A stretch of DNA of 58,745 nt from a virus (Duplodnaviria > Heunggongvirae > Uroviricota > Caudoviricetes). Below the pieces are notes generated by a model. The model had not been told where the DNA came from, did not search any database, and was given only the letters and a program-made list of their open reading frames with translations. The first letter of the stretch is position 1, and the number at the start of each line of letters is the position of its first letter. The stretch is from the IMG/VR virus record IMGVR_UViG_2531839662_000025. One strand, given 5' to 3'. The position numbers and the translations under genes are program-made. Below, piece by piece: positions 1 through 58,745 of this stretch.

Positions 1-567
1 TTATTCCACTATAAAATTCCTAACCGAATTCAAATCCCCCAGACTGCTCAGTTCCTCTTTCAATTCACGCTGACGTTGATAAATCTCGTCATTGCGATCG
101 ACCTGAGCCTGCGCCATTGCAGTAAGCAGCTCATCCAGTTTCTGCATCGACAGTTTCACCTGCTGGTTTTCCGCATCGCCCCATACCATGGTTTTTCGCG
201 CTGTGTCAGACTTTGATGCCATTACTGCCGGATAAAGGCGGGCCAGTGAGTCGGGGCCAGCGTTCCAGGTGCGGCCGTTCCATTCGAACGTGAACGGCTG
301 CGCTTCCTGTTCTGTGCGCCATACCTCAATTTCTCGTTTTTTAGCGTCCTTTGCTGCTTCCAGCATTTCAGGCGTAACAGTGAACGGGGCGATTTCGCCC
401 CATTTGCCGCTTTTCAGTTCCTGCCAGATTTGCTGGCCTGTCGTCGCGGTGTCTTCTGGCGTGGCTGTGTACGGAAGCGGGTCTTCCATTCCTTCAAACA
501 GCACGTCGCAGTCAATCGCACCGGACTCGGTGTAGCGGGGACTGGTGATTTTTTTAATTTGCATCAT
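1..567 (-). CDS. tail fibre assembly chaperone (Tfa-like)
   Basis: 188-aa ORF immediately downstream of a tail-fibre gene (4-bp overlap); stop codon is the first 3 bases of the window. Confidence 0.7.
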   Translation of the reverse strand: MMQIKKITSPRYTESGAIDCDVLFEGMEDPLPYTATPEDTATTGQQIWQELKSGKWGEIAPFTVTPEMLEAAKDAKKREIEVWRTEQEAQPFTFEWNGRTWNAGPDSLARLYPAVMASKSDTARKTMVWGDAENQQVKLSMQKLDELLTAMAQAQVDRNDEIYQRQRELKEELSSLGDLNSVRNFIVE

Positions 568-2558
568 GAAACCCTCACAAACAAAGAAACCAGCCCCCGA
601 TTATAAAACGTGACATCCGGGCCTCCTGATAAAGCGAGATATGTGCCAGGCAGGGTACTTCCGTAGACAAATGACCTGGCAGCGGCACTAAATCCTGAAC
701 CGCGATACTCAGCTTCGAAGACCACCTGCCGGAGCCTTGATCCCGGCACAGGTTGCGTACGAAGTAATGTGACATCACTGCTGCCGCTATCTGGCAGGTA
801 TGCGGCAAGAACCAGGCTACCCGGTTGCGGAGCGCGCTGTGATGTAGTATCTCCTGCACATAACAGTTGTATCAGTCGGTCGCGTGACCAGAATAGCCGC
901 GACCATGCCCCGGGAAGTGTCGCCGAAGACATTGATTTTGTAACCAATACCTGATACTTAGCCGGCCCCTCACCAGTAGCGCCGCTGTATTCGGCATCGC
1001 CATGAAAAGTTATCCACCGGCCTGTTTCTGATTCAATACCGCCTGAACCAATTCCGCATCGTATTTCTATATCTACAAGCCCCCTGAAATAGGGTTGCCC
1101 CCCATCATAAGCAATGATGGGATTATATGAAATGCCACTCCCTCCATATTGTGTTACCGCGTAACGCCCGGGGGTGACTTCGAACACCCATTTCAGAAAT
1201 TCGGCAGGGCCATTTTTGGCGCTGAAATACACCACTTCCGACGAAGAGAACACATGCCCGTATCCGAACGCCCCCGGCAGCGCAACACGGCCTTCCGTGC
1301 TGTCGTAAAGGTCTGTCTGAATGTCCTTTACCGCTGCGCTTTTCAGCTCAAGCTCATTGCGCATGGCTTCCACTGTGGCCTGCGCCAGCAGTGACCGGGC
1401 TTTTTCTGACAGCGGAGACAGTGAAGCATTCCCGTCCTGATTAAAGCACAGAAGGTTATCTGCCCGTTCTTCCAGATTGCTGATTGCGGTTAACACGTCG
1501 CTGAGTGGTTGTTTACCCGCCAGCGCATTCATGATTGTTGTCGCAAAGTTCGGGTCATTACCCAGCGCCGCTGCCAGCTCATTCAGCGTGTCCAGGGCTT
1601 CCGGGGACGAGTCAACCAGCGCAGCAAGCAGTTTGCGGACAAACGCCACGTTCGCCATCTCCAGCCCGACGGCATCATCCGGTGGTGTTGGTGTGGTGGG
1701 CGTGCCGGTGAACGCCGGGCTGTCCAGCGGTGCTTTTGTTTTCGTCTCGTCCATGACGGTTTTGACAGCCTTTGGTGTGGCTGCCAGCTCTTCGCTGTCG
1801 TTGTCCGTATCACTACAGAGTTGCACCAGGCCTTTTTCTGTCGTGGAAGCATTGCTTCCCTTCAGGTCATCAACTATCCGTTGCGCCTCGTCCTTATGCT
1901 GTTTCGCGTTCTGCTCGCTTTTTGCTGCCGCTTCGGCGCTGGCTTTTGCCTCGCCGGTCAGCGTTGCAGCTTCACCGAGTTTATCGACCGCTTTCTTGAC
2001 TATCGTGTCGGCATCCTTGACGGCCTGCTCTGCGCGGGCGGCATCCTGTGTGGCAGATGATGCCAGCTGTGCCACCTGCTTTTTATCTTTGGCAACGGCT
2101 TCTGCATTCTGCTGTACGTTATCCGCCAGCGTCTCGCAGTCGCTCTTAATTTGTTGCGCATCAGCGACGTGTTGCCCGGCCTGTTGTTCGCTTTCCGCTG
2201 CCGCTTCCGCGCTCTGCTGCGCCTGCGCCACCATTTCCTCAAAGCGTTTCACCACGTCGGGTTTGAGGTCGCCTTCATCAAGGGCAGTCAGAAAGTCGTT
2301 CAGCGTACCGGGCCTGGAGTCGTCGTATACAGCAATGTCGCCAACACAGTACTCGTCGCGCCAGTCCTGCTTCAGATATACGCAATATTTTCCGGTTTGC
2401 GCCTTAAAACAGTACTCGCCACAGTTTCCTGTCACCACGTCGGCAACTGTGCGCATCACCACTTCTGAGGTGTTTACCCGGGATTTCAGAATTATGTGGC
2501 ATCCGGACATGGGGATGCCTGCGCCATCTATCAGCGCACCTGATATCACTACAGACAT
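564..2558 (-). CDS. side tail fibre protein
   Basis: 664-aa ORF with long Ala/Gln/Glu-rich coiled-coil stretch and C-terminal receptor-binding-like region, followed by a Tfa chaperone. Confidence 0.75.
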   Translation of the reverse strand: MSVVISGALIDGAGIPMSGCHIILKSRVNTSEVVMRTVADVVTGNCGEYCFKAQTGKYCVYLKQDWRDEYCVGDIAVYDDSRPGTLNDFLTALDEGDLKPDVVKRFEEMVAQAQQSAEAAAESEQQAGQHVADAQQIKSDCETLADNVQQNAEAVAKDKKQVAQLASSATQDAARAEQAVKDADTIVKKAVDKLGEAATLTGEAKASAEAAAKSEQNAKQHKDEAQRIVDDLKGSNASTTEKGLVQLCSDTDNDSEELAATPKAVKTVMDETKTKAPLDSPAFTGTPTTPTPPDDAVGLEMANVAFVRKLLAALVDSSPEALDTLNELAAALGNDPNFATTIMNALAGKQPLSDVLTAISNLEERADNLLCFNQDGNASLSPLSEKARSLLAQATVEAMRNELELKSAAVKDIQTDLYDSTEGRVALPGAFGYGHVFSSSEVVYFSAKNGPAEFLKWVFEVTPGRYAVTQYGGSGISYNPIIAYDGGQPYFRGLVDIEIRCGIGSGGIESETGRWITFHGDAEYSGATGEGPAKYQVLVTKSMSSATLPGAWSRLFWSRDRLIQLLCAGDTTSQRAPQPGSLVLAAYLPDSGSSDVTLLRTQPVPGSRLRQVVFEAEYRGSGFSAAARSFVYGSTLPGTYLALSGGPDVTFYNRGLVSLFVRVS

Positions 2559-2581
2559 AGTTTTTCTCGCGATAAATTAAA

Positions 2582-3127
2582 TCAGGAAGAGGCTTCCGGA
2601 GAGACGGGCCATTCAATGGCGTTATATGAGGTTTTATCAGTGATAATGTTGAAATCCATCGCCTGCAGCGATTTCGCGTAAATGCGGTACGCTTTCAGTT
2701 TCTCCCTGTCTTCGTCACTGATTAATCCCAGCAGCAGGTCTTTTTCCCATTCGCTGGTCATGATGCTGGCCTGTTTTAACAGTGCATCACGCTCATCTTC
2801 CGCTTTAAGTTTGTAGTCAAAAACAAATTCATCATTGCGGTAGAACCAGTAACCAGGCGCGGTAATACGGCGATTGGCGGTAATATCCGGAACTTCAATA
2901 ACACAGGCGTTACGGGGTTCAATGCCTGTCACATCCTTACCGACCCACACCACGCGCCCGTCCCCGGAGTAAACCATTTTTATTGTGTCACTGGCAAAGT
3001 TCTTCTGTTCTTCATACCAGTTTTTGCCGTCTTCCGAAAAAAGCCAGGTGACACCATATTGTTTTGTCAGTTGATATTGTTCCGCGGTTTTCGGATTACC
3101 CGCAGTAATATTTTTTAAATGTAACAT
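2582..3127 (-). CDS. tail fibre assembly chaperone (Tfa-like)
   Basis: 181-aa ORF directly after a tail-fibre gene; Tfa-like length and position. Confidence 0.7.
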   Translation of the reverse strand: MLHLKNITAGNPKTAEQYQLTKQYGVTWLFSEDGKNWYEEQKNFASDTIKMVYSGDGRVVWVGKDVTGIEPRNACVIEVPDITANRRITAPGYWFYRNDEFVFDYKLKAEDERDALLKQASIMTSEWEKDLLLGLISDEDREKLKAYRIYAKSLQAMDFNIITDKTSYNAIEWPVSPEASS

Positions 3128-3129
3128 TG

Positions 3130-4314
3130 TTAAACACTCGCCACGTTATACCAGGTGCCATTAATCAGTTTCTGAAGCGGACGGTAATACACGCCGCCGA
3201 TGTTATCTGCCGAATTACTTCCGGTTTCCTGCACATTAATACCGGATAACCCGTGGCCTGAAGGTGAGCGAAATGTCCAGGATACCTGGTTACCTCCCGG
3301 GTTGTAATACATTTCGGAACCATAACGCACATCCTGCACGCCGCCATTTCGCTGCTGATAGCGGGCATCAAAGTTTCCGTAGTTTGATGGAACCATCTGC
3401 CCGTTTACGGCAAACGTTATGCTGTTATCCGTATTCCTCTGACTGTAAAAATGCCAGCCAGAATCATCACCAAGCTCTGCAACAACAGGCCTTGAGGAAT
3501 TTCCCCATAGATTAAATCTTGCACTCTTCGTGGAAGAACTGTCACACGACAGCGTGAACTTTCTTAAATTGCCGGTCGAGAGATTTTCTAATGCCAGCAC
3601 ACCGTTTTTTGTAAAACGAAAGGCGTTGTGTCCCTCTGCAAACACATTAATAACACCGCGTCCGCCCCACTTAAAACCGGTATTGCTATCACAGAGCGTG
3701 AGTGATTTTTCACCCAGATTGTTCTCATTACCGATGCCAATCCTGTCACCAATAACCACATCGCCCTGGCGCAGGTTAATGGAAATGGGCCGCAGTGGGC
3801 CAATATCGCCATTCTCGCCCTGACCTTCACTGGTAGGGATAAGGTGCAGGCACTCTTCCGAGCGACGAAAAATCAGACCAAAGGCTTCGTTGAAAATCCT
3901 CAGCGCATTAACTCCACGGATTTTTAGTTCTCCGGTCATGGTGTCACCATCACGCTGAACGGCATTTTTTGCCTTATCCACCGTAGGTTTTAATCCGAGG
4001 TTTTCAACAGCCTCATCCTTATCTTCCACATCCGAAAGGTTATTTTTTATCAGCAATGCCTCTTCGTTAATCGCACCGCCCACCAGTAATAATATGGCTT
4101 TATATAGCTGATCGTGTTCTTCTTTATTCAGTTCTATCCCGGCTTTCTCAATGACACCACAGATTTCCTCCTGAATGGCATCCCACATGGCACTGTTCAG
4201 CCAGGTGGCAAGGCGTCCTGTGCGAAGATTTCCGTCAGTAAATCCGTTCTTGCCCGGGCCAAACTTATCTTTTACCGCTGTCAGCGTATCAATCCTGTGC
4301 ATCTTCATCCTCAT
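3130..4314 (-). CDS. tail fibre protein
   Basis: 394-aa ORF after the baseplate genes; conserved phage tail-fibre N-terminal region followed by Gly/Asn-rich distal part. Confidence 0.7.
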   Translation of the reverse strand: MRMKMHRIDTLTAVKDKFGPGKNGFTDGNLRTGRLATWLNSAMWDAIQEEICGVIEKAGIELNKEEHDQLYKAILLLVGGAINEEALLIKNNLSDVEDKDEAVENLGLKPTVDKAKNAVQRDGDTMTGELKIRGVNALRIFNEAFGLIFRRSEECLHLIPTSEGQGENGDIGPLRPISINLRQGDVVIGDRIGIGNENNLGEKSLTLCDSNTGFKWGGRGVINVFAEGHNAFRFTKNGVLALENLSTGNLRKFTLSCDSSSTKSARFNLWGNSSRPVVAELGDDSGWHFYSQRNTDNSITFAVNGQMVPSNYGNFDARYQQRNGGVQDVRYGSEMYYNPGGNQVSWTFRSPSGHGLSGINVQETGSNSADNIGGVYYRPLQKLINGTWYNVASV

Positions 4315-4879
4315 CTGGATAGGAAAATAAAACGACAGTATGTGACGGACATAATTTATTAATCACGCACTCCGCAACCGTATCCCCCCACGTCCGGATC
4401 GGTGTGTTGCAGGCGTCCGTGCATGTCTGCCACTGAGCACCGGCATCCACCGGCAACGTCACACGCCAGAAATAACGCCAGCGATCCCCCCATTCCGGAT
4501 CGGGGCTTGCATCCAGATTCTGGAACTGTTCGATCGTCACGCCGGTATATCCCAGCGCCTCAAGCTGATCCAGGAAAAACTGCTCATTTATGCCGCCAGC
4601 TACATTGGCTTTTGCTTCAAGACGTTGCTGGCGCTGGCGTAATGTCTGGGTTCCGACAGGAGAACAGGAATCAGGTAAACCATACAATTTTTCATAACGT
4701 TCAATCAGCTCTGTGGACTGACCGGGATCGATTTCAATCACCAGTTCATCAGCCCGCTGGTGAACACGCACAAGCGATGGAGCCAGACCGTCAAGTACAC
4801 CGTCGGTATCTGACCATGCAGGTCCCGGCGGCATCAGGCCATACAACAATTTTGTATAATCATCCTGTAACGTATCCAT
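4289..4879 (-). CDS. tail protein, Mu gp48/YmfQ-like
   Basis: 196-aa ORF between baseplate J-like gene and tail fibre, the Mu gp48 position. Confidence 0.6.
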   Translation of the reverse strand: MDTLQDDYTKLLYGLMPPGPAWSDTDGVLDGLAPSLVRVHQRADELVIEIDPGQSTELIERYEKLYGLPDSCSPVGTQTLRQRQQRLEAKANVAGGINEQFFLDQLEALGYTGVTIEQFQNLDASPDPEWGDRWRYFWRVTLPVDAGAQWQTCTDACNTPIRTWGDTVAECVINKLCPSHTVVLFSYPDEDEDAQD

Positions 4880-5961
4880 TATTTACTCCTTACCGGGTCA
4901 TAAGCCTGCCATGTGATCTCCCCGAGTACCGGAAGCTCAGTTTCCCCCAGGTCAATATCCGATGAAGGGTCGATGAGTCGATGGGCCACCTCGCCTGCAG
5001 ATAAACTGATAGCCTCGCTGATTCTGGACAGATACATGCGCCCTTCCGGCACACCATCCCGGAACATCAGCGCATTCAGTTCTGATTTTATTGCCGCCCT
5101 GATTTGCGGTGTGTCTTTCGATAACGCAATCGTCATCGGGATAACTTTTTCTGTGGCACCGAATACATACAATCCGCTTCCGGCAACAGGTGCCAGAGGA
5201 AGGATGTGGTCCCTGACTGCGTTAATCACGCTTTCATCCGGGGCCGGGTGTTCAGGATCGTTCGTCGCCACCATCACGCCAACCGTTCCAATACCTTTCC
5301 AGTGTCTGAAAGTCCATGCACGGTTAATACCCTGAACTTCTTTCGCCCAGATAACATAATCAGGATCTGCGCCCCCCTGTGGAATGTAGTAATAACGTTC
5401 CATAACGCGGGCACGCCATATTTCCAGATTTTCAATATCTTCACCGTCTGTAATGGTGTCAGCGTATCCTGTGGACGGCAGACCACTGACGGGTGTTCCC
5501 AGCTGCATGGCAATACCATCATCCGTATTCCCCGCCGATCCCGGTTCGTCTGCCACAACAGGCACCCGGAGAAGACCATCGGCTGCGGTCACCGTCGCCG
5601 TCGTGGTGAAGGTCACCTGATCATCACGCTGGATCTGCGTTCCCGCTGGCAATACCGGCGTCCCCTCTACGCCATCCCAGCGCACAAATCCCCGGGCTGC
5701 CACCGCATCTTTTCGCGGGCAGCGTTTGATTCTGGCGTGCCGGTACAACCAGTCTTCATCACACATGTCCGGCAACAGATTTCTGGCAAGATAATCGATA
5801 TACCCGTACAACGTGTGTACGGCTGCAGCCTGTACACGGGCATACACTTCCGCATCCATACGACGAAGCAGCGTATCCTGCTCAAAGCGGGTTAATAAAT
5901 CGCTCCGGATCATAGAAATAAGTTGCGGAAGGCCGGGGCGATAAAACTGACTGTCAGCCAT
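4879..5961 (-). CDS. baseplate J-like protein (Mu gp47-like)
   Basis: 360-aa ORF; size and position in Mu-like baseplate cluster. Confidence 0.7.
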   Translation of the reverse strand: MADSQFYRPGLPQLISMIRSDLLTRFEQDTLLRRMDAEVYARVQAAAVHTLYGYIDYLARNLLPDMCDEDWLYRHARIKRCPRKDAVAARGFVRWDGVEGTPVLPAGTQIQRDDQVTFTTTATVTAADGLLRVPVVADEPGSAGNTDDGIAMQLGTPVSGLPSTGYADTITDGEDIENLEIWRARVMERYYYIPQGGADPDYVIWAKEVQGINRAWTFRHWKGIGTVGVMVATNDPEHPAPDESVINAVRDHILPLAPVAGSGLYVFGATEKVIPMTIALSKDTPQIRAAIKSELNALMFRDGVPEGRMYLSRISEAISLSAGEVAHRLIDPSSDIDLGETELPVLGEITWQAYDPVRSK

Positions 5962-6367
5962 TCAGTTCACTCCAGATATCATCAAAAATAATGTTGTGAA
6001 TATTGCCGTCACGCTGGTAAATGGTAATGGCAAGTGCCAGCGAGTCTGTCCCGGTCCGGACAGCGTTAATATCAAGACGGGAAGCAACACCATCCTCCAC
6101 CATCCACGCCAGCGCCTCACGGGCATAATCTCTGGCAAGCTGCGGGGTTTTATTTGTCAGCTTGCTGCGTCGCAACAGATACAGACGCGACCCCGTGCGA
6201 TCATTCTGAACCGCAGGCCAGGTATCTCCCCACCATCCAAATATCTGCGGTGCATCATCATCACGCCCTGCACGCCGCCAGGTAAAAAGCGAAATAATCA
6301 CAGCACGCGTCAGAAGGTCGAGCGAAGCCCCGGTCGACACGGTTCGCCCGTTAACATTAATCATCAT
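5954..6367 (-). CDS. baseplate protein (Mu gp46 / GPW-like)
   Basis: 137-aa ORF overlapping baseplate J start; Mu-like order. Confidence 0.6.
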   Translation of the reverse strand: MMINVNGRTVSTGASLDLLTRAVIISLFTWRRAGRDDDAPQIFGWWGDTWPAVQNDRTGSRLYLLRRSKLTNKTPQLARDYAREALAWMVEDGVASRLDINAVRTGTDSLALAITIYQRDGNIHNIIFDDIWSELNG

Positions 6368-6372
6368 GATTT

Positions 6373-6906
6373 TCAGCCCATCGGTTGATCTGGCGTGTCA
6401 GTGATCCCACCACCATCACCATTTTCGGTGTGTTTGTGGGCATTGTAGGTCTGCCGCATTTGCTGCATGCTGAGTCCGCCACTGTCGCAATTGTCAGTAA
6501 TATCAGCGGTGGATTCGACAGGCATTTCAAAGCGCGCTTTAGGCGCGTTTTGAAAAATAATGGGCTTCCCGCCCCCGTTCACCACAATACCGGAACGAGT
6601 CAGGACAACGGATTGCCCCTGATCGTCATAAAGCGCCACTTCCCCACGTTTCAGTCCTTTCAACCGGTAACGTCTGTCAGCCACGACCACAACCACACCA
6701 TGAGAACGATCGCCCGCCGGGAATAAAGCAACGCCCTCAGCACCGTTCTGTGCAGCAGATGTAAAACCATAAGGCTCAAGGTGCTCAACGTGTTGTTTCT
6801 GATCTCCGGCTATCATTTTCAACCCTACAGACTGACACTTTCTGGCTGAATCCACCGCCGTGATGACAGCCCGGGAAATCAGATTGCGAAGAGAAAACCC
6901 GTTCAT
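6373..6906 (-). CDS. baseplate assembly protein V / spike (Mu gp45-like)
   Basis: 177-aa ORF in Mu-like baseplate cluster. Confidence 0.6.
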   Translation of the reverse strand: MNGFSLRNLISRAVITAVDSARKCQSVGLKMIAGDQKQHVEHLEPYGFTSAAQNGAEGVALFPAGDRSHGVVVVVADRRYRLKGLKRGEVALYDDQGQSVVLTRSGIVVNGGGKPIIFQNAPKARFEMPVESTADITDNCDSGGLSMQQMRQTYNAHKHTENGDGGGITDTPDQPMG

Positions 6907-7961
6907 CAGAAATCCTCCTCAACATTTTTTTTCTTCCTGCCGGTAACAGGCTCGGGGAGATAAGCATCTGCCGGGCCAACCCGTAATTCAGTCGTCGTGC
7001 CCCGGTCGTCCTGGTTATAGGTGACTTCTGCGATCACCAGTTCATCATTATCAAAATTATTCAGCGGGTCGAAAACGATGACAGATAACCCCGGACGCCA
7101 TAACGCGCCACTGCCCTGCCGCCAGCCCTGAACCGTATATGTTGTCTCACGGGTAAGCGCAGCCCGTTGACGCGCTTCAAATTCACAACGGGCCTTACAG
7201 GTTGCTGTCGTTGCTGTGCCTGACTGCTGAATCAACAAAGGGCGATAACGGGTCACACCACTGTCCTGAATGGTCTGACGTATTGCGGCAATGGTGGCCT
7301 CACCAAAATCATCATCGTTGCCCGGGCGCTGCCCACTGACCTGATATTCAGAAAACCGCTCTCTGATGCTTCTTTCCGTATCACAGGAAAGAATATTCTC
7401 TCCCAGCACCAGTGCTGTCGCCGCTTTGCCTGTTCCGGTTTTCCCCAGAACCAGTCGACCGCATTCATCGTCATAAGCCAGCGTCTGAACCTGCCCCAGC
7501 AACCGGTTAAGACAATCGGCAACGGTTTCGCCGTGTTCCGGCTGGGCATCAATCACCGCTGTCTGCGGCACACCGGCGTCAACAACGGTGATGCCAAATG
7601 GCGCAGCCAGTTCACTGACGATTCTGAGCAGGTTTTTTCCGCTCTGCTGGACTGGCAAAGCAGAGCAGTCAACCAGATCGGCTGTTTTGCTTCGCCCGAC
7701 AATTCCCATGCTGACGCTGCTGGCGTCATAACGAAGCGGTAGAGCCTCCACATATCCGGTGAGCACGGGCTCATCCCCGATAAGCACTTCAACCAGCTCA
7801 CCATTTTTTATCCGGGGCTGATAATCCCGGCTTCCGGGCCAGCGGGTGGTAATGGCAACATTAAAATCCCGGGCAATACGGTTAATGCCCGCACTGATTC
7901 GGACGGATGTCCAGCCGCCCCATTCGCGACCAGAAACCCGAAGTAAAACGGTATTATTCAT
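6906..7961 (-). CDS. tail protein, Mu P-like (gp44-like)
   Basis: 351-aa ORF between N-like gene and baseplate genes. Confidence 0.6.
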   Translation of the reverse strand: MNNTVLLRVSGREWGGWTSVRISAGINRIARDFNVAITTRWPGSRDYQPRIKNGELVEVLIGDEPVLTGYVEALPLRYDASSVSMGIVGRSKTADLVDCSALPVQQSGKNLLRIVSELAAPFGITVVDAGVPQTAVIDAQPEHGETVADCLNRLLGQVQTLAYDDECGRLVLGKTGTGKAATALVLGENILSCDTERSIRERFSEYQVSGQRPGNDDDFGEATIAAIRQTIQDSGVTRYRPLLIQQSGTATTATCKARCEFEARQRAALTRETTYTVQGWRQGSGALWRPGLSVIVFDPLNNFDNDELVIAEVTYNQDDRGTTTELRVGPADAYLPEPVTGRKKKNVEEDF

Positions 7962-9349
7962 CTGACGGGTACCCTTAATGCCCTGATCGGAACAAAGCCC
8001 GGATGGGAGATGGCATTTCGATCCAGGATATCAGTTTCACGGGACGCATCGTCGTACCATGACGCAGCCAGAACAAGCGCAGGAAGAACCTCCGCTGGCG
8101 TTCGCTCTGCGGTCTCCTCCGTCTGAACCAGACGGGCCTGAATATCCCGGTTCAGTTCTGTACGTAATGACGTCAGCTGAAAAAACAGCCTGTCATCCGC
8201 CGCACGCCTGAGCTCCTGTTCAATCGCCGCGTTCAGCGATTCGCGTATGATGGTGAGATTTTCCCGCGTGGGTGGTTGCGCGGTCTCATCCTGCTCTGTG
8301 CTGGCTGCCACGCTGTCAAGCGCCGGATGAGAAACATGAATGATATCGGACTGACGTTCAGTGGAACCACCAACAGCCACAACCGCCTGCTGATTTTTCA
8401 CCAGACTTCCGGGTTGCGGCAGTGAAGTGACCGCCCTTGCAGCCTCGCTGATTGCCGTCGTCCGGATGACTGCAGCCACCAGATTTGTCTGCTGTTTTTG
8501 CCTGACAACCGATGCGGAATCTGTGGGCCACACAGCACGCGGTGCCAGTCCTGGATCCAGCGTAATACCTGACATTGTCGTTATGGACTGCACCAGATCC
8601 TGTGTGTTACCCACCAGTCTGGTTCCTGCCCGCCAGGTATCCTGCAACGTATGCACAAAATCACTGGCAACCGACGGCGGCATCAGAATGACGGATAAAT
8701 CGCCCTGCAGTAGTCTCGCTCCGGCAGAAACAGCCGAATTAACCATTTTGAAAGCTGTCTGAACGGTTCCCAGCATATCGGTTGCCCGGGCAATAACATC
8801 GTTCTGAATAAAGTCCGATATTCCCGCGAGATCAAAATCGCCGAACATGTCTTCAATCAGCTCATCCAGGAATCCGGACGACTCCTCCAGTTTTCTGGCG
8901 GTTGCGGCTCCGGCGACCGGGAATGACAGTTCCCCGCTCTCAACAAACTGAAATGAAACCCGGCACATACGGCCTTCCGTGCTGGAATGAGAAACGGTCA
9001 CCTGTCCGTCAATACAACCCTGCATTTCACCGAACTGCGGATGGATCAGTGTCCCCGGCCCGGCGGTTTCAATCGCGGTAATCAGCCTGTCGCGCTGCTC
9101 TGCGTAATCATCACCAACGAGATACGCATTAATCGTCAGCCGTCGCGTGGCACGCCCGAGATCTTCCGTGTACGGTTTGTCACGGTTTGGGTATTCATGG
9201 ACCTGAACGCGGCGTCCGAACGAACCCTCGTCGCTTTCCACCGAAAACGGAACGCCACGAAATGAAGCATCGTAAAGATTATCGCGCCAATTGATACCTG
9301 AAGATGCAGAAAGGAGTGAAGAAAGAGAAGGTAAAGAAGGTAAGTCCAT
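7958..9349 (-). CDS. tail protein, Mu N-like DNA circularization protein (gp43-like)
   Basis: 463-aa ORF following tape measure in Mu-like order. Confidence 0.6.
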   Translation of the reverse strand: MDLPSLPSLSSLLSASSGINWRDNLYDASFRGVPFSVESDEGSFGRRVQVHEYPNRDKPYTEDLGRATRRLTINAYLVGDDYAEQRDRLITAIETAGPGTLIHPQFGEMQGCIDGQVTVSHSSTEGRMCRVSFQFVESGELSFPVAGAATARKLEESSGFLDELIEDMFGDFDLAGISDFIQNDVIARATDMLGTVQTAFKMVNSAVSAGARLLQGDLSVILMPPSVASDFVHTLQDTWRAGTRLVGNTQDLVQSITTMSGITLDPGLAPRAVWPTDSASVVRQKQQTNLVAAVIRTTAISEAARAVTSLPQPGSLVKNQQAVVAVGGSTERQSDIIHVSHPALDSVAASTEQDETAQPPTRENLTIIRESLNAAIEQELRRAADDRLFFQLTSLRTELNRDIQARLVQTEETAERTPAEVLPALVLAASWYDDASRETDILDRNAISHPGFVPIRALRVPVR

Positions 9350-9362
9350 ACTGTCTCCACTA

Positions 9363-9390
9363 TAAAAAAACCGCCAATTTCTGGCGGCTT
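9363..9390 (-). terminator. rho-independent terminator after lipoprotein moron
   Basis: Minus-strand hairpin (CCGCCA/TGGCGG stem) followed by U-run, directly downstream of the 9396-9878 gene. Confidence 0.55.
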
Positions 9391-9395
9391 ATATA

Positions 9396-9878
9396 TTAAT
9401 CATCACTAATATCTTTCATATTCAATTTGCAATTTTCGTAGGTCACTCCAGACTCGCCATTAACATTAACTCCAGCTCTGATATTCCCGTTTTCTTTTAC
9501 ATCTACAAAAAACTGGCCTCTTGGCATCTTGAACACAAATGTAAAACCAACGGTATCTGAATCAAAATCATCATCTTTATATATTGGGATCAGATGTGTC
9601 ATCGTCGCTGGTGATGCATTGTTTGCAAAATCAAATACACCTATACTTTTGCCGAATTCATAAGAAGCTTTTCTCAATATAATCGCACCGCTGGCAGAAG
9701 GGGATGGGCACGATATCCTCAGTTGTCTGAATCCATCTGTATCCAAGTCAACATCATTATATGCAGATGCTTTAACGTTATTAACAAATCGTGAAGCAAT
9801 CTCCGCATTTGTTAGTGTTTTCGCCTGAGCACAGCAAGAGGTTAATATTGCAACTGTCATTAAAAATGGCTTTATCAC
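9396..9878 (-). CDS. predicted secreted lipoprotein (moron in tail module)
   Basis: 160-aa ORF with N-terminal signal peptide and lipobox (LTSC); AT-rich relative to flanking tail genes; own terminator. Confidence 0.6.
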   Translation of the reverse strand: MIKPFLMTVAILTSCCAQAKTLTNAEIASRFVNNVKASAYNDVDLDTDGFRQLRISCPSPSASGAIILRKASYEFGKSIGVFDFANNASPATMTHLIPIYKDDDFDSDTVGFTFVFKMPRGQFFVDVKENGNIRAGVNVNGESGVTYENCKLNMKDISDD

Positions 9879-9945
9879 AAAACAAACTCCATTGTTAGCA
9901 TGTTACGCGATAATTTTGCCTCATCTCTCACCACAAAAAAAGAAT

Positions 9946-11895
9946 TCACCTTTTAAATGGAGAATACCCAACGTCATGGGTGATTTTCATAAAGGGATCG
10001 CCTGTTTTCGGCAAATCGATGACACGCATTCCCGGCGGCGCGTTGTCAAACGTCACCTTAAGTTCGCTGCGGGTTGCCGGTGACGATGAAAGGCTTAACA
10101 GTTGATTCCTTTCCAGTGATACATTCGGGATGTAGCGTTTATCTGGAGATAAATACCCATCACCACGTGGCATCTGCCATCCGGTCATGTCATAGACAAA
10201 ATCATGGAACTGTTTGCCCCACTCGTCGAACTTATCATTCAGACCAAATCCACTATTCAGTGCATCAGCCACAAAATTTTTAACAAGCCAGGGATGTTCT
10301 TTTTCAAACTCCTGCGCCATCATGCCCAGTTCAAGCAATCCACCAATCAGACTGATCTTACCAAGCCCCTTTAATTTCAGCGCCGTTTTTCCTGCCGCCG
10401 TTGTCCATTGATTCTGGGCGACTGTTGCTGCACGAATGGCTGCCACCGCTTTCACACCAATATACAGGGCAGAAACCGTTGCTATTGTTTTTACTGCCTG
10501 TTCCCATCCCCCCATTGCCCTGACAACCTGATCAACCTCCTGCCAGACTTTTTTCACAACCGGCCCGACCGTTTCCCAGTTGTCAATAATGAGATACGCC
10601 CCCGCTACCAGTAACGTAATGAGTCCCTTTGCCGGTGTCATATTCATCACGCTACCCATGATTTTTGTTATGCGTGTCAATGTGCCAATCGCCACGCCCA
10701 TCGTCAGTAATGCCGCACCAGTTTTCGCGATGGTTTTTACGACATCAGGATTTTCTCTGACAAACGTGCGCACTTCTTCCAGAAAAGGCTTCATCTCTTT
10801 TATGCCTTCATTGATTGAAGGCAGGAAGGTTTCCCCCAACGTGGAAGAAATCGCATTGATCTGGTTCTGCAGCAGCAACAACTGATTTTCCGTCGTCGCG
10901 GCACGGGCGGCATATTCTTTCTGCATTGAGCCGCCATACTGCTGCGCATCCGCCACACGATTAAAATTGGTTCGCAACAAATCCAGATTCGTGAGCAGCG
11001 GCGCAATGGCTCCCAGAGACTCCTTCCCGAACAGCGCATTAAGCACAGCAGCCTGTTTTTCTTTCGGCACTTTCGCCAGAGAATCCAGTACGTGCAGCAT
11101 GGCCCCACGGGCGTCTTTCTGCATATCCGCCGCCAGTTTTTTCGGGTCAATGCGCAACAGGCGAAGCGCTTTTTTCTGCGATTTGGTGGCAGAATTCCCC
11201 GCAGTCAGCGACAGCATAAAATTCTTTATCCCCGTCGCAGCAATTTCTGATTCCACCCCCATTCCGGCAATGGTTGCCCCCATTGCGGCAATCTCTCCGG
11301 AGGCCACACCCGCAACACTGCCTAAAGGGCCAATACGGGTCACAACATCAGAAATCTTTTTCGCACTCGCAGGACCGGTATTACCAAGATAGTTAATCTT
11401 GTCCGCAAGCCCTGCCACCTCTCCCTGTGTCAGTTTAAAGGCAGTGCGCCACTGTGCCATCATCTGACCGGATTCTTCCGCCGTGGTGTCAAAGGCCACC
11501 CCCATCTTCACGGCGTCGTCAGTAAACTGCATCAGCTCGTCACGGGCGATGCCAGCCTGACCACCCGCCGCCACGATTTCGGCGATACCTTCCGCCGACA
11601 TGGGCAGTTCTGTTGACAGGTCGCGCACCTGTTCCGTCATTGCCTTAAACGCTTCCGGCGTATCCAGACCATCCACCACTTTCCGGACATCCGCCATTTT
11701 TGATTCAAGGGCAATGGCAGATTTGACCGGGAGCGCCAGCGCCCCCAGTACTGCGGTTCCGGCACCCGCTGCGCCCAGTGACAGGCTGGCAAACTCCTTT
11801 TTAAAACCTTTCAGCTGGCGCTGCATTCCCTTCAGCGGTGCCGATACCTTATCCACGGCAGTGATGATCGCCTTCAGCTGAAAACTGTCAGCCAT
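9946..11895 (-). CDS. tail tape measure protein
   Basis: 649-aa Ala/Gly-rich ORF between tail chaperone and N-like gene. Confidence 0.8.
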   Translation of the reverse strand: MADSFQLKAIITAVDKVSAPLKGMQRQLKGFKKEFASLSLGAAGAGTAVLGALALPVKSAIALESKMADVRKVVDGLDTPEAFKAMTEQVRDLSTELPMSAEGIAEIVAAGGQAGIARDELMQFTDDAVKMGVAFDTTAEESGQMMAQWRTAFKLTQGEVAGLADKINYLGNTGPASAKKISDVVTRIGPLGSVAGVASGEIAAMGATIAGMGVESEIAATGIKNFMLSLTAGNSATKSQKKALRLLRIDPKKLAADMQKDARGAMLHVLDSLAKVPKEKQAAVLNALFGKESLGAIAPLLTNLDLLRTNFNRVADAQQYGGSMQKEYAARAATTENQLLLLQNQINAISSTLGETFLPSINEGIKEMKPFLEEVRTFVRENPDVVKTIAKTGAALLTMGVAIGTLTRITKIMGSVMNMTPAKGLITLLVAGAYLIIDNWETVGPVVKKVWQEVDQVVRAMGGWEQAVKTIATVSALYIGVKAVAAIRAATVAQNQWTTAAGKTALKLKGLGKISLIGGLLELGMMAQEFEKEHPWLVKNFVADALNSGFGLNDKFDEWGKQFHDFVYDMTGWQMPRGDGYLSPDKRYIPNVSLERNQLLSLSSSPATRSELKVTFDNAPPGMRVIDLPKTGDPFMKITHDVGYSPFKR

Positions 11896-11979
11896 GCTTC
11901 ATCTCCTCGTTAATGCGGACGGCCTCGGCTTCCAGTTCTGTAAACTGCGAAATAGCCACCCGTCGCAGCTCCAGTGGAT

Positions 11980-12309
11980 TCAGTTTCCAGAACCAGGCAA
12001 CATTGTAGAGTCGTTTCCGGAGGTGCTTCCCGTCTCCGACTGGGTAAAAAAACGCAGGATCTGCATGCTGGTCTTAAAAATATCCAGTTTTGCCATCTGC
12101 GCCGCCGATGAACGCGGGATCCCCGCCAGCAGCGGGATATATTTCAGTGCCACCTGGCTGTCCAGTTTTATACTGCCCTCACCGGAAATAATGAAAGGAA
12201 AACCCAGGGCCTCGATTTCGTCATACGTGGGTTCACGCAACTCCAGCACATGCAGCGTTTCGTTATGCGCTGTCACCGGTTTTTTTAAAACAATTTCTGT
12301 CACGCTCAT
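11980..12309 (-). CDS. tail assembly chaperone (Mu gp41-like)
   Basis: 109-aa ORF between tail tube and tape measure. Confidence 0.5.
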   Translation of the reverse strand: MSVTEIVLKKPVTAHNETLHVLELREPTYDEIEALGFPFIISGEGSIKLDSQVALKYIPLLAGIPRSSAAQMAKLDIFKTSMQILRFFTQSETGSTSGNDSTMLPGSGN

Positions 12310-12665
12310 TACTGATATCCTCCCTCTTCGCCGTGAAATTCAAGATCTGCCGTACCTTCTTCGGCATTATGGTTTGCTTCGCCATGCAGCCAGGCCGCCG
12401 AAAGCACATACACCATGCCGTTTGCCAGCTCGGCAGTAATCGTCATCTGGTCTGAGGTGGTAATTTTGTCGACCGGAAAATTTTTGGGCACTTTAAACGT
12501 GCCCTTAACGTAAGGTGACCGCCAGGTCTCCTTGTAATCCACATCACCAGCCATGCCGACGACATCATCCCGGACATTGGTGTTCATCGGCACTTCAATG
12601 CCACCTGTCAGCGATAACTGCTGACCATCCACTTTAAAAAAACAGGTTCCGGCGATCTTTGCCAT
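12309..12665 (-). CDS. tail tube protein
   Basis: 118-aa ORF immediately after sheath gene. Confidence 0.7.
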   Translation of the reverse strand: MAKIAGTCFFKVDGQQLSLTGGIEVPMNTNVRDDVVGMAGDVDYKETWRSPYVKGTFKVPKNFPVDKITTSDQMTITAELANGMVYVLSAAWLHGEANHNAEEGTADLEFHGEEGGYQ

Positions 12666-14161
12666 TATGCTGACTCCTCTGAATACTGGAGACGGAACTG
12701 GTTAACCACCGCAAAGACACGTAACTGGTTAACATAATCCGGCGGGAACAGCGTGTTCAGTCGGTTCGGGTTATCCGCATCACGTTCAACTATCAGATAC
12801 TGTTTAAACAGATCGTAATTTTCCACAATACCGGCACGCTCCATCTGACGATATGTCGCCAGAAGCTCCCCTTTGATAACGGCAGGAGTAACAATCGCCT
12901 GCCCAGGACCAAAACGGGTACCATCATTTGCCAGCTTGTGGCGTCCGTACTTGCTTGTGATGACCGATTTCAGTTTGCGAAGAACATATGCGCTGGTATG
13001 CAGTGTTTCACTGTCCAGATAGCTGTTGTCTGCCACGCCATATGCATTCTTTTTGTATGTGGTTACGGAACGCTGGATCCGCAACGTGCCGCCTTCCACA
13101 TAAGCCGTCGCCACGCCGTGAGATAAAAGGGTCTGCTGCTCTGTCATGATGAATCGCTTACCTTTCGGTGCCGGAAGCATCCCCACCAGTTCCCCCGTCT
13201 GTGTCGGACGGGCCGGATCATTGCGGATAAATACCGCTTCACGGGCAAGGCGACTGGCAACCAGTTCATCGACAGGCGACTGGGTTTCTTTTTCGTAACC
13301 GGCAAGCGTGATATGTTGCTGATTATGCATATCTCCGGCATCAACCAGCTCTGACAGCGTTCCCAGTTTTGCGGTATAGACATGCCCGTATAACTGGCGC
13401 GCATAACTCCAGCGACCGCTGCTGTCATTCATTTCGGTCATCATCATATTGATGGAGGCGGCATCGTTGAACGGCAGACCGATAAAGTCGAATGCCTCAT
13501 CGCCCATAGCAGCAACAGCGGCAGTAAGATCAGGCGCGCCACTACCCGCAGTTCCGGCTTCCGTCACAACCTGAAGCCCCGCAGGCAGAATCTCACCACC
13601 ACCAGAACCATAATAATTCAGGCAGACAGGCAACTCGTTACCATACAGCCCCTTATGGCGGGCAGTCAGCGTCACCACACCTGCATCAGATGACGCCGCA
13701 AACGGCAGGGTGATAACCCCGTTTACCGCTTCCTTAATCGCGGTGGCAACCGCAGTAGCATCATCGCCATTCACCACAGGCACCTGTACACGGTAGCGCC
13801 CGACATACAGACTCAGGGTGCCGCTTTCCTCTGCTTCTCCGGTAACTGTCACCCTGACCGTCGCCGCCGCCCCTTTGGCTTCCGGTACTGCAATAACATA
13901 CAGTTCACCGAAAGGATCTGTCTGACGGTAGACGTCAACCATACGCGCCAGCTGGCTCCCGGCCCCACAAATCTGACGGGCATAATCTGCCGACGGCATC
14001 AGCACCAGGCTGTTAACCTCAATGGCGGCATCGTTGCTGGCATGCCCGATCAATAATGCAGGCGCGCTGGTCACTGCTGTATTTGCCGCAGAATTGTCCA
14101 TCTCGGCGTAAAACAACGGCACCAGCGTATTCGACGGAACAGCACTAAAACTTATTGTCAT
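12665..14161 (-). CDS. contractile tail sheath protein
   Basis: 498-aa ORF; Mu L-like sheath size and position. Confidence 0.85.
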   Translation of the reverse strand: MTISFSAVPSNTLVPLFYAEMDNSAANTAVTSAPALLIGHASNDAAIEVNSLVLMPSADYARQICGAGSQLARMVDVYRQTDPFGELYVIAVPEAKGAAATVRVTVTGEAEESGTLSLYVGRYRVQVPVVNGDDATAVATAIKEAVNGVITLPFAASSDAGVVTLTARHKGLYGNELPVCLNYYGSGGGEILPAGLQVVTEAGTAGSGAPDLTAAVAAMGDEAFDFIGLPFNDAASINMMMTEMNDSSGRWSYARQLYGHVYTAKLGTLSELVDAGDMHNQQHITLAGYEKETQSPVDELVASRLAREAVFIRNDPARPTQTGELVGMLPAPKGKRFIMTEQQTLLSHGVATAYVEGGTLRIQRSVTTYKKNAYGVADNSYLDSETLHTSAYVLRKLKSVITSKYGRHKLANDGTRFGPGQAIVTPAVIKGELLATYRQMERAGIVENYDLFKQYLIVERDADNPNRLNTLFPPDYVNQLRVFAVVNQFRLQYSEESA

Positions 14162-14319
14162 GATTCTTTAGCCTTATCCTGTTTAACACGTACCACATCA
14201 CCCGCCGCTATACGGCGGAGCCAGTAGCTGTTTTCTTCCACATTTCGCCCGTCAGAAGGCAAAAGGTCTCCACGGGCAGGGTCAGGAACCGACCGCCCTT
14301 TCAGGGGTTTCACAAACAT
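14158..14319 (-). CDS. small conserved phage protein (53 aa, Mu gp38 position)
   Basis: Hand-translated ORF absent from track (under 60 aa): MFVKPLKGRSVPDPARGDLLPSDGRNVEENSYWLRRIAAGDVVRVKQDKAKES; stop overlaps sheath start (ATGA). Confidence 0.45.
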   Translation of the reverse strand: MFVKPLKGRSVPDPARGDLLPSDGRNVEENSYWLRRIAAGDVVRVKQDKAKES

Positions 14320-14328
14320 GAGGGACTC

Positions 14329-14892
14329 TTATTTCTGAGGGAAACTCATTTCCAGATGGTGCTCAAAGTCACCATCCGGGCCAGTACCAGGATCAATGTA
14401 ATCCACATCAATACTCAGCAGAGATAAATCCGGCAGAGCATTCACGTCCTCTGCCTGTCGCGTGTCTTCTTCCGTGATTTCATACTTCGCCGTAAAATCA
14501 AACTGGTAATACAGTTCGTAACGGTTCAGATCCAGCAGCGTGCCACCGGCATAAACAATCTCGCCCCCCTGCGGGTCCGGCATCCACCCAAGCAGGGCTT
14601 TCCAGAGTTCTCTACGGACATCATGAACGGCGTCATAGGCTGCCCACTGCCCTTTTTCATCACGCTCATTGCTGAGCACAACAATAACGGAGAAGCCTTC
14701 TGTCAAATCCTGCCAGTAATCGGTCTGTGATTTTTGTTCCCCCGGCGCATCGTCAGAGGGGACAACATAGGCAGCAGGCAGACGCAGTTTTCCGGCATCA
14801 GGGATCGCCTTAAACTGCGCTGCACCACCAACACGATTCTCAAAACGCGGGCATCGCTCACGCAACGCCGCAATTATTGTTGTCAGTTTCAT
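14329..14892 (-). CDS. virion/tail-completion protein (Mu gp37-like)
   Basis: 187-aa ORF between neck genes and sheath; function inferred from position. Confidence 0.45.
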   Translation of the reverse strand: MKLTTIIAALRERCPRFENRVGGAAQFKAIPDAGKLRLPAAYVVPSDDAPGEQKSQTDYWQDLTEGFSVIVVLSNERDEKGQWAAYDAVHDVRRELWKALLGWMPDPQGGEIVYAGGTLLDLNRYELYYQFDFTAKYEITEEDTRQAEDVNALPDLSLLSIDVDYIDPGTGPDGDFEHHLEMSFPQK

Positions 14893-15452
14893 TTATGCTT
14901 CCTTTTTACCGGACGTAACGAACACTGCAACTCACGGGACAACAGTTCCTGCGTCCAGTGACGCCGCCGCTCAATAACGTCAGCCATAAAGTTATTACGC
15001 GGAGCCAGCCGGAAAGCCGAAGAATGGTGCTTCTTCTGCCGCTTATCCTTTTTATCCATTCCATAAGCTGAATGGCGAACGCCGTAATACAGAAATGCCG
15101 GATAATAGGGTGCGCCTTCAGGGAAACGGCGATTCCCCTGCCCGTTTTTCTGGTTAGGAGAAATTTTCACCATCAGTCCGGGGCGACGCGTCGTTTTTTT
15201 GGGAACGTAATAACCGATGGAGCGGGCCAGACGCCCGGTCTGATATCCCGGGTTCTCTCCCGGACCGGATCGTCCGCGTTTAATCACCAGACGTCTTGCG
15301 TCGCGCATATAGACGCGCCCGATCTGCACAAATGCCCGACGCAGACGGGCGCGATTAAACTCCAGCTCCTTTGGTTGTTTAAAGTCGACGTGTAAAAATG
15401 CTGTCTGATTCATGGCATTCACCCCGTCGTCGCGCTGTACGCAGTTCTTCAC
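14889..15452 (-). CDS. neck protein (HK97 gp10-like)
   Basis: 187-aa basic ORF in head-tail joining cluster. Confidence 0.45.
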   Translation of the reverse strand: MKNCVQRDDGVNAMNQTAFLHVDFKQPKELEFNRARLRRAFVQIGRVYMRDARRLVIKRGRSGPGENPGYQTGRLARSIGYYVPKKTTRRPGLMVKISPNQKNGQGNRRFPEGAPYYPAFLYYGVRHSAYGMDKKDKRQKKHHSSAFRLAPRNNFMADVIERRRHWTQELLSRELQCSLRPVKRKHK

Positions 15453-15828
15453 ATTCCAGCAATAAAAAACGCCGCTGACCGTTCAGGTCGCGTATTCGCC
15501 GGATCCGGTACTCCTGACCGTAATAAACCACCTCATGATCTGCCGTGATGTCGTGACGGAAACGGATCGTAAAATAATGCGTAACGATATTTTCTGTCTG
15601 CACTGAGCCCTGATAAGCGGCAGCGCCTGGCTGAGCCACCTTTGCCCAGACATCAAACGACTCCGTATATGTCGGCTCCGTACCAAAATCAGCGGTGGGT
15701 TCATCCACCCGAAGGCGGATCTTTATTCGGCGATTCAGCTCTCCGGGATCCGGTAAAAGGTAAGTGGCACTGGTCTGACTTTGCCTGATTTTCATAGCGG
15801 GACAATCCTGTAAGGGCCAGCAAGCCAT
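15379..15828 (-). CDS. head closure / head-tail adaptor protein
   Basis: 149-aa ORF following gp6-like connector. Confidence 0.5.
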   Translation of the reverse strand: MACWPLQDCPAMKIRQSQTSATYLLPDPGELNRRIKIRLRVDEPTADFGTEPTYTESFDVWAKVAQPGAAAYQGSVQTENIVTHYFTIRFRHDITADHEVVYYGQEYRIRRIRDLNGQRRFLLLECEELRTARRRGECHESDSIFTRRL

Positions 15829-16115
15829 CTGAAACTCATTGGCGTTTCCAGCTTCTCCACATCGGTGATCGTTGAGCGATTTTCATAAAAATGACTGACC
15901 AGCATCAGCATTGCCAGACGAACATCATCAGTCAGATGCATCCCGTCAGGATCGTCTTCCGGAATCGTCTCTTCCGGTGCATACAACTTCCTGTTCAGGT
16001 ATGTCTCTGTTCTTTTCTGTACCGCCTGTGCCAGCAGTTTCAGAAAATCGCCGTCACTGTACAAACCATCATCGAGCCGGAGGTGAGATTTAATTTCCTC
16101 TTCTTTCAGGAGCAT
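15792..16115 (-). CDS. head-tail connector protein (gp6-like)
   Basis: Track ORF 15792-16136 uses a TTG start; a strong AGGAGG then ATG at 16115 is the likelier start. Confidence 0.6.
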   Translation of the reverse strand: MLLKEEEIKSHLRLDDGLYSDGDFLKLLAQAVQKRTETYLNRKLYAPEETIPEDDPDGMHLTDDVRLAMLMLVSHFYENRSTITDVEKLETPMSFRWLAGPYRIVPL

Positions 16116-16161
16116 ATTTTCCTCCTGTGCCCGCAATTACGCGGGCACAAAAAAAACCGCA

Positions 16162-17385
16162 TTACGCAGCGGCTTTCTGGCGGGTTGCAGCCCCAATTTT
16201 CATCAGCTTAATCGCCTGAGAATCCACCAGCATACCGCCGGTTCGCTTGGTGGTATAAAAACCCACAAACGGTTTATTGGTGTACGGATCGCGCAGGATA
16301 CGGGTACCGATGCGATCAACGATGGTATAGCCACGTTTGAAGTTACCAAACGCAATGGCTTTTGCATCGGCAGCAATATCCGGCATCTGTTCATTCTCAA
16401 CGATGCCATACCCTGCCAGAGAAGAAGGCTGACCCAGCTCAATACCCGGACGCCACAGATAATTTCCGTCGTTATCCTTCAGCAGACGAATGGCAAACAG
16501 GCTGCTGTTGTTCATCATGAACTTCGCGCCGCTGCGATGCGCCTTGCGCAGGGTGTAAATCAGTTTAATGATCGCATCGGCAGTCACGCCGGAAGCCGCA
16601 CCGGAAGCAATGTGCTGAAGTTTGCCAAACGCACGGGTCTTGTCATCTTCATCGGTGGACTCGTAAGCCAGAAAACCTTTTGGTTTTTTGCTGCCGTCGC
16701 CACTGGTAAAGGCAATTTCTTCCTGTTCGGCAAATTCCAGCGCCAGCTCACTGTTGATCCAGTCTTCCACATTGAAGAAAGCGTCATCGAGCATTTTCTG
16801 GGTGGCCTGCGGGTTGCCGTAGATTTCCCCCATAAAGGGTTCAATCAGACCTAGTTTTGATGTGGCGGTTTCCGGACGAGCATCCGTTTCCCCCACCCAT
16901 CCGGACGTTGTGCCGCCCAGATTTACCAGTTTTTTATAATCCGAGCCACCGAGGGTGATCACAGTGGCTTCCTGGCGCATCACCACCTCATCTTTCAGCA
17001 ACGTCAGAATAGTGCGGTCCAGTTCTTCCGGAATGGCATAACCACCATCTTCATCATTGCCCACCTGCATCGCCTTACGCTCAAGCTCACGCAGGCCATC
17101 TTCACGCCCCTTACGCATAAATCCGATAAACGCTTCTTTATGTTCACCGGCAACTTTATTTTGCGTGCCGCCTGCCGGACGCTTGACTTCAGCCAGTTCA
17201 GCTTCAAGATCGCTTTTCAGATTTTCCAGTTCAGCCAGTTTTCCGTTGAGGGTTTCCACTTCACCAGCAAGTTTTCCCTTTTCCTGCTCGATCGCGTCGA
17301 TACGTTTGTCGTTTTTTGCCTTAAAATCGTCAAACTTCCGCTGCAACTCCTGCGCGACCTGTTCCACATCTTTAACATCAGCCAT
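16162..17385 (-). CDS. major capsid protein (HK97 fold)
   Basis: 407-aa ORF with N-terminal coiled-coil delta-like domain, downstream of prohead protease. Confidence 0.85.
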   Translation of the reverse strand: MADVKDVEQVAQELQRKFDDFKAKNDKRIDAIEQEKGKLAGEVETLNGKLAELENLKSDLEAELAEVKRPAGGTQNKVAGEHKEAFIGFMRKGREDGLRELERKAMQVGNDEDGGYAIPEELDRTILTLLKDEVVMRQEATVITLGGSDYKKLVNLGGTTSGWVGETDARPETATSKLGLIEPFMGEIYGNPQATQKMLDDAFFNVEDWINSELALEFAEQEEIAFTSGDGSKKPKGFLAYESTDEDDKTRAFGKLQHIASGAASGVTADAIIKLIYTLRKAHRSGAKFMMNNSSLFAIRLLKDNDGNYLWRPGIELGQPSSLAGYGIVENEQMPDIAADAKAIAFGNFKRGYTIVDRIGTRILRDPYTNKPFVGFYTTKRTGGMLVDSQAIKLMKIGAATRQKAAA

Positions 17386-17941
17386 TATTTTCTCCTGGTT
17401 AAAATTTAAGATTTTTCAGTGCATTCAGTGCGGCATCCACATCCTCAGCATCACGCAGGGATAAAGCGCCATATCCCCCGGCCATGAATGCTTTGGCCTG
17501 GGTTCGCGAGAGTCCAACATCGCGCAGGACCCGCTCAATAATTTTCTGATCAGGGATCTCCCCACGCGCCAGCGCATTTTTCACATCGCTGATGCGTGCT
17601 TCATCATTGGAAGGAAACGTCACCAGACTGACCTCCCACAGGTCGATCTCTTTCAGCAGGAATACCCCTTTTTCCCGGTCGTACTCCCAGTCTTTCAGGA
17701 TGTAGCCAATAGAAAGGCCGGTTAAAGAACCGGCCTTCATATGGGCATGTGCACGTTTTGCCAGGGGATCATCATCAACGAGTAATCGCCCCCTGACATA
17801 AAGCCCGACATCATCTTCTTTCATTTCGGTGTACACACCGATGGGCTCATCCATGCGGTGCTGCCAGAGCAACGCAGGCAGCGCCTTTTTTTCGCTCCAT
17901 TTCTGGAGTGTTGTGGTAAAGGCACCGGGGACCACCACATC

Positions 17942-18102
17942 ATCGTGGCTGTCCTTAACACCAAAAACAGAACCGTAACCTTACAAACTTCCCCGGAATC
18001 ATCGTACTAACTTCGTATAATGTATGCTATACGAAGTTATTACGATCGTGGCTGTCCTTAACACCAAAAACAGAACCGTAACCTTCAAACTCCCCGGAAT
18101 CA
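17942..18102. repeat. ~60-bp direct duplication of protease coding sequence flanking the lox site
   Basis: 17942-18001 and 18045-18102 are copies of the same sequence; upstream copy has two single-base insertions. Confidence 0.85.
18007..18040. other. loxP recombination site (33/34 match to P1 loxP)
   Basis: CTAACTTCGTATA-ATGTATGC-TATACGAAGTTAT: exact loxP spacer (inverted orientation) and right arm, one mismatch at outermost base of left arm. Confidence 0.85.
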
Positions 18103-18129
18103 CTGACGGATTTCAGGTTCAGCGGTATA

Positions 18130-19371
18130 TCAAGACGCTGTTTTGTCTGCATCTCCACTCTCCTTTTTCTTACCGTTGTCATCGCCAGCAGAGGGACTGG
18201 TGGTCATGTTCATCGGAGTCAGATACACATCACCGCCCGGTCGGGGATTCATATCCTCCAGATCACGGCAGTCATTAGGGGAATAAATCCCCCAGTTGAT
18301 CCCCGTGGCATACGCTTCAAAGCGGGATTTCATGTCGCCACGCAACAATGCTCCGGCATTAAATTTGGCGTAAAATTTTCCCTGCTTGCTCTCCCTGACC
18401 AGCCCTGTATTGATCCGCTGCTCAATACGGGTCAGATACGGCACAAGGGAATAGTTAATGAAACCAAGCCCCAGCTCTTCAATATTGTTGAAGGTGGCAC
18501 GATCGGTGTTCTGCACCATATGCAGCGGCACGCGGAACATGCGACAGATTTCTTCCAGCTGAAACTTGCGGGTTTCCAGGAACTGGCTGTCCTCGGCATT
18601 CAGTGCCACCGTTTTCCAGTCCAGCCCCATTTCCAGAATCATCGGACGATGAGAGTTTCCCAGCCCGACATGCCGTTCCTCAAAATCCTTTTTGATACGC
18701 GCATAAGCCTGGTCAGAAAGTTGTTGATCCGTACGCAACACACCGGATGTTACCGCGCCATTGCCAAACAATCTGGCACCATGCTCCTCGGTTGCCGCTG
18801 CCAGTGAAATGGCCTCGCGCGCATATGCAATGGGATTCAGACCGACAAGTCCATCCAGCGTCAGGGTACGCACATGCCAGATTTCATTCTGGGTCAGCAC
18901 ATCCACAGAACCATCCGGAAACGTCACCTGATAAACCGGCTGCCACTGGCTGTTCAGCTTCGGTTCCACACAGCCCGGATCTATCGGAAGAAGCTCCACC
19001 ACTTCCCCCAGTGCCTTTACCTTGTAGGCGTAAAAATTACCCCGCAGACACAGGCAGACGATAACCAGTTCCCAGAATTCCTGCGGCGTCATGTAGCCAT
19101 TGGGTTTTGCCGAAATCAGCTTATGCAGTCGTTCATCCACTGCCCGTGTTTTAAGAGTGCCGGTGATTTTGTAGAGGCTGCAGGGCAGCATACCAACAGA
19201 CTCCGCCAGCACCCTGACGCAGGAATACACCGCCGTCAGCCGCATGGCCCGCTGACTGCTGATCCGCTTTCCGGTATAGGTGTCGTATGACAACCCAAGT
19301 TCTTCCGCAAGTATCCCGGGCGTTGTGACGGGGGTATTATTTTTACGTTGAAAAAGCCCCTGGAAAAACAT
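18130..19371 (-). CDS. portal protein (HK97 family)
   Basis: 413-aa ORF upstream of protease and capsid genes. Confidence 0.85.
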   Translation of the reverse strand: MFFQGLFQRKNNTPVTTPGILAEELGLSYDTYTGKRISSQRAMRLTAVYSCVRVLAESVGMLPCSLYKITGTLKTRAVDERLHKLISAKPNGYMTPQEFWELVIVCLCLRGNFYAYKVKALGEVVELLPIDPGCVEPKLNSQWQPVYQVTFPDGSVDVLTQNEIWHVRTLTLDGLVGLNPIAYAREAISLAAATEEHGARLFGNGAVTSGVLRTDQQLSDQAYARIKKDFEERHVGLGNSHRPMILEMGLDWKTVALNAEDSQFLETRKFQLEEICRMFRVPLHMVQNTDRATFNNIEELGLGFINYSLVPYLTRIEQRINTGLVRESKQGKFYAKFNAGALLRGDMKSRFEAYATGINWGIYSPNDCRDLEDMNPRPGGDVYLTPMNMTTSPSAGDDNGKKKESGDADKTAS

Positions 19372-19553
19372 TACTCACCTCCGGAGGCGACCCAGTGACC
19401 ACGATCGAGATAACGCGCAACCAGCCACGACCAGCACAGGCACAGCCCCCCGGCAACAACAAAACCTGCCGGGGGATAAATCAGCCATGTGCCATACGAC
19501 AGCAAAAGCGCCCCCAGCACGCCCACCAGTGGCGTGAGAATTATCAGAAACAT
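19371..19553 (-). CDS. small hydrophobic membrane protein
   Basis: 60-aa ORF with two predicted transmembrane stretches between terL fragment and portal. Confidence 0.4.
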
Positions 19554-19564
19554 AATGACCTCGG

Positions 19565-20290
19565 TTAAAGCGAGCGAATACCAACGCTGACCAGATGCTC
19601 AGACAGATCCGGCTCCGGTTCACCGCCATTGACCAGCATCCGGCTCATTGCTGTAAACATCGCAACAGGACCGTCGATTTTGGCTTCCGGCGTGGATTTA
19701 TTCGGGAAGATATTGTTGTTTTTGTCCGGTTTCACCGTAACGTTAGACATCATCCAGTTCATGACCGGGTGATTGCTGTGGTGGAAACGTCCGGCATAGA
19801 CCAGTGATTCCGTTTCCTTCATGGCCTCTGACAGATTGCGGACCGTCTGCGGAACTTCCACCAGCGGTATACCTTCTTCAGCCAGCGCCAGACTGAACTG
19901 CATTGCGCTCCACGGGTCAAATCCCAGTTCCCTGAGGTTTTCACCGCCAATCCATTCCAGTAAGTCACTTTTTATCTGAGCATGATCGATAACATCACCA
20001 TCCGTCAGGATGAGCTTATCCATCTCCGCCCACTTCCGGTAAAGTTCTGCCTGCTGCCGCGAGCATCGCTCCAGCCGTCCTTCCGGAAGCCAGAATTTAA
20101 AATCAGCATGAACATGTCCGTTATCGGTTCGCCAGAGTTTTGCCGCCGCACAGATATCAATCTTATGAGCAAGGTCGACGCCGACCCACATGGGATATGT
20201 TTTCAGCTCATGTTGTGGAGCAATGTATTCGCACTTCTCCCACTTAATCATATCCATCCAGGCAGATTCGGCAGTGACCCACACATTCAT
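19565..20290 (-). pseudogene. terminase large subunit, C-terminal (nuclease) fragment of the host prophage
   Basis: 241-aa ORF aligns by eye with the C-terminal third of the intact TerL at 20817-22478; N-terminal two thirds lie 15 kb away at 35283-36303. Confidence 0.8.
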
Positions 20291-20293
20291 GTG

Positions 20294-20309
20294 TTTGGTA
20301 AGAATATTT
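20294..20309. repeat. putative att core (left junction of satellite)
   Basis: TTGGTAAGAATATTTC; imperfect direct repeat of TTGGTAAAAAAATTC at 35276-35290, located at the terL break point. Confidence 0.5.
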
Positions 20310-20376
20310 CAAGTTTTTTAAAATCACCTGTATATCAATCATTTAACATGAAAAAACAGTCTTTATAAATCATCGA

Positions 20377-20397
20377 GCAATACACAGCGCAATACAC
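20377..20397. repeat. arm-type repeat GCAATACACAGCGCAATACAC
   Basis: Near-identical tandem motif also at 35125-35145 just inside the other satellite end. Confidence 0.5.
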
Positions 20398-20582
20398 GTA
20401 TCTGTATTGTTTTAATGCTGATACACACCGTTTTTTGATACAGTGATTCGACCTACCATCGCGAAGCATTTTTTATTTCTTGTGTGTAACAATCTGACGA
20501 GGTGAGCACTCAAAGAGATAAGAGGCAGTAGAAATTTCGATCCCCCCTGAATGCAATTTTTCGTATATATATACAAAACAGT

Positions 20583-20741
20583 GCGGGTTATGCGGGTTAG
20601 CGGGTTATCTTCGCGTGCTAAGTATTTTTTACTCTTTAATATCAATACGTTAAAAAACAACGTATCTAAATATCAGCCAGAATGTAACCCGCAAGACATT
20701 CAAAATAACCCGCAAACACCACTCAAATAACCCGCAAAAAC
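20583..20741. repeat. iteron cluster (GCGGGTTAT motif), three direct plus three inverted copies around an AT-rich spacer
   Basis: Direct copies at 20584, 20593, 20602; inverted copies at 20686, 20706, 20728. Confidence 0.7.
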
Positions 20742-20816
20742 ATCCCTGAAAGTGGGTGCCGATAATACTGAAAATTTATTCCATTAAATGAGCATTATCC
20801 TCTCTCATCCATTCCG

Positions 20817-22478
20817 TTACACACCATCAAACGTCGCAAGCCGCTCTTTGTGGCTGTCGCTCATATCGAATGCAAATTCCTCATGCTCTGCCTGGAATGT
20901 GCCAAACGCCATCAGCGCCGCAACGCTCGGGTCTATCTTGTTGGATGATTTTTTCTTGTTCGGCTTGATATTGGCGTTCGCGTCACTCTGCATCACAACA
21001 TTACTCATTGACCAGGCCAGCACCGGATCACCACGATGCACAATCACCTTCCGGTTAACAAAAACTTCGAACGATTTCGCCGCCGGACTGAAACGAAGGT
21101 ACGTTTGCGGGAACGGCTCCACCTCAAATCCTGCGCCCTGTAGCTGCGTCCTCAGGTGCGTGGCGTTCCATGTATCGAAACCCACCAGCCTGATATTGAA
21201 ATTCTCTGCATCCGCCATGATGTCATCACGGATACGGTCATAATCAATGCAGTCACCCGGTGTTGTGCGTATCCAGCCCGCCTTTACCCACTGGCGATAG
21301 ATGGCGCGGTTTTTATTGGCGGGGTTCTGTAGCTGAAATTCCGGCAGATAGTGACGGGAAACCAGCATAATCTTTTTACCGACCGGAAAGGCATAGCACA
21401 CGCTGGAAATATCGCTGGTTGATGATAAGTCCAGCCCCGCGTAGCACTCCTGCCCGTATAAATCCGCCTCCGCGAACGTTCCGGCGCACTCCGCCCATGC
21501 ACCGTTACCCATCCACGGCGTGGCCCCCTGACACCAGATATTGAATCGCTTGGTGAGCATTTCCACCCACTGCGACGGAATACCCCGCGCTTTCTGGATG
21601 GTTGAGGCCAGTTTTTCACGATCGACGGAAACATCGATATTGGGATTCGCCTTTATCCACATCGCCGGATCGTCAACCTCGCTTTCATCATCCAGCTCGT
21701 AAATCAGCACGAACATGGATTCGTTCACCTCTTCACCATCCAGTATCTGGCAGCAATAGTCGTAGTGTTGTTTACAGGCTGAAACAACGTTGCTCCCCGA
21801 TGTGGTGATGGCAAATAATAACCCCTCCGGACGCGCCCCCATTCCCAGTTCAAGCGCGGAATAAACCCCGTTGTCAGGGTGCAGGTGATATTCATCCACA
21901 ATGGCAAGACTCGGGTTTGTACCTTCAATGGTTGCCGCTTTTGCTGCCAGTGGCTTTAACAGGCTGTTGGTTTTCGGGTGTATCACCTTGTGTGCCTGAA
22001 TATTTACCCGCTTTCGCAACGGTCGGGATAAAAGGCACATCTGACGCGCATCATCAAACACGATCCGCGCCTGATCACGACTCACGGCGGCGGTGTAAAT
22101 ATCCTGCTGCCCGTTTTCCATAACCAGAAACCAGTTAGCCAGGATAGCGGCGACCGTGGATTTGGCATTTTTTCGCGGCACTTCAATGAATGCGCTGGTG
22201 TATTTGCGCCGTCCGGTGGCCTTAACCTTAAAGCCCAGGATGCACGCAAAGGCGAACTGCTGCCACGGCTCCAGCTCAATGGGGCTACCGCGCATTGCGC
22301 CTTTTACGTGCGGACACACCCTGGAAAAGGCAATAAACCGCTCCACGACCTCCGGATCGAACGTGTAAAGGGGGTTTTCAAGGTCAGAAAAATACCGTTT
22401 AACGGCCTGTTTCAGTCGTTTACAGGCCGTAATTTTGCCGTTTTTTACGCCTTCTGCGTACTCATGCCAGGCGGTCAA
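20817..22478 (-). CDS. terminase large subunit (satellite-encoded, intact)
   Basis: 553-aa ORF with ATPase and nuclease halves. Confidence 0.85.
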   Translation of the reverse strand: MTAWHEYAEGVKNGKITACKRLKQAVKRYFSDLENPLYTFDPEVVERFIAFSRVCPHVKGAMRGSPIELEPWQQFAFACILGFKVKATGRRKYTSAFIEVPRKNAKSTVAAILANWFLVMENGQQDIYTAAVSRDQARIVFDDARQMCLLSRPLRKRVNIQAHKVIHPKTNSLLKPLAAKAATIEGTNPSLAIVDEYHLHPDNGVYSALELGMGARPEGLLFAITTSGSNVVSACKQHYDYCCQILDGEEVNESMFVLIYELDDESEVDDPAMWIKANPNIDVSVDREKLASTIQKARGIPSQWVEMLTKRFNIWCQGATPWMGNGAWAECAGTFAEADLYGQECYAGLDLSSTSDISSVCYAFPVGKKIMLVSRHYLPEFQLQNPANKNRAIYRQWVKAGWIRTTPGDCIDYDRIRDDIMADAENFNIRLVGFDTWNATHLRTQLQGAGFEVEPFPQTYLRFSPAAKSFEVFVNRKVIVHRGDPVLAWSMSNVVMQSDANANIKPNKKKSSNKIDPSVAALMAFGTFQAEHEEFAFDMSDSHKERLATFDGV

Positions 22479-22818
22479 GCTCGTCCTCTTCCTCTGTTTC
22501 CGGTGGATTTCTGCGGCGACTTACCGGGTCAAAACCCAGCAAAGAAGCCATTTTGATCATTATTCTTTCCGCGTCAGCCTTTGCGCTCAGGGCGGGGTTT
22601 CTGCTCTCGCTGCCCTGACTGTTAACAATGCTGAACCCGCGCGTGGCAAGGTCTTCGACGGCTTTGCGGTATATGGAGTAGTTAACGCAATACAGCTCCA
22701 GATTGCTCCAGTCGGCGGGGGTAAGGTCTTCCCGTCCGGAAAGCTGGCGCGATTTTTCCTTCCACTGCCTGACCGCGATTTCATCCAGGTAAGCGGGGGC
22801 TTTTGGTGGTCTTGCCAT
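22462..22818 (-). CDS. terminase small subunit (P27-family-like)
   Basis: Track ORF 22462-22959; likely start MARPPKAP at 22818; upstream of TerL. Confidence 0.65.
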   Translation of the reverse strand: MARPPKAPAYLDEIAVRQWKEKSRQLSGREDLTPADWSNLELYCVNYSIYRKAVEDLATRGFSIVNSQGSESRNPALSAKADAERIMIKMASLLGFDPVSRRRNPPETEEEDELDRLA

Positions 22819-23106
22819 GTTCTTTTTTCGCCCAATTATTTTCAAAAAAAATCCCGTGCACAAAAATTTGAGGAGGCGGTCGGTGTCCGGCAGGGACGGT
22901 TTCGTCCTGAAAACCTCCCCCACCCCCTCTGACAGCCTCACCAGCGATTGCGAAAACATTCCATGACCTCGCGGTCACGGTCGGTTAATCGCTTCGCTGT
23001 GGTGCGTTCTGTGCGCCCTGTCCTGTTAGCTTTGTGCCCTGTCTCCTGTGTCTTCCATAAGTCACGCTGCCTTATCAGTCCACGTATCAGCCTGTTTTGC
23101 TCCTGT

Positions 23107-23547
23107 TCAGTCATCATCGCCATACATCCAGTCGTTACGATGTGCCGCCCGTTCTTCCTGCTCGCGATACATACCCGCCTTACGGTTCGCTTTCGTGGCT
23201 GGATCTTCCCGTGTCGTCTTACGGTTGTGGCACGTCTGGCACAATGCCTGGTGGTTCCACTCAGGCCAGAAGAGAACATCACCGCCGCCATTGATGGGAA
23301 TGATGTGATCCACCACAAGAGCTGGCGTATAAATCCCCTTAGCCAGACAACGCACGCATAACGGGTTTTTGCTCAGGTACAGGGCGCGGTATTTGTCCCA
23401 CTGTCGGGAATACCCGCGCGCGCGGCGGTGTCCCCGTCTGGCATCCTCTGCACGCCATGCAGCCCGCCTGTGCTCTTCACACTTGCCGGACTTCACGCGC
23501 TTATTACAGCCCGGCTCAGTGCATCGCCTTAATGGTTGCCACGGCAT
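23107..23547 (-). CDS. HNH endonuclease (packaging-associated)
   Basis: 146-aa ORF with Cys and His motifs, adjacent to TerS as in HK97-like cos phages. Confidence 0.75.
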   Translation of the reverse strand: MPWQPLRRCTEPGCNKRVKSGKCEEHRRAAWRAEDARRGHRRARGYSRQWDKYRALYLSKNPLCVRCLAKGIYTPALVVDHIIPINGGGDVLFWPEWNHQALCQTCHNRKTTREDPATKANRKAGMYREQEERAAHRNDWMYGDDD

Positions 23548-23846
23548 CAGTACACCCCCACATCACGATAAACCGACCAGAGCGCAGAAATAGCCATAGG
23601 CAGTTCAGACTGCTCCACTGGTGAAACTGCTTCCCTGTTCTCGTACAGGAAAGCGATGTACATCAGGCAACCAACACGCATTGCCGGGGTAAATTCCAGC
23701 CCGTCTTCAAAACGTTTCCCGATATGCTTCTGGCAGGCTTCCAGCGCCGCATCGGTATACATTTTCAGAAGTTCGCCTTCTCCGGAAAAGTCATCAAGGC
23801 GAAGATGTGCCCTGACCTCATCAGGTGTAATTTTTTCTTCACTCAT
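23547..23846 (-). CDS. head-tail connector protein (gp6-like)
   Basis: Track ORF 23547-23927; likely start MSEEKIT at 23846. Confidence 0.6.
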   Translation of the reverse strand: MSEEKITPDEVRAHLRLDDFSGEGELLKMYTDAALEACQKHIGKRFEDGLEFTPAMRVGCLMYIAFLYENREAVSPVEQSELPMAISALWSVYRDVGVY

Positions 23847-25053
23847 CTTTTTCACCTTTAATTTCCACCGTCTGCTTCCATGCCTGGCTGAATTCGTCGC
23901 CACCTTCGCGCGGCGGCATCCCCTCACGTTCGCGGGCTTCGTTCGGATTCATGATCCCGTTCTTAATCCCTTTCTCATACGTGGCGTAACGCTCGGTAGG
24001 GGTGGCGCGCAGTAAATCGGCTGAATCAAACTCAACCAGATAACGGGTACCAGGTACGGGAGAAGCCACCAGCAAAGCGGCCTTGATTTGCTGTTCGAAG
24101 TTCGCCAGCCACGGACGCATTGTCATAGTCAGAAACGCGCGGCTTGCCTCACTGAAATTGCTGTAGGTGCTGTTGCTGTATTCCTGAAGAAAAATCGGCG
24201 ACACGTTGAACATACGGGCAATGTCTTCAATGGAGAAGCGACGGGAGGCCAGCCATTCCGCATCCTGGTTACTCATCCCCAGTTGCCTGTAATCCATGCC
24301 CCCTTCAAGGATTGGCGTTTTTCCGGCATTTTTCGCCCCCTTATAGCGTTCCAGAGCATCTAATGCCTGTTTACCTTTCACGCCGTCCAGCCATTCGCCT
24401 GACGTGATAATCCCTGCCGCCATCATGCCATCTTTCATAATGCTGGCTCCGTGGCGCTGTTGAGCAAGGCCAAGCCCCAGCGCCTCACGGCAAATCGTGA
24501 CAGGGGAGCGCCCCAGAAAGCCATCATCCGAGGCATAGCGGAGATGCAGAACTTCTTCCTGTAAATACGTGCGTACCGTTCCTGTATAGGGTTCGGTGAT
24601 GGTATAGCGGTATTTGTGTGCGCCTGTGCGTTCCGGTACAACACACCCCGGCGCATAAGGATGAAGTGATTTTGGCTGACCGTCCCGCCCCCACTCAATA
24701 ACCGCATAGGCGTTACCGTTCAGCAGGCAGTGACGCATCATTGTGCGTTTAAACTGGTAAGGTGTCTGGCACGAATTAGGCTGCTCATTCAGCAGAATAT
24801 CGACCGGGTGACTGTCCAGCCATTCCCGCGCCTCCCTGCCCTTGTCATTGCGTACCAGATACAGATAACACGGCATCGTGGCCACCGCCTCAGCGATGAC
24901 AGAAACCGCGTTCATCACAGCAGGCAATGATTCAGCCGTCCCGGCAGAAACATATTCTCCGGATCCGGTATTCGGTACGCCGGACAGCGCCAGAAAATCA
25001 TCAATGGACAGGTTACGCAGATCGCTTTTTTTACGACTAAAAGGCCACCACAT
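23839..25053 (-). CDS. portal protein (satellite-encoded)
   Basis: Track ORF 23839-25143; likely start at 25053 abutting protease stop. Confidence 0.8.
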   Translation of the reverse strand: MWWPFSRKKSDLRNLSIDDFLALSGVPNTGSGEYVSAGTAESLPAVMNAVSVIAEAVATMPCYLYLVRNDKGREAREWLDSHPVDILLNEQPNSCQTPYQFKRTMMRHCLLNGNAYAVIEWGRDGQPKSLHPYAPGCVVPERTGAHKYRYTITEPYTGTVRTYLQEEVLHLRYASDDGFLGRSPVTICREALGLGLAQQRHGASIMKDGMMAAGIITSGEWLDGVKGKQALDALERYKGAKNAGKTPILEGGMDYRQLGMSNQDAEWLASRRFSIEDIARMFNVSPIFLQEYSNSTYSNFSEASRAFLTMTMRPWLANFEQQIKAALLVASPVPGTRYLVEFDSADLLRATPTERYATYEKGIKNGIMNPNEAREREGMPPREGGDEFSQAWKQTVEIKGEKDE

Positions 25054-25054
25054 A

Positions 25055-25615
25055 TCACAACCCCGCCAGTTCAGCCCAGCGATGACGATTATTTCCTGTC
25101 GGGCGTAATTCAGGGTGCTGTGCAAACAACGAACGGTGGGCAATCTCCACGCCGGATTCGGGATAAGCAGGCATCGACGTTATCGTGATTTCACGGAGTT
25201 CTGCGGCGGTAACAGTGCGCAGATACGGTTTTTGCGCGATATTCCACTCTTCGCATAATGCGCGAAAGCCAAAGCTCATTCCTGTAATGTCGCCACGCTC
25301 CACCAGCGTAAGCACATCTTTTCCAAGCTGGGTATCAGGCGGTGTCAGTTCAAAACGTAGCCCGGTGTTGTCCTCAGTCAGTACCAGTGTTCCGGATTTG
25401 GTGCGCCCCAGCAGTCGGGTATAGTCATGCTCATACAGGCAGCGCACATCATTACCCGCCGCCAGATAGTCAGCAAAAGCCCCCGGCGTGAACTGTTCGC
25501 GGAATTCGTCCCAGATAATTTCTGAAAGGCTGTTCCAGCGAACGGCATAACCCACCAGTTTTTTATCGCTGGCGGTCAGTTCAGATGTACGGATTTCAAA
25601 ATCGGTATTTTGCAT
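25055..25615 (-). CDS. prohead protease (HK97 family, satellite-encoded)
   Basis: Track ORF 25055-25831; likely start MQNTDFEI at 25615. Confidence 0.75.
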   Translation of the reverse strand: MQNTDFEIRTSELTASDKKLVGYAVRWNSLSEIIWDEFREQFTPGAFADYLAAGNDVRCLYEHDYTRLLGRTKSGTLVLTEDNTGLRFELTPPDTQLGKDVLTLVERGDITGMSFGFRALCEEWNIAQKPYLRTVTAAELREITITSMPAYPESGVEIAHRSLFAQHPELRPTGNNRHRWAELAGL

Positions 25616-25664
25616 CGGTGTACTCCATAAAGCTGAAAAAGGAGGCCGAAGCCCCCTTTGCTCA

Positions 25665-26810
25665 TTACTTGCCAGCCTGAATTTCCAGAATCTTGATGGC
25701 GTTCGAATCCACCACACCACCGCCCAGATATTTCTGGGTATAGATGTTAATGAATCCAGGTTCGCTGAAATCCAGACGGGTACGCGTACCGGTTTCATGG
25801 TCAACGATGAAATAACCGCGCTTAAAGTCACCTACTGCAATCACACCGTCCGGCATAAATTCCAGATATTCAACCGGAAGCCCCAGCAGAGAATCAGGAT
25901 CACCAGCCTGTAAACGATCGCGCCAGATGTAATCACCAGTGGCATTTTTCAGTTTTTGTGCGGAGGCGGCTGTATTTGAGTTCATCACCCATACAGCTTT
26001 TTTGCGGTACTTATTGCGCAGCGTAAATTTCAGGTCAATCAGCATGTCGGCGCTGAGACTGCCAGTAACTTTTTTCGTCTGGAGCGTACCGAAAGGACGG
26101 GTTTTGTCGTTATCCGCAGTGCGCGGAAAAGCCAGGAAACCTTTAGCTTTTTTCTCGCCATCACCGGAAACCAGATCCGTTTCTTCGGTATCAACGAAAG
26201 TGTCGCCAATTTCAGAAGATAACCAGCCCATAATATCGACTTCGGAAAAATCGATAATTTCCTGAGTGGTTTTCGGGTAAGCGTAGATCGGATACAGGCG
26301 GATACTGACTTCATTCAGTTTTGGTGTTGCCGTCTGGTTACGTGCCGCACCTTCTTCGCCGTGTTCAACGACCGCACCCCCGGCAGAAACCAATTGCTTA
26401 AATTCATTGCTGTGAATGGTTTTAACAGTACAGATTTTACGCATCACCGATTCATCAGAAAGCTGACGCATAATTTCTCTGTTCAGTTCCGGGATAACCG
26501 TATAACCACCATCAGCCGGGACACTGCCGGACAGGTTGCGGGTTTCCCCGGTCAGAATGTAAGAGCGCAGTTCGTCTTTGGTTATTTTCTCTTCGACGGA
26601 AACACCAGGCTGGTTACGTTCTTCATCAGCCACAGATTCGAGGCGGGAAATTTCTGTGTCGAGGGAATCGGCTTTTGCACGCAGTTCATCAAACTGTTTG
26701 CCCTCGTCATCGTTCAGGCTGCGGTTTTCACTGTCGGCTTTTTCCAGCAGGGATCGCATCTGGTTTTTCAGGGCGGTTTTTTGCTGGCGGAGTTCGATTA
26801 ATTTCTTCAT
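25665..26810 (-). CDS. major capsid protein (HK97 fold, satellite-encoded)
   Basis: 381-aa ORF with N-terminal coiled-coil; related in pattern to the host prophage MCP. Confidence 0.85.
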   Translation of the reverse strand: MKKLIELRQQKTALKNQMRSLLEKADSENRSLNDDEGKQFDELRAKADSLDTEISRLESVADEERNQPGVSVEEKITKDELRSYILTGETRNLSGSVPADGGYTVIPELNREIMRQLSDESVMRKICTVKTIHSNEFKQLVSAGGAVVEHGEEGAARNQTATPKLNEVSIRLYPIYAYPKTTQEIIDFSEVDIMGWLSSEIGDTFVDTEETDLVSGDGEKKAKGFLAFPRTADNDKTRPFGTLQTKKVTGSLSADMLIDLKFTLRNKYRKKAVWVMNSNTAASAQKLKNATGDYIWRDRLQAGDPDSLLGLPVEYLEFMPDGVIAVGDFKRGYFIVDHETGTRTRLDFSEPGFINIYTQKYLGGGVVDSNAIKILEIQAGK

Positions 26811-27104
26811 GAAGGTTTTCTCGTATTGGTTAAGATTCAGGACGTGAAACCAACACGGAGGGAGCGCCGCCCGACACTCTCGGCATCTCGCAGATCAACC
26901 CGGCATCGCGCAGGGGGTCAGGCGGCATTGTGGCGGCTCACGTCTGAGTGCCACACGCCAACATATACATAAAAATCAGTATGTAAACATCAGCCAGAAT
27001 CACCGAACAACCTGGAACAACCACGAACAAATAATTTACAAAACCTGAAAAAATAAATAAGCTGTTCCGTACATTTTCTGCTCGTCAATCAGGAGGAACG
27101 AACT

Positions 27105-27578
27105 ATGTCAGAAAATGAACTGAAAAAAGCAATGTTCATTCAGCAACGATTGCAGATTCTCCACCTTGGTAAACACTATGATGAGTTCAGCGATTCTTAC
27201 GTGTATGCCTGGGAGGCAGATGTTTATCCTTTCTTGCAGGATGGCGACGGAAGTATTCCTACTCGCCCACATGAAATTTACGAAGAGTTTTTCGGCACAT
27301 CTAAAAACAAAGCTAAAAAGATATACGATCGTCTGTGCAAAGCCTGGCACGACCGGGAGGCGCTCACATTCTATAAACTAGAAAGTGAATATGGTGTAAC
27401 AAGTAGCAGCATGCACGGATGGACACGAAGTGATTTACTTCACATTTGCCGCTATCTGTATCTTGAGGGGTGTTTCGATAAAGATTTCTGGGAAACATTA
27501 CTGGAAAACGGAAAATGCCCAAGCGAAGCACTTTACCTTAGCGATGAATTTAATCGCGATACAGAGATCGACTTCTAA
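27105..27578 (+). CDS. hypothetical protein (accessory cargo gene of the satellite)
   Basis: 157-aa ORF on the opposite strand to all flanking satellite genes, lower GC, own terminator; no family recognised. Confidence 0.6.
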   Translation: MSENELKKAMFIQQRLQILHLGKHYDEFSDSYVYAWEADVYPFLQDGDGSIPTRPHEIYEEFFGTSKNKAKKIYDRLCKAWHDREALTFYKLESEYGVTSSSMHGWTRSDLLHICRYLYLEGCFDKDFWETLLENGKCPSEALYLSDEFNRDTEIDF

Positions 27579-27580
27579 AA

Positions 27581-27614
27581 ATAATGGCCTGGAAAATACC
27601 AGGCCATTATTATT
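27581..27614. terminator. bidirectional rho-independent terminator
   Basis: 10-bp stem AATGGCCTGG/CCAGGCCATT with T/A runs on both sides, between convergent genes. Confidence 0.6.
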
Positions 27615-27902
27615 CTACCGTTTCACGGGATCACGCATTCTGCGCCTTATTTTCCACAGATATTCGATCATCGCTTCCACCTGCTCACGGTTGGTTGCGA
27701 AAATTTCCCCGGTCAGTGAGCTACGCAGAAAATCATGATGATCCACAAAAAATAACGCATCGGAAGAAAGCAGCCGGCGATATTTTTTTACTGTCGTGGT
27801 TTCCAGATCATCAAAACCATGAAACTTTTTATGTTGCTGAACTTCTTCAAATGTCACAGGCATGTTTCCTCCTGCTACCACGATACCAGAAACAGTTAAC
27901 AA
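27615..27902 (-). CDS. hypothetical protein
   Basis: Track ORF; likely start MPVTFEEV at 27863. Confidence 0.4.
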   Translation of the reverse strand: MLTVSGIVVAGGNMPVTFEEVQQHKKFHGFDDLETTTVKKYRRLLSSDALFFVDHHDFLRSSLTGEIFATNREQVEAMIEYLWKIRRRMRDPVKR

Positions 27903-28204
27903 CCGTTATCAATTATCCCCTTTTTTTTCGGGTAGTTCCTGAACATCTCACCGCCAGGTTTCTGTAAGCCCATCCCGGTATGTGTGCGGTTTATGGCCTC
28001 TTTCAGTATTCCGAAATTATCCGGTATGACTGGTTGGCGCGCTGCCTTACGGATACATTCCGCGCGACGCTTTGCCACCTGTTCGCGCTCCTTGTCAGTG
28101 CTCACCAGCCACATAACATCAGCCCAACGTGCCGCCGCTCTCCGGTACAGCCCTTTAGCCTCCAGTTCTTCCGCTTTGCTGTCTTTAATCATGCTGTACC
28201 TCAC
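27896..28204 (-). CDS. PerC-family transcriptional activator homolog
   Basis: About 100 aa containing AEELEAKGLYRRAAARWADVM, the PerC/Pch signature as I recall it. Confidence 0.55.
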   Translation of the reverse strand: MRYSMIKDSKAEELEAKGLYRRAAARWADVMWLVSTDKEREQVAKRRAECIRKAARQPVIPDNFGILKEAINRTHTGMGLQKPGGEMFRNYPKKKGIIDNGC

Positions 28205-28207
28205 TGC

Positions 28208-28633
28208 TTAAAACGGTATCCCGTCCCCGTACGGATCATCGTGCTGGCCTGTCTGTTGTTTTGCCCTGTTCAGTGCGTCAGTAGCCTGGCCCTGCTGGCC
28301 TTTTTTGCCGCCCGGTCGCGCCGTTCGCGCACTGATTACGCTGTCTGCGATGACCTGCCAGCCCTGCCGCATTTCGCCGTTCTGGCCTGTCCACTGGCTT
28401 ACCTGCATGTTACCCGCCACACTCACCAGTTCGCCTTTCTGGTGTTTTGCCAGTGCATCGGCCTGTCTGCCAAACGCCAGGACGGATAACCACATCGTCG
28501 CCGTTCCGTCATCTGCCTGGCTGCACGGCAGGGGAACCGCCATACTCGCCATAGCCATTTGTGTCCCCTTGCTGGTGGTCTTTAACTGCGGGTCAGCCAC
28601 CAGCCGCCCGTAAGCCGCTATCTGTGCTGTCAT
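28208..28633 (-). CDS. single-stranded DNA-binding protein-like
   Basis: 141-aa ORF with Gly/Gln-rich linker and acidic C-terminal tail ending DGIPF. Confidence 0.55.
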   Translation of the reverse strand: MTAQIAAYGRLVADPQLKTTSKGTQMAMASMAVPLPCSQADDGTATMWLSVLAFGRQADALAKHQKGELVSVAGNMQVSQWTGQNGEMRQGWQVIADSVISARTARPGGKKGQQGQATDALNRAKQQTGQHDDPYGDGIPF

Positions 28634-28696
28634 GCTGTCTGTTCTCCGGTTTTAACGTTGATTGTTACGCTTGTTTACACCCTTACGGTGAAATTC

Positions 28697-28820
28697 TGCG
28701 GGTTATAATCGCACTTTTGCGGGTTATAACTGCCGTTTTGCGGGTTACGTGCGGGTTATTGATTTCCTTTTTATTCATACAGTTAATGCACTTATACACA
28801 GGATAACCCGCATAACCCGC
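28697..28820. repeat. putative satellite replication origin: GCGGGTTAT iterons at 21-bp spacing plus inverted copies
   Basis: Direct copies at 28697, 28718, 28739, 28751; inverted at 28803, 28812; immediately downstream of primase. Confidence 0.65.
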
Positions 28821-28843
28821 AACTTTTCACCTCACACAGGGGG

Positions 28844-30964
28844 TTAATCTTCTGCCTCAGGCTGGAACATCAGCACGTAAAAAACATGCTGCTTCCCCCC
28901 AATTTTGCCGAGCGCCTTTTTCTTGTAACGGCGATCGTTACCCGCTTCCAGCATTCCGGCAGCACTCAACGCGCGGGCAAAGTGAGACGGATTAAATCCC
29001 TGTGCTATCTCACCCTCAAATACATGCGGGAACGTGTAAAAACGGAACTCGTCATCTTCGTTTCTGATACTCCCCTTTCTGTATCCGGCAAGCTCTTTAA
29101 TCGGTAAATCACGCTCGTCGGTGTTGGGCCACGGAAGGTATCTGCTGAATCCGAACGACGCTAAAAAAGCCTCTGCCTGTTCAACCATCTGTTTAAACTC
29201 CCTGTTACCCGTGCCGAACTCCTTCACCCAGGCATTAAAATTATGCTGAATGGCATCGCGGCACGCCTGAACATCCCAACCAGTAATATGGACGGAAAGC
29301 ACCAGCGCCGACTCCAGCATGGCGAATCGTTCCCCCACACGGTGAACCTGTTCGCCGTAACTCTCCGGTATCAGGTTGCGCCACCGTTCACGGCATGCCC
29401 TTACCGTATCCTTTGCCTCCTGCTGGTGGTCTGCCAGCCATTTAACCCATTCACGCCCCGCCGCCCCGTGATTTTCTGTCCAGGCATCCTTTAACGCGTC
29501 TGCGTGTGCCTTTCCGGTGCTGTATTCGTGAAACTGCGTGGCTTTTTCCATTGGCACGTTAAGCAGGCGGACAAGCTGCCCCGCCTTGACTTTTATCCCC
29601 TCCGTTTTGAGGAATGTCTCAACGTCCATTTCTCCGGTGCTGATTGCCACCGTGCGCCAGTGTTTGATCTCCCTGTTGCCGCCGTCCTTCGCCCCCTGTA
29701 ATTTCCCCGAACCGTTAAACAGCGTATAAGCCGACGTGGACACTTCCCGCGCGTTTCCGGCCTGACCTATTTCATCTAGGGGTAATAGCCCGTCATTGTG
29801 CGCCTCTGCCTCGTTGGCGATGCCTAACGCTGTACCGTACCAGGTCAGCCGTTGCGCGTCCGGCTCTCCCCATAAACTGGATGCGATGTTCTGTGTGGTG
29901 GTTTTCCCTGCCGATGACTGTTCGAAAAGATGTACCCCGAAGCCGTCAGCGCCCACCAGCCCGATTAATGGTGCAGATAACGATACCGCCACACCCAGCA
30001 TCATGGACGGATTACCACCAGCCAGCCGCGCAACGGTATCGCGCCAGCCCTCCGCCGTTCCTGCCACGGAATAACCATTAACAGCAGCCGTTTTTCCGGT
30101 AAACAGGACTGGCTTTTCGCAATCACCAATGACCGAACCGTCCGGCATGATGTACGCGCCAAAATGCCAGCCCGTTGTTGTGCTTAACTGCCATTCCTCA
30201 TGGTTTCCGCTTAACTGCATCCAGTCAGCCAGGATAGCCCTGTATTTGCCGTTGGTTGTCACGTTCAGGCCGTGGTCTTTCAGCAACCGCCAGCCGTCAC
30301 GGTCGCCAATGCCACCACATGGGATCGCCATTGTGATGACTTCATGGTTTGCTGGCTTTTTCCAGCGCATCACGCGGTAATGCTCTTTACCGATCGTCCC
30401 CGTTCCCAGTAGTTCAAGCGGAGAACATAACCACGTCTCAGGCCGGATAATTTCGCCTGACTGCTTGTCCACTTTTGGCGTTACCCAGAAAACACCATCG
30501 GCGCGGCTTTCAACGCGGGGCTTTAATTCATCATCGCCCTGGCTTTCTGTGATTTTTTTCTTTAAGGGCAACACCAGACTTTCCCCGCGCTCGTATTCGT
30601 CTTTCAGTCGGGCAAGCTGTGGTGTCCAGTCCTCCAGTAAATCGCCGTTCTCGTCACAAAAACAGGCTTCCTTAACACCAGCCACTGCCAGCAGGGTTTC
30701 AATCTGTAGCGCCAGTTTGTCATCCAGTTTTCCGGCACGTCTGACGATGGCGCGTGACCGACCATCATCCACAATACGCAGGTTTTCCAGATTACCCAGG
30801 TCACGCCGTCCGAGATAAACAGGTGGTATTTTGTCGCCGCGCTTTCTGGCTTCTCCGCCCTGCATGTAATGCTCTGCATGGCTGTATGCGTCATCCCCCG
30901 CAAAAATCACTGCATCCTCGCCTTTATCTTTCGGTAACAGTTTTACGTTCGGTGCCAGTTTCAT
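28844..30964 (-). CDS. primase/helicase (P4 alpha-like replication protein)
   Basis: 706-aa ORF with Walker-type NTPase region (SSAGKTT). Confidence 0.7.
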   Translation of the reverse strand: MKLAPNVKLLPKDKGEDAVIFAGDDAYSHAEHYMQGGEARKRGDKIPPVYLGRRDLGNLENLRIVDDGRSRAIVRRAGKLDDKLALQIETLLAVAGVKEACFCDENGDLLEDWTPQLARLKDEYERGESLVLPLKKKITESQGDDELKPRVESRADGVFWVTPKVDKQSGEIIRPETWLCSPLELLGTGTIGKEHYRVMRWKKPANHEVITMAIPCGGIGDRDGWRLLKDHGLNVTTNGKYRAILADWMQLSGNHEEWQLSTTTGWHFGAYIMPDGSVIGDCEKPVLFTGKTAAVNGYSVAGTAEGWRDTVARLAGGNPSMMLGVAVSLSAPLIGLVGADGFGVHLFEQSSAGKTTTQNIASSLWGEPDAQRLTWYGTALGIANEAEAHNDGLLPLDEIGQAGNAREVSTSAYTLFNGSGKLQGAKDGGNREIKHWRTVAISTGEMDVETFLKTEGIKVKAGQLVRLLNVPMEKATQFHEYSTGKAHADALKDAWTENHGAAGREWVKWLADHQQEAKDTVRACRERWRNLIPESYGEQVHRVGERFAMLESALVLSVHITGWDVQACRDAIQHNFNAWVKEFGTGNREFKQMVEQAEAFLASFGFSRYLPWPNTDERDLPIKELAGYRKGSIRNEDDEFRFYTFPHVFEGEIAQGFNPSHFARALSAAGMLEAGNDRRYKKKALGKIGGKQHVFYVLMFQPEAED

Positions 30965-31260
30965 TTTTTACCTCTGGATGCGCTGAGCATGCTTTTTATT
31001 TTCTTAATATTTTCCCGTGCTTTTTCCCTGCTGGTGGGCTTACCGCGTGTTGCGTTCTGTACCAGAGAAAAATCACGCCGGAACTGATAAACAGGCATCA
31101 CGCAGTCATAGCCGTACCCATCACGGCGGTAAGTAACACACCGTCCCGCCACGCTTTTAATCGTTACAGTGCCGCCGTATTTATCTTTGAAAATATCGCC
31201 GGGGCGGATTTCAGGCCGAGCGGGGCCGCTGGCAGTAAAGCCAGAATTTTTCTGTTTCAT
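30961..31260 (-). CDS. hypothetical protein
   Basis: 99-aa ORF overlapping primase start. Confidence 0.45.
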   Translation of the reverse strand: MKQKNSGFTASGPARPEIRPGDIFKDKYGGTVTIKSVAGRCVTYRRDGYGYDCVMPVYQFRRDFSLVQNATRGKPTSREKARENIKKIKSMLSASRGKK

Positions 31261-31265
31261 GGTTT

Positions 31266-31493
31266 TTATTCCGCGTTTATTTTTTTATCGTGAATTTCGA
31301 TCGCTTTATTTAATTCGACGATTACCGTATCGAGTAATGAAATAAACGCACCAGCAAGATTAGATTCACGTTCATCTTCCGGCGCATCACTTAAACCATC
31401 AAGCCAGATAAGCAATATTTGCCGCAAACATTCACTGTTAGTCAGTGCGTTTTCTGCATGGCTCATTGATTTTAAATAACTGTCATCATGCAT
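31266..31493 (-). CDS. hypothetical protein
   Basis: 75-aa acidic ORF. Confidence 0.4.
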   Translation of the reverse strand: MHDDSYLKSMSHAENALTNSECLRQILLIWLDGLSDAPEDERESNLAGAFISLLDTVIVELNKAIEIHDKKINAE

Positions 31494-31689
31494 GGCTCAC
31501 CCCCTGACGAATACGGGCGGCGAATACCATCACACAGCCATCAGGAGATTGCTGGCGTGCTTCCTGTTCGCTGGTGGCCTCGATGTGAATTACGCGCGGT
31601 TGTGCCGTACTCAGGGCGATAAAACGCCAGATATATTTATTCAGGTTGTGCGAGTCCCGCCCTTGCGGGTGTGTGGTATGATTTAACAT
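31486..31689 (-). CDS. hypothetical small protein (67 aa)
   Basis: C-terminal part of the 357-aa track ORF; begins MLNHTTHP just downstream of the divergent promoter region. Confidence 0.35.
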   Translation of the reverse strand: MLNHTTHPQGRDSHNLNKYIWRFIALSTAQPRVIHIEATSEQEARQQSPDGCVMVFAARIRQGVSHA

Positions 31690-31766
31690 AGCTACCTCGA
31701 TACTCTTGCTATCGTTGGTGGTTAGACGCCCTGCATGTGTTGCGAGCACTGCGGGGCGTTGCTTAA

Positions 31767-31867
31767 TTTGAGTGACAAAACTCAAACTGTGCGCACAGAT
31801 TAAAATCATGTGTGCGCACATGTCAATACTTAACATCTCATTTTTTTTGCTGTATTGTGTGCGCCCA
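31767..31867. promoter_or_regulatory. divergent regulatory region with palindromic operator-like sites (TGTGCGCACA)
   Basis: Perfect palindromes at 31788-31797 and 31808-31821, half-site at 31856-31867, inverted repeat at 31767-31786. Confidence 0.5.
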
Positions 31868-31894
31868 TAAAGTCCATTTAAGTGAGGTGCATCA

Positions 31895-32092
31895 ATGTCT
31901 AGCGGTAACACAAACAACAAATCAGCAAAGAAAAATATTCGATTCCCACATGAGCTTATAGATGGGATTGATGCCAGCGTTGAACAAGAAAAATTAACTA
32001 ATCCTAGTGCTAATTTTTCCGCATGGGTCTTAGATGCCTGTGGACGCAAATTAAAATATGAACAGCGCCGGAAGGCCAAAGAATCAGAATAA
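31895..32092 (+). CDS. small putative DNA-binding regulator of the satellite
   Basis: 65-aa ORF transcribed away from the operator-containing promoter region. Confidence 0.4.
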   Translation: MSSGNTNNKSAKKNIRFPHELIDGIDASVEQEKLTNPSANFSAWVLDACGRKLKYEQRRKAKESE

Positions 32093-32134
32093 TCACTATC
32101 AGCGCCGTGGTGTGAGTAACTACGGCGCATTGCT

Positions 32135-32323
32135 ATGCAGGACAACACAATGACCGATAAAGAATTGACCAAAACATTATCACCGACACGGAAAAGACGG
32201 CGCAGAAAGATAGAGCATGAATCAGAAAGATTCGCACCTTGTTCGTTTGCTCTTGAGAAATTCCTTAAAGAGCGCAGGAAAAAGCTCTCGTTGCAAACCC
32301 TGGAACGAACCAAATCTGACTGA
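32135..32323 (+). CDS. small basic hypothetical protein
   Basis: 62-aa ORF followed by a plus-strand terminator. Confidence 0.35.
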   Translation: MQDNTMTDKELTKTLSPTRKRRRRKIEHESERFAPCSFALEKFLKERRKKLSLQTLERTKSD

Positions 32324-32389
32324 TCACATTGCCCACCAGCCGCAAATGTGGCATTGTTGGTGATGCTTTTGTTTTCCCTTGTTCCCACT

Positions 32390-32419
32390 GGCGACCCTTT
32401 TGCGGTCGCCTTTGTTTTG
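32390..32419 (+). terminator. rho-independent terminator
   Basis: GGCGACC/GGTCGCC stem followed by a T-run. Confidence 0.55.
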
Positions 32420-32703
32420 CCTGTTATCCGGCAATAGTGGCGCTTCGTCACCTGTCTGATATAATTCCACAGCTTATATTCATTTTTTGCGCAGTAGGTT
32501 AATTGTTCGCAAGGGCGCTCCGGCAACGGGGCGCTTTTTGTTTTTACCCACCAGCACAATAAAAATCTTCATTTTCCATTTTTGTAAAATTTCATGCTTT
32601 CCGGACGACTGGTCATATGTCATTTTTTAGCAGAAGATTTTGCCTTGCTGGTGGGTAGCTTCCCGGTCAACACGATGTACCGTATAATCAACACCGCGTG
32701 TGG

Positions 32704-33282
32704 TTACTGAATACGCTCACCAAAGTAAAACTCAGGCTGGTATTCACGTATCAGCCTTTTTTCTTCTTCCTCCAGCTCACGCTTTTTGCGCTTACATGCC
32801 TGTAGCTCCCTCCCCTTCTCACTGGCACTTATCTGGTATTGCTCTTTGCGGCGGGAAAAATCCTGTAATGCGCCCCACGGGATACCATAAGCCCCCGTTT
32901 TTCTGATACCCGGTATCACATTTCTGAATACCCAGTTACTGAAACGATGAGCAAATGTGCCAGGCGTCGTTGCTTTGCGGCTGCGGGCTATTAGTTTGTA
33001 GAAACCTGACTCGGAGATAATGCTCATATTCTGATTTCCTCCGGGGGTGTAAGTTAAATTTACTCCCTTTTCGTCATCATCAAGCATCTGCAACGCCGTA
33101 CGCGAATTGGTCAGTTCCAGCGCAGCACAAACATCCTTTGCAACAAACCACGGATCGCCGTTTAGATACACCACACGAACATCCACGCCATCAAAGCGCA
33201 GAACGACCAGATCACGAATATCACAGAATTTTTTCACATGACGTGCGTCACCCTTGCCCGTCACGGCAATATTTTTATTCAT
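32704..33282 (-). CDS. Bro-N domain protein (antirepressor-like)
   Basis: 192-aa ORF with Bro-N-like N-terminal region. Confidence 0.55.
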   Translation of the reverse strand: MNKNIAVTGKGDARHVKKFCDIRDLVVLRFDGVDVRVVYLNGDPWFVAKDVCAALELTNSRTALQMLDDDEKGVNLTYTPGGNQNMSIISESGFYKLIARSRKATTPGTFAHRFSNWVFRNVIPGIRKTGAYGIPWGALQDFSRRKEQYQISASEKGRELQACKRKKRELEEEEKRLIREYQPEFYFGERIQ

Positions 33283-33301
33283 TGCTTTTTACCTCACATA
33301 C

Positions 33302-33328
33302 AAAAAACCCCGCATTGCGTGGTGCGGG
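33302..33328 (-). terminator. rho-independent terminator
   Basis: 7-bp GC-rich stem followed by U-run on minus strand, after the AlpA-like gene. Confidence 0.6.
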
Positions 33329-33339
33329 GTTGTCGGTAA

Positions 33340-33618
33340 TTACTTATTGGCGTTTTTGTATGGGCTGTTTACTTCCTTTACTCCTGGCGGATGCATAACC
33401 CACCAGAGCACATCAGAGAGCAACCAGGAAACAGACACTTTCCCTAAATGAGCACGAGCAGGAAATGCTCCCTCCTGTTCAAGTACCCAACGTCTGCTTC
33501 TTGAAAGCCCGGTACGATTGGCACACTCATGTTCGCGTATACGGCGATCATACGGTTCGCCATGATCTTTCAGAATCTGAATGCGTTCTTCGGGTGTAGG
33601 ATAAATAAATTTTTGCAT
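33340..33618 (-). CDS. AlpA-family regulator / excisionase-like
   Basis: Track ORF 33340-33648; likely start MQKFIYP at 33618; small HTH protein. Confidence 0.55.
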   Translation of the reverse strand: MQKFIYPTPEERIQILKDHGEPYDRRIREHECANRTGLSRSRRWVLEQEGAFPARAHLGKVSVSWLLSDVLWWVMHPPGVKEVNSPYKNANK

Positions 33619-33681
33619 AAAAATATCACCTATAAAAAAACCCGCCAAAAGACGGGTTGATTATATCTCATTTAATTTAGC

Positions 33682-33915
33682 TCAGGGTTTCCATTCACCT
33701 TTTACCCATTCCAGCACCTCAGATAAGCGCCAGACTTTTGTTTGTGGGCCAATACATATTTTTCGTGGAAATTTTCCTTCCTTTTCAAGTAACGATCTGT
33801 GTCTCCTGCCAAGAGCGGTTAACCATGCACATTCATCTTCCTTAATCATCCTGTCGATTGTTTCATCATTTTCAAGTTCTTCACGCGTAACTATTTGAAT
33901 CATTACTGTCACCAC
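33682..33915 (-). CDS. AlpA-family regulator / excisionase-like
   Basis: 77-aa HTH ORF next to integrase. Confidence 0.55.
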   Translation of the reverse strand: MVTVMIQIVTREELENDETIDRMIKEDECAWLTALGRRHRSLLEKEGKFPRKICIGPQTKVWRLSEVLEWVKGEWKP

Positions 33916-35104
33916 TAATTTGCTTATTCAGATAGTCGTACCACCAGTTCATAGCTTCTTTTTTTCTGTCCATATACTGGCTTCTGTTATAAACCCCGGC
34001 AACACCGCCTAATGTGTGCCCAAGCAACTGTTCAACCACATTATGTTCAAAACCATGATCACTTAGTTTTGTGGCAAACACTCTTCGCATATCATGCGCC
34101 GTCCATTTCTCCGAGTGTTTCATCCTTTTCCATGTCTTACCGATAGTTACGCTTGCCGTACACTGACGCATATCAAACCCAATCACATTTTCTTTGTTAC
34201 CTGTTATTTTTTTTAACGTAACTAACCAGTTAAACATGCCATCAGGAATCGGTCTGATTATTTCCCTGCCATTTTTGCTATGATCAGCGGGAACGCGCCA
34301 TAATTTCTTATCAAAATCCCACTCTACCCAGGACGACAGTAATACTTCTGACAGTCGACAACCAAAAACTACCAGGAAACGTAAAATAATTCGGTTTTCA
34401 TATGATAATTCGTGATTGTCATAATCAGTATTAATACTTCGCCATAAATCTCTGATTTCATCATCTGTTAAAACCCTGCTTCTTCGCGCAGACTTTTTTC
34501 CCACATCACAGACCTCAAGATCATCAATTTCATGACTAATCGCGTATTTTCTTACCCTACAAAATTTAAGCGCCTGTTTTGATATACGCAACAAAGCTCC
34601 GGCCTGTACAGGTGCTACTTTTTTTATTTTGTCAAAACACTTAATCCACATAGATATAGAGCAATCACTAAGTGGTACATGACCAATCACCGGATAAATA
34701 TGTTTACCAAAGCACTGCCTGATATGTTCTGCTCCCCTACGCTTATCCATTGCATAATTATCAAGCCAGTATTCAAGTGCCTCACGAACGGTAACAGGTT
34801 GCAAGGTGGCTTCCCGTTCAATTTTTATCTGAATCCGTGGATCTCTGCCCTCCGCAAGCCAGGTTCGACACTGATCGCGCATCTCTCTCGCTGATTTGAG
34901 ACTCAGATCAGGATATTTTCCAAGTGTCAGCCAGATGGGCGCGGTTCCCCTTCCCGCCAGTCTGTAAAAGAAAACAAAACTAACACATCCGTATTTACTG
35001 ACCCGTACCGAAAGCCCGTTACCATCAGCGATGGTTTCCTGCCTCTCACTCCTGCGTCCAAGCAGGGAACGAAGTTTTTTATCGCTCAGTTTGTTTAGCG
35101 CCAT
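33881..35104 (-). CDS. tyrosine integrase (P4-type)
   Basis: Track ORF 33881-35140; likely start MALNKLSDKKL at 35104; P4-type N-terminal arm-binding pattern and C-terminal catalytic region. Confidence 0.8.
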   Translation of the reverse strand: MALNKLSDKKLRSLLGRRSERQETIADGNGLSVRVSKYGCVSFVFFYRLAGRGTAPIWLTLGKYPDLSLKSAREMRDQCRTWLAEGRDPRIQIKIEREATLQPVTVREALEYWLDNYAMDKRRGAEHIRQCFGKHIYPVIGHVPLSDCSISMWIKCFDKIKKVAPVQAGALLRISKQALKFCRVRKYAISHEIDDLEVCDVGKKSARRSRVLTDDEIRDLWRSINTDYDNHELSYENRIILRFLVVFGCRLSEVLLSSWVEWDFDKKLWRVPADHSKNGREIIRPIPDGMFNWLVTLKKITGNKENVIGFDMRQCTASVTIGKTWKRMKHSEKWTAHDMRRVFATKLSDHGFEHNVVEQLLGHTLGGVAGVYNRSQYMDRKKEAMNWWYDYLNKQISGDSNDSNSYA

Positions 35105-35124
35105 GTGATTTATAACCCGTTTTT

Positions 35125-35145
35125 GCAATACACAGTGCAATACAC
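35125..35145. repeat. arm-type repeat GCAATACACAGTGCAATACAC
   Basis: Direct repeat of the motif at 20377-20397. Confidence 0.5.
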
Positions 35146-35275
35146 AAATGATGAAAACAGCCAGAACCTTCCAGAAAAAACAAAAACGACGAACAAGAAA
35201 AAATCTTTTTCTTTCATTTGGTTACTAAAAAAATCAGGACAGGTCGCACTGTTGTTACGGCGTGATGTTACTTTC

Positions 35276-35290
35276 TTGGTAAAAAAATTC
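35276..35290. repeat. putative att core (right junction of satellite)
   Basis: TTGGTAAAAAAATTC at the point where the host terL reading frame is lost. Confidence 0.5.
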
Positions 35291-36303
35291 ACCCGCGCAG
35301 AGACCTGCTCCTTCGCTTTTTTCGCCAGACGACGCAGATCATCCCAGCGTTTACAGATGCCCAGGCCAGGATTCGCTTTCTGCCAGACCGTTTCATCAAA
35401 CGGATCATCTCCCTCATCGAGCGTGTAAATGATCGCAAAGTAGGAGTCGTCTTTTACCGCGCCCTCCACGTCGCTGTTATAGCCTCGCAATACCTTAATG
35501 GCGTAATCGCGCTGCTCGTAGCAAATCCCTTCCTTGTTAAAGCCAGCCGTGGTGATGCCAAATAACAGAGACTGCAGACGGGCACCGGTTGCCGTTTCCA
35601 GAACGTCCCACACGTCACGGGTTTTATGAGCATGCAGCTCATCAATAATGGCGCAGTGGATGTTCAGACCGTCCAGGTTGTTTGCATCCGAGGAAAGCGG
35701 TTCAAATTTTGATGCGCTCTGCTCCTGGTAAATCGCCAGCTTGTTGAAATCAAACAACCGCCCGAGTGTCGACCGGGCTTTTCTGACCATATTTTTGGCG
35801 TCTTCAAACACAATTCTGGCCTGGTCACGCGTGGTTGCGGCTGAATACACCTCAGCACCGCCTTCACCATCTGCCCCCGTCATATACAGGCCGATACCCG
35901 ATGACAGGGTTGATTTTGCGTTTTTACGGGCGACTTCGTTGTACGCCGTCCGGAACCGGCGCACCATCACCGGACGTCCGCTGCCATCGCTGCGTATGAC
36001 AACTTCCCCGGTCTCTTCATTGACCAGCGGAATGACAAAACCAAAAATATTAATGAGGATAAATACATGCCAGTCCATCAGTTCAATGGGCTGGCCTGCC
36101 AGCGCCCCTTTTACATGGGGCACAAATTTGTAGAAATTCAGGATGTGCTGCGCACGGGGTTCACTGAAATAAATCCCCCGCTCTTCGCCGTACTTCAGAT
36201 CATCAAGAAAACGCTGGCAGGCCAGACGGACAAATTCGCCAGCGACAATTTCTCCTGCAACAACACGTTCGGCGTAGCGGATCCCGTCAGCCACTTTTGC
36301 CAT
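35283..36303 (-). pseudogene. terminase large subunit, N-terminal (ATPase) fragment of the host prophage
   Basis: Track ORF 35110-36303: first ~345 aa are TerL-like, then the frame runs into satellite sequence and becomes low-complexity. Confidence 0.8.
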
Positions 36304-36785
36304 CAGTCTCTCGCTTTTAAAAGTTCCGCCAGCGGATCAACATCATCCGGTCCGGCGGTATTTACTTTCGCCCGGCTTGCCGGTGACATACCAAACTCTG
36401 CAAGCATCGCCCGGATCCGCTTCCAGGCATCCGCTTTCATCGCAGCAGCCGGGTGTGCCTTAATCAGCACATCACCGTTCTGCGTTTCCGTACGGTAGGT
36501 ATAACCCTCTGCATCAAGTGTTTCGCAGTGATGCCGGTATTCGGTGTAGGCTTCCACCAGTAACTCGAGTGCACGCGCATCAAGCTGAGAAATGATCCCT
36601 TCCGCATTCAGTTCTTCCGCCATTCGCCTGAACCAGTACTTCCCCTGCGACCCTAAATGCTGCGGAATTTTAGGGAGACCTTTTTCATCCTTTTTAGCGG
36701 TTTTTTTTGGGTCTTTAACGGGGCGCTTTGAGGGGTTGCCTCGTATCAAATGCAGGCGTGGCGGGGTTTTCGGGGGTCCTGACAT
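36303..36785 (-). CDS. terminase small subunit (host prophage)
   Basis: 160-aa basic ORF immediately upstream of terL. Confidence 0.65.
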   Translation of the reverse strand: MSGPPKTPPRLHLIRGNPSKRPVKDPKKTAKKDEKGLPKIPQHLGSQGKYWFRRMAEELNAEGIISQLDARALELLVEAYTEYRHHCETLDAEGYTYRTETQNGDVLIKAHPAAAMKADAWKRIRAMLAEFGMSPASRAKVNTAGPDDVDPLAELLKARD

Positions 36786-36931
36786 AATCGGTTTTACCTA
36801 TCAATCGTTTGATCGCATTCCCAAAAAAAGTTTTCGAACCTGCGGCGATGCGAAGAAGGGTTGGCGGGCGGTCCCGGACAGCCAGGGTTGCAGGGATTTG
36901 ACCCGCCCCTCCCCACAAGTGAGAATAATTA

Positions 36932-37357
36932 TCACCTGATTCGTTCGCGCGCTGTTTTCGCTTTGTGGCAGGGCCAGCACAGACTCTGCAGGTTGCTGTC
37001 TGCGTCTGTTCCGCCATGCGCTTTCGGGATGATGTGGTCGACGGTTTTCGCCTCGCTCACCACACCGATACGCAGACACAACTGACACAGACCTTTATCG
37101 CGCTTCAGAATACGGGCACGAATCACCGTCCATTTTGAGCCATAGCCACGCTGGTGGCGGCTCAGTCCGCGCTGGTGCTGCACCCAGCCTTCACCGCGAT
37201 GCTTATCGCAGTAACCCGAACTGTCTGTTGTTGTGCCTGCACATCCACGCTTACGACAGGCGCGGGGTATTCGTGATGGCATTGGAATCTCCTTAATACC
37301 GGCATTATCGCAGCCCCTCACTGAAGGGCTGCTGTAATGCCTGTTACTCAGTAACAA
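36932..37357 (-). CDS. HNH endonuclease (packaging-associated)
   Basis: 141-aa ORF with Cys and His motifs upstream of TerS. Confidence 0.75.
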   Translation of the reverse strand: MLLSNRHYSSPSVRGCDNAGIKEIPMPSRIPRACRKRGCAGTTTDSSGYCDKHRGEGWVQHQRGLSRHQRGYGSKWTVIRARILKRDKGLCQLCLRIGVVSEAKTVDHIIPKAHGGTDADSNLQSLCWPCHKAKTARERIR

Positions 37358-37643
37358 CTGCGCCTTCCGGTAATTTCATACCGGCAAATACCGGACAGCC
37401 CGGATGGCGATCATCTTCTGTTGCTTCCAGCATTGACTCACCAAACCACTCCGTTGTGGCACGACCATCAGCAGCTTTGTAGTGGAGCAAGTACTGGTTT
37501 TCGCCATCTGCATACTGAGCGCGAGCTTTAACCTCACCCCATTCATCACTGATGCGTACTTCCACCAGTTGTGACAGTTCAAACTTAAACGGTGCAGCAT
37601 CAGCACCAATTACAATCGGTTTGTTTTCTGTTGTTTCCATCAT
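37344..37643 (-). CDS. hypothetical protein
   Basis: Track ORF 37344-37706; likely start MMETTENKP at 37643. Confidence 0.4.
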   Translation of the reverse strand: MMETTENKPIVIGADAAPFKFELSQLVEVRISDEWGEVKARAQYADGENQYLLHYKAADGRATTEWFGESMLEATEDDRHPGCPVFAGMKLPEGAVVTE

Positions 37644-37728
37644 CGTCTCCTGATATCTAATCCCGCCGCCGCACCGGGCGGTGGCGCACCCTTCATTTTT
37701 CAGCAAAATATTCTGCTCTTACAGACGA

Positions 37729-37911
37729 TCAGTTCTGCACACACCGTCGAACGCCATCAATAAGCTGACAGACCTGAGACGCGGTATCGAAAAGCTGGCG
37801 CGCCTTATCCAGGCTGACGCATCCCGCCAATAAAAAAGGCACCAGTATCGCTACCAGTGCCCATTTCGCCGCCACTCGCGGTATTCTGTGTGTCCAGTGT
37901 TTTCTGCTCAT
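37729..37911 (-). CDS. lysis-associated lipoprotein (Rz1/o-spanin-like)
   Basis: Track ORF 37729-37983; likely start at 37911; signal peptide with lipobox LLAGC; sits after the endolysin. Confidence 0.4.
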   Translation of the reverse strand: MSRKHWTHRIPRVAAKWALVAILVPFLLAGCVSLDKARQLFDTASQVCQLIDGVRRCVQN

Positions 37912-37925
37912 AACACACCTGGTTA

Positions 37926-38309
37926 TCAGCGTTTCAACTGAAAGTGAGGTCCGTCTTTCAGTGTTTTCCAGTCCCCGCCCCATTCGATGGCAGTTCCCAG
38001 CTCTGCGGCAGCCTGCTTAAATGCCTGCGCGATTTTCTCGTACAGAGGCCAGTCCCATGACACCTGGCTGTCAACCCAGGCAACAACATCCACCGCATCA
38101 CCGGTCAGGTGGCGGCTGTTCATGGTCTGGCTTTTCCCTTCCGCGACCAGCTGTTTCTGGCGTTCTTTCGTGCGCAGCCCTTCCGTAATACCGAAATCAA
38201 CCTCCGTCAGCTCCAGCGCACGGCGAACGACAGCAACCAGCTGTGGTTTGACACCCTCCAGATTTTTTTCACTGCGACGGCTGAATCTGAATTTACCCGA
38301 CATATTCAC
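37926..38309 (-). CDS. endolysin, peptidase M15-like
   Basis: 127-aa ORF after holin-like genes with a peptidase-like His/Asp pattern. Confidence 0.6.
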   Translation of the reverse strand: MNMSGKFRFSRRSEKNLEGVKPQLVAVVRRALELTEVDFGITEGLRTKERQKQLVAEGKSQTMNSRHLTGDAVDVVAWVDSQVSWDWPLYEKIAQAFKQAAAELGTAIEWGGDWKTLKDGPHFQLKR

Positions 38310-38635
38310 CTCAACAATGGAAAGATTTTTGTGACGTTCCCGCGTGCGCGTATCACCAGCACGCAGAACAGCAGGTTAAAAAACACTTCCAGCCAGCCCG
38401 TTGCTAACGGGCGACCACACAGATAGCTGAGGGGCGCAAAGGCATACAGCAGCATCAGCAGCCAGGCCAGCCATGACATCAGCGGTTTATGTCTGGAATC
38501 ACGGCGACGATAAAAAAAGAGCGTCAGCACGATAACCGTGCATAACGCTACATTCAGCAATCCGGGAATGTTACTTAACATTGCCGCCACCTCCACCCCG
38601 CAGACGGGAGAACAGGCCGGACACCAGTGATGCAA
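38306..38635 (-). CDS. holin-like membrane protein
   Basis: Hydrophobic ORF upstream of endolysin. Confidence 0.45.
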   Translation of the reverse strand: MHHWCPACSPVCGVEVAAMLSNIPGLLNVALCTVIVLTLFFYRRRDSRHKPLMSWLAWLLMLLYAFAPLSYLCGRPLATGWLEVFFNLLFCVLVIRARGNVTKIFPLLR

Positions 38636-38964
38636 TATCCTGCTGGTGGATGAACGAGAGAATCTTCACCGACACCACTGACACCAGTACTGCACACAAT
38701 GCGTCGACAGGTGCACCGTCAAACTCTGTATGCTTTACCAGCCAGGATGCAAGAACCTCTGCGCCCAGTACGCCGATAATGAACGACACCAGAAAATGCG
38801 CCGCCACACGCCAGGCTGAAAGCGCCTGCGGCATCGTTGCCACAAATAACGCCCCGGCGAACGCACCAAACACAATCCCGAAATCCGTTCCGGTAAACAG
38901 CCCGAATACCGTCGCCCCGCCGAGCGCCGCAGCCGTGCCGGAACCGGATAAGGGTTCAGACATA
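38571..38964 (-). CDS. holin-like membrane protein
   Basis: Track ORF 38571-39029; likely start MSEPLSG at 38964; multiple transmembrane stretches. Confidence 0.5.
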
Positions 38965-39052
38965 CTTTTTTCTCCTGTAAATAAAAAAGGGCCACCAGCG
39001 GCCCGTAAAAAACACCCCGTCAAAGGCACCCGCAGATGCCTTTTGTGTGGTG

Positions 39053-39206
39053 CTATTCAGATTTGCGCAGTAAAGGCCGGAGCACGACCAGCGCCATCGC
39101 CACCAGCACACCATCTGCCAGCACCGACATCAGCCGTCCGGTAAAATCCACCACCACAACCAGAAACAGCAGGATGGCAGCCAGAACAAGGCGCGCACCT
39201 TTCACA
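39053..39206 (-). CDS. small membrane peptide (50 aa)
   Basis: Hand-translated ORF, GTG start overlapping the upstream stop (GTGA); hydrophobic VLAAILLFLVVVV core; the track ORF 39057-39317 is in another frame. Confidence 0.3.
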
Positions 39207-39627
39207 GGTACTGCTCCAGTGGTAACTGCAGTGCCTGAGCAATTTTCTTGAGCTGCACTTCTTCATCCGGACCAATACCATCCTGATCAGCAATATCCAG
39301 GCACAGGCACAGCACATTCACCGCGTCGTCTGTACCTGCCACGTCAGCCAGTTCACGCAATGCATGAGCATTCGCGCTACGCGGCGACGCTTCATAACGG
39401 GCGCGAATATTGGCGCTCATTTGTGCAATCTCACCGGAGAACGGCGCAAAGGCAGGGAGTGCTGCAATGGTTTTCTCCAGTACCGCGATTTCTTTCGCAT
39501 CACAGGTGCCGTCGGCGAATGCTATGGAATACGCGCCCCAGACGGTCGCCTCCACTGCGTCGCGGTTCTCCATCTTCTTCACTTCGGTAATGGCCTTGCG
39601 GGTTTTCTTTTTGAAAATACCAAACAT
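39202..39627 (-). CDS. TerB-like domain protein (tentative)
   Basis: 141-aa ORF at the late moron position between tRNAs and lysis genes. Confidence 0.4.
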   Translation of the reverse strand: MFGIFKKKTRKAITEVKKMENRDAVEATVWGAYSIAFADGTCDAKEIAVLEKTIAALPAFAPFSGEIAQMSANIRARYEASPRSANAHALRELADVAGTDDAVNVLCLCLDIADQDGIGPDEEVQLKKIAQALQLPLEQYL

Positions 39628-40270
39628 CGTGACTTTTCCTTTTAGTGGGTGAGCCTCCGCCCGGGGGTGACCAGCCCACAGAGAAAGTCACACTGACCAT
39701 CCCGTAAGCTCACCCCTGAAAGGCTCTGTGGTTTTTGATGTGCGCCGGGCGTGGCGCGAAGAAATGAAATAAAGCTTATCTGAAATTAAGGTTAATACGG
39801 GGATTTAAACCATTTTTAAAGCTTAGTAATATCAACTCGTCTCCTGGAGGAGACCGATGCTTATTCTTCTTCACGGATTTTGTCCCGCGGCTTTAATCCG
39901 ACAACCGCGCTTTTTTTGCGCCATATTCATCACTGACTTACATGGCATTGCCACACGGACATTATCAATGTCCGTGTTTTCTTTTTTCGAATTAAGAATA
40001 AAAAAACCGCCTGGCGCGGCGGTTAAAGATGTATTTCCTGGGTTTGATTGATTTCAACGTGATGCTTACAACATCGGGATGATGCATCACCGGCCCCTGC
40101 CAGAGACATTGCAAATCTCTACCAATAATGCACCATTCCGGTGGCGTAAAAAATGGCACTGGACTGCAATTGGTATCACTCATTACAGAACGGGACGTGG
40201 ATAAAGAGGCCAAAAACCATCCCCACATATATAATGTGTCAGTGCATAACACAATCTCGCCTTACTACTA

Positions 40271-40345
<75 letters not shown>

Positions 40346-40348
40346 ATA

Positions 40349-40424
<76 letters not shown>

Positions 40425-40601
40425 AATGGTTCTTCGGGAGAGCGATATCACCGATGAACAGGAGTTCCCCTCAGAACCGTTGCGCATAATAACGGGCAAA
40501 AAAATTACTTCAACCAAAATAATCCGAAAATAATCCCGGATTTGTAAATATATGCATATGTTTTTATTTTTTCTGAAATAAAGAAATTACCAAATACACA
40601 T

Positions 40602-41648
40602 TTAACGATTATTTTTTATTTCAGTTACAGTCTGATTAAATCTCTCTTCTTCCAGTTCCACGCCAACCGCACGCCTTCCCAGCGATAATGCTGCTTTTAT
40701 TGTTGACCCCGACCCCATAAAAAAATCAGCAACCAAATCACCCGGACGACTGCTGGCCTCAATTATCTGCCGCAACATACCCGCCGGTTTTTCACAGGGA
40801 TGTTTGCCCGGATAAAACTGTACAGGTTTATGCGTCCAGACATCCGTATAAGGAACAGCTGCCGATACGGAAAAATAACGCCGCAGGGATTTGTACTCTT
40901 CCAGCAGGCTGGCATATTGCCGGTTCAGTTCACTGTATGTACTGACCAGCTGATGGTGTGACTTTTCCAGTTCCCCGCGCTGATGTTTTTCTGCCGCAAC
41001 ACGCGCAAACAACGCCTGCAATTTGTTGTAATCACCCTCGTTCGGCAACTGCCACTGACTGGTACCAAACCAGTGTGACGCCATGTTTTTCTTTCCGGTG
41101 GCTTCCGCTATCTGTTTCGATGTTACCCCCAGTGAATCACGCGCATCACGAAAGTAAGAAATCAGCGGGGCCATGACGTGCTGTTTAAGCTCGCGCCCCT
41201 TTGCCGCACAGCCGTCATGTTTGGGCTGATATGGCCCCTGATAATGTTCGGCAAACAGAATGCGCTCTGTTGCCGGGAAATACGCCCGCAGGCTTTCCTT
41301 GTTGCAGCCATTCCAGCGTCCGGACGGCTTCGCCCAGATAATATGGTTCAGCACATTAAAGCGTTCACGCATCATTATTTCGGTATCAGATGCCAGGCGA
41401 TGACCACAGAACAGGTAAAGACTTCCGGCAGGCTTCAGTACACGCCAGAACTGCGCCAGACACTGGTCCAGCCATTTCAGGTAATCATCGTCACCCTTCC
41501 ACTGATTATCCCAGCCCTCGGGCTTCACTTTAAAGTATGGCGGGTCTGTGACTATCAGATCGACAGAGTTTTCCGGTAAGGTCTGGATAAATTCCAGGCA
41601 ATCAGCGTTGATTAACTCACAACTGGATATTTTTACAGTATTAGCCAT
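40602..41648 (-). CDS. DNA methyltransferase (amino-methyltransferase, DPPY motif)
   Basis: 348-aa ORF with DPPY catalytic motif and SAM-binding FMGSGST-like motif; no adjacent restriction gene. Confidence 0.75.
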   Translation of the reverse strand: MANTVKISSCELINADCLEFIQTLPENSVDLIVTDPPYFKVKPEGWDNQWKGDDDYLKWLDQCLAQFWRVLKPAGSLYLFCGHRLASDTEIMMRERFNVLNHIIWAKPSGRWNGCNKESLRAYFPATERILFAEHYQGPYQPKHDGCAAKGRELKQHVMAPLISYFRDARDSLGVTSKQIAEATGKKNMASHWFGTSQWQLPNEGDYNKLQALFARVAAEKHQRGELEKSHHQLVSTYSELNRQYASLLEEYKSLRRYFSVSAAVPYTDVWTHKPVQFYPGKHPCEKPAGMLRQIIEASSRPGDLVADFFMGSGSTIKAALSLGRRAVGVELEEERFNQTVTEIKNNR

Positions 41649-41798
41649 AGATCAATAAGCACTTCTCTGATAGGCTCATACCGCTTTTGCGCAAAGCAGA
41701 TGGGCCTGAGGTTTGCTTGTGACCCCAACGCATGAGCAAATGGCTGGCAGGTGCCGCTAACACCCACCAGCCGCCCATTACCACAAATTAAAAAGCCT

Positions 41799-41996
41799 TC
41801 ACTGCGGAAGGCGTCTGTAACAACCGAACTGATAATCTGCCAGACCCGCCATAACAAGCTGGGTCAGTATTAACTGGCAGCGTTCGCGTGAAAGGTAAGT
41901 ATTCTGCGCAATTTCCCCGACGGTCGCCGGTTCGGTGACGCTTAATTCATTAAACACCACTCTGGCGGTTTCGGTCATATCCTGCTGTTTTAGCAT
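41799..41996 (-). CDS. hypothetical protein
   Basis: 65-aa ORF downstream of the late-promoter terminator. Confidence 0.35.
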   Translation of the reverse strand: MLKQQDMTETARVVFNELSVTEPATVGEIAQNTYLSRERCQLILTQLVMAGLADYQFGCYRRLPQ

Positions 41997-42118
41997 GTCT
42001 TTTTCCTTTTCTGGTTAACGTGACATACCAATAGCTCTTGTCGAAAAAGCCAGCAAGCTGAAAGACCGGTATTCGCAACCATCAGCGCGTTTAACGTCCT
42101 GTACCGTTTTTCAGGCAT

Positions 42119-42146
42119 AAAAAAAACCCGCAAAAAGCGGGCTCTT
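42119..42146 (-). terminator. rho-independent terminator downstream of Q-like gene (tR'-like)
   Basis: GCCCGC/GCGGGT stem followed by U-run on minus strand, ~160 bp after the Q-like stop. Confidence 0.55.
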
Positions 42147-42307
42147 TCAAATGTCCATGTCTGCTATTCGCCTCGCGGTACAGCTTTGCGAAGCGTAGCT
42201 GGATTGAAACAGTTTATGGCTAAAAATACAAGCTTTTTTTTAAAACTGCATAAGCCTTGCCACCAACCAGAAATCCTCTTCGTGCAACAACAAACGCCCT
42301 CCAGACT

Positions 42308-42862
42308 CTAAGCGTCAGTAAAAGAAAATGCATCTCGCATCAGTGGATATAGAATAAACTCAGCTATTCTCAACCACATATCTATACGATTGCGGCATGT
42401 TGCATAGCACCACTCAGGGTGAATCTCATTCAACAATTCAGCCATTTTTCGTTTACTCATCCCCCGCCCTTCGTACCGTTGCCGCAGGATATCAATCAAT
42501 CCAGGATAACTTGCGAGCGCTTTACTTATCACCCCATCAATGCGTAACGCCTCTGCATCAGTACAGTGAGACAGCCAGCTCTTCTGTCTGCCAGCGATCA
42601 TCTCTCGCAAGAATGCTTCCAGTTCAGGTTTATCAATCCCTGATTCTCTGATTTTGCGCATGGCTTCATTGATCGCGGTTTTTGTCAGTTTTTTGGATGT
42701 CAGCAACTGATTGAACATATTTCCTGTTTTGCCACCACCTATATACGACCAACGCCCCCACATACGCAGTTTCCCCTGGAGCCAGACACTTTCCAGCGTT
42801 TTCAGGCGTAAATGCTCACCGCTTTTGCCTGTAATTTCCGGGTATATCATATTTACGCTCAC
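42308..42862 (-). CDS. late antiterminator, Q-like (QuuQ-like)
   Basis: 184-aa ORF between rusA and the late terminator; position matches Qin quuQ. Confidence 0.5.
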   Translation of the reverse strand: MSVNMIYPEITGKSGEHLRLKTLESVWLQGKLRMWGRWSYIGGGKTGNMFNQLLTSKKLTKTAINEAMRKIRESGIDKPELEAFLREMIAGRQKSWLSHCTDAEALRIDGVISKALASYPGLIDILRQRYEGRGMSKRKMAELLNEIHPEWCYATCRNRIDMWLRIAEFILYPLMRDAFSFTDA

Positions 42863-43218
42863 TCACTTTCAATTTTGTAAATCTTCACGCCCAACCGACC
42901 ACCAGGAACGACCTGACCGCGCACAATATTGATTTCATCAAACTGCTCGTCGTCGATAAGCAACCCCGCATGCGTCAACGCATCCAGTGGTGCTTTCAGA
43001 ATATTGTCCAGGTCACGGCGGCGCTTATCCGGTGGCTCTGCAGTAATTTTTATTGCCAGCCTTCCGGACAGGTTTAATCTCAGTCGCTGCTGGCGAACAA
43101 TGAGCGCCACATCACGGCGATAACGCTCACCGGCTTTTGATACAAAATATGTACTGCCACGACGTCGCCAGTAGGTGTTCACCGTCGGCGGGTAAGGCAA
43201 AACAAACTCTATACGCAT
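42859..43218 (-). CDS. rusA: Holliday junction resolvase RusA
   Basis: 119-aa ORF with the conserved DKRRRDLDN motif. Confidence 0.8.
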   Translation of the reverse strand: MRIEFVLPYPPTVNTYWRRRGSTYFVSKAGERYRRDVALIVRQQRLRLNLSGRLAIKITAEPPDKRRRDLDNILKAPLDALTHAGLLIDDEQFDEINIVRGQVVPGGRLGVKIYKIESE

Positions 43219-43230
43219 CAGTAACCTCTT

Positions 43231-44205
43231 TTACCCGAGCACGCCGGTTGCAAAGGCGTGATCAAGAAAACGAAAAATTAAATCAACCTGGGAACCATGC
43301 TTTTCTTCGAACGCCAGCGGATCCGCATGAAGTTCATTGTGATGCTCCCGGCACAGCGGTAACGTGAAAATATCGTGGGCTTTTGTTCCCATTCCACCCT
43401 GACCATGACCAATCAGGTGATGGGGATCGTCGGCTGGCTTACCACAACACGCACACGGCTGTGTCTTCACCCAGCGCGTGTATTTCTCATTCATCCAGCG
43501 GCGACGTTTAGGTCGCCTCATGAAAGATTCAGGAGACTCCGGATCAACGGCAATGCTGACCACCGTCTTTTCCTGTGGCGGGTTTTGCTGGTGGGCGTGA
43601 GGCACCGGCGTAAGATTTTTTGTGCGCTGCTTCAGTATGCTGGTGGCTGTCTGCTCTCCAGGTACGATGTCGCTGTCGCGGTACACTGAGAGGATTTTAT
43701 CCGCACGCAATCCCAGCGAACGACGTAATACTGCCTCCGGTAATGCGTCCGCTACCTGATTGCAGAGCGCCCACCAGGATAATTCAGCCAGCGATAATTC
43801 CCGCTCCTGTGTGCCATTCATTGCGTGACGGATGACGTCAGTCATCCATGCTGACAGGTTTTGATGAGCAAGTTGCCCGAGTGATTCGGAAGTCTGGTCA
43901 CGCAGCTGGTTGTCGCAGTGCCAGCACAACACCATCGCGCCGGTACCGTAACGATGTATGACGGTTTCGCTGTGGTGATAGTCGCCATGAGGCCACTGGC
44001 AGGATTTGACATGACGCAACAGCCAGTCAGAAAGTGCACCAGCGCCGCCAGCAGCACGAATCACCCGTTCGTTACTGAAAAACGGCAGCAATGTTTTGTC
44101 TTCCGCCAGCGGCTGGCGAATGGCAGGAACGACTCCGGACGGCAGACCGCGCATGCTTTTCGGTTCCGGCTCCACCAGCACTCGAGGGTTATGAAATACC
44201 TGCAT
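43231..44205 (-). CDS. DUF968-family phage protein (YdfU-like)
   Basis: Track ORF 43231-44403; likely start MQVFHNPRV at 44205; C-terminal Cys/His cluster. Confidence 0.55.
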   Translation of the reverse strand: MQVFHNPRVLVEPEPKSMRGLPSGVVPAIRQPLAEDKTLLPFFSNERVIRAAGGAGALSDWLLRHVKSCQWPHGDYHHSETVIHRYGTGAMVLCWHCDNQLRDQTSESLGQLAHQNLSAWMTDVIRHAMNGTQERELSLAELSWWALCNQVADALPEAVLRRSLGLRADKILSVYRDSDIVPGEQTATSILKQRTKNLTPVPHAHQQNPPQEKTVVSIAVDPESPESFMRRPKRRRWMNEKYTRWVKTQPCACCGKPADDPHHLIGHGQGGMGTKAHDIFTLPLCREHHNELHADPLAFEEKHGSQVDLIFRFLDHAFATGVLG

Positions 44206-44278
44206 GGATTCACGACCAGGCTTAAGGACCACCAGCCCGAGTTCCGGTACCGGAACAGGTCGAAGCAATACCCGCACG

Positions 44279-44551
44279 TTACCTCCAGATCCGTTGCTGG
44301 AATGTGCGGGACGGACGCGGTGGGCGTTCAGAGTAAGGCAGTCTGACTGAGATGATCCAGTGTCGGAAGTCGAGGCTGAGGTCTTTCTGAAACTCGTAAC
44401 CACGTCTGCGGTAGTTCTGAATCAGCCATTCGGCCTGTTCTTCAGTGCAGGGGTCATGCTGATACCAGTCATATTTGAATGTATGAGAACGCCGCCCGTG
44501 CCTGCTGGCAAGGTCGGTATCAGAATTGTGATGTTTGGTATTGTGCGCCAT
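44279..44551 (-). CDS. hypothetical protein (Rem-like position)
   Basis: Track ORF 44279-44677; likely start MAHNTKHH at 44551. Confidence 0.4.
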   Translation of the reverse strand: MAHNTKHHNSDTDLASRHGRRSHTFKYDWYQHDPCTEEQAEWLIQNYRRRGYEFQKDLSLDFRHWIISVRLPYSERPPRPSRTFQQRIWR

Positions 44552-44620
44552 CGGTTTTCTCTGCTGGCGCAGCAGGTGCCAGTTGTTCAGGCTGGCCTGT
44601 GGATTGTAAACCAGAATACG

Positions 44621-44648
44621 TAAAACAAAAAACCCGCCGAAGCGGGTT
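44621..44648 (-). terminator. rho-independent terminator 3' of hok
   Basis: AACCCGC/GCGGGTT stem with U-run on minus strand. Confidence 0.55.
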
Positions 44649-44717
44649 AAGCGCGGGTGCGTTGAGGATGCCGACACATCAGAGGTGGCGGGAGATTACT
44701 CTCCCGCCTGGTCACTC

Positions 44718-44870
44718 TTACTTCTCAGATTCGTAGTCCACGAAGACAGCAACCTCCGTCTGGCCGGTTCGGATTCGTACCTCACAGAGGTCTTTCCTCG
44801 TTACCAGTGCCGTCACTATGACGGTTAAACAGATGACGATCAGGGCGATTAACATCGCCTTTTGCTGCTT
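44718..44870 (-). CDS. hok: Hok/Gef-family type I toxin
   Basis: 50-aa MKQQKAMLIALIVICLTVIVTALVTRKDLCEVRIRTGQTEVAVF; track ORF extends in frame upstream to 44930. Confidence 0.85.
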   Translation of the reverse strand, partial: KQQKAMLIALIVICLTVIVTALVTRKDLCEVRIRTGQTEVAVFVDYESEK

Positions 44871-45132
44871 CATAGCCTGCTTCTCCTTGCCTTTCGGCAC
44901 GTAAGAGGCTAACCTAGATTTGCCGTTCATAGATTGAGCCTCAGATTAATGTTAAGCGTCTTGCAGGACGCGTAATGTTAACTGGGGCTTTTCTCTATCT
45001 GCCTTTTGGTGTTCATGCCTGAGACAGATAGCCTCAAGCACCCGCAGTCATTCTACTTAACTAAGATTTCCCCGCAAACCGTTTTTGTCCGGCACAGTAA
45101 ATATCCAACTAAACCAATGGCGTTCGCTGTAT

Positions 45133-45351
45133 TTACCGCCAGTATTCAATGCACATGACCGCCATGAACACCCCTAAAAAAAGGGCATTTATATATCCAA
45201 ATATTAATATCAAAACATCAACTTTTTCCATATACCTTGCTGTGAAGATGATGGGCATACATGATACGAACAACCAGAACGCAACAAACAAAAACTGCAA
45301 TGCGTTTTTCATTATTCCTCCTACAATCAATGTGCAATTACATTTAAACAC
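45133..45351 (-). CDS. small membrane protein (moron)
   Basis: 72-aa hydrophobic ORF in an AT-rich segment. Confidence 0.4.
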   Translation of the reverse strand: MFKCNCTLIVGGIMKNALQFLFVAFWLFVSCMPIIFTARYMEKVDVLILIFGYINALFLGVFMAVMCIEYWR

Positions 45352-45964
45352 ACCTCAATTTGGCCGGACATATAAATATCTAAACCAGAAAAAATCACTT
45401 ACATAGCGTTACAAACTCTTTAGTCTAAATATTCATCGTAAAACATTCCCCATACTTATCAGCCCGTTCTGCGCCAGGTAGCTCATTGCCTTATCTGGGA
45501 ATCTGTAATCAGGTTTCCGGATGCTGGTGGATTTTCGCGTTTTAGTTGTTCATAAAAGTGCACAGCTTTAACCAGTTCTTCTGATGTAACCGGGACTGAC
45601 GGGGCAGTGAATAAGGCCTGAATTTCATAGTTCGGCCTGTCGTTACAATCCTCTTTTTTCGGTACATATTTCCAGTCACCAGACCACTACTTCCCCTGAA
45701 AGTCCGTAACGCCTTTTTTTTCACGTAGCGATATCGCCATGCCACTGTTTTTGCTTGCCCCGCCGTTTCATGCCCTTCCTGATAATTAACCTCGCTCATT
45801 CATCGCCCCACTCATCACAATATGCTTCGACCGGAGTTTTTCCTGCTTCATAATCATCACGCCATGCTTCAGCATCAGCAGCACTGCCACCACGTAACTC
45901 TGCATAGTCCATTAACAGTTCATGTCATTCTTCAAAACTGACGTTGTATTTAGTTGAACCAAAA

Positions 45965-46147
45965 TCAGCCATTTTGTTCTTCCTCTTCGTCTTTTATTTC
46001 GTGATATGAGTAACTGCAGTAGTTAAAGAAAATATCTTTTGCTTCGTCATGTATTTCATCAGGCGTCGCATCATCATCCACTTCGAATTCATCCTCGAAA
46101 TCTCCACCGGCTATTCCCGTTTCAATAATTATTTTAAACTTTCGCAT
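45965..46147 (-). CDS. small acidic hypothetical protein
   Basis: 60-aa ORF, highly acidic. Confidence 0.35.
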   Translation of the reverse strand: MRKFKIIIETGIAGGDFEDEFEVDDDATPDEIHDEAKDIFFNYCSYSYHEIKDEEEEQNG

Positions 46148-46240
46148 TTAACTACCGCCCTTTCGGGCGGCCTCCTGATGTTCTGAGGGTGCAGAAATCC
46201 CTCCGGTTAAGGATTAAATTTTTAACAGAGCTAAATTTAA

Positions 46241-46597
46241 TTATTCAGTTCTGGATTTTGTCGCCCTGCGTATCCGCGCTTTCGCGTTACGCTCAATCTG
46301 AATTAACTTTTCTATATTTTTCCGTCTTTCCTGTTCCTCCTGGCGCAATAGCCTTACATCATCTGCCAGTCTGGTTTCTCTTTTCGCCACAGAGAGCATC
46401 CAGTCAAACGACTCCACAACTGCACCGCAGATTTTACAGCGGACCTGACGCTCTTTTTCGTCAACCCGGACAGAGGCGTGATGGCAATATGGTCTTTCCG
46501 ATGGCTCATAAAGAAAATTAACCTGATTACGTGGGTCATCCTCTTTTGCCGGAAATAAAACAATATTACTTAACTCATCTTCTGGTTTTATTTCCAT
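46241..46597 (-). CDS. hypothetical protein with zinc-ribbon-like motif
   Basis: Track ORF 46241-46639; likely start MEIKPEDE at 46597; paired Cys/His motifs. Confidence 0.4.
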   Translation of the reverse strand: MEIKPEDELSNIVLFPAKEDDPRNQVNFLYEPSERPYCHHASVRVDEKERQVRCKICGAVVESFDWMLSVAKRETRLADDVRLLRQEEQERRKNIEKLIQIERNAKARIRRATKSRTE

Positions 46598-46985
46598 ACT
46601 CCTCTCCTTTGATATGAATGCCAGCAATACGTAGTTCATGTTCTAAGTCAGCCAGATAAAGCCAGCAGCCATTTTCTTTAGGTATCATGACGTAGCGCTC
46701 ATCATCATTTATCGGATGTCCATATCGAAGGCCGTAGCGAGTCGGCAAATGAACTTCCCGCGCTTCCAGCTCTTTAATGCGTTCCTCGAGTTCGTAGACT
46801 CTGCATTGTTCTTTATCATCAATCAGATATAACCCAAGACATTCGCTTTCTACCCAGCCACCGAAATCATGATCGTAACGCTCACACGAAAACTCACCAT
46901 CGCTGTCCCTTGTTGGAATGGTGTAACTGTCTAATGGGCCGCCATACGTCGGCACATTGCCCAATTTCGGATGCTCAATCCACAT
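46575..46985 (-). CDS. hypothetical phage protein
   Basis: Track ORF 46575-47105; likely start MWIEHPKLG at 46985. Confidence 0.4.
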   Translation of the reverse strand: MWIEHPKLGNVPTYGGPLDSYTIPTRDSDGEFSCERYDHDFGGWVESECLGLYLIDDKEQCRVYELEERIKELEAREVHLPTRYGLRYGHPINDDERYVMIPKENGCWLYLADLEHELRIAGIHIKGEEYGNKTRR

Positions 46986-47031
46986 GAAAAATGCACGTCC
47001 GGTTATAGGGCAAATATCTGGTCGCCATTGG

Positions 47032-47331
47032 TTATTCACTGTTTGCCTCCTGGAAAATAACTGCATGCCCCAGCTTCTCCGCCAGTGCCAATTCTGCCTT
47101 AGCACCTGCTGACCGCTGCCAGCCTTTCAGCATGTAAATCGCATCCACACAACGAATCATTGCCATGCAAATATCCATGTAGTGTGGCTGTGTCAGCCCG
47201 TCCGGAAGTACTGCCGGGTTTAAGACTGTATGCCCTTCCCGTTTCAGTTCCTCTTCCGCATTGTGGAACGCCTCACGGTTGAAATTTTTATACCCGGTCA
47301 TTGGACCGGCGATATAAACCCTTACCCTCAC
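47032..47331 (-). CDS. DUF4406-like protein
   Basis: 99-aa ORF with YIAGPMTG motif; GTG start overlapping the stop of the upstream IS-disrupted gene. Confidence 0.5.
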   Translation of the reverse strand: MRVRVYIAGPMTGYKNFNREAFHNAEEELKREGHTVLNPAVLPDGLTQPHYMDICMAMIRCVDAIYMLKGWQRSAGAKAELALAEKLGHAVIFQEANSE

Positions 47332-47433
47332 TCCATCACCTCCTGAAAATCTCCCTGATAGAACGCCAGTACACGCTGCATAACCTCACTCTGACGGCAC
47401 TCACGGCAAATTATGTTCTGGTGTCGGTCGTAG

Positions 47434-47441
47434 GGTTGTGC
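47434..47441. repeat. 8-bp target site duplication GGTTGTGC (left)
   Basis: Identical 8-mer at 50147-50154, immediately outside the IS termini. Confidence 0.75.
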
Positions 47442-47471
47442 GTAAGCGGCTCGCCAGAACCGTATTGATAT

Positions 47472-49043
47472 TTACTGAGAGGTCAGATCAACTTTCCAGG
47501 GCAACAGATCGCGTACCCGGTTTGCCGGCCAATCCTGGATATGCTCAATGACGTAACGCAGCCATTTTTCTGGTTCCACATTGTTCAGACGGCATGTGCC
47601 GATCAGCGAGTACAACACCGCCGCATGTTCGCCACCGCTGTCGGAACCCGCGAAGAGCCAGTTTTTCCGGCCTACGGCCACTCCCCGTAAGGCGTTCTCT
47701 GCGATGTTGTTGTCGATTTCCACCCAGCCATTACTGCAGTACACGTTCAGGGCCTCCCACTGTTTCAGCAGGTATGCGAACGCTTTTGCCGTATCCGAGT
47801 GACGCGACAGTGTTTTCATCTGTTCCTGTATCCAGTCATACAGTGACTGCATCAGTGGAGCCGCTCTGGCTTTTCTTGCTGCCAGACGCTGTTCTGCTGA
47901 ACATCCCCGGACTTCTGCCTCGATGACATACAGTTCACCGATACGCTGCAGGGCTTCCGTGGTGATGTCGGTGGGCACTCTTGCATGCACATCGTGGATT
48001 TTTCTCCGGGCATGGGCCATACACGCGGCTTCCGTTATTCTGCCGGATTCGTATAACGCCCGGTAACCACCGTAAGCATCTGCCTGAAGCACACCGCTGT
48101 AACCGGCCAGGTGATTCTGTGGATGGATACCTTTCCGGTCCGGGCTGTACGCGAACCAGACCGCCGGGGGCATCTGTGAACCGGCGTTACGGTCATCACG
48201 GACATAGACCCACAGCCGGGCAGTTCTTGTTTTACCACTGCCCGGCTCCTGGACCGGAACGGGGATATCATCCGCATGGACTTTACCGGGCATCAGCACA
48301 TACTGGCGCAGGACGTCATACAGCGGCTCCAGCAGTTCAGCAACGGCACCTGTCCAGCGCCCCAGCGTGGCGCGGCTCAGCTCCACGCCCTGGCGACGGT
48401 ATATTTCTGACTGGCGGTATAACGGCAGATGGTCTGCATATTTCCCGGTAACAACATGGGCCAGAAGCCCCGCTCCGGCATAACTGCGTGCAATGGGTTT
48501 TGAAGGTACTGTTGCCTGCACGATATGGTCGCACCGACAACAGGCCAGTTTCGGACGTTGTGTTTCGATAACCTTAAAGGCGCTGCTGATAAGCTCCAGT
48601 TGCTCTGACACATCACACCCCAGAGGACTGAGGTCACCACCACAGGCCGGGCAGCATTCCTCTTCCGGCCGGATGACCCGGGTTTCACGGGGAAGTGAGG
48701 CCGGTAACGGTTTACGGGCTGAAGACTGGCGCAGGGCGGATGGCAGTACCGGGTCATATTGCTCACCCAGCGTTTCCGCCATTTCTTCCTGAAGTGCGCT
48801 GATTCGCTCCTGTGCTTCCTGTATCTGCCGTTCGGTTTTAGCGCGAAGTTTTTCTGAGCTTTTACCGAACTGCATGCGCTGCAGTTTCGCAACCAGCGCC
48901 TTCAGCCGGTTGATTTCGGAAGCATAAGCCGCCACCCGCTGTGAGAGCAGGCGGTTGTATTTCGCCATCTGGCGGATGGTGTCCTGTTGCGTCTGCAACA
49001 GTGCCCGCAGGCGGGCATTCTCATGAGCAAGTGAGGTGTCCAT
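47472..49043 (-). CDS. tnpC: IS66-family transposase TnpC
   Basis: 523-aa ORF with N-terminal leucine zipper, CCPACGG zinc motif and DDE-type core. Confidence 0.9.
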
Positions 49044-49062
49044 ATCCTCACTTTACAACGGG

Positions 49063-49411
49063 TTATATGCGGATGCCAGCGCGTTCCGTTCGTTTCGGGT
49101 GCTTCCAGTCGATGCCTTCGAGAAGCATGGACAACTGAGCCGGAGTAAGGTGAACCTTTCCATCGCGGGTGACCGGCCAGACGAAGCGGCCCCGCGTCCA
49201 GGCGTTTGGTGAAGAGGCACAGTCCGTCACTGTCAGCCCACAGCACTTTTATCTGGTCACCCCGGCGTCCGCGGAAGATGAACAGATGCCCGGAGAACGG
49301 GTCATCCTTCAGGACGTTCTGAACTTTTGAGGCCAGGCCGTTAAAGCCATTTCGCATATCGGTGATACCGGCAACCAGCCAGATACGCGAACCGGCAGGG
49401 AGAGATATCAT
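49063..49411 (-). pseudogene. tnpB: IS66-family TnpB, apparent +1 frameshift in a G-run
   Basis: Track ORF 48902-49411 leaves the expected frame after KRL; the shifted frame gives RFVWPVTRDGKVHLTPAQLSMLLEGIDWKHPKRTERAGIRI and stops just before tnpC. Confidence 0.5.
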
Positions 49412-50061
49412 CAGTGGCTGCTCCCTTTCATTTCGCGGATAAGTGTCTGTAATAACGCCGGTGTCAGTTCACCTTTCAGCCTGAGAGTTCCGGCCGGCAG
49501 AACCAGCTCGCAGCACAGACTGTCTGGCAGTGTATTTATCTGTTCAGGTATCTGCACTGGTGCCGGGATTTTATTATCCGGCTCCGGAGTTAACGTCACG
49601 GGAAGTAGCGATGTTTCATGTTCGCCGGGCGGTTGCAGGCCACCGTTACGCCAGAGATGCCGCCAGTTAAAGAGCAGGTTATCGTTAATTCCATTCTCTC
49701 GAGCTATTTGTGCGACACAGGCACCGGGTAAAAGAGTTTGCTGAACCAGTCTCCATTTAAACTCCGGTGAAAATCGGTTCCGGCGGGGTTTCTCTGCTTT
49801 CACAGGCTGAGTCACGGTCGGGGCTGAAGGGTATCGCCCCGGGAAAAGAGCCCGGGCCAGTTGCCCGCAGGAATATTCACCGGAAAGAGGCCAGTCAGTG
49901 AATACCTGGTGAAATCGCCTCACCAGAGAAAAAATGGTGGTTTTGCTGACACCGGTCTGCGCAGAAATGCGCGGGTACGACAGTGACTCGTCAAATCTCA
50001 GCTGTAGCACACGCAGGATCAATTCCGGATTGTCTGCCAGTACCGCTTTTCGTGCATTCAT
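49411..50061 (-). CDS. tnpA: IS66-family accessory protein TnpA (orf1)
   Basis: 216-aa HTH ORF at the start of the IS operon. Confidence 0.7.
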   Translation of the reverse strand: MNARKAVLADNPELILRVLQLRFDESLSYPRISAQTGVSKTTIFSLVRRFHQVFTDWPLSGEYSCGQLARALFPGRYPSAPTVTQPVKAEKPRRNRFSPEFKWRLVQQTLLPGACVAQIARENGINDNLLFNWRHLWRNGGLQPPGEHETSLLPVTLTPEPDNKIPAPVQIPEQINTLPDSLCCELVLPAGTLRLKGELTPALLQTLIREMKGSSH

Positions 50062-50146
50062 CTTAAATGTCCCTTTACTGCGAAAATGGACATTAGTATC
50101 GGAAACAGGAAAGGGAGGCGAAAGACGGTTTAAATGAGACGGTTAC

Positions 50147-50154
50147 GGTTGTGC
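50147..50154. repeat. 8-bp target site duplication GGTTGTGC (right)
   Basis: Direct repeat of 47434-47441. Confidence 0.75.
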
Positions 50155-50442
50155 TCCGGCTTTACCCTGTTTTTGTGCTGGTTTGCGGATAACCCTTGCT
50201 TTTCTTGCCGAACTTGCCAGCCATTCACGGTAAACTCCCTCTGAAAGGAATACCCCTTTTCCGCTGACAACATACACTTCGCCCTGGCTCACCAGCATCT
50301 TCAGGTACCGGCGAATGGAATCATGTGAAGCATATGTTGTCGATGCCAGTTGTGGCATTGTCATACGCCCGTTTTTACGTACAAGGTCAACGATGTGACG
50401 CTGTAATCTTTCCCGCTGTTCTTCGGTATAAATAGCCCCCAT
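50147..50442 (-). pseudogene. winged-helix phage protein disrupted by the IS66 insertion
   Basis: Track ORF 50143-50442 takes its stop codon from the IS terminus; the same frame continues on the other side of the IS at 47441-47328 for 34 more codons. Confidence 0.65.
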
Positions 50443-50484
50443 AAACTCTCCTGAGAAAATAACTTCATAACCTCAAATCAACAC

Positions 50485-51432
50485 TTACCCCCTGAACCCC
50501 GGCGGAATTTCGGTGTCCGGTTCAGAAATGTGATTCACGCAACGCTGTACAGGCGAACGCCCCAGACGAATAACCAGCTCATCCCATTTTTCGCGAAGCT
50601 TTGACGGGCTCATGACGTTTTTTACCCAGAATGGATCCCGCTGTACCCGACCAAACATTTCGCAAATTTGTCTGTGAGTTCTGCCATCCAGCATCCGCAT
50701 TGTGCGCACATCATTGGCCCATGCAGTCCAGTTGGGTTCTTTCGGTCGCATGATTTCGCCATCATCGCTGGCAGCCTGCTCGTAAAGACTCACGATTCGT
50801 CCCCAGATCCACTGCGCACACGCTAAATCTTCCTGGCTGCCCCACTGGCGTTTTTTCGCACTGAACACAACCGCGTCAGGGTGTCGGGTTAAAAAATCCT
50901 GTTCAGCCGTCTGCGAGTCCGGTTGCGAAGCTTCCGGACGAAAAGATCTTTTATCTGACGGATCAGGTTTTAATACTGACGGATCGGGGCCAACCATCGC
51001 CCCCCTAACCGGATGTTTTTTATCAACGGTTGATCCATCAAAATTTGAGGGGTCAATCGTTGAGGGGTCAATATTTGACGGGTCATTTTTTACCGGGTTA
51101 ATTTTTCTTTTCGGTTTATATGCCTCACGCGCCGCCGCTGCTGCTGCTTCGAGTTTTTCCACATTAAGACGGTAGATATTGCTTTCATTACGCCCACCGA
51201 CCTTACGTTCTTCCTTCGTCAGCCAGCCGTTCTTTTCCAGTTCTGCTATCGCAGCTTTAACCGTTGATTCACTCTTTGCCCCAATCTGACGACGAATGGT
51301 CTCCACTGCAGGCCATGACACACCTTCGTCATTGCTGTAATCTGCAAGGCGAGCCATTACTGCCACCCTGGATAAGATCATGCCGGTGAAGGCACACCCT
51401 TCCCAGACAAGACCATGAAGCTTGCTGCTCAT
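50485..51432 (-). CDS. replication initiation protein, lambda O-like
   Basis: 315-aa ORF: N-terminal HTH, internal peptide repeats (DPSNIDPSTIDPSNFDGSTVD) encoded by DNA iterons. Confidence 0.7.
   Translation of the reverse strand: MSSKLHGLVWEGCAFTGMILSRVAVMARLADYSNDEGVSWPAVETIRRQIGAKSESTVKAAIAELEKNGWLTKEERKVGGRNESNIYRLNVEKLEAAAAAAREAYKPKRKINPVKNDPSNIDPSTIDPSNFDGSTVDKKHPVRGAMVGPDPSVLKPDPSDKRSFRPEASQPDSQTAEQDFLTRHPDAVVFSAKKRQWGSQEDLACAQWIWGRIVSLYEQAASDDGEIMRPKEPNWTAWANDVRTMRMLDGRTHRQICEMFGRVQRDPFWVKNVMSPSKLREKWDELVIRLGRSPVQRCVNHISEPDTEIPPGFRG
50954..51106. repeat. origin iterons inside the O-like gene
   Basis: Tandem TTGAGGGGTCAAT / TTGACGGGTCATT / TGACGGATC repeats followed by an AT-rich stretch. 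Confidence 0.6.
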
Positions 51433-51455
51433 AAAAAACTCCGAACACCGTGCTT

Positions 51456-51881
51456 TTAGTGCATCACCACGGCATTTCCCGCCGGACCACCACGATTCAT
51501 CTGATTGAAACCAGCGATCGCCACTGCGACAAAATCATCAGCGTCTCTCACCAGTCGTTCCCGCATCTCCACCAGCTCCCGAAAATAGGCTGAACTGTGG
51601 CTGCGCATTCGGGCCACCAGCAGAGGTGGCATTGCCTTTTCGATCGCCGGTAACAGCGCCTGAATTTTTTTAACCGCATCAGGGGTGTCTTTCTCCACCC
51701 AGCGGAAAATTTTCTGAGTATTGCGAGCCAGGGCTTCCGGATGCCTGTCGTCATATAGCTCCGGGAACGTCATACCAAGCTCAAAATAAGCCTGGGTTAT
51801 TTCAGCTGCCGGAACTTTTTCACCGTCCGGATGCGCCCAGGCATTCATCGCCATGCGGATGTGTTCATGCTTGATTTTCAT
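51456..51881 (-). CDS. YdaT-like protein (CII-like regulator)
   Basis: 141-aa ORF closely resembling Rac YdaT as I recall it. Confidence 0.6.
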   Translation of the reverse strand: MKIKHEHIRMAMNAWAHPDGEKVPAAEITQAYFELGMTFPELYDDRHPEALARNTQKIFRWVEKDTPDAVKKIQALLPAIEKAMPPLLVARMRSHSSAYFRELVEMRERLVRDADDFVAVAIAGFNQMNRGGPAGNAVVMH

Positions 51882-52093
51882 TAATCATTCTTTCCTTCGT
51901 TCGAGGTGCTATCCTGCTTCTTGTAAAGTTCTGGGTTGTATTTCAATTCACCGTTAGTAATTTCATCCAGTTCCATTGCGCGAAGTTTGGGAATAACTGC
52001 TTTCCACCGCACAACAGCCACATGTGAAATTCCAAGAGCCTCAGCTACTAGTCGCTTTTTTTTGAAATAGCGCAGAACATCATCTTTGAACAT
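51881..52093 (-). CDS. Cro-like HTH regulator (YdaS-like)
   Basis: 70-aa HTH ORF divergent from the cI-like gene. Confidence 0.65.
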   Translation of the reverse strand: MFKDDVLRYFKKKRLVAEALGISHVAVVRWKAVIPKLRAMELDEITNGELKYNPELYKKQDSTSNEGKND

Positions 52094-52121
52094 AAAACTC
52101 TCCTGTTATTTCGAGCGGGAT

Positions 52122-52184
52122 GGTAACAATAGTTACATAGCAATGTCAACCATAGCAACATCACTTGGTAGTAACATTGGTTAC
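52122..52184. promoter_or_regulatory. operator sites in the cI/cro-like divergent promoter region
   Basis: GGTAACAATAGTTAC (52122-52136) and GTAACATTGGTTAC (52171-52184); palindromic half-sites GTAAC/GTTAC. Confidence 0.55.
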
Positions 52185-52859
52185 ATGAAAAACACTATCA
52201 GCGAACGTATTCGGAATCGTCGAAAAGACGTTGGATTAACCCAACAGCAGGTTGCGAAAGCAATCGGCATATCTCGTGTATCCGTAACAAAATGGGAAAA
52301 TGGCTCTTCAAAACCTGACGGTGAGAATTTGCATCTACTGTCAAAATTGCTTTCCAAATCTCCTGAATGGATTCTTTATGGAAAGGACTGTCACGATAAA
52401 ACCGATGATCTGCGTCTGAATCAGTACCCTTACATTAGTGACAACATCGCCCGGTTGCCCGTTTTAACGTGGGAACAGGCTGGTTATTGGGATATGAGTT
52501 GTCCAGTAACCGAGATTCCTGGTATTAAGAATTGGGTTGATGTCATGACAAAAACCGCTGAAAACTCTTTTTTATTGCATGTTGAGGGAGATGCGATGAC
52601 AAACTCTAACGGCCTCCCAACCATCCCCGACGGATCTACCGTGCTGATCACACCATGCTCAAGTAACATTAGAGAACTGGTGGGAAAAATAATCTTAATC
52701 CAATTGGAAGGAACGCCAAACGTAACACTAAAAAAAGTTGCGATTGACGGACCAAACATCTATCTGTTGTCACTGAATCCGCTTTACAAACCCATCGAAC
52801 TGAATGGTGGTTACACCATTAAAGGTAAAGTTTCACAAATACATCAATACTTAGACTGA
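52185..52859 (+). CDS. CI-like repressor (HTH plus S24 LexA-like peptidase domain)
   Basis: Track ORF 52086-52859; likely start MKNTISER at 52185 (alternative 52143). Confidence 0.75.
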   Translation: MKNTISERIRNRRKDVGLTQQQVAKAIGISRVSVTKWENGSSKPDGENLHLLSKLLSKSPEWILYGKDCHDKTDDLRLNQYPYISDNIARLPVLTWEQAGYWDMSCPVTEIPGIKNWVDVMTKTAENSFLLHVEGDAMTNSNGLPTIPDGSTVLITPCSSNIRELVGKIILIQLEGTPNVTLKKVAIDGPNIYLLSLNPLYKPIELNGGYTIKGKVSQIHQYLD

Positions 52860-52864
52860 GTCAG

Positions 52865-52891
52865 AACCCGCATTCATTGCGGGTTTTTTAT
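52865..52891 (+). terminator. rho-independent terminator after cI-like gene
   Basis: AACCCGC/GCGGGTT stem followed by TTTTTT. Confidence 0.65.
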
Positions 52892-52930
52892 GCTCTCGAA
52901 TGTACCTTTTGCAACACTGTATTGACTCGA

Positions 52931-52950
52931 AAGGTAACTCTTGTTACCTT
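52931..52950. promoter_or_regulatory. operator, perfect palindrome AAGGTAAC-TCTT-GTTACCTT
   Basis: Same GGTAAC half-site as the cI/cro operators, overlapping a TTGACT -35-like hexamer at the head of the leftward operon. Confidence 0.55.
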
Positions 52951-53050
52951 AACGACATACCAACCCACCCCGCCCCACAGAACGCAGGGCAATACTTCGA
53001 GTTACCAGGCAGTGGTCAGGGGTTAAGTAGCCAGCCCGAGGCGTAAGAAC

Positions 53051-53185
53051 ATGACGGCAGGGTTCAACTTTAACTATGCAGCAGGTTTTTGTTCCGCTAC
53101 CCCGGCGTTAAGGGGAAACAGCACTGAGAGGAATCAGTATGCAGAAACGAGAACCCGTCATCATCGCGCCAGACTATACCGATGA
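53051..53185 (+). CDS. possible small ORF (44 aa, YdfB-like position)
   Basis: Hand-translated MTAGFNFNYAAGF...; overlaps the start of the next gene in another frame. Confidence 0.25.
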   Translation: MTAGFNFNYAAGFCSATPALRGNSTERNQYAETRTRHHRARLYR

Positions 53186-53357
53186 TGAACTTTATGAGTG
53201 GATGCGCCAGAAAATTACGGCAGCGCAGGACCTGAAGTGGGCCAATGAAGCCAGGGCTAAGCAGGCTGAAAATCTGTCCGCTCTGGAGCAGGATATCACC
53301 AGGCTGGAAAAAGCAGCGGCATTAAGCATTGCCAGAATGATTACATACCCGCGTTAA
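53139..53357 (+). CDS. YdfC-like small protein
   Basis: 72-aa ORF resembling Qin YdfC as I recall it. Confidence 0.55.
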   Translation: MQKREPVIIAPDYTDDELYEWMRQKITAAQDLKWANEARAKQAENLSALEQDITRLEKAAALSIARMITYPR

Positions 53358-53492
53358 TAGCTAACCAACGAGGCTAAGGTTGGTAATTAAGGAGTTCTCC
53401 ACGGGTCAGGTGGAGTGCGTGCGCCGGACACGGGTGAGCATCCGGCACGTTCTTTAAAAATCTGGATAGTCCCAACTTATTTAAACGGTTAA

Positions 53493-53927
53493 TTATCTTG
53501 AGTTCATCCAGAACTTATTATTGCAAGCGGGGCAAAAAGTACGAAAATGAGCATCAAAGCGCATTATTTCCATTGGCTGAAGTACAGATATTACCTTTTT
53601 TCCAAAGCATTGTGGGCAAAGATGCACAGTTATCTCAGTATCGCCTATAAATTGCTTCTTGGAATATACAAGGGTTCCAGAATCAAGCTTGTTAAGCTTG
53701 TAACCTTCCGCCTGTCGCTGAAAATCTTCTGTCTCTGCAATTTTTGCTTTGAGATGCATTATCTCTTCATCACGAAAGCGGATCGCATCGCAAAGAGAGA
53801 AGCATTCCGCCTGAAGCGTGATTAGTTTGTTCTGAAGTTCAATAGTTGCGGCTTTAACTTCTGCATCCGTTTTTGCGTCATTAATAACCTTAGCGAGACC
53901 AGCTGTCTCCTTTATCGCAGCCATAGC
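53493..53927 (-). CDS. hypothetical coiled-coil / zinc-ribbon protein (reverse-oriented moron)
   Basis: Track ORF 53493-54068; likely start MAAIKETAG at 53927; C-terminal CPQC...CPAC; AT-rich; antisense to the surrounding plus-strand operon. Confidence 0.5.
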   Translation of the reverse strand, partial: AMAAIKETAGLAKVINDAKTDAEVKAATIELQNKLITLQAECFSLCDAIRFRDEEIMHLKAKIAETEDFQRQAEGYKLNKLDSGTLVYSKKQFIGDTEITVHLCPQCFGKKVISVLQPMEIMRFDAHFRTFCPACNNKFWMNSR

Positions 53928-54249
53928 TGCTGACAGTTCTGCTATCACGTTGAGTACTCTTCTCGTTGTTGGGGATATCCGGATTATACGAATTTCTTGT
54001 TGTTGGGGAATAACAGGAACCACCTCGCCTGACGTGGTTAAAAGCAGGCACACAACGCGAAAGCGCACGGCGAGGTAGCTGGTTCATAGATAGCCTGTCG
54101 TTAAATTTTCGTCGACAGTGCGCTTCCGGTTGTGGCACTCCGCGAAATGGCGCGGCGGTAAGTATGGCGGGGTTATCCTTGCCCCATTAGTGGCACCGGG
54201 TTGTCAGGTTGACCATACGCCTGAGTGACAACCCCGCTGCAACAACCCA

Positions 54250-54306
54250 TGTTGATTACCTTTTTGGCGGCATCAGTTTCATTGCTGGCTGATGTCCGCC
54301 CTTTTT
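54250..54306 (+). ncRNA. dicF: DicF-like small RNA
   Basis: TTTGGCGGCATCAGTTT...CTGATGTCCGCCCTTTTT resembles E. coli DicF from memory, including terminator hairpin and T-run, immediately upstream of dicB; ends approximate. Confidence 0.45.
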
Positions 54307-54489
54307 AAAGTGAATTTTGTGATGCGGTGAATGCGGCTCAGCGCACGCGGAACAGTTAAAAAGGCCAGTTGACTTCCGTATTGGTTCTTATGGGTGGGTT
54401 CTCTGTATCCGGCGTTAATTATTAACTGGTTAACGTCACCTGGAGGCACCAGGCACCGCATCACAAAATTCATTGTTGAGGACGCGATA

Positions 54490-54678
54490 ATGGAAACGTT
54501 ATTACCAAACGTTAATACGTCTGAAGGTTGTTTTGAAATTGGTGTCAGAATCAGTAACCCTGTATTTACTGAAGATGCCATTAATAAGAGAAAACACGAA
54601 CGGGAGTTATTAAATAAAATATGCATTGTTTCAATGCTGGCCCGTTTACGTCTGATGCAAAAAGGATACTGGCAATGA
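54490..54678 (+). CDS. dicB: cell division inhibitor DicB
   Basis: 62-aa METLLPNVNTSEGCFEIGVRISNPVFTEDAINKRKHERELLNKICIVSMLARLRLMQKGYWQ, near-identical to K-12 DicB as recalled. Confidence 0.8.
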   Translation: METLLPNVNTSEGCFEIGVRISNPVFTEDAINKRKHERELLNKICIVSMLARLRLMQKGYWQ

Positions 54679-54878
54679 ATACTGCTATTGCCCTCACTCT
54701 GACTGTTTTTCTTAATACTGGCGAGCCTGTTGACATGGTTATTGACATTTACGGTTCAATGAAAGAATGCATGGCTGCCGCAGCAGAACAAAAAATTCCC
54801 GGTAACTGCTATCCGGTCGATAAAGTTATTCACATGGACAATAACGAAATCCCGGCAGGACTTAAAACAGCACCGTAA
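54675..54878 (+). CDS. YdfD-like small protein
   Basis: 67-aa ORF with hydrophobic N-terminus directly after dicB (ATGA overlap). Confidence 0.55.
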   Translation: MNTAIALTLTVFLNTGEPVDMVIDIYGSMKECMAAAAEQKIPGNCYPVDKVIHMDNNEIPAGLKTAP

Positions 54879-54958
54879 TTAATATCCGGTTTCATTTTTA
54901 TATGCCAGCAATGGCAGGGATTTGTTCACCCTTAAATCTGTAATGAGGTTAAAACAAA

Positions 54959-57439
54959 ATGAGTAAAGTCTTTATTTGCGCCGCCATTCCGGACGAACAG
55001 GCAATAAAGGAAGAAGGTGCAGTCGCTGTAGCCACTGCCATTGAAGCCGGCGACGAACGCCGCGCCCGTGCCAAATTTACCTGGCAATTCCTGGAGCAAT
55101 ATCCGGCTGCTCAGGACTGCGCTTATAAATTTCTTGTCTGCGAGGATAAACCCGGCATGCCCCGCCCTGCCATCGACTCCTGGGATACCGAATATATGCT
55201 GGAAAACCGCTGGGATGAGGAAGGCGCTTCCTTTGTTCCGGTCGAACCAGAATCCGATCCGATGAACGTCAATTTTGACAAGCTGTCCCTTGAAGTACAG
55301 AACGCGGTCCTGGTTAAGTTCGGTACATGTGAAAACATCACCGTTGATATGGTGATTAGTGCACAGGAATTGTTGCAGGAGGACATGGCAACATTCGACG
55401 GGCATATCGTTGAGGCACTGATGAAAATGCCTGAAGTTAACGTCATGTATTCAGAACTAAAGCTGTTCGCCATCGGGTGGGTTAAACATAAATGTAAGCC
55501 GGGCGCAAAATGGCCTGAGATCCAGACAGAATTACGCACCTGGAAAAAACGTCGCGAAGCCGAACGCAAAGAAACCGGGAAATACACGTCTGTTGTTGAT
55601 CTTGCCCGCGCCAGAGTCAACCGGCAGCACACTGAAAACTCAGCAGGAAAAATCAACCCCGCCACTGCCGCCATTCGTCGCGAATACAAGCAGACATGGA
55701 AAACGCTGGATGAAGAACTGGCCTACGCTCTGTGGCCTGGCGATATTAATGCCGGAAACATTGACGGCAGCATCCATCGCTGGGCAAAAAATGAAGTTAT
55801 CGACAAAGATCGCGAAGACTGGAAGCGCATTTCCGCATCAATGCGCAAACAACCCGATGCCGTTCGCTACGACCGTCAGACTATTTTTGGCCTTGTCCGT
55901 GAGCGTCCGATCGACATTCACAAAGATCCCGTGGCACTGAACAAATACATCACTGAATACCTGGTGACAAAGGGCGTGTTTGAGGATGAAGAAACAGACC
56001 AGAACACTACTGATATTCTCCAGCCGTCAGCAGCACAAACTGATGCAGTGGAAACTGAAGTATCTGATACCCAAAAAAATGAAAGCACGCTGGAAACTGA
56101 ACCATCTGTAGAGCGTGAGGGGCCGTTCTACTTCCTTTTCACCGATAAGGATGGCGAAAAATATGGTCGTGCAAACAAACTTTCTGGTCTGAATAAGGCG
56201 CTGGCTGCAGGGGCTACTGAAATCACGAAAGAAGAATATTTTGCCCGCAAAAACGGCACATACTCAGGTTCACAACAAAATACTGGTGCATCTGACACGA
56301 CCGCACAACCGGAGCCGGTAAAAGTTACCGCTGACGAAGTAAACAAAATTATGCAGGCAGCCAATATCAGCCAGCCTGACGCCAATCAGTTGCTTGCTGT
56401 ATCACGTGGTGAATTTGTTGCAGGGATTAGCGACCCGAATGATCCGAAATGGGTGAAGGGGATTGAAACCCGCGATTCAGTGAATCAGAACCAGCAAGAA
56501 ACGGAACAGAACGACCAGAAAGCGGAACAAAACAGCCCAAATGCGTTACAAAACGAGCCAGAAACGAAACAACCTGAGCCAGTAGCGCAACAGGAAGCGG
56601 AAAAAGTCTGCACCGCCTGCGGTCAGACCGGCGGCGGCAACTGCCCTGATTGTGGTGCGGTGATGGGCGACGCAACATACCAGGAAACATTCGATGAAGA
56701 GAATCAGGTTGAAGTTCAGGAAAATGATCCGGAGGAAATGGAAGGCGCTGAACATCCACACAAGGAGAATGCTGGCAGCGCTCAGGACCACGCCAGCGAT
56801 AATGAAACTGGCGAGACGGCAGATCCCTTAATTGCGGTGAACGGTCATCACGTTATCACATCCACCAGCAGAGTGTGGTACCACCTGATGATCGACCTTG
56901 AAACAATGGGAACCAACACCAATGCGCCCATCGTGGTTATTGGTGCGGTTTTCTTCGACCCACAAACAGGGGAAATCGGGCCAGTATTTTATATCGTTAT
57001 CAGTCTGACTGACGCAATGAATACAGGGGCTGTTCCTGACGGTGGAACCATCGAATGGTGGCTGAAGCAGTCCAGTGAAGCCAGAGCTGCCATTTTAACA
57101 GACCAGGTAAAACTGAAGGATGCCCTTTCGCGGTTTCGGGAGTTCATCAACGAATACTCAGATGAAAAATTCGTTCAGGTATGGGGTAATGGTGCAACTT
57201 TCGATAACGCAATTTTGCGCACCTCATACGAACGTCTGGACATCCCCTGCCCGTGGCGCTACTACAACGATCGCGATGTACGCACAATCGTTGAGCTGGG
57301 AAAAACAATCGACTTTGATGCCAGAACAGTTATTCCATTTGAAGGCGTGCGCCACAATGCGCTGGATGATGCCCGTCACCAGGCAAAATACGTTACAGCC
57401 ACGATACAAAAACTGATCCCGAATCCGGTTGATTTTTAA
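54959..57439 (+). CDS. large early-left protein with C-terminal DEDD-type 3'-5' exonuclease domain
   Basis: 826-aa ORF; C-terminal ~200 aa carry exonuclease-like [18 protein letters not shown] and HNALDDARH motifs; internal [16 protein letters not shown] zinc ribbon. Confidence 0.55.
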
Positions 57440-57505
57440 TGTTCACCCCTGATCGCCGTCTCCGAATTATATTGGCGGCGGTCATGCTGTAAGGCACGTG
57501 ACCAC

Positions 57506-57757
57506 ATGTACGAATTAACTCTATCGCCAGCAGAGATTCAAGAGATCACGAAATACGAGCGATACACAAAACAGCAACACCAGTTAAGGCTGCACGGTAT
57601 CCCATTTGTAATCGGTCCTAAAAACGAACCAATAGTTCTTCGCAGGGATATTCCACACGGACTGACTACGATGCCAAAAGCACCTGAACTGGTTTCCGCT
57701 GAACCCGATTTTGAGGCGCTGAACAATGGGAAGACCAAGAAAAAACAAAAAAGATAA
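57506..57757 (+). CDS. putative excisionase (Xis-like)
   Basis: 83-aa ORF immediately upstream of and overlapping the integrase. Confidence 0.4.
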   Translation: MYELTLSPAEIQEITKYERYTKQQHQLRLHGIPFVIGPKNEPIVLRRDIPHGLTTMPKAPELVSAEPDFEALNNGKTKKKQKR

Positions 57758-58745
57758 TGCACTACCACCGCGTGTTAGATCGAATGGTTACAGTTACGTA
57801 TGGAAACCCGAAGGAAGCACAAGAACTATAGGGCTCGGAAGAGTGCGGGAAACCAGCGTAGCTAAAGTCTGGCAAAATTATGAGCTGGAAAAAGCAAAAC
57901 TCCACAACATAATGACAGTAGCTAAATTATGGCACATGTTTATGGACTCCCCTGCATTTACAGAACTGGCCCCCCGAACCCAAAAAGATTATCGGCAACA
58001 TCAAAGGGCATTGTTGGCAGTATTCGGAAAAGTGCTTGCTGATAATGTAAAAATTGAACAGGTAAGAATTTTCATGGATAAGCGAGGACTTGAGAGCAAG
58101 ACCCAGGCAAACCATGAACTGGCAAGTCTGAGCCGTGTATACGGATGGGGATATGAGCGTGGGTATGTGAAAAATAATCCATGCAAAGGAGTCAGAAAAT
58201 TCACACTTAAAGCCCGTACTGTTTACATCACCGATGAACAGTATGCTGCAATATATGCGGAAGCAATTCCACAGTTACGTATTGCAATGGAGATATCCTA
58301 TCTTTGTGCGGCAAGGCTCGGTGATGTACTCGAGCTGAAATGGCAGGATATTATGGATAAAGGGATTTACATTGAGCAAAACAAGACCGGCACTAAACAA
58401 ATCAAGGAATGGTCTCCGCGATTACGTACGGCGATCCAGTTAGCCCGAAATGTATCTTCCGGCACATGCGAGTATGTGATCAACACAACCAAAGGCGGGA
58501 AGGTAATAGCCAAGACGCTGAACAACTGGTGGAATCAGGCTAAACGTGCGGCCGAGCAAAAAGCCGGCGTTCCGTTTGGGTGCAACTTCCATGACATAAA
58601 AGCCAAAGGGATTTCAGATTACGAAGGCAGCAGTCGCGACAAACAAATTTTCAGTGGACACAAAACAGAAAATCAGGTGTTGATTTACGATCGTAAAACC
58701 AAAATCACCCCAACACTGGATTTGCCGCTTGTGGTCAGTAAGTAG
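57726..58745 (+). CDS. tyrosine integrase (lambda-type) of the host prophage
   Basis: 339-aa ORF ending at the window edge; phage-integrase N-terminal SAM-like and C-terminal catalytic regions. Confidence 0.8.
   Translation: MGRPRKNKKDNALPPRVRSNGYSYVWKPEGSTRTIGLGRVRETSVAKVWQNYELEKAKLHNIMTVAKLWHMFMDSPAFTELAPRTQKDYRQHQRALLAVFGKVLADNVKIEQVRIFMDKRGLESKTQANHELASLSRVYGWGYERGYVKNNPCKGVRKFTLKARTVYITDEQYAAIYAEAIPQLRIAMEISYLCAARLGDVLELKWQDIMDKGIYIEQNKTGTKQIKEWSPRLRTAIQLARNVSSGTCEYVINTTKGGKVIAKTLNNWWNQAKRAAEQKAGVPFGCNFHDIKAKGISDYEGSSRDKQIFSGHKTENQVLIYDRKTKITPTLDLPLVVSK

Follow-up and report, generated by a model that had tools for sequence, protein, structure and literature searches.

The Rip1 (ring interacting pore 1) family of antiphage proteins was reportedly characterised by Patel et al. 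in 2026 (Nature 651:1060). In a 2026 review, Rip1 is described as a prophage protein that is harmless when alone, and escaper mutations affect the portal in Pseudomonas phages and the small terminase in E. coli phages (PMC13434031). According to the same review, 12 Rip1 monomers encircle an 11-mer small terminase, with which Rip1 makes contact through its C-terminal half, its N-terminal part being an amphipathic helix. Liposomes and cells are both perforated by the complex, and an infected cell is thereby killed ahead of phage maturation (PMC13434031). Rip1 relatives are described there as widespread among proteobacterial prophages, and the gene for Pseudomonas Rip1 as flanked by those for the small and the large terminase (PMC13434031). 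The brief accounts of Rip1 given in PMC12908700 and PMC13601566 agree with this description.

Here we report that an open reading frame (ORF) on the minus strand of an Escherichia coli UMNF18 prophage almost certainly encodes a distant, full-length homologue that belongs to the Rip1 antiphage family, because the two have in common a full-length sequence match, the fold and the invariant residues. The Rip1 family is already known, and what is new here is a divergent member of it. We further regard it as probable that the gene is a prophage-borne Rip1-family member on a self-contained moron cassette of ~590 bp, working according to the functional model given below. The most likely function, by analogy, is abortive-infection defence in which a pore would be triggered by the terminase/portal rings of a superinfecting phage.

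The window, i.e. the whole stretch of DNA that was analysed (58,745 nucleotides; IMG/VR record IMGVR_UViG_2531839662_000025), represents one prophage sited between tRNA-Ser/hyaA and yccA, and its positions 53100-54700 match the chromosome of E. coli UMNF18, a porcine strain, at 100% identity. This carrier is a defective Qin-like prophage with a split terminase gene, broken by a 15-kb element, several frameshifted genes and an IS679 in the early region. The ydfC-dicF-dicB region constitutes a Qin-type early-left operon of the N-less dicB/Qin type, which lies on the plus strand in the window; "leftward" describes it only by the convention of the lambda map. In addition to the genes given in Table 1, the RefSeq annotation lists a DUF1482/ydfD-like gene, a large exonuclease, an excisionase-like gene and an integrase. 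Between the ydfC stop (53357) and the DicF-like RNA (54250-54301) lie 892 bp, and in this interval an earlier, sequence-only reading of the window had placed a minus-strand ORF with a coiled-coil N-terminus and a CPQC...CPAC C-terminus that would be antisense to read-through from the leftward operon. We recovered this ORF, with a helical N-terminus and the CPQC...CPAC motif, and the geometry had been described correctly (ORF on the minus strand, operon on the plus strand in the window).

Table 1. Features of the rip1-like locus and its surroundings, in positions of the window.
Feature	Position	Strand	Evidence
Cro-like gene	51881-52093	-	RefSeq annotation
LexA-family repressor	52143-52859	+	RefSeq annotation
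ydfC, upstream gene of the host operon (context)	53139-53357	+	RefSeq "protein YdfC"
GC-rich spacer 3' of ydfC with hairpin GCCGGA...TCCGGC; outside the insert	53358-53448	+	Present in K-12 and Cn5
Inserted cassette relative to K-12 Qin	53449-54039	.	BLASTN breakpoints and junction sequences
Putative intrinsic terminator, imperfect AT-rich hairpin overlapping the stop codon	53456-53512	-	Inverted repeat and fold
rip1-like gene, RefSeq "hypothetical protein" WP_000559912.1	53493-53948	-	
Conserved leader and putative promoter of the cassette	53949-54039	-	Near-invariant in 6 alleles
GC-rich DicF precursor spacer ending in divergent DicF-like sRNA and terminator; outside the insert	54040-54301	+	88% identity to K-12
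dicB, downstream gene of the host operon (context)	54490-54678	+	Pfam DicB 8e-39; RefSeq

That the gene is inserted in the operon was borne out by comparison with K-12 Qin, which is without the cassette: homology ends at 53448 and restarts at 54040, with 591 nt here vs 29 nt in K-12. These boundaries are accurate to about 10-25 nt, and no target-site duplication was seen at the junctions in the comparison with K-12 Qin. The ORF is indeed AT-rich, with a G+C content of 41.7%, below that of the window (50.3%) and of the flanking spacer (56-58%). The GC-rich structured segments that had been taken for flanks of the insert (53400-53448 and 54040-54250) are instead part of the ydfC-dicF spacer as it is kept in insert-free K-12, at 95% (ydfC region, 53115-53448) and 88% DNA identity, respectively. 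As to their structure, the left segment folds no differently from shuffled sequences (z=0.06), and the right segment (the DicF precursor) folds modestly better than they do (z=-2.25). The DicF-like RNA scores 32.4 bits against Rfam DicF (E=7e-5), which is under the gathering score of 48; it is without 9 nt of the K-12 DicF 5' region, and a terminator-like site was found there.

The ORF is a real gene, since a word-indexed search gave 152 close homologues, all annotated as "hypothetical", and an exhaustive profile search gave 2,659 clusters (at 50% identity) with E ≤ 1e-3, 860 of them with E ≤ 1e-10; nearly all of these clusters have a length of 145-175 aa. The hosts of the 152 homologues are Enterobacterales, i.e. 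E. coli, Kluyvera, Citrobacter, Klebsiella, Enterobacter, Salmonella, Edwardsiella, Plesiomonas and others. The coding sequence begins with GTG at 53948 and ends with TAA, giving 151 aa instead of the 144 aa read earlier; we assign this start because it is the one annotated in RefSeq, the N-terminus MIAELSAAM is kept in 32 homologues, and the differences in the first codons are mostly synonymous among the compared alleles, all six of which have the GTG. Among family databases, PHROGs returned phrog_1244 (1e-51), for which no function is assigned there, while scans of the 151-aa protein against Pfam, NCBIfam and PADLOC, none of which has a model for this family, gave nothing above threshold. 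The zinc-ribbon matches in the Pfam scan were weak and sub-threshold, and PADLOC-DB v2.0.0 (2023), a catalogue older than the description of Rip1, gave 0 families at E ≤ 1.

The homology and structure searches that the sequence-only reading had proposed for the protein converged on a single family, Rip1 (9oox). PDB entry 9oox is, according to its title, a cryo-EM structure of Escherichia phage HK446 Rip1 with the small terminase of Enterobacteria phage T6. A clade profile built from 32 members matched 9oox_L (Rip1) among the PDB sequences with E=2.3e-20 over profile positions 5-151 of 168, the next-best PDB match having E=0.4, and a search with the single sequence also found Rip1 in 9oox (E=6e-12). 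In BLASTP against HK446 gp37 (Rip1) the identity was 27% over 142 aa (E=5e-17). The AlphaFold2 model (pLDDT 90) has helices at residues 2-24 and 28-80 followed by a beta-rich four-cysteine domain (strands 84-150), and in a Foldseek search of this model against the PDB the chains 9oox_L and 9oox_M were the sole matches at E ≤ 1e-3 (E=1e-7, probability 1.00, TM 0.77 normalised to the target, rmsd 3.3 Å, 122 columns). The gene had been put forward as a candidate uncharacterised accessory or defence gene; by sequence and fold the protein falls in an antiphage family, and "uncharacterised" no longer applies to that family, given its characterisation in 2026.

The cysteines of the 151-aa protein lie in CPQC (residues 111-114) and CPAC (139-142), i.e. 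C111, C114, C139 and C142. In an alignment that took in the UMNF18 protein, HK446 Rip1, HK620 HkaP, Pseudomonas JBD30 gp30 and remote homologues, these four residues are invariant together with L66, Y83 and L123, and G91, Y95 and Q124 are near-invariant. Within the clade the pairwise identity is 71% for residues 1-95 vs 41% for residues 96-151, and such a conserved N-terminal half with a variable C-terminal half is what one would expect if a conserved pore module were coupled to a sensor that diversifies. The most hydrophobic stretch covers residues 1-22 and is Ala/Gly-rich, as is the N-terminus of HK446 Rip1; its mean Eisenberg hydrophobicity is about 0.4 and its helical moment modest (0.15-0.34), values that hint at a helix that could enter the membrane. 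A hydrophobicity scan of the 151-aa protein gave no hydrophobic segment long enough for a transmembrane span.

Upstream of the GTG, about 110 nt are near-invariant and more conserved than the coding sequence (6 alleles in 4 prophage backgrounds). Aligning the alleles, as distinct from scanning for promoters, revealed a -10 element at 53988 to 53983, which reads TATAAT in UMNF18 and GTTAAT in four alleles, bracketed by twin direct repeats of TCCCCAACAAC at 53965-53975 and 53999-54009. A good -35 is absent, because of which a scan for consensus sigma-70 promoters over 52800-54700 found no site, and the GTG start is preceded by a weak Shine-Dalgarno sequence, AAGAG. The leader may act as the promoter of the cassette. 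The TCCCCAACAAC repeats are absent upstream of HK446 rip1, hkaP and JBD30 gp30. At the other end, the arms of the terminator hairpin (53489-53512 and 53461-53484) are followed by UUUUU (53460 to 53456); the hairpin has a fold energy of -15 kcal/mol (z=-2.1), and its descending arm and tail, ATCCAGATT(T/G)TTAAAGA, are kept in 6/6 alleles. Such weak expression signals would suit low-level production of a potentially lethal protein. Pairing of the DicF-like sRNA with the rip1 start was considered as a means of self-silencing and rejected: its energy was -34.6 kcal/mol compared with -29.9 ± 4.1 kcal/mol for shuffled sequences, 13% of which were as good.

Among 5,426 complete E. coli genomes the operon region is present in 4,749 and the cassette in 59, and the gene lies on the opposite strand; the gene is therefore not a conserved operon member. 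Together with its make-up as a self-contained low-G+C unit (leader, gene, and hairpin with T-run) that is absent from most operon copies, this agrees with the moron that the sequence-only reading had seen in it. The cassette region occurs at 99% identity or more in 43 records, and DNA related to the N-terminal half in 734 genomes, many O157:H7 strains among them. We examined 14 loci, all in prophages or phages: the E. coli prophages of UMNF18, 99E2750, RM7190, O157:H7 86-24 and BS90R-A, the phages PhiR29_2, HK620, HK630, HK446 and JBD30, and loci from Edwardsiella (two), Klebsiella and Plesiomonas. The gene opposes both neighbours in 14/14 and adjoins the immunity region of a lambdoid prophage in all except JBD30 (13/14). 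Some cassette copies are decaying, as at least one sister allele, that of 99E2750, carries a frameshift (its product is listed as a 114-aa remnant) and the carrier prophage is defective. The spacer also holds other cargo. Cn5 has two unrelated small genes (124 and 73 aa) directly after ydfC, which match PHROGs families with function unassigned there. In AR_0077, a different, unannotated and reverse-oriented hydrophobic ORF of 106 aa lies behind the same 40-nt distal leader piece, which is present in about 2,000 genomes. A Pfam scan of this alternative cargo (AR_0077 106 aa; Cn5 124 and 73 aa) gave no family and a PHROGs scan of the AR_0077 106-aa ORF no match.

In the functional model that we favour, the cassette's own signals, which are weak (-10 present but -35 missing, poor Shine-Dalgarno sequence, GTG as start codon), would drive low-level production of the protein in the lysogen, and the UMNF18 Rip1-like protein would be harmless by itself. 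Upon late expression by a superinfecting phage, the small terminase or portal ring would be bound by the variable C-terminal four-cysteine domain, the bound phage ring would template a Rip1 ring, and the conserved N-terminal helices would form a pore in the inner membrane. The cell would then die before phage assembly is complete, i.e. abortive infection. By homology with HK446 and Pseudomonas Rip1, for which ring assembly, pores and defence are known, we infer that the gene is expressed in the lysogen and that the protein responds to such rings, forms pores and protects against phage. The identity to any experimentally tested Rip1 is 27-31%, which leaves room for a different trigger specificity or even a different activity. 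On induction, convergent early-left transcription may silence the rip1-like gene; antisense control of this sort is known for P22 sieB.

A more far-reaching view, which we consider possible but doubtful, is that the enterobacterial Rip1 clade is a recombination cassette in which the invariant leader of ~110 nt, with its twin repeats around the -10, and an obligatory reverse orientation form a lysogeny-only switch, and in which the C-terminal domain is swapped to retarget rings. The gene would be on while the prophage repressor silences the operon, and convergent transcription on induction would shut it off, such that the prophage's own terminase/portal rings trigger no suicide. The hypervariable C-terminal domain would be exchanged and different phage rings thereby targeted.

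The position of the gene in the slot of lambda sieB, the annotation of the family member HkaP as a "putative superinfection exclusion protein" by position, and the 27% identity to tested Rip1 with a highly variable C-terminal half would all fit a defence or superinfection-exclusion gene that is unlike Rip1 in its mode, for example SieB-like abortive or entry exclusion, with a Rip1-like fold reused. We consider this unlikely, given that the protein aligns collinearly with Rip1 from end to end and shares its fold and invariant residues, that matches to SieB and to other Pfam or PADLOC families are absent at E ≤ 1, and that the protein has no predicted transmembrane segment as expected of an entry blocker. 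The gene might also be a decaying, non-functional passenger of a cryptic prophage, a view which the interrupted terminase gene, IS679 and frameshifted genes of the carrier and the 99E2750 remnant would favour. Here, however, the UMNF18 ORF is intact from the conserved GTG to the stop and of family-typical length, all the invariant residues are present, leader and terminator are intact, and the cassette region recurs nearly unchanged in the 43 records mentioned above; cryptic prophages, moreover, commonly retain defence genes, and altogether we find decay of the UMNF18 gene quite improbable.

A main role in regulation, either through a zinc-ribbon that binds nucleic acid or through antisense transcription or the hairpin modulating read-through into dicF and dicB, could be suggested by the four-cysteine zinc-ribbon-like knuckles with their sub-threshold zinc-ribbon matches, by the location of the gene convergent to the operon and directly upstream of dicF, and by the hairpin at 53461-53512, which could work in both directions. 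The gene is, however, also present in prophages free of dicF and dicB (HK446, HK620, PhiR29_2, JBD30, Edwardsiella, Plesiomonas), and its function is therefore not specific to the dicB operon; the pairing of the DicF-like RNA with the rip1 start is, moreover, no better than that of shuffled sequences. A regulatory main role thus strikes us as highly improbable.

Assignment to the Rip1 family provides a likely function for the "hypothetical protein" WP_000559912.1 and its relatives, and for phrog_1244, which are widespread among prophages of E. coli (O157:H7 included), Klebsiella, Citrobacter, Salmonella, Edwardsiella and others. It places Rip1-family genes in the classic sieB slot of lambdoid prophages, those of the N-less dicB/Qin type included, and marks the ydfC-dicF spacer as a place of exchange for reverse-oriented, putative defence cargo. 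The clade, with its conserved predicted pore modules and diverse putative sensor domains, offers a natural panel for mapping the terminase/portal rings that are recognised, and the unusually conserved leader a handle on how a potentially lethal pore-former could be kept safe in a lysogen.

Among described systems, proteins of Pseudomonas Mu-like prophages (JBD30 gp30, DMS3, D3112 orf25, MP38 ORF25) show about 28% identity over 95% of the length. JBD30 gp30 has the same invariant residues and is likewise reversed relative to both neighbours, but it is located in the late (packaging) region of a transposable phage and not in an early-left operon as in UMNF18. It sits between a gene annotated "DNA binding protein", which probably encodes the small terminase, and the large terminase gene. 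This position matches that given for Pseudomonas Rip1 in PMC13434031. The Pseudomonas Sie protein Zip (JBD26) was considered as a possible equivalent and provisionally treated as unrelated.

HkaP (HK620, HK630, HK629) is a Rip1-family member of a different clade with 30.6% identity (tblastn), and hkaP is reversed in the pL operon between cIII and hkaQ/N. Its annotation as a putative superinfection exclusion protein was, in the records examined, made from position alone, and a literature search on hkaP returned unrelated papers only. The HK620 annotation places the terminator tL1 inside hkaP on the opposite strand, whereas no such feature is annotated in UMNF18. In lambda, sieB (34482-35036 on the plus strand, between ral and N) is a single prophage-expressed gene, reversed in the early-left operon beside N. 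SieB is a positional and probably also a regulatory analogue, unrelated by sequence; Pfam SieB gave no match at E ≤ 1 for the 151-aa protein, and SieB is a membrane protein family while the UMNF18 protein has no predicted transmembrane segment.

The closest counterpart is HK446 Rip1 (gp37, YP_007111990.1). In each case one small protein is involved (164 aa vs 151 aa here); the two align from end to end and have in common the fold (TM 0.77), the CxxC...CxxC motif and an Ala/Gly-rich hydrophobic N-terminus, and both genes run backwards within the early-left operon of their lambdoid prophage, adjoining the immunity region. The HK446 gene lies directly beside N, i.e. in the slot of lambda sieB, and its host operon is the N-dependent pL operon, whereas that in UMNF18 is of the N-less dicB/Qin type. 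Unlike HK446 rip1, the UMNF18 clade has an invariant leader with the twin TCCCCAACAAC repeats. The two proteins are 27% identical with a strongly different C-terminal (sensor) half, because of which the trigger of the UMNF18 protein may differ from that of HK446 Rip1.

Upstream of the rip1-like gene lies a non-coding leader that, among four prophage backgrounds with differing repressors, is better conserved than the coding sequence; the twin TCCCCAACAAC repeats that flank its -10 are invariant. Some 2,000 E. coli genomes contain a 40-nt stretch of this region (window 54015-54055), which precedes both the rip1-like gene and a 106-aa ORF in the corresponding slot of E. coli AR_0077. The latter ORF differs from the rip1-like gene, has hydrophobic segments and gave no family match in Pfam or PHROG; it may represent another defence or exclusion cargo. 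The ydfC-dicF spacer of E. coli Cn5 carries a third cargo type, inserted directly 3' of the ydfC stop and comprising two genes (see the table for coordinates). Moreover, in a Plesiomonas shigelloides prophage (L019 5001-7152) the rip1 homologue is positioned two genes away from a BstA_C-domain gene, which itself adjoins the repressor, and hence two defence-type genes are clustered at the immunity region.

Downstream of the cassette, the DicF-like RNA is divergent (32.4 bits; gathering score 48) and lacks 9 nt of the 5' region of K-12 DicF, and given these differences its targets may not be the same as those of K-12 DicF. Between this RNA and dicB there is a sub-threshold STnc100-like match (33.5 bits vs 47).

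Features of the UMNF18 prophage (the window) and of the equivalent slots in E. coli AR_0077 (L010) and E. coli Cn5 (L002)
Feature	Position	Strand	Remarks
Element splitting the large terminase gene	window ~20300-35260		~15 kb; whole region with terminase fragments ~19553-36287
tRNA genes (two)	window 40274-40424		annotated tRNA-Thr and tRNA-Gly; upstream of lysis genes
hok/sok toxin-antitoxin locus	window 44702-45043		inside the prophage
sok	window 44868-45043	-	Rfam match, 112 bits
IS679 element (IS66 family)	window ~47456-50044		tnpA, tnpB and transposase gene
Leader of rip1-like gene	window 53949-54060	-	non-coding
DicF-like RNA	window 54250-54301		
STnc100-like match	window 54313-54467		
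AR_0077 ORF, 106 aa	L010 1146-1466	-	unannotated, reverse-oriented; slot equivalent to window 53449-54039
Cn5 cargo gene, 124 aa	within L002 3281-3866	+	phrog_6937, function unknown in PHROGs
Cn5 cargo gene, 73 aa	within L002 3281-3866	-	phrog_7249, function unknown in PHROGs

Elsewhere in the prophage, IS679 interrupts a DUF977 gene in the early-right region, and the replication-type HTH gene adjoining the insertion is frameshifted. The hok/sok locus includes a CDS of the Hok/Gef family. Close to the tRNA genes there are also a gene of the TerB family and a DNA methyltransferase pseudogene.

The large terminase gene of the prophage is in two pieces, with the 5' fragment at window ~35260-36287 and the 3' fragment at ~19553-20296. 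The first genes of the intervening element encode an integrase, two HTH regulators, BRO-N, an Icd-like protein, a DUF927 primase (frameshifted), SSB and PerC, and these are followed by genes for capsid, protease, portal, connector, HNH, TerS (frameshifted) and TerL. This is the gene order described for the proteobacterial capsid-forming PICIs (cf-PICIs), and the element looks like a cf-PICI-like satellite integrated within a packaging gene of the prophage. Escherichia phage HK446, from which the solved Rip1 originates, serves as a helper phage for the prototype cf-PICI.

Follow-up and report, generated by a model that had tools for sequence, protein, structure and literature searches.

Among described systems, the closest to the locus analysed here is Qin of Escherichia coli K-12, in which the genes run dicC / dicA / ydfA-ydfB-ydfC-dicF-dicB-ydfD-ydfE-intQ and the exonuclease gene is interrupted by IS2. 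Its repressor, DicA, is a short-tailed protein of 135 aa, and the operator of its dicB promoter (dicBp) lies between the -35 and -10 elements. K-12 DicB blocks Z-ring assembly in a MinC-dependent manner and also inhibits the ManYZ phage receptor. Lambda and P22 provide a second model, with divergent cro and cI genes, operators between them, an extra operator at the leftward promoter downstream of cI, and an early-left operon that closes with exo, xis and int. CI in this model joins a helix-turn-helix (HTH) domain to an S24 domain. A third arrangement is found in the Salmonella Gifsy prophages, whose non-cleavable repressors are inactivated by antirepressors.

A dicF-dicB-ydfD module, at 84-85% nucleotide identity, is also present in the isolated temperate coliphages Tritos, vB_EcoM-606R7, vB_EcoS-689R5 and mEp460_ev081, which are deposited as phage genomes, in contrast to the decayed prophage described below. 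Tritos and 606R7 resemble our locus in their order of cro / repressor / ydfABC / dicF / dicB / ydfD / exonuclease / int, and DicF is annotated in Tritos. Their repressors, however, are different: Tritos encodes a 139-aa, HTH-only CI of the size of DicA, and 606R7 a 214-aa repressor with HTH and S24 domains that is 31% identical to ours and reads DDTM at the nucleophile motif. Phage mEp460_4F5 was considered as a further example of an S24 repressor followed by dicB and was set aside, as no dicB module adjoins its repressor. The Stx2c phage record LC727889 is unannotated.

The window, by which we mean the whole stretch of DNA analysed here (58,745 nucleotides), was compared with the chromosome of porcine E. 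coli UMNF18, and a 2.9-kb stretch around the locus was found to be 100% identical to it. We consider it probable, as a single explanation that takes in the repression, the blindness to SOS and the reading of the DicF-position RNA set out below, that the locus belongs to a decayed lambdoid prophage of UMNF18, of which it forms the immunity region and the early-left (pL-type) operon, and which adjoins yccA and falls in the same phage group as K-12 Qin. The RefSeq annotation of UMNF18 lists a toxin YdaT family protein and a Cro/CI family regulator on one strand, followed on the opposite strand by a 'LexA family protein', ydfC, a reverse-strand hypothetical gene, dicB, a DUF1482 protein, an exonuclease, a DUF4224 protein and a tyrosine integrase, after which come the host genes yccA and tusE. 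The body of this prophage makes up the remainder of the window. It contains an IS679 insertion, a frameshifted replication gene and several other pseudogenes, and its large-terminase gene is interrupted by a separate inserted element, an island with an integrase of its own; because of this damage the prophage looks defective. Some of the frameshifts may be sequencing or assembly errors in an older genome assembly, which leaves the degree of decay uncertain. The inserted island encodes a BRO-N domain protein, a fold common in antirepressors, and a genome search matched several related prophage regions in UMNF18, at six places. Operons of the dicBF type are already known from several prophage contexts and have RefSeq annotation, and a survey listed UMNF18 with a Qin-like copy (PMC5069750).

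The immunity region follows the canonical lambdoid layout of cro, OR, cI, terminator and a pL heading the int-proximal early operon, and in this respect is not unusual. A cro-like gene of 70 aa (51881-52093, minus strand; Pfam P22_Cro, E=2.8e-16; Cro/CI family regulator in RefSeq) diverges from the repressor gene. The OR-like region between them (52120-52184) contains, by pattern search, two perfect copies of GTAAC-N4-GTTAC, at 52123-52136 and 52171-52184, the second of which directly abuts the repressor ATG at 52185. A promoter scan placed a cro promoter-like site on the minus strand, with -35 TTGACA at 52149-52144 and -10 TACCAT at 52125-52120. The repressor gene is followed on the plus strand by a probable terminator at 52866-52889 (ACCCGC-ATTCATT-GCGGGT, then TTTTTT), which was read from the sequence and was not listed by the terminator scan. 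Beyond it lies a pL-like promoter with an OL operator (52922-52950, plus strand), composed of a -35 TTGACT (52922-52927), the operator GTAACTCTTGTTAC (52934-52947) and a -10 TACCTT (52945-52950). The operator-promoter that the sequence-only reading had placed at 52931 is thus real as a sequence feature, a perfect operator between a TTGACT -35 and a weak -10, for which the promoter scan made no call. Perfect GTAAC-N4-GTTAC occurs only three times in the 58.7 kb (52123, 52171 and 52934), always within the immunity region, where about one match would be expected by chance in the window with one mismatch allowed. Divergent cro and cI, shared operators and an extra operator at the leftward promoter of an int-proximal operon are therefore all seen in the sequence, as in lambda and P22. 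The same three operators recur at loci L134 and L204, whose deeply diverged repressor alleles carry serine at the nucleophile position.

The position of the operator between the -35 and -10 elements of pL is also the layout of K-12 dicBp, although the operators themselves differ, being GTAAC-N4-GTTAC in the window and GTTAG-N6-CTAAC-like in K-12. Unlike lambda and P22, the window has no N-like ORF after pL and instead has a conserved non-coding leader element (52960-53070, plus strand). This element is 94-99% identical in isolated phages, including phages with two other repressor types, and is near-invariant between immunity lineages whose cI genes differ at a dS of ~0.8; it had no match in Rfam.

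Downstream of the leader element, gene order and orientation from repressor to integrase are like those of Qin. The first gene, ydfC (53139-53357, plus strand; 72 aa; phrog_1744; ydfC in RefSeq), encodes a product identical to K-12 YdfC at 70 of 72 residues (97%). By blastn against K-12 Qin, positions 53115-53448 match the ydfC region at 95% and positions 54040-55725 match dicF to ydfE at 86%. In contrast to K-12, ydfA and ydfB are absent, and an insertion of 590 bp (53449-54039) parts ydfC from dicF. It contains a reverse-strand ORF of unknown function (53493-53948, minus strand; 151 aa, or 191 aa with a GTG start at 54068; phrog_1244, E=1e-51), which is without counterpart in K-12 Qin and matched no family in Pfam, NCBIfam or PADLOC. 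A defence-system annotation for this ORF, DicB and YdfD was dropped when PADLOC gave no match.

The dicB gene (54490-54678, plus strand; dicB in RefSeq) encodes a 62-aa cell-division inhibitor that matches Pfam DicB (PF05358) from end to end (profile positions 1-62; E=8e-39; 131.6 bits against a cut-off of 27) and is identical to K-12 DicB at 56 of 62 residues (90%). This degree of identity to a characterised protein suggests that DicB here would inhibit FtsZ-ring assembly through MinC, and it may likewise inhibit the ManYZ phage receptor. In lambda the division inhibitor is Kil (kil) rather than DicB. The following ydfD-like gene (54675-54878, plus strand; 67 aa) overlaps the dicB stop by 4 nt, as does the K-12 gene, and its product, which is 70% identical to K-12 YdfD, matches DUF1482 (PF07358; E=4e-20; 71.8 bits against a cut-off of 25) and phrog_1092 (E=1.5e-35). 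K-12 YdfD is annotated as a 'lysis protein' in RefSeq. Next comes an 826-aa exonuclease (54959-57439, plus strand; Pfam Rv2179c-like 3'-5' exonuclease domain, E=6e-68; also in RefSeq). It is the intact counterpart of the K-12 ydfE pseudogene, with which its gene aligns as far as the IS2 insertion. An excisionase (57506-57757, plus strand; RefSeq annotation) and an integrase (57726-58745, plus strand; ORF and RefSeq CDS), which reaches the window edge, close the operon in the manner of lambda and P22. Pfam, Rfam and blastn to K-12 thus bear out the proposal that a DicF-position RNA, a 62-aa DicB and a YdfD-like ORF occur here in the Qin order. Poor alignment to dicF or dicB, which the sequence-only reading had set against itself, was found in part for dicF, by a sub-threshold Rfam score and a lack of predicted ftsZ pairing, and not for dicB.

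The RNA at the dicF position (54250-54306, plus strand) is a minority allele, here termed 'B', and consists of a U-rich 5' tail, a 13-bp hairpin (54266-54300) and a U-run. A search with the Rfam DicF model (RF00039) gave nothing at the curated threshold; under permissive settings 54250-54301 was matched at 32.4 bits (E=1.2e-4), compared with a gathering score of 48 bits and 76.7 bits for the K-12 dicF control. By score it therefore falls outside RF00039, and by its position between ydfC and dicB and its Rho-independent terminator hairpin it is a dicF. The 200 nt preceding dicF are 90% identical to K-12, and the leader that follows it is 96-97% identical for most of its length, a short stretch at 54373-54393 being divergent, whereas dicF itself reaches only 72% and requires 11 gap columns. 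Deleted from the window allele are the 12 nt that open K-12 DicF (UUUCUGGUGACG), and the loop has changed from UUUUACUCCGUGA to UUUCAUUG, with the loss of CUCCG. The hairpin and U-run are retained and are stronger than in K-12 (-21 kcal/mol, z=-3.8), and the terminator scan called a terminator-like site with a T-run at 54269-54296.

In experiments, pairing of DicF with ftsZ and pykA was mapped to residues of its 3' region, and pairing with xylR to residues at its 5' end (PMC5069750). From our reading of the sequences, the lost CUCCG loop of K-12 DicF would pair with the ftsZ ribosome-binding site; K-12 dicF thus has both a 5' seed and an ftsZ-pairing loop that the window allele is without. Pairing was estimated as the cofold ddG with the ftsZ translation-initiation region (-60 to +30), using 150 random 90-nt segments as background. 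In this minimum-free-energy estimate, made for one target region and without Hfq effects, K-12 DicF gave -16.3 kcal/mol, a value equalled by 0.7% of random segments, whereas the window allele gave -3.9 kcal/mol, which is background level and was equalled by 36% of them. By computation, then, neither ftsZ complementarity nor the 5' xylR seed of DicF is found in the window allele. Plain RNA duplex energies, which have no accessibility term, produced artefactual full-length duplexes with no discrimination and were replaced by the cofold and its background set.

Could the RNA nevertheless be fully functional and repress ftsZ translation despite its divergence? It occupies the orthologous position, carries a terminator hairpin and a U-rich tail suited to Hfq, matches DicF weakly in Rfam, and retains in its loop AGUUUC, the complement of a GAAACU that closely precedes the start codon of ftsZ. 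We nonetheless consider this unlikely, given a predicted binding to ftsZ at background against -16.3 kcal/mol for K-12 and the absence of both CUCCG and the 12-nt 5' end. Because that seed and loop are gone, loss of ftsZ repression is predicted, and this function is probably absent from the window allele. The term 'DicF-like' used in the sequence-only reading therefore holds for position and hairpin and fails for the Rfam threshold and for predicted ftsZ pairing. We read the RNA as a positional orthologue of dicF with a good terminator, for which no antisense action on ftsZ is predicted, and as a probable intrinsic terminator and 3'-UTR-derived sRNA, which would act at least as an attenuator and possibly as an sRNA with other targets.

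Viral contigs were scanned between the conserved flanks, and several discrete alleles were found at the dicF position. The K-12 type is in a large majority, and the window type is accompanied by at least five further types, each with its own combination of 5' tail and hairpin. Against Rfam DicF, other alleles of this locus scored 58.9, 43.5 or 37.6 bits or were undetected. The window type is present in 85 of 5426 complete E. coli genomes, and the K-12 type occupies 57 of the 65 loci that have both the repressor gene and dicB. We rejected the idea of a uniquely hypervariable dicF cassette, as diversity in dicF (0.11-0.14) is lower than at the dicB 3' end and ydfD 5' end (0.2-0.36). It does exceed that of the immediate flanks (0.02-0.05) in the 65 loci, which were selected via the repressor gene. 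The variants at the dicF position are discrete recombining alleles, and nothing beyond that is claimed. Surveys of dicF by >99% identity or by the Rfam threshold overlook positional alleles such as the window type, and synteny-based surveys would wrongly assign ftsZ control to them.

Between dicF and dicB lies a structured leader (54309-54474, plus strand) that stops just before the dicB ribosome-binding site; a perfect inverted repeat of 19 bp (54311-54329 / 54454-54472) forms the long stem that closes it. The same fold is obtained for the window and K-12 (z=-5.8 and -3.7, respectively), and the corresponding K-12 segment is a reported site of RNase III processing (PMC5069750, PMC9438474). 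Rfam gave a sub-threshold match to STnc100 in this leader.

The repressor gene (52185-52859, plus strand) encodes, from the ATG at 52185, a CI-type protein of 224 aa (225 codons with the stop; 238 aa from the RefSeq start at 52143) with matches to Pfam HTH_3 (E=2e-16) and Peptidase_S24 (E=1e-16). It aligned with lambda CI structures over 207 residues (lambda CI 24-226), and its HTH also aligned with the P22 C2 DNA-binding domain. The N-terminal HTH and C-terminal S24 fold that mark MEROPS S24 are thus both present, as in the CI of lambda and P22. The Ala-Gly cleavage site is retained as Ala99-Gly100 (EQAGYW; lambda VQAGMF, A111-G112), and so is the lysine general base, as Lys183 (TLKKV; lambda TFKKL, K192). 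In contrast, lambda Ser149 (VEGNSMT) corresponds to Ala137 (VEGDAMT), and the resulting GDAM departs from the nucleophile motif G-[DNE]-S-M.

The nucleophile column of 80 aligned sequences contained serine in 73 and alanine in five. The alanine set is made up of the window protein, its closest E. coli clusters (98% and 90% identical, and a fragment) and a Salmonella cluster at 70% identity; clusters at 88% and 67% identity to the window repressor have serine. In the IMG/VR viral contigs whose flanks match, this residue is encoded by GCG in 87 of 88 and by TCA in one. The possibility that the alanine codon is a sequencing error was rejected, since GCG recurs in 87 independent viral contigs and the gene is at least 99% identical in 679 genomes. 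Alanine alleles conserve the Ala-Gly site and the lysine, even at 70% identity in Salmonella. Their retention would need explaining if cleavage were irrelevant, and leaves room for cleavage in trans or for a purely structural constraint.

The repressor gene is carried by 702 of 5426 complete E. coli genomes (13%), in 679 of them at ≥99% nucleotide identity, and no repressor at least 60% identical was present in any of 50,697 phage records. This absence fits poor inducibility, without proving it. The serine allele (GDSM, 88% identical) is rare and was seen at locus L134 and in E. coli O178:H19 2012C-4431, where the same three operators are followed by a ydfA-like gene, dicB, a ydfD-like gene and the exonuclease. 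Between the alanine and serine lineages dS is ~0.8 and omega ~0.06-0.08, which points to an old divergence under purifying selection, a dN/dS comparison that is unable to isolate selection on the nearly clonal alanine lineage.

Relative to DicA, the HTH of the window repressor is 57% identical over 65 residues and the C-terminal two-thirds differ; where DicA is short-tailed, the window protein has a complete C-terminal domain of the S24 type whose nucleophile is dead. The NCBI DicA model (NF007257) matched at E=2e-22 and 79.4 bits, below its cut-off of 101, and over profile positions 4-79 only, so that the match is not full-length. The repressor gene has dicB no more than 4.5 kb downstream of it in 66 of 88 related loci, and most of the others are truncated contigs. 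The Pfam domains thus support the claim that the operon sits downstream of a CI-type repressor with a LexA-like (S24) C-terminal domain instead of DicA. Describing this as a module retained under a 'different repressor' is correct for the S24 domain and overstated otherwise, in view of the 57% identity to the DicA HTH, the shared promoter layout and the hundreds of genomes in which the arrangement occurs. It is an immunity-module swap within one phage group.

Substitution of Ser by Ala at the nucleophile position abolishes self-cleavage in LexA. Self-cleavage of the window repressor is not expected because its nucleophile serine is likewise replaced by alanine, and RecA-stimulated self-cleavage is most likely impossible. 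The operon would therefore be locked off toward DNA damage, much as it is under DicA, which lacks the domain altogether. As predicted, repression here resembles that of the Gifsy prophages in not being relievable by self-cleavage of the repressor; in contrast to them, no antirepressor or LexA-controlled gene was found in the window, and the repressor still has a complete S24 fold and its cleavage-site motif.

A non-self-cleaving repressor could still answer DNA damage or other signals indirectly, through an antirepressor, its own or that of a co-resident prophage, or by trans cleavage through a serine-bearing S24 partner. The conservation of the Ala-Gly site and the lysine in alanine alleles hints at a retained interaction surface, UMNF18 has its several related prophage regions, and a BRO-N domain protein is encoded on the inserted island. 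However, no LexA box, including one able to drive an antirepressor, was found in the 58.7-kb window, nor did ORFs or the RefSeq annotation reveal an antirepressor gene next to the immunity region, and we regard such a route as improbable.

The sequence-only reading had gone further, suggesting that SOS induction could release the inhibition of division if the CI-like repressor is RecA-cleavable. Activated RecA would then cleave the repressor and DNA damage would derepress pL, with DicF and DicB acting as a SulA-like SOS checkpoint encoded by the phage; for all that the S24 domain, the Ala-Gly pair aligned with the lambda site and the catalytic lysine speak for it, this is very improbable and unsupported for the present allele, in which alanine stands at the position of lambda Ser149, as it does in nearly all close relatives, no LexA box is found, and the repressor type is missing from phage records though 13% of E. 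coli genomes have the gene. RecA-triggered release of a division block is thus unlikely for the alanine allele. It is plausible for the rare sister serine allele of L134 and O178:H19 2012C-4431, with its same operators and downstream operon.

In the reading we prefer, that of a prophage operon held off by a repressor that does not cleave itself, dimers of the CI-type repressor would bind the three GTAAC-N4-GTTAC operators and keep both pL and pR off. Binding at 52922-52950 would silence ydfC, the DicF-position RNA, dicB, ydfD, the exonuclease, xis and int. Were repression lost, transcription would proceed through ydfC to the DicF-position hairpin, where partial termination would free a small RNA. 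Read-through RNA would form the long stem upstream of dicB, an RNase III substrate in K-12, and be processed, and would yield DicB, with its MinC-dependent block of the FtsZ ring, the lysis protein YdfD, the exonuclease, Xis and Int. Because the repressor has no nucleophile and the prophage is decayed, the operon is expected to be constitutively silent, with a function close to that of Qin under DicA.

The locus is a known kind of system and a textbook module, and what is noteworthy in it is the Ser-to-Ala repressor together with a DicF allele without ftsZ complementarity. Tentatively, and as a joint proposal that may well hold without yet being the probable one, we suggest that the dominant allele of an immunity type found in ~13% of complete E. 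coli genomes is a natural 'pseudo-protease' CI that leaves the prophage and its dicB operon SOS-blind, a domestication converging on DicA, and that the dicF position is an exchangeable seed cassette, with at least seven discrete alleles between the same flanks, of which the window allele has been retargeted from ftsZ. The label 'LexA family protein' on such a repressor invites the inference of SOS inducibility, and the missing nucleophile shows that it can mislead for a prophage repressor that is very common in E. coli. This bears on predicting the response to DNA-damaging antibiotics, both of prophages and of toxic cargo such as dicB and ydfD.

The leader between dicF and dicB (window 54299-54522, forward strand) was matched by the Rfam family STnc100, a Salmonella sRNA candidate, at 33.8 bits against a cut-off of 47 and therefore below threshold. 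Sub-threshold matches to the same Rfam family were also given by the homologous leaders of K-12, where the operon lies in the cryptic prophage Qin, and of other loci, and STnc100 and the prophage leader may be one and the same element. The Shine-Dalgarno and start region of dicB (54476-54492) is base-paired, in the fold of minimum free energy, with the 5' tail of the RNA at the DicF position (54246-54262), the two being brought close in the predicted structure by the long stem, a 19-bp inverted repeat that closes the leader. In K-12, the same pairing is predicted to be weaker, with 4 bp. The predicted pairing could be a means of occluding dicB translation in cis prior to processing, or it could have arisen by chance.

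Directly 3' of the pL-like promoter lies a non-coding, GC-rich leader (52960-53070, forward strand), which isolated phages share at 94-99% identity, among them phages with two further repressor types. It is almost unchanged across immunity lineages whose cI genes stand at a dS of about 0.8. A search of this leader against Rfam gave no match, and no N-like ORF was found 3' of pL in the window. The leader could be a cis-acting antitermination element of the nut or put kind.

Between ydfC and dicF, an ORF has been inserted on the reverse strand (53493-53948, possibly extending to 54068), encoding 151 aa as annotated in RefSeq or 191 aa if an upstream GTG start is used. The N-terminal half of its product is coiled-coil-like and CxxC...CxxC motifs lie towards the C-terminus. 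It matches phrog_1244, annotated as 'unknown function', and a neighbouring match in another strain is labelled 'ECs_2282 family putative zinc-binding protein'; a defence-system search of the ORF returned no match.

Elsewhere in the prophage, the large-terminase gene is split by a reverse-strand element (about 20300-35260) that has an integrase of its own and encodes regulators, a BRO-N protein, an Icd-like division inhibitor and a DUF927 protein. It also brings a separate major capsid protein, prohead protease, portal, head-tail connector, HNH endonuclease and both terminase subunits, small and large. In gene content, the element resembles a capsid-forming phage-inducible chromosomal island. 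The late region contains two neighbouring tRNA genes with the annotations Thr and Gly (40274-40424, reverse strand), and a sok antisense RNA (44868-45043, reverse strand; 112 bits) adjoins a Hok/Gef gene. The IS66-family element IS679 (tnpA, tnpB and transposase; about 47456-50044) interrupts a DUF977 gene immediately past the replication genes, and the replication-initiator-like gene beside it is annotated as frameshifted.

In the isolated phage vB_EcoM-606R7, an HTH+S24 repressor is encoded 5' of dicBF (L129, the locus of this phage, 2318-2959). It carries DDTM at the position of the G-D/N/E-S-M motif of self-cleaving repressors, shows no evident Ala-Gly where the cleavage site aligns, and is a second non-canonical S24 repressor within the same phage group as the window prophage.

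Follow-up and report, generated by a model that had tools for sequence, protein, structure and literature searches.

The distal gene of the repressor-controlled early-left operon in the DNA analysed here (58,745 nucleotides of a Caudoviricetes record, IMGVR_UViG_2531839662_000025; hereafter the window) encodes an 826-aa protein that, judged by sequence comparison, is a modular relative of RecE, in which a predicted DEDDh exonuclease head sits where RecE has a PD-(D/E)XK 5'-3' nuclease. The features on which this conclusion rests are collected in Table 1.

Results

An intact and very common prophage gene

The open reading frame runs on the + strand from an ATG at 54959, with what was judged a good ribosome-binding site (GAGG, ~10 nt upstream), to a stop codon ending at 57439, without internal stops. 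PHROG 2082, 'exonuclease', matches the protein from end to end (1-826 of 823), and the RefSeq protein WP_000048567.1 of E. coli UMNF18, also called 'exonuclease', is 100% identical to it. A match is found in 4800 of the 5426 complete E. coli genomes (88%) and a near-full-length copy in 3462 (64%); full-length homologues are carried by E. coli prophages and by viable phages, and many are intact in cryptic prophages. The family is an already catalogued, intact and very common E. coli prophage gene, currently labelled 'exonuclease' or, wrongly, 'exodeoxyribonuclease VIII'. With full-length homologues across E. coli prophages and phages and a middle part homologous to RecE, the protein is not an orphan. 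Full-length homology to a characterised protein, which by the first-pass annotation would have refuted its reading, was not found: RecE covers aa 219-626, and DexA and EcD aa 644-819.

Comparison with three phage orthologues gave a dN/dS of 0.21 overall and of 0.15-0.35 for each part of the open reading frame; because the ratio is low throughout, purifying selection acts on all modules. This bears on the possibility that the gene is a functionless relic, an accidental fusion of a RecE remnant and a DEDDh gene in decaying prophages. The window prophage is indeed defective, carrying an IS66-family insertion and several pseudogenes, and E. coli K-12 ydfE and exoD, which I take to be truncated fragments of such genes, also speak for decay. 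A relic is, however, difficult to reconcile with the dN/dS values, with catalytic residues that are intact (see below), with the abundance of full-length copies in complete genomes and viable phages, or with the maintenance of the same type of fusion in divergent lineages whose heads are 52-59% identical. The selection and distribution data already largely refute this reading, which I regard as extremely improbable.

Table 1. Features of the early-left operon and modules of the 826-aa protein (window coordinates).
Feature	Position	Strand	Evidence
LexA/S24-type CI-like repressor, head of leftward operon	52086..52859	+	Pfam HTH_3 and Peptidase_S24
dicB	54490-54678	+	Pfam DicB, RefSeq annotation
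DUF1482/ydfD-like gene	54675-54878	+	Pfam DUF1482, RefSeq annotation
RecE-related early-left-operon protein with predicted DEDDh exonuclease head, complete, 826 aa	54959..57439	+	ORF list, PHROG 2082, RefSeq
N-terminal platform part 1, YdfE_N type, aa 1-206	54959..55576	+	Pfam by proxy, structure model
N-terminal platform part 2, YdfE_C-type helical domain, aa 245-340	55691..55978	+	RecE model, BLAST, PF27432 YdfE_C, structure model
Acidic low-complexity linker, aa 341-385	55979..56113	+	composition; homologue alignment stops here
Small conserved middle module, aa 386-445, GPFYF...EEYFARKNG	56114..56293	+	BLAST
Module common to Rac-type RecE, aa 474-624, with zinc ribbon and acidic linker	56378..56830	+	BLASTP, blastn, megablast
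Zinc ribbon, C551-x2-C554-x7-C562-x2-C565	56609..56653	+	direct reading; sub-threshold Pfam DZR and Zn_ribbon
Strongly acidic linker before nuclease head, aa 571-625	56669..56833	+	composition
Predicted DEDDh (DnaQ-like) 3'-5' exonuclease domain, Rv2179c/DexA family, aa 642-814	56882..57400	+	PF16473, PDB match, alignments
DUF4224 excisionase-like gene	57506-57757	+	ORF list, Pfam
Tyrosine integrase	57726-58745	+	ORF list, Pfam

A RecE-like platform with exchangeable heads

A domain search of the N-terminal part, which the first-pass annotation had proposed, was uninformative as far as Pfam scans of the separate N-terminal and middle segments are concerned, since these returned only sub-threshold zinc-ribbon matches; it was RecE homology over aa 219-626, together with the YdfE families, that gave an answer. 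PF27430 (YdfE_N) and PF27432 (YdfE_C) were assigned to aa 1-340 by proxy, through a 99%-identical partial copy (P0001), and both are precomputed, among the matches listed, on all 120 close homologues. YdfE of the Qin prophage, whose name the two families bear, and ExoD of DLP12 are the K-12 counterparts; the literature searched contained no functional study of YdfE, of exoD/DLP12 or of Rv2179c-type proteins in phages. In the predicted structure, aa 1-95 form a small alpha/beta subdomain and aa 105-206 a helical one, and structure comparison yielded no informative fold match for the N-terminal platform. A BLAST search with aa 245-340 found matches in the RecE-type regions of many representatives. 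A homologue search with aa 1-370 retrieved near-identical partial E. coli proteins only, and revealed the precomputed Pfam families.

The central zinc ribbon and the acidic linker described in the first-pass annotation are both there. The four cysteines can be read directly, the Pfam models remaining below threshold, and the ribbon is confined to E. coli-type members of the family and the RecE of Rac-SA53. The linker contains 12 acidic and no basic residues between aa 571 and 600, and a further acidic stretch lies at aa 331-390. Between the linkers, the segment aa 385-445 is matched at 40-97% identity by representatives with DEDDh, PD-(D/E)XK and Rad52-like heads, while the module itself (aa 386-445) has no match in Pfam.

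Kinship with RecE is apparent at two levels. Positions 243-603 (of 877) of the NCBIfam RecE model PRK09709, which belong to the non-nuclease part of RecE, match aa 219-626; the RecE equivalog model gives the protein 274.4 bits, below its cut-off of 1269. Within this region, the module with the ribbon and the acidic linker, aa 474-624, is 74% identical in amino acids and 84% in nucleotides to the RecE of Rac-SA53 (BLASTP/blastn), whose recE is also picked by a megablast search with the locus. The blastn breakpoints against Rac-SA53 recE fall at aa 483-623, so that the mosaic junctions are module borders, and the end of the module is the junction at which nuclease heads are exchanged. Pfam detects no DUF3799/PDDEXK domain in the 826-aa protein, in contrast to the RecE of Rac-SA53, which has one; with a DEDDh head in place of a PD-(D/E)XK head, the polarity of degradation is expected to be opposite, 3'-5' instead of 5'-3'. 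The two proteins also differ at the other end, where RecE carries Exonuc_VIII and the 826-aa protein 240 residues of the YdfE_N type. Like the 826-aa protein, RecE (exodeoxyribonuclease VIII) of Rac is a long multi-module protein encoded just before xis and int in the early-left operon. Rac RecE, however, has RecT as a partner, whereas the 826-aa gene is followed by xis-like and int genes and tblastn with RecT is negative.

Exchange of heads is not limited to this pair. A search with aa 1-470 gave 58 long cluster representatives, which display all six pairings of two N-terminal types with three heads, namely the RecE PD-(D/E)XK nuclease, the DEDDh domain and a Rad52-fold annealase; sister variants combine the RecE N-terminal Pfam domain Exonuc_VIII with a DEDDh head. 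A sequence-profile search of the PDB with the third head found nothing, and its RAD52 fold was seen only by fold comparison (Foldseek E 1.7e-7, probability 1.00, the top eight matches all being human RAD52); PHROGs labels the corresponding fusions 'exonuclease'. The Rad52 fold of this head ties the platform to recombination proteins. In the contexts examined, head type and partner gene co-occur: the single PD-(D/E)XK-head locus inspected (P0129) has a RecT homologue downstream (39% identity, E 7e-61), two metagenomic relatives with a DEDDh head lie directly 5' of xis/int without an annealase, and the Rad52-head version comes after a Gam homologue, without a nuclease.

The DEDDh head and its substrate

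That the protein ends in a DEDD-type exonuclease domain, as read in the first-pass annotation, is borne out by a match to PF16473 (Rv2179c-like) over aa 642-814 (E 6.1e-68; 228.4 bits against a cut-off of 27; profile positions 2-175 of 177) and by five catalytic residues: D646, E648, D749, H799 and D804 align with D7, E9, D119, H186 and D191 of T4 DexA, and are kept in most homologues. The DEDDh catalytic set is thus intact and a 3'-5' exonuclease activity is predicted. Standalone DEDDh homologues occur in four unrelated phages with mixed neighbours (a helicase; a polymerase and Cas4; an integrase; hypothetical genes), which does not settle their function.

The name of the Pfam family raises the question of the substrate. 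The head matches over its full length a family founded on Rv2179c of M. tuberculosis, a 3'-5' exoribonuclease, and the substrate may therefore be RNA, which counts against a role at DNA ends. The enzyme could then act on RNAs or on short oligonucleotides, among them dicF-dicB regulatory RNAs, nanoRNAs or immune signalling nucleotides, and a weak NCBIfam match to oligoribonuclease (E 0.0034) and the presence of a DicF-like sRNA upstream in the same operon are in keeping with this. Yet Rv2179c is a standalone protein according to its Pfam description, while the 826-aa protein is phage-borne, multi-domain and found in a DNA-recombination context: its gene lies where recE would be, and DNA recombination proteins share its platform. 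DexA and EcD, the closest tested relatives, are moreover DNases, and a defence-signalling context that would suit a small nucleotide is absent. An RNA or small-nucleotide substrate is accordingly very unlikely.

The head shares its DEDDh fold family with DexA and EcD, and its five catalytic residues all align with theirs; both of these enzymes attack DNA at the 3' end (PMC12153337). Over aa 644-819 the head is ~30% identical to DexA and 34% to an EcD-like protein of 189 aa, chosen by its match to the published primer and features of EcD and standing in for HAK9828821.1. DexA (227 aa) and EcD (~189 aa) are standalone enzymes, whereas the 826-aa protein is extended at its N terminus by 640 aa. 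The idea that EcD is a fragment of the 826-aa protein was rejected, the EcD-like protein being a separate family; the 23-mer reverse primer of EcD had no match in viral contigs.

The likeness to DexA suggests a host-takeover or nucleotide-salvage enzyme that, in the lytic phase, breaks down DNA of the host or DNA fragments to mononucleotides. The best PDB sequence match of the head is 8kel, a 227-aa exodeoxyribonuclease (E 7.8e-9) that aligns like a T4-type DexA; PMC12153337 describes a role of DexA in the scavenging of host DNA, and early expression would fit. The operon, however, contains no endonuclease partner to make fragments, and salvage leaves both the RecE-like platform and the exchange with an annealase head unexplained. 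Nor are temperate lambdoid phages known to degrade the host chromosome. Salvage is quite unlikely, although less so than an RNA substrate.

The likeness to EcD suggests instead an anti-phage or superinfection-exclusion nuclease that degrades incoming phage nucleic acid, with the N-terminal part as a sensing or targeting domain, by analogy with EcD (HREX) or the ISG20-like TONDO exonucleases. EcD, a DexA-family DEDDh exonuclease, digests 5hmC-modified T4 DNA, and E. coli cells that carry it on a plasmid are protected from T4 (PMC12153337); defence against RNA phages is also described for DEDDh exonucleases that have auxiliary domains and are encoded by prophages (PMC13344964, where TONDO candidates were BLAST hits restricted to <500 aa). 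The persistence of an intact gene in most E. coli genomes, many copies being in cryptic prophages, is also in line with defence. But the residues to which the EcD paper attributes 5hmC recognition do not seem to be conserved: the position of DexA W152 is Trp in the EcD-like protein and Tyr769 here, and that of D169, an uncertain assignment in a gapped loop, is Glu in the EcD-like protein and Lys782 here. Conversely, the tetramer-forming Asp of DexA (D90), which EcD has lost (Ala78), is retained as Asp721. The gene is, furthermore, distal in a repressor-controlled early-left operon, with no promoter-like site found upstream, and the proteins with which it shares its platform, RecE and a Rad52-fold annealase, belong to recombination and are not known as defence proteins. 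A defence function is therefore unlikely, though the least unlikely of the alternatives to end processing.

An early-left operon without a dedicated annealase

The order dicB, ydfD-like gene, exonuclease gene is that of Qin-type phages and recurs in two phages, Tritos and 689R5, as well as in metagenomic relatives. Downstream, the order is as first annotated, an excisionase-like gene and then the integrase, which in UMNF18 is followed by the host gene yccA. A promoter scan found no sigma-70-like promoter on the + strand between the CI-like repressor gene and the exonuclease gene, and a search with Rfam at gathering thresholds returned no RNA family between 50000 and 58745.

It had also been claimed that no RecT/Bet-like gene lies between the 826-aa gene and xis and int, and three lines of evidence agree: no annealase is named by PGAP at the 100%-identical UMNF18 locus, none was found among the unnamed open reading frames of the lambdoid part with PHROG, and no stretch of the whole window reached an E value below 0.01 in tblastn searches with lambda Bet, Rac RecT, P22 Erf and a Rad52-like domain. 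The same method showed the window to lack lambda Exo, the RecE nuclease, Gam and Abc2 as well. The window prophage is devoid of an exonuclease/annealase module of the lambda Red or RecET type. The same annealase-free layout is found in HannyBb, checked over its complete genome, and in Tritos, for which 52 of 56 features were checked. The accompanying statement overstates how usual an exonuclease/annealase pair is in lambdoid early-left operons, for a recognisable Rec module is absent from 68 (22%) of the genomes of an Enterobacteriales lambdoid panel (PMC12315714), and an annealase from 134 of 275 lambdoid (pro)phages (Bobay et al. 2013, as cited by PMC12315714).

The 23.6-kb lambdoid part of the window contains 13 Chi sites, against ~0.5 expected from base composition. 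The enrichment fits a described class of RecBCD-dependent lambdoid phages (PMC12315714).

Discussion

The first-pass annotation left the function open between recombination, anti-defence and host takeover. The comparisons above favour the first, in the form of recombination or DNA-end processing, without proving it. The most likely role of the 826-aa protein, to which I would give an even chance, is to trim DNA ends in the 3'-5' direction during lytic growth. The gene would be transcribed with the early-left operon upon induction or infection, the RecE-like platform would deliver the head to the ends of linear DNA, where the head would strip nucleotides off the 3' ends. Two outcomes can be envisaged. 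In Chi-rich phages without annealase or Gam, trimming of 3' tails may allow the host RecBCD and RecA to act on phage ends. Alternatively, 5' single-stranded cohesive ends might be exposed and joined without a dedicated annealase, in the manner of E. coli exonuclease III in in-vivo cloning; according to PMC6379578, annealase-independent end joining in E. coli can be driven by a 3'-5' exonuclease. In addition, the nearest tested relatives of the head have DNA as substrate (PMC12153337), and full-length RecE, platform included, enhances linear-linear recombination (review PMC11611040).

Other observations run against end processing. DnaQ-type 3'-5' exonucleases usually inhibit homologous recombination (PMC12315714), so that a pro-recombination role is not the default expectation, and RecET assembly is improved when exonuclease I is lost (PMC13048471). 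Some of the DnaQ-like 3'-5' nucleases of lambdoid early-left operons surveyed in PMC12315714 (Genome Res 2025) lie 'very near int', outside the canonical Rec module, which is the position of the present gene, and the authors did not count such int-proximal genes as members of Rec modules. Neither head exchange nor the fusion to a RecE-like platform is described in the main text of that study. As the window prophage is defective, this copy of the gene may at present play no part in a lytic cycle.

A broader hypothesis, which I put forward tentatively and consider doubtful as it stands, is that the YdfE/RecE N-terminal region is a general lambdoid delivery platform that brings interchangeable DNA-processing heads (nucleases of either polarity, 5'-3' or 3'-5', a Rad52-fold annealase and one or more others) to one common target. 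The DEDDh version would then represent an undescribed, annealase-free route of 3'-5' resection in Chi-rich, RecBCD-using phages, and the Rad52-fold fusions would be unrecognised annealases.

The 826-aa gene is among the most widespread prophage genes of E. coli, and its role bears on how DNA ends are handled in a large class of lambdoid phages that lack Red- or RecET-type recombinases and Gam, and thereby on phage mosaicism and on how prophages, those with Shiga toxin included, spread. The pattern of head swapping flags a set of Rad52-fold annealases that are likely to be mis-annotated, and head swapping itself offers a practical way to approach what the N-terminal region of RecE used in recombineering does, a long-standing question.

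Architecture and conservation of the exonuclease gene

The first-pass annotation described an 826-aa early protein with a central zinc ribbon, an acidic linker and a C-terminal DEDD-type exonuclease domain, encoded before xis and int with no annealase gene in between, and every part of that description is confirmed. The ORF list places the reading frame correctly (Table), and direct reading finds a GAGG about 10 nt 5' of its start. Pfam assigns aa 642-814 to the Rv2179c-like family (E 6.1e-68, 228 bits against a cut-off of 27), with DEDDh residues D646, E648, D749, H799 and D804 identified by direct reading. The latter also gave the zinc ribbon, C551-x2-C554-x7-C562-x2-C565, at a sub-threshold Pfam double zinc ribbon match (aa 546-569), and two very acidic stretches, aa 331-390 and aa 571-625. 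A DUF4224 excisionase-like gene and then a tyrosine integrase gene follow 3'. A weak Pfam RNase_T match is also present. This architecture is as good as certain, and the product is probably a DNA 3'-5' exonuclease; action on an RNA or oligonucleotide substrate is very improbable.

Coordinates of features in the window
Feature	Position	Strand	Remark
Myovirus-type prophage	1-35100		tail sheath, tape measure, integrase ~33881-35140
Defective lambdoid prophage	35100-58745		IS66-family insertion 47472-50061
Antisense ORF	53493-54068	-	191 aa, between ydfC and dicB
DicF-like sRNA	54250-54301	+	upstream of dicB
Terminator-like hairpin	54269-54296		at DicF-like sRNA
STnc100 match	54313-54467		sub-threshold, after DicF-like sRNA
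Exonuclease gene	54959-57439	+	ATG 54959, stop ends 57439
Chi octamer	56862	-	inside exonuclease gene

Purifying selection acts on all modules of the gene. Compared with its counterparts in phages Evi, Tritos and HannyBb, the gene has dN/dS values of 0.15 in aa 1-340, 0.30-0.35 across the linker region and 0.17-0.33 in the C-terminal catalytic domain, hereafter the head. The gene is, moreover, already catalogued and, for a prophage gene, extremely common: megablast finds it in 30 phage records, in 17 at a coverage of 80% or more, and in 4800 of 5426 complete E. coli genomes, of which 3462 have a locus that covers at least 80% of it. Selection and distribution thus contradict the reading of the gene as a functionless relic, which is scarcely credible. 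PHROG 2082 ('exonuclease') covers the protein end to end, and no characterised protein was found among its full-length homologues. Record names comprise 'exonuclease', '3'-5' exonuclease', '3'-5' exoribonuclease domain-containing protein' and 'exodeoxyribonuclease VIII'. Many records use this last name or 'exonuclease VIII, ds DNA exonuclease' despite the absence of the RecE nuclease domain; the name is wrong, carried over from the non-nuclease region shared with RecE.

A RecE-related platform with exchangeable heads

The part of the protein before the head, which I call the platform, is related over some of its length to the non-nuclease part of RecE. Positions 243-603 of the NCBIfam RecE model match aa 219-626, but the score of 274 bits is far under the equivalog cut-off of 1269. 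BLASTP identity with Rac-SA53 RecE is 74% over aa 474-624, zinc ribbon and acidic linker included, whereas the RecE nuclease domain has no similarity to the window protein; the DNA stretch in common with Rac-SA53 recE is 84% identical and stops at aa 623, just before the head. A variant in phage vB_EcoS-689R5 has the same middle and head, but the protein differs before about aa 245 and its N-terminal region contains the RecE Pfam domain Exonuc_VIII, the DNA-level breakpoint lying near aa 454. In close homologues the precomputed Pfam assignments include PF27430 (YdfE_N) and PF27432 (YdfE_C).

The platform family is narrow: an exhaustive profile-free search with aa 1-470 against 1.84 billion cluster representatives found only 188 relatives. 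Among 58 long representatives, classified by local BLAST and HMMER, two N-terminal types (YdfE_N and Exonuc_VIII) occur with three heads (DEDDh, RecE-type PD-(D/E)XK, and a third type that no Pfam model matches above threshold) in all six possible combinations; other members have different heads or none. PHROGs 2489 and 7838 call the third head 'exonuclease'. It gives, however, a sub-threshold Pfam Rad52_Rad22 match on a KKSLTDA-KKAL-LGFSADV-LGLYD motif, and the top eight Foldseek matches of its AlphaFold model (pLDDT 84) are structures of the human RAD52 N-terminal domain (E 1.7e-7 to 3.6e-6, probability 1.00). One platform thus carries either a nuclease, of 5'-3' or of 3'-5' type, or a putative annealase. 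The Rad52-fold head sits on a YdfE/RecE-type platform in P0130 (contig L006:5001-7337) and about 20 other cluster representatives. In the 702-aa relative P0126 the YdfE platform bears yet another C-terminal type, the fourth (phrog_26058, labelled unknown function, no Pfam match).

Gene contexts agree with head exchange. At P0129, the single PD-(D/E)XK-head locus inspected, a RecT homologue comes next; divergent DEDDh-head members lie directly before xis/int without an annealase; and a Rad52-head member stands between a Gam homologue, which comes first, and Sipho_Gp157, without a nuclease gene. The nuclease domain of RecE is genetically sufficient by itself, and full-length RecE boosts linear-linear recombination (review PMC11611040); these findings are the only functional hint on the platform.

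An operon without an annealase

The exonuclease gene is 100% identical in E. coli strains UMNF18 and PSJ-22. The PGAP order in UMNF18 is LexA-family repressor, ydfC, antisense hypothetical, dicB, DUF1482, 'exonuclease', DUF4224, integrase and host yccA, and the names RecT, Bet and Erf are absent throughout its lambdoid prophage, in which terminase, methyltransferase and replication genes are frameshifted (RefSeq). PHROG scans of ten unnamed or weakly named ORFs revealed no annealase. Finally, tblastn with lambda Bet, Exo and Gam, P22 Erf and Abc2, Rac RecT, the RecE nuclease and a Rad52-like domain gave nothing below E 0.01 in the whole window, in complete HannyBb or in the examined parts of Tritos and Evi. 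In the sequenced phages HannyBb (45 kb, complete) and Tritos (46 kb), the order is cI ... dicB, ydfD, exonuclease, xis, int, and none of their genes is annotated as an annealase; because they share this layout, the absence is a trait of the phage type and not an accident of a defective prophage.

The window holds two adjacent prophages (Table). Upstream of dicB lies a divergent DicF-like sRNA, as does the annotated DicF in Tritos; the match spans the complete Rfam DicF model (1-52), but its 32.4 bits (E 2.5e-5) fall short of the gathering score, 48. An ORF antisense to the early-left operon matches phrog_1244 (labelled unknown function) and bears a CxxC...CxxC pair in its C-terminal part; at this locus RefSeq has a 151-aa hypothetical protein.

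Tested relatives of the head

The sole PDB sequence match of the window protein is a 227-aa exodeoxyribonuclease, 8kel (E 7.8e-9). The domain that forms the head occurs in 1258 phage records, T4-type dexA among them; a DexA-like role in salvaging host DNA is rather improbable for the window protein. EcD, an E. coli DexA homologue, digests 5hmC-modified T4 DNA and protects cells from T4, and its published forward primer starts ATGATTGACACCGAAAC (PMC12153337). A 189-aa stand-alone DEDDh protein on five viral contigs (L021, L026, L036, L039 and L042) begins with the same ATGATTGACACCGAAAC and has Ala78, Trp at the DexA W152 position and Glu at the D169 position, as the paper describes for EcD, which suggests from sequence that this anti-T4 gene family is itself carried on viral or prophage contigs. 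That EcD is simply the domain of the window protein was rejected, the primer-matched protein being only 34% identical to aa 644-819. Where EcD has Ala78 the window protein has Asp721, with Tyr769 at the W152 position and Lys782 at the D169 position, an uncertain assignment because the loop aligns with gaps. By the criteria of PMC12153337 and with that uncertainty, it would not be a 5hmC-specific HREX enzyme. A role as a defence nuclease is unlikely.

Chi sites and a proposed role

Genes for DnaQ-like 3'-5' nucleases are reported from lambdoid early-left operons, some of them very near int and outside canonical Rec modules (PMC12315714, Genome Res 2025). According to the same study, Rec modules are absent in 22% of the lambdoid panel, such phages are linked to plentiful Chi sites and RecBCD dependence, and wild-type lambda has no Chi sites. 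Chi octamers (GCTGGTGG) are strongly enriched here: from base composition one would expect about 0.5 in the 23.6-kb lambdoid part and about 1.3 in the whole window, yet the counts are 13 and 28, respectively. There are 7 in HannyBb and none in the 2.6-kb lambda red-gam region. One Chi of the window lies inside the exonuclease gene, as Chi also does in the HannyBb and Tritos orthologues.

The window protein would be produced from the early-left transcript; a promoter scan found no promoter-like site on the + strand 5' of the gene. Its RecE-like platform would deliver the DEDDh head to the ends of linear DNA, and there the head would remove 3' nucleotides. In phages with many Chi but without annealase or Gam, such removal could shorten 3' tails and thereby let RecBCD load, or expose 5' cohesive single strands for joining without an annealase. 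E. coli exonuclease III is reported to drive joining of this kind in in-vivo cloning (PMC6379578). Platform-delivered 3' removal in end processing is the most likely reading, at about an even chance; a recombination or end-processing role as such is tentatively proposed, at slightly short of even. What speaks most against this explanation is the usual effect of 3'-5' exonucleases, a reduction of recombination.

The recent literature has already noted nucleases of DnaQ type in this place, and it also mentions 'RecE-2' proteins that seem to have no nuclease domain (PMC12315714); the Rad52-fold-head proteins may be these. What is added here is the relationship of the window protein to RecE, the exact module borders, the head-swapping matrix with Rad52-fold fusions that PHROGs labels exonucleases, and a test that, at the level of sequence, speaks against EcD-type 5hmC specificity.
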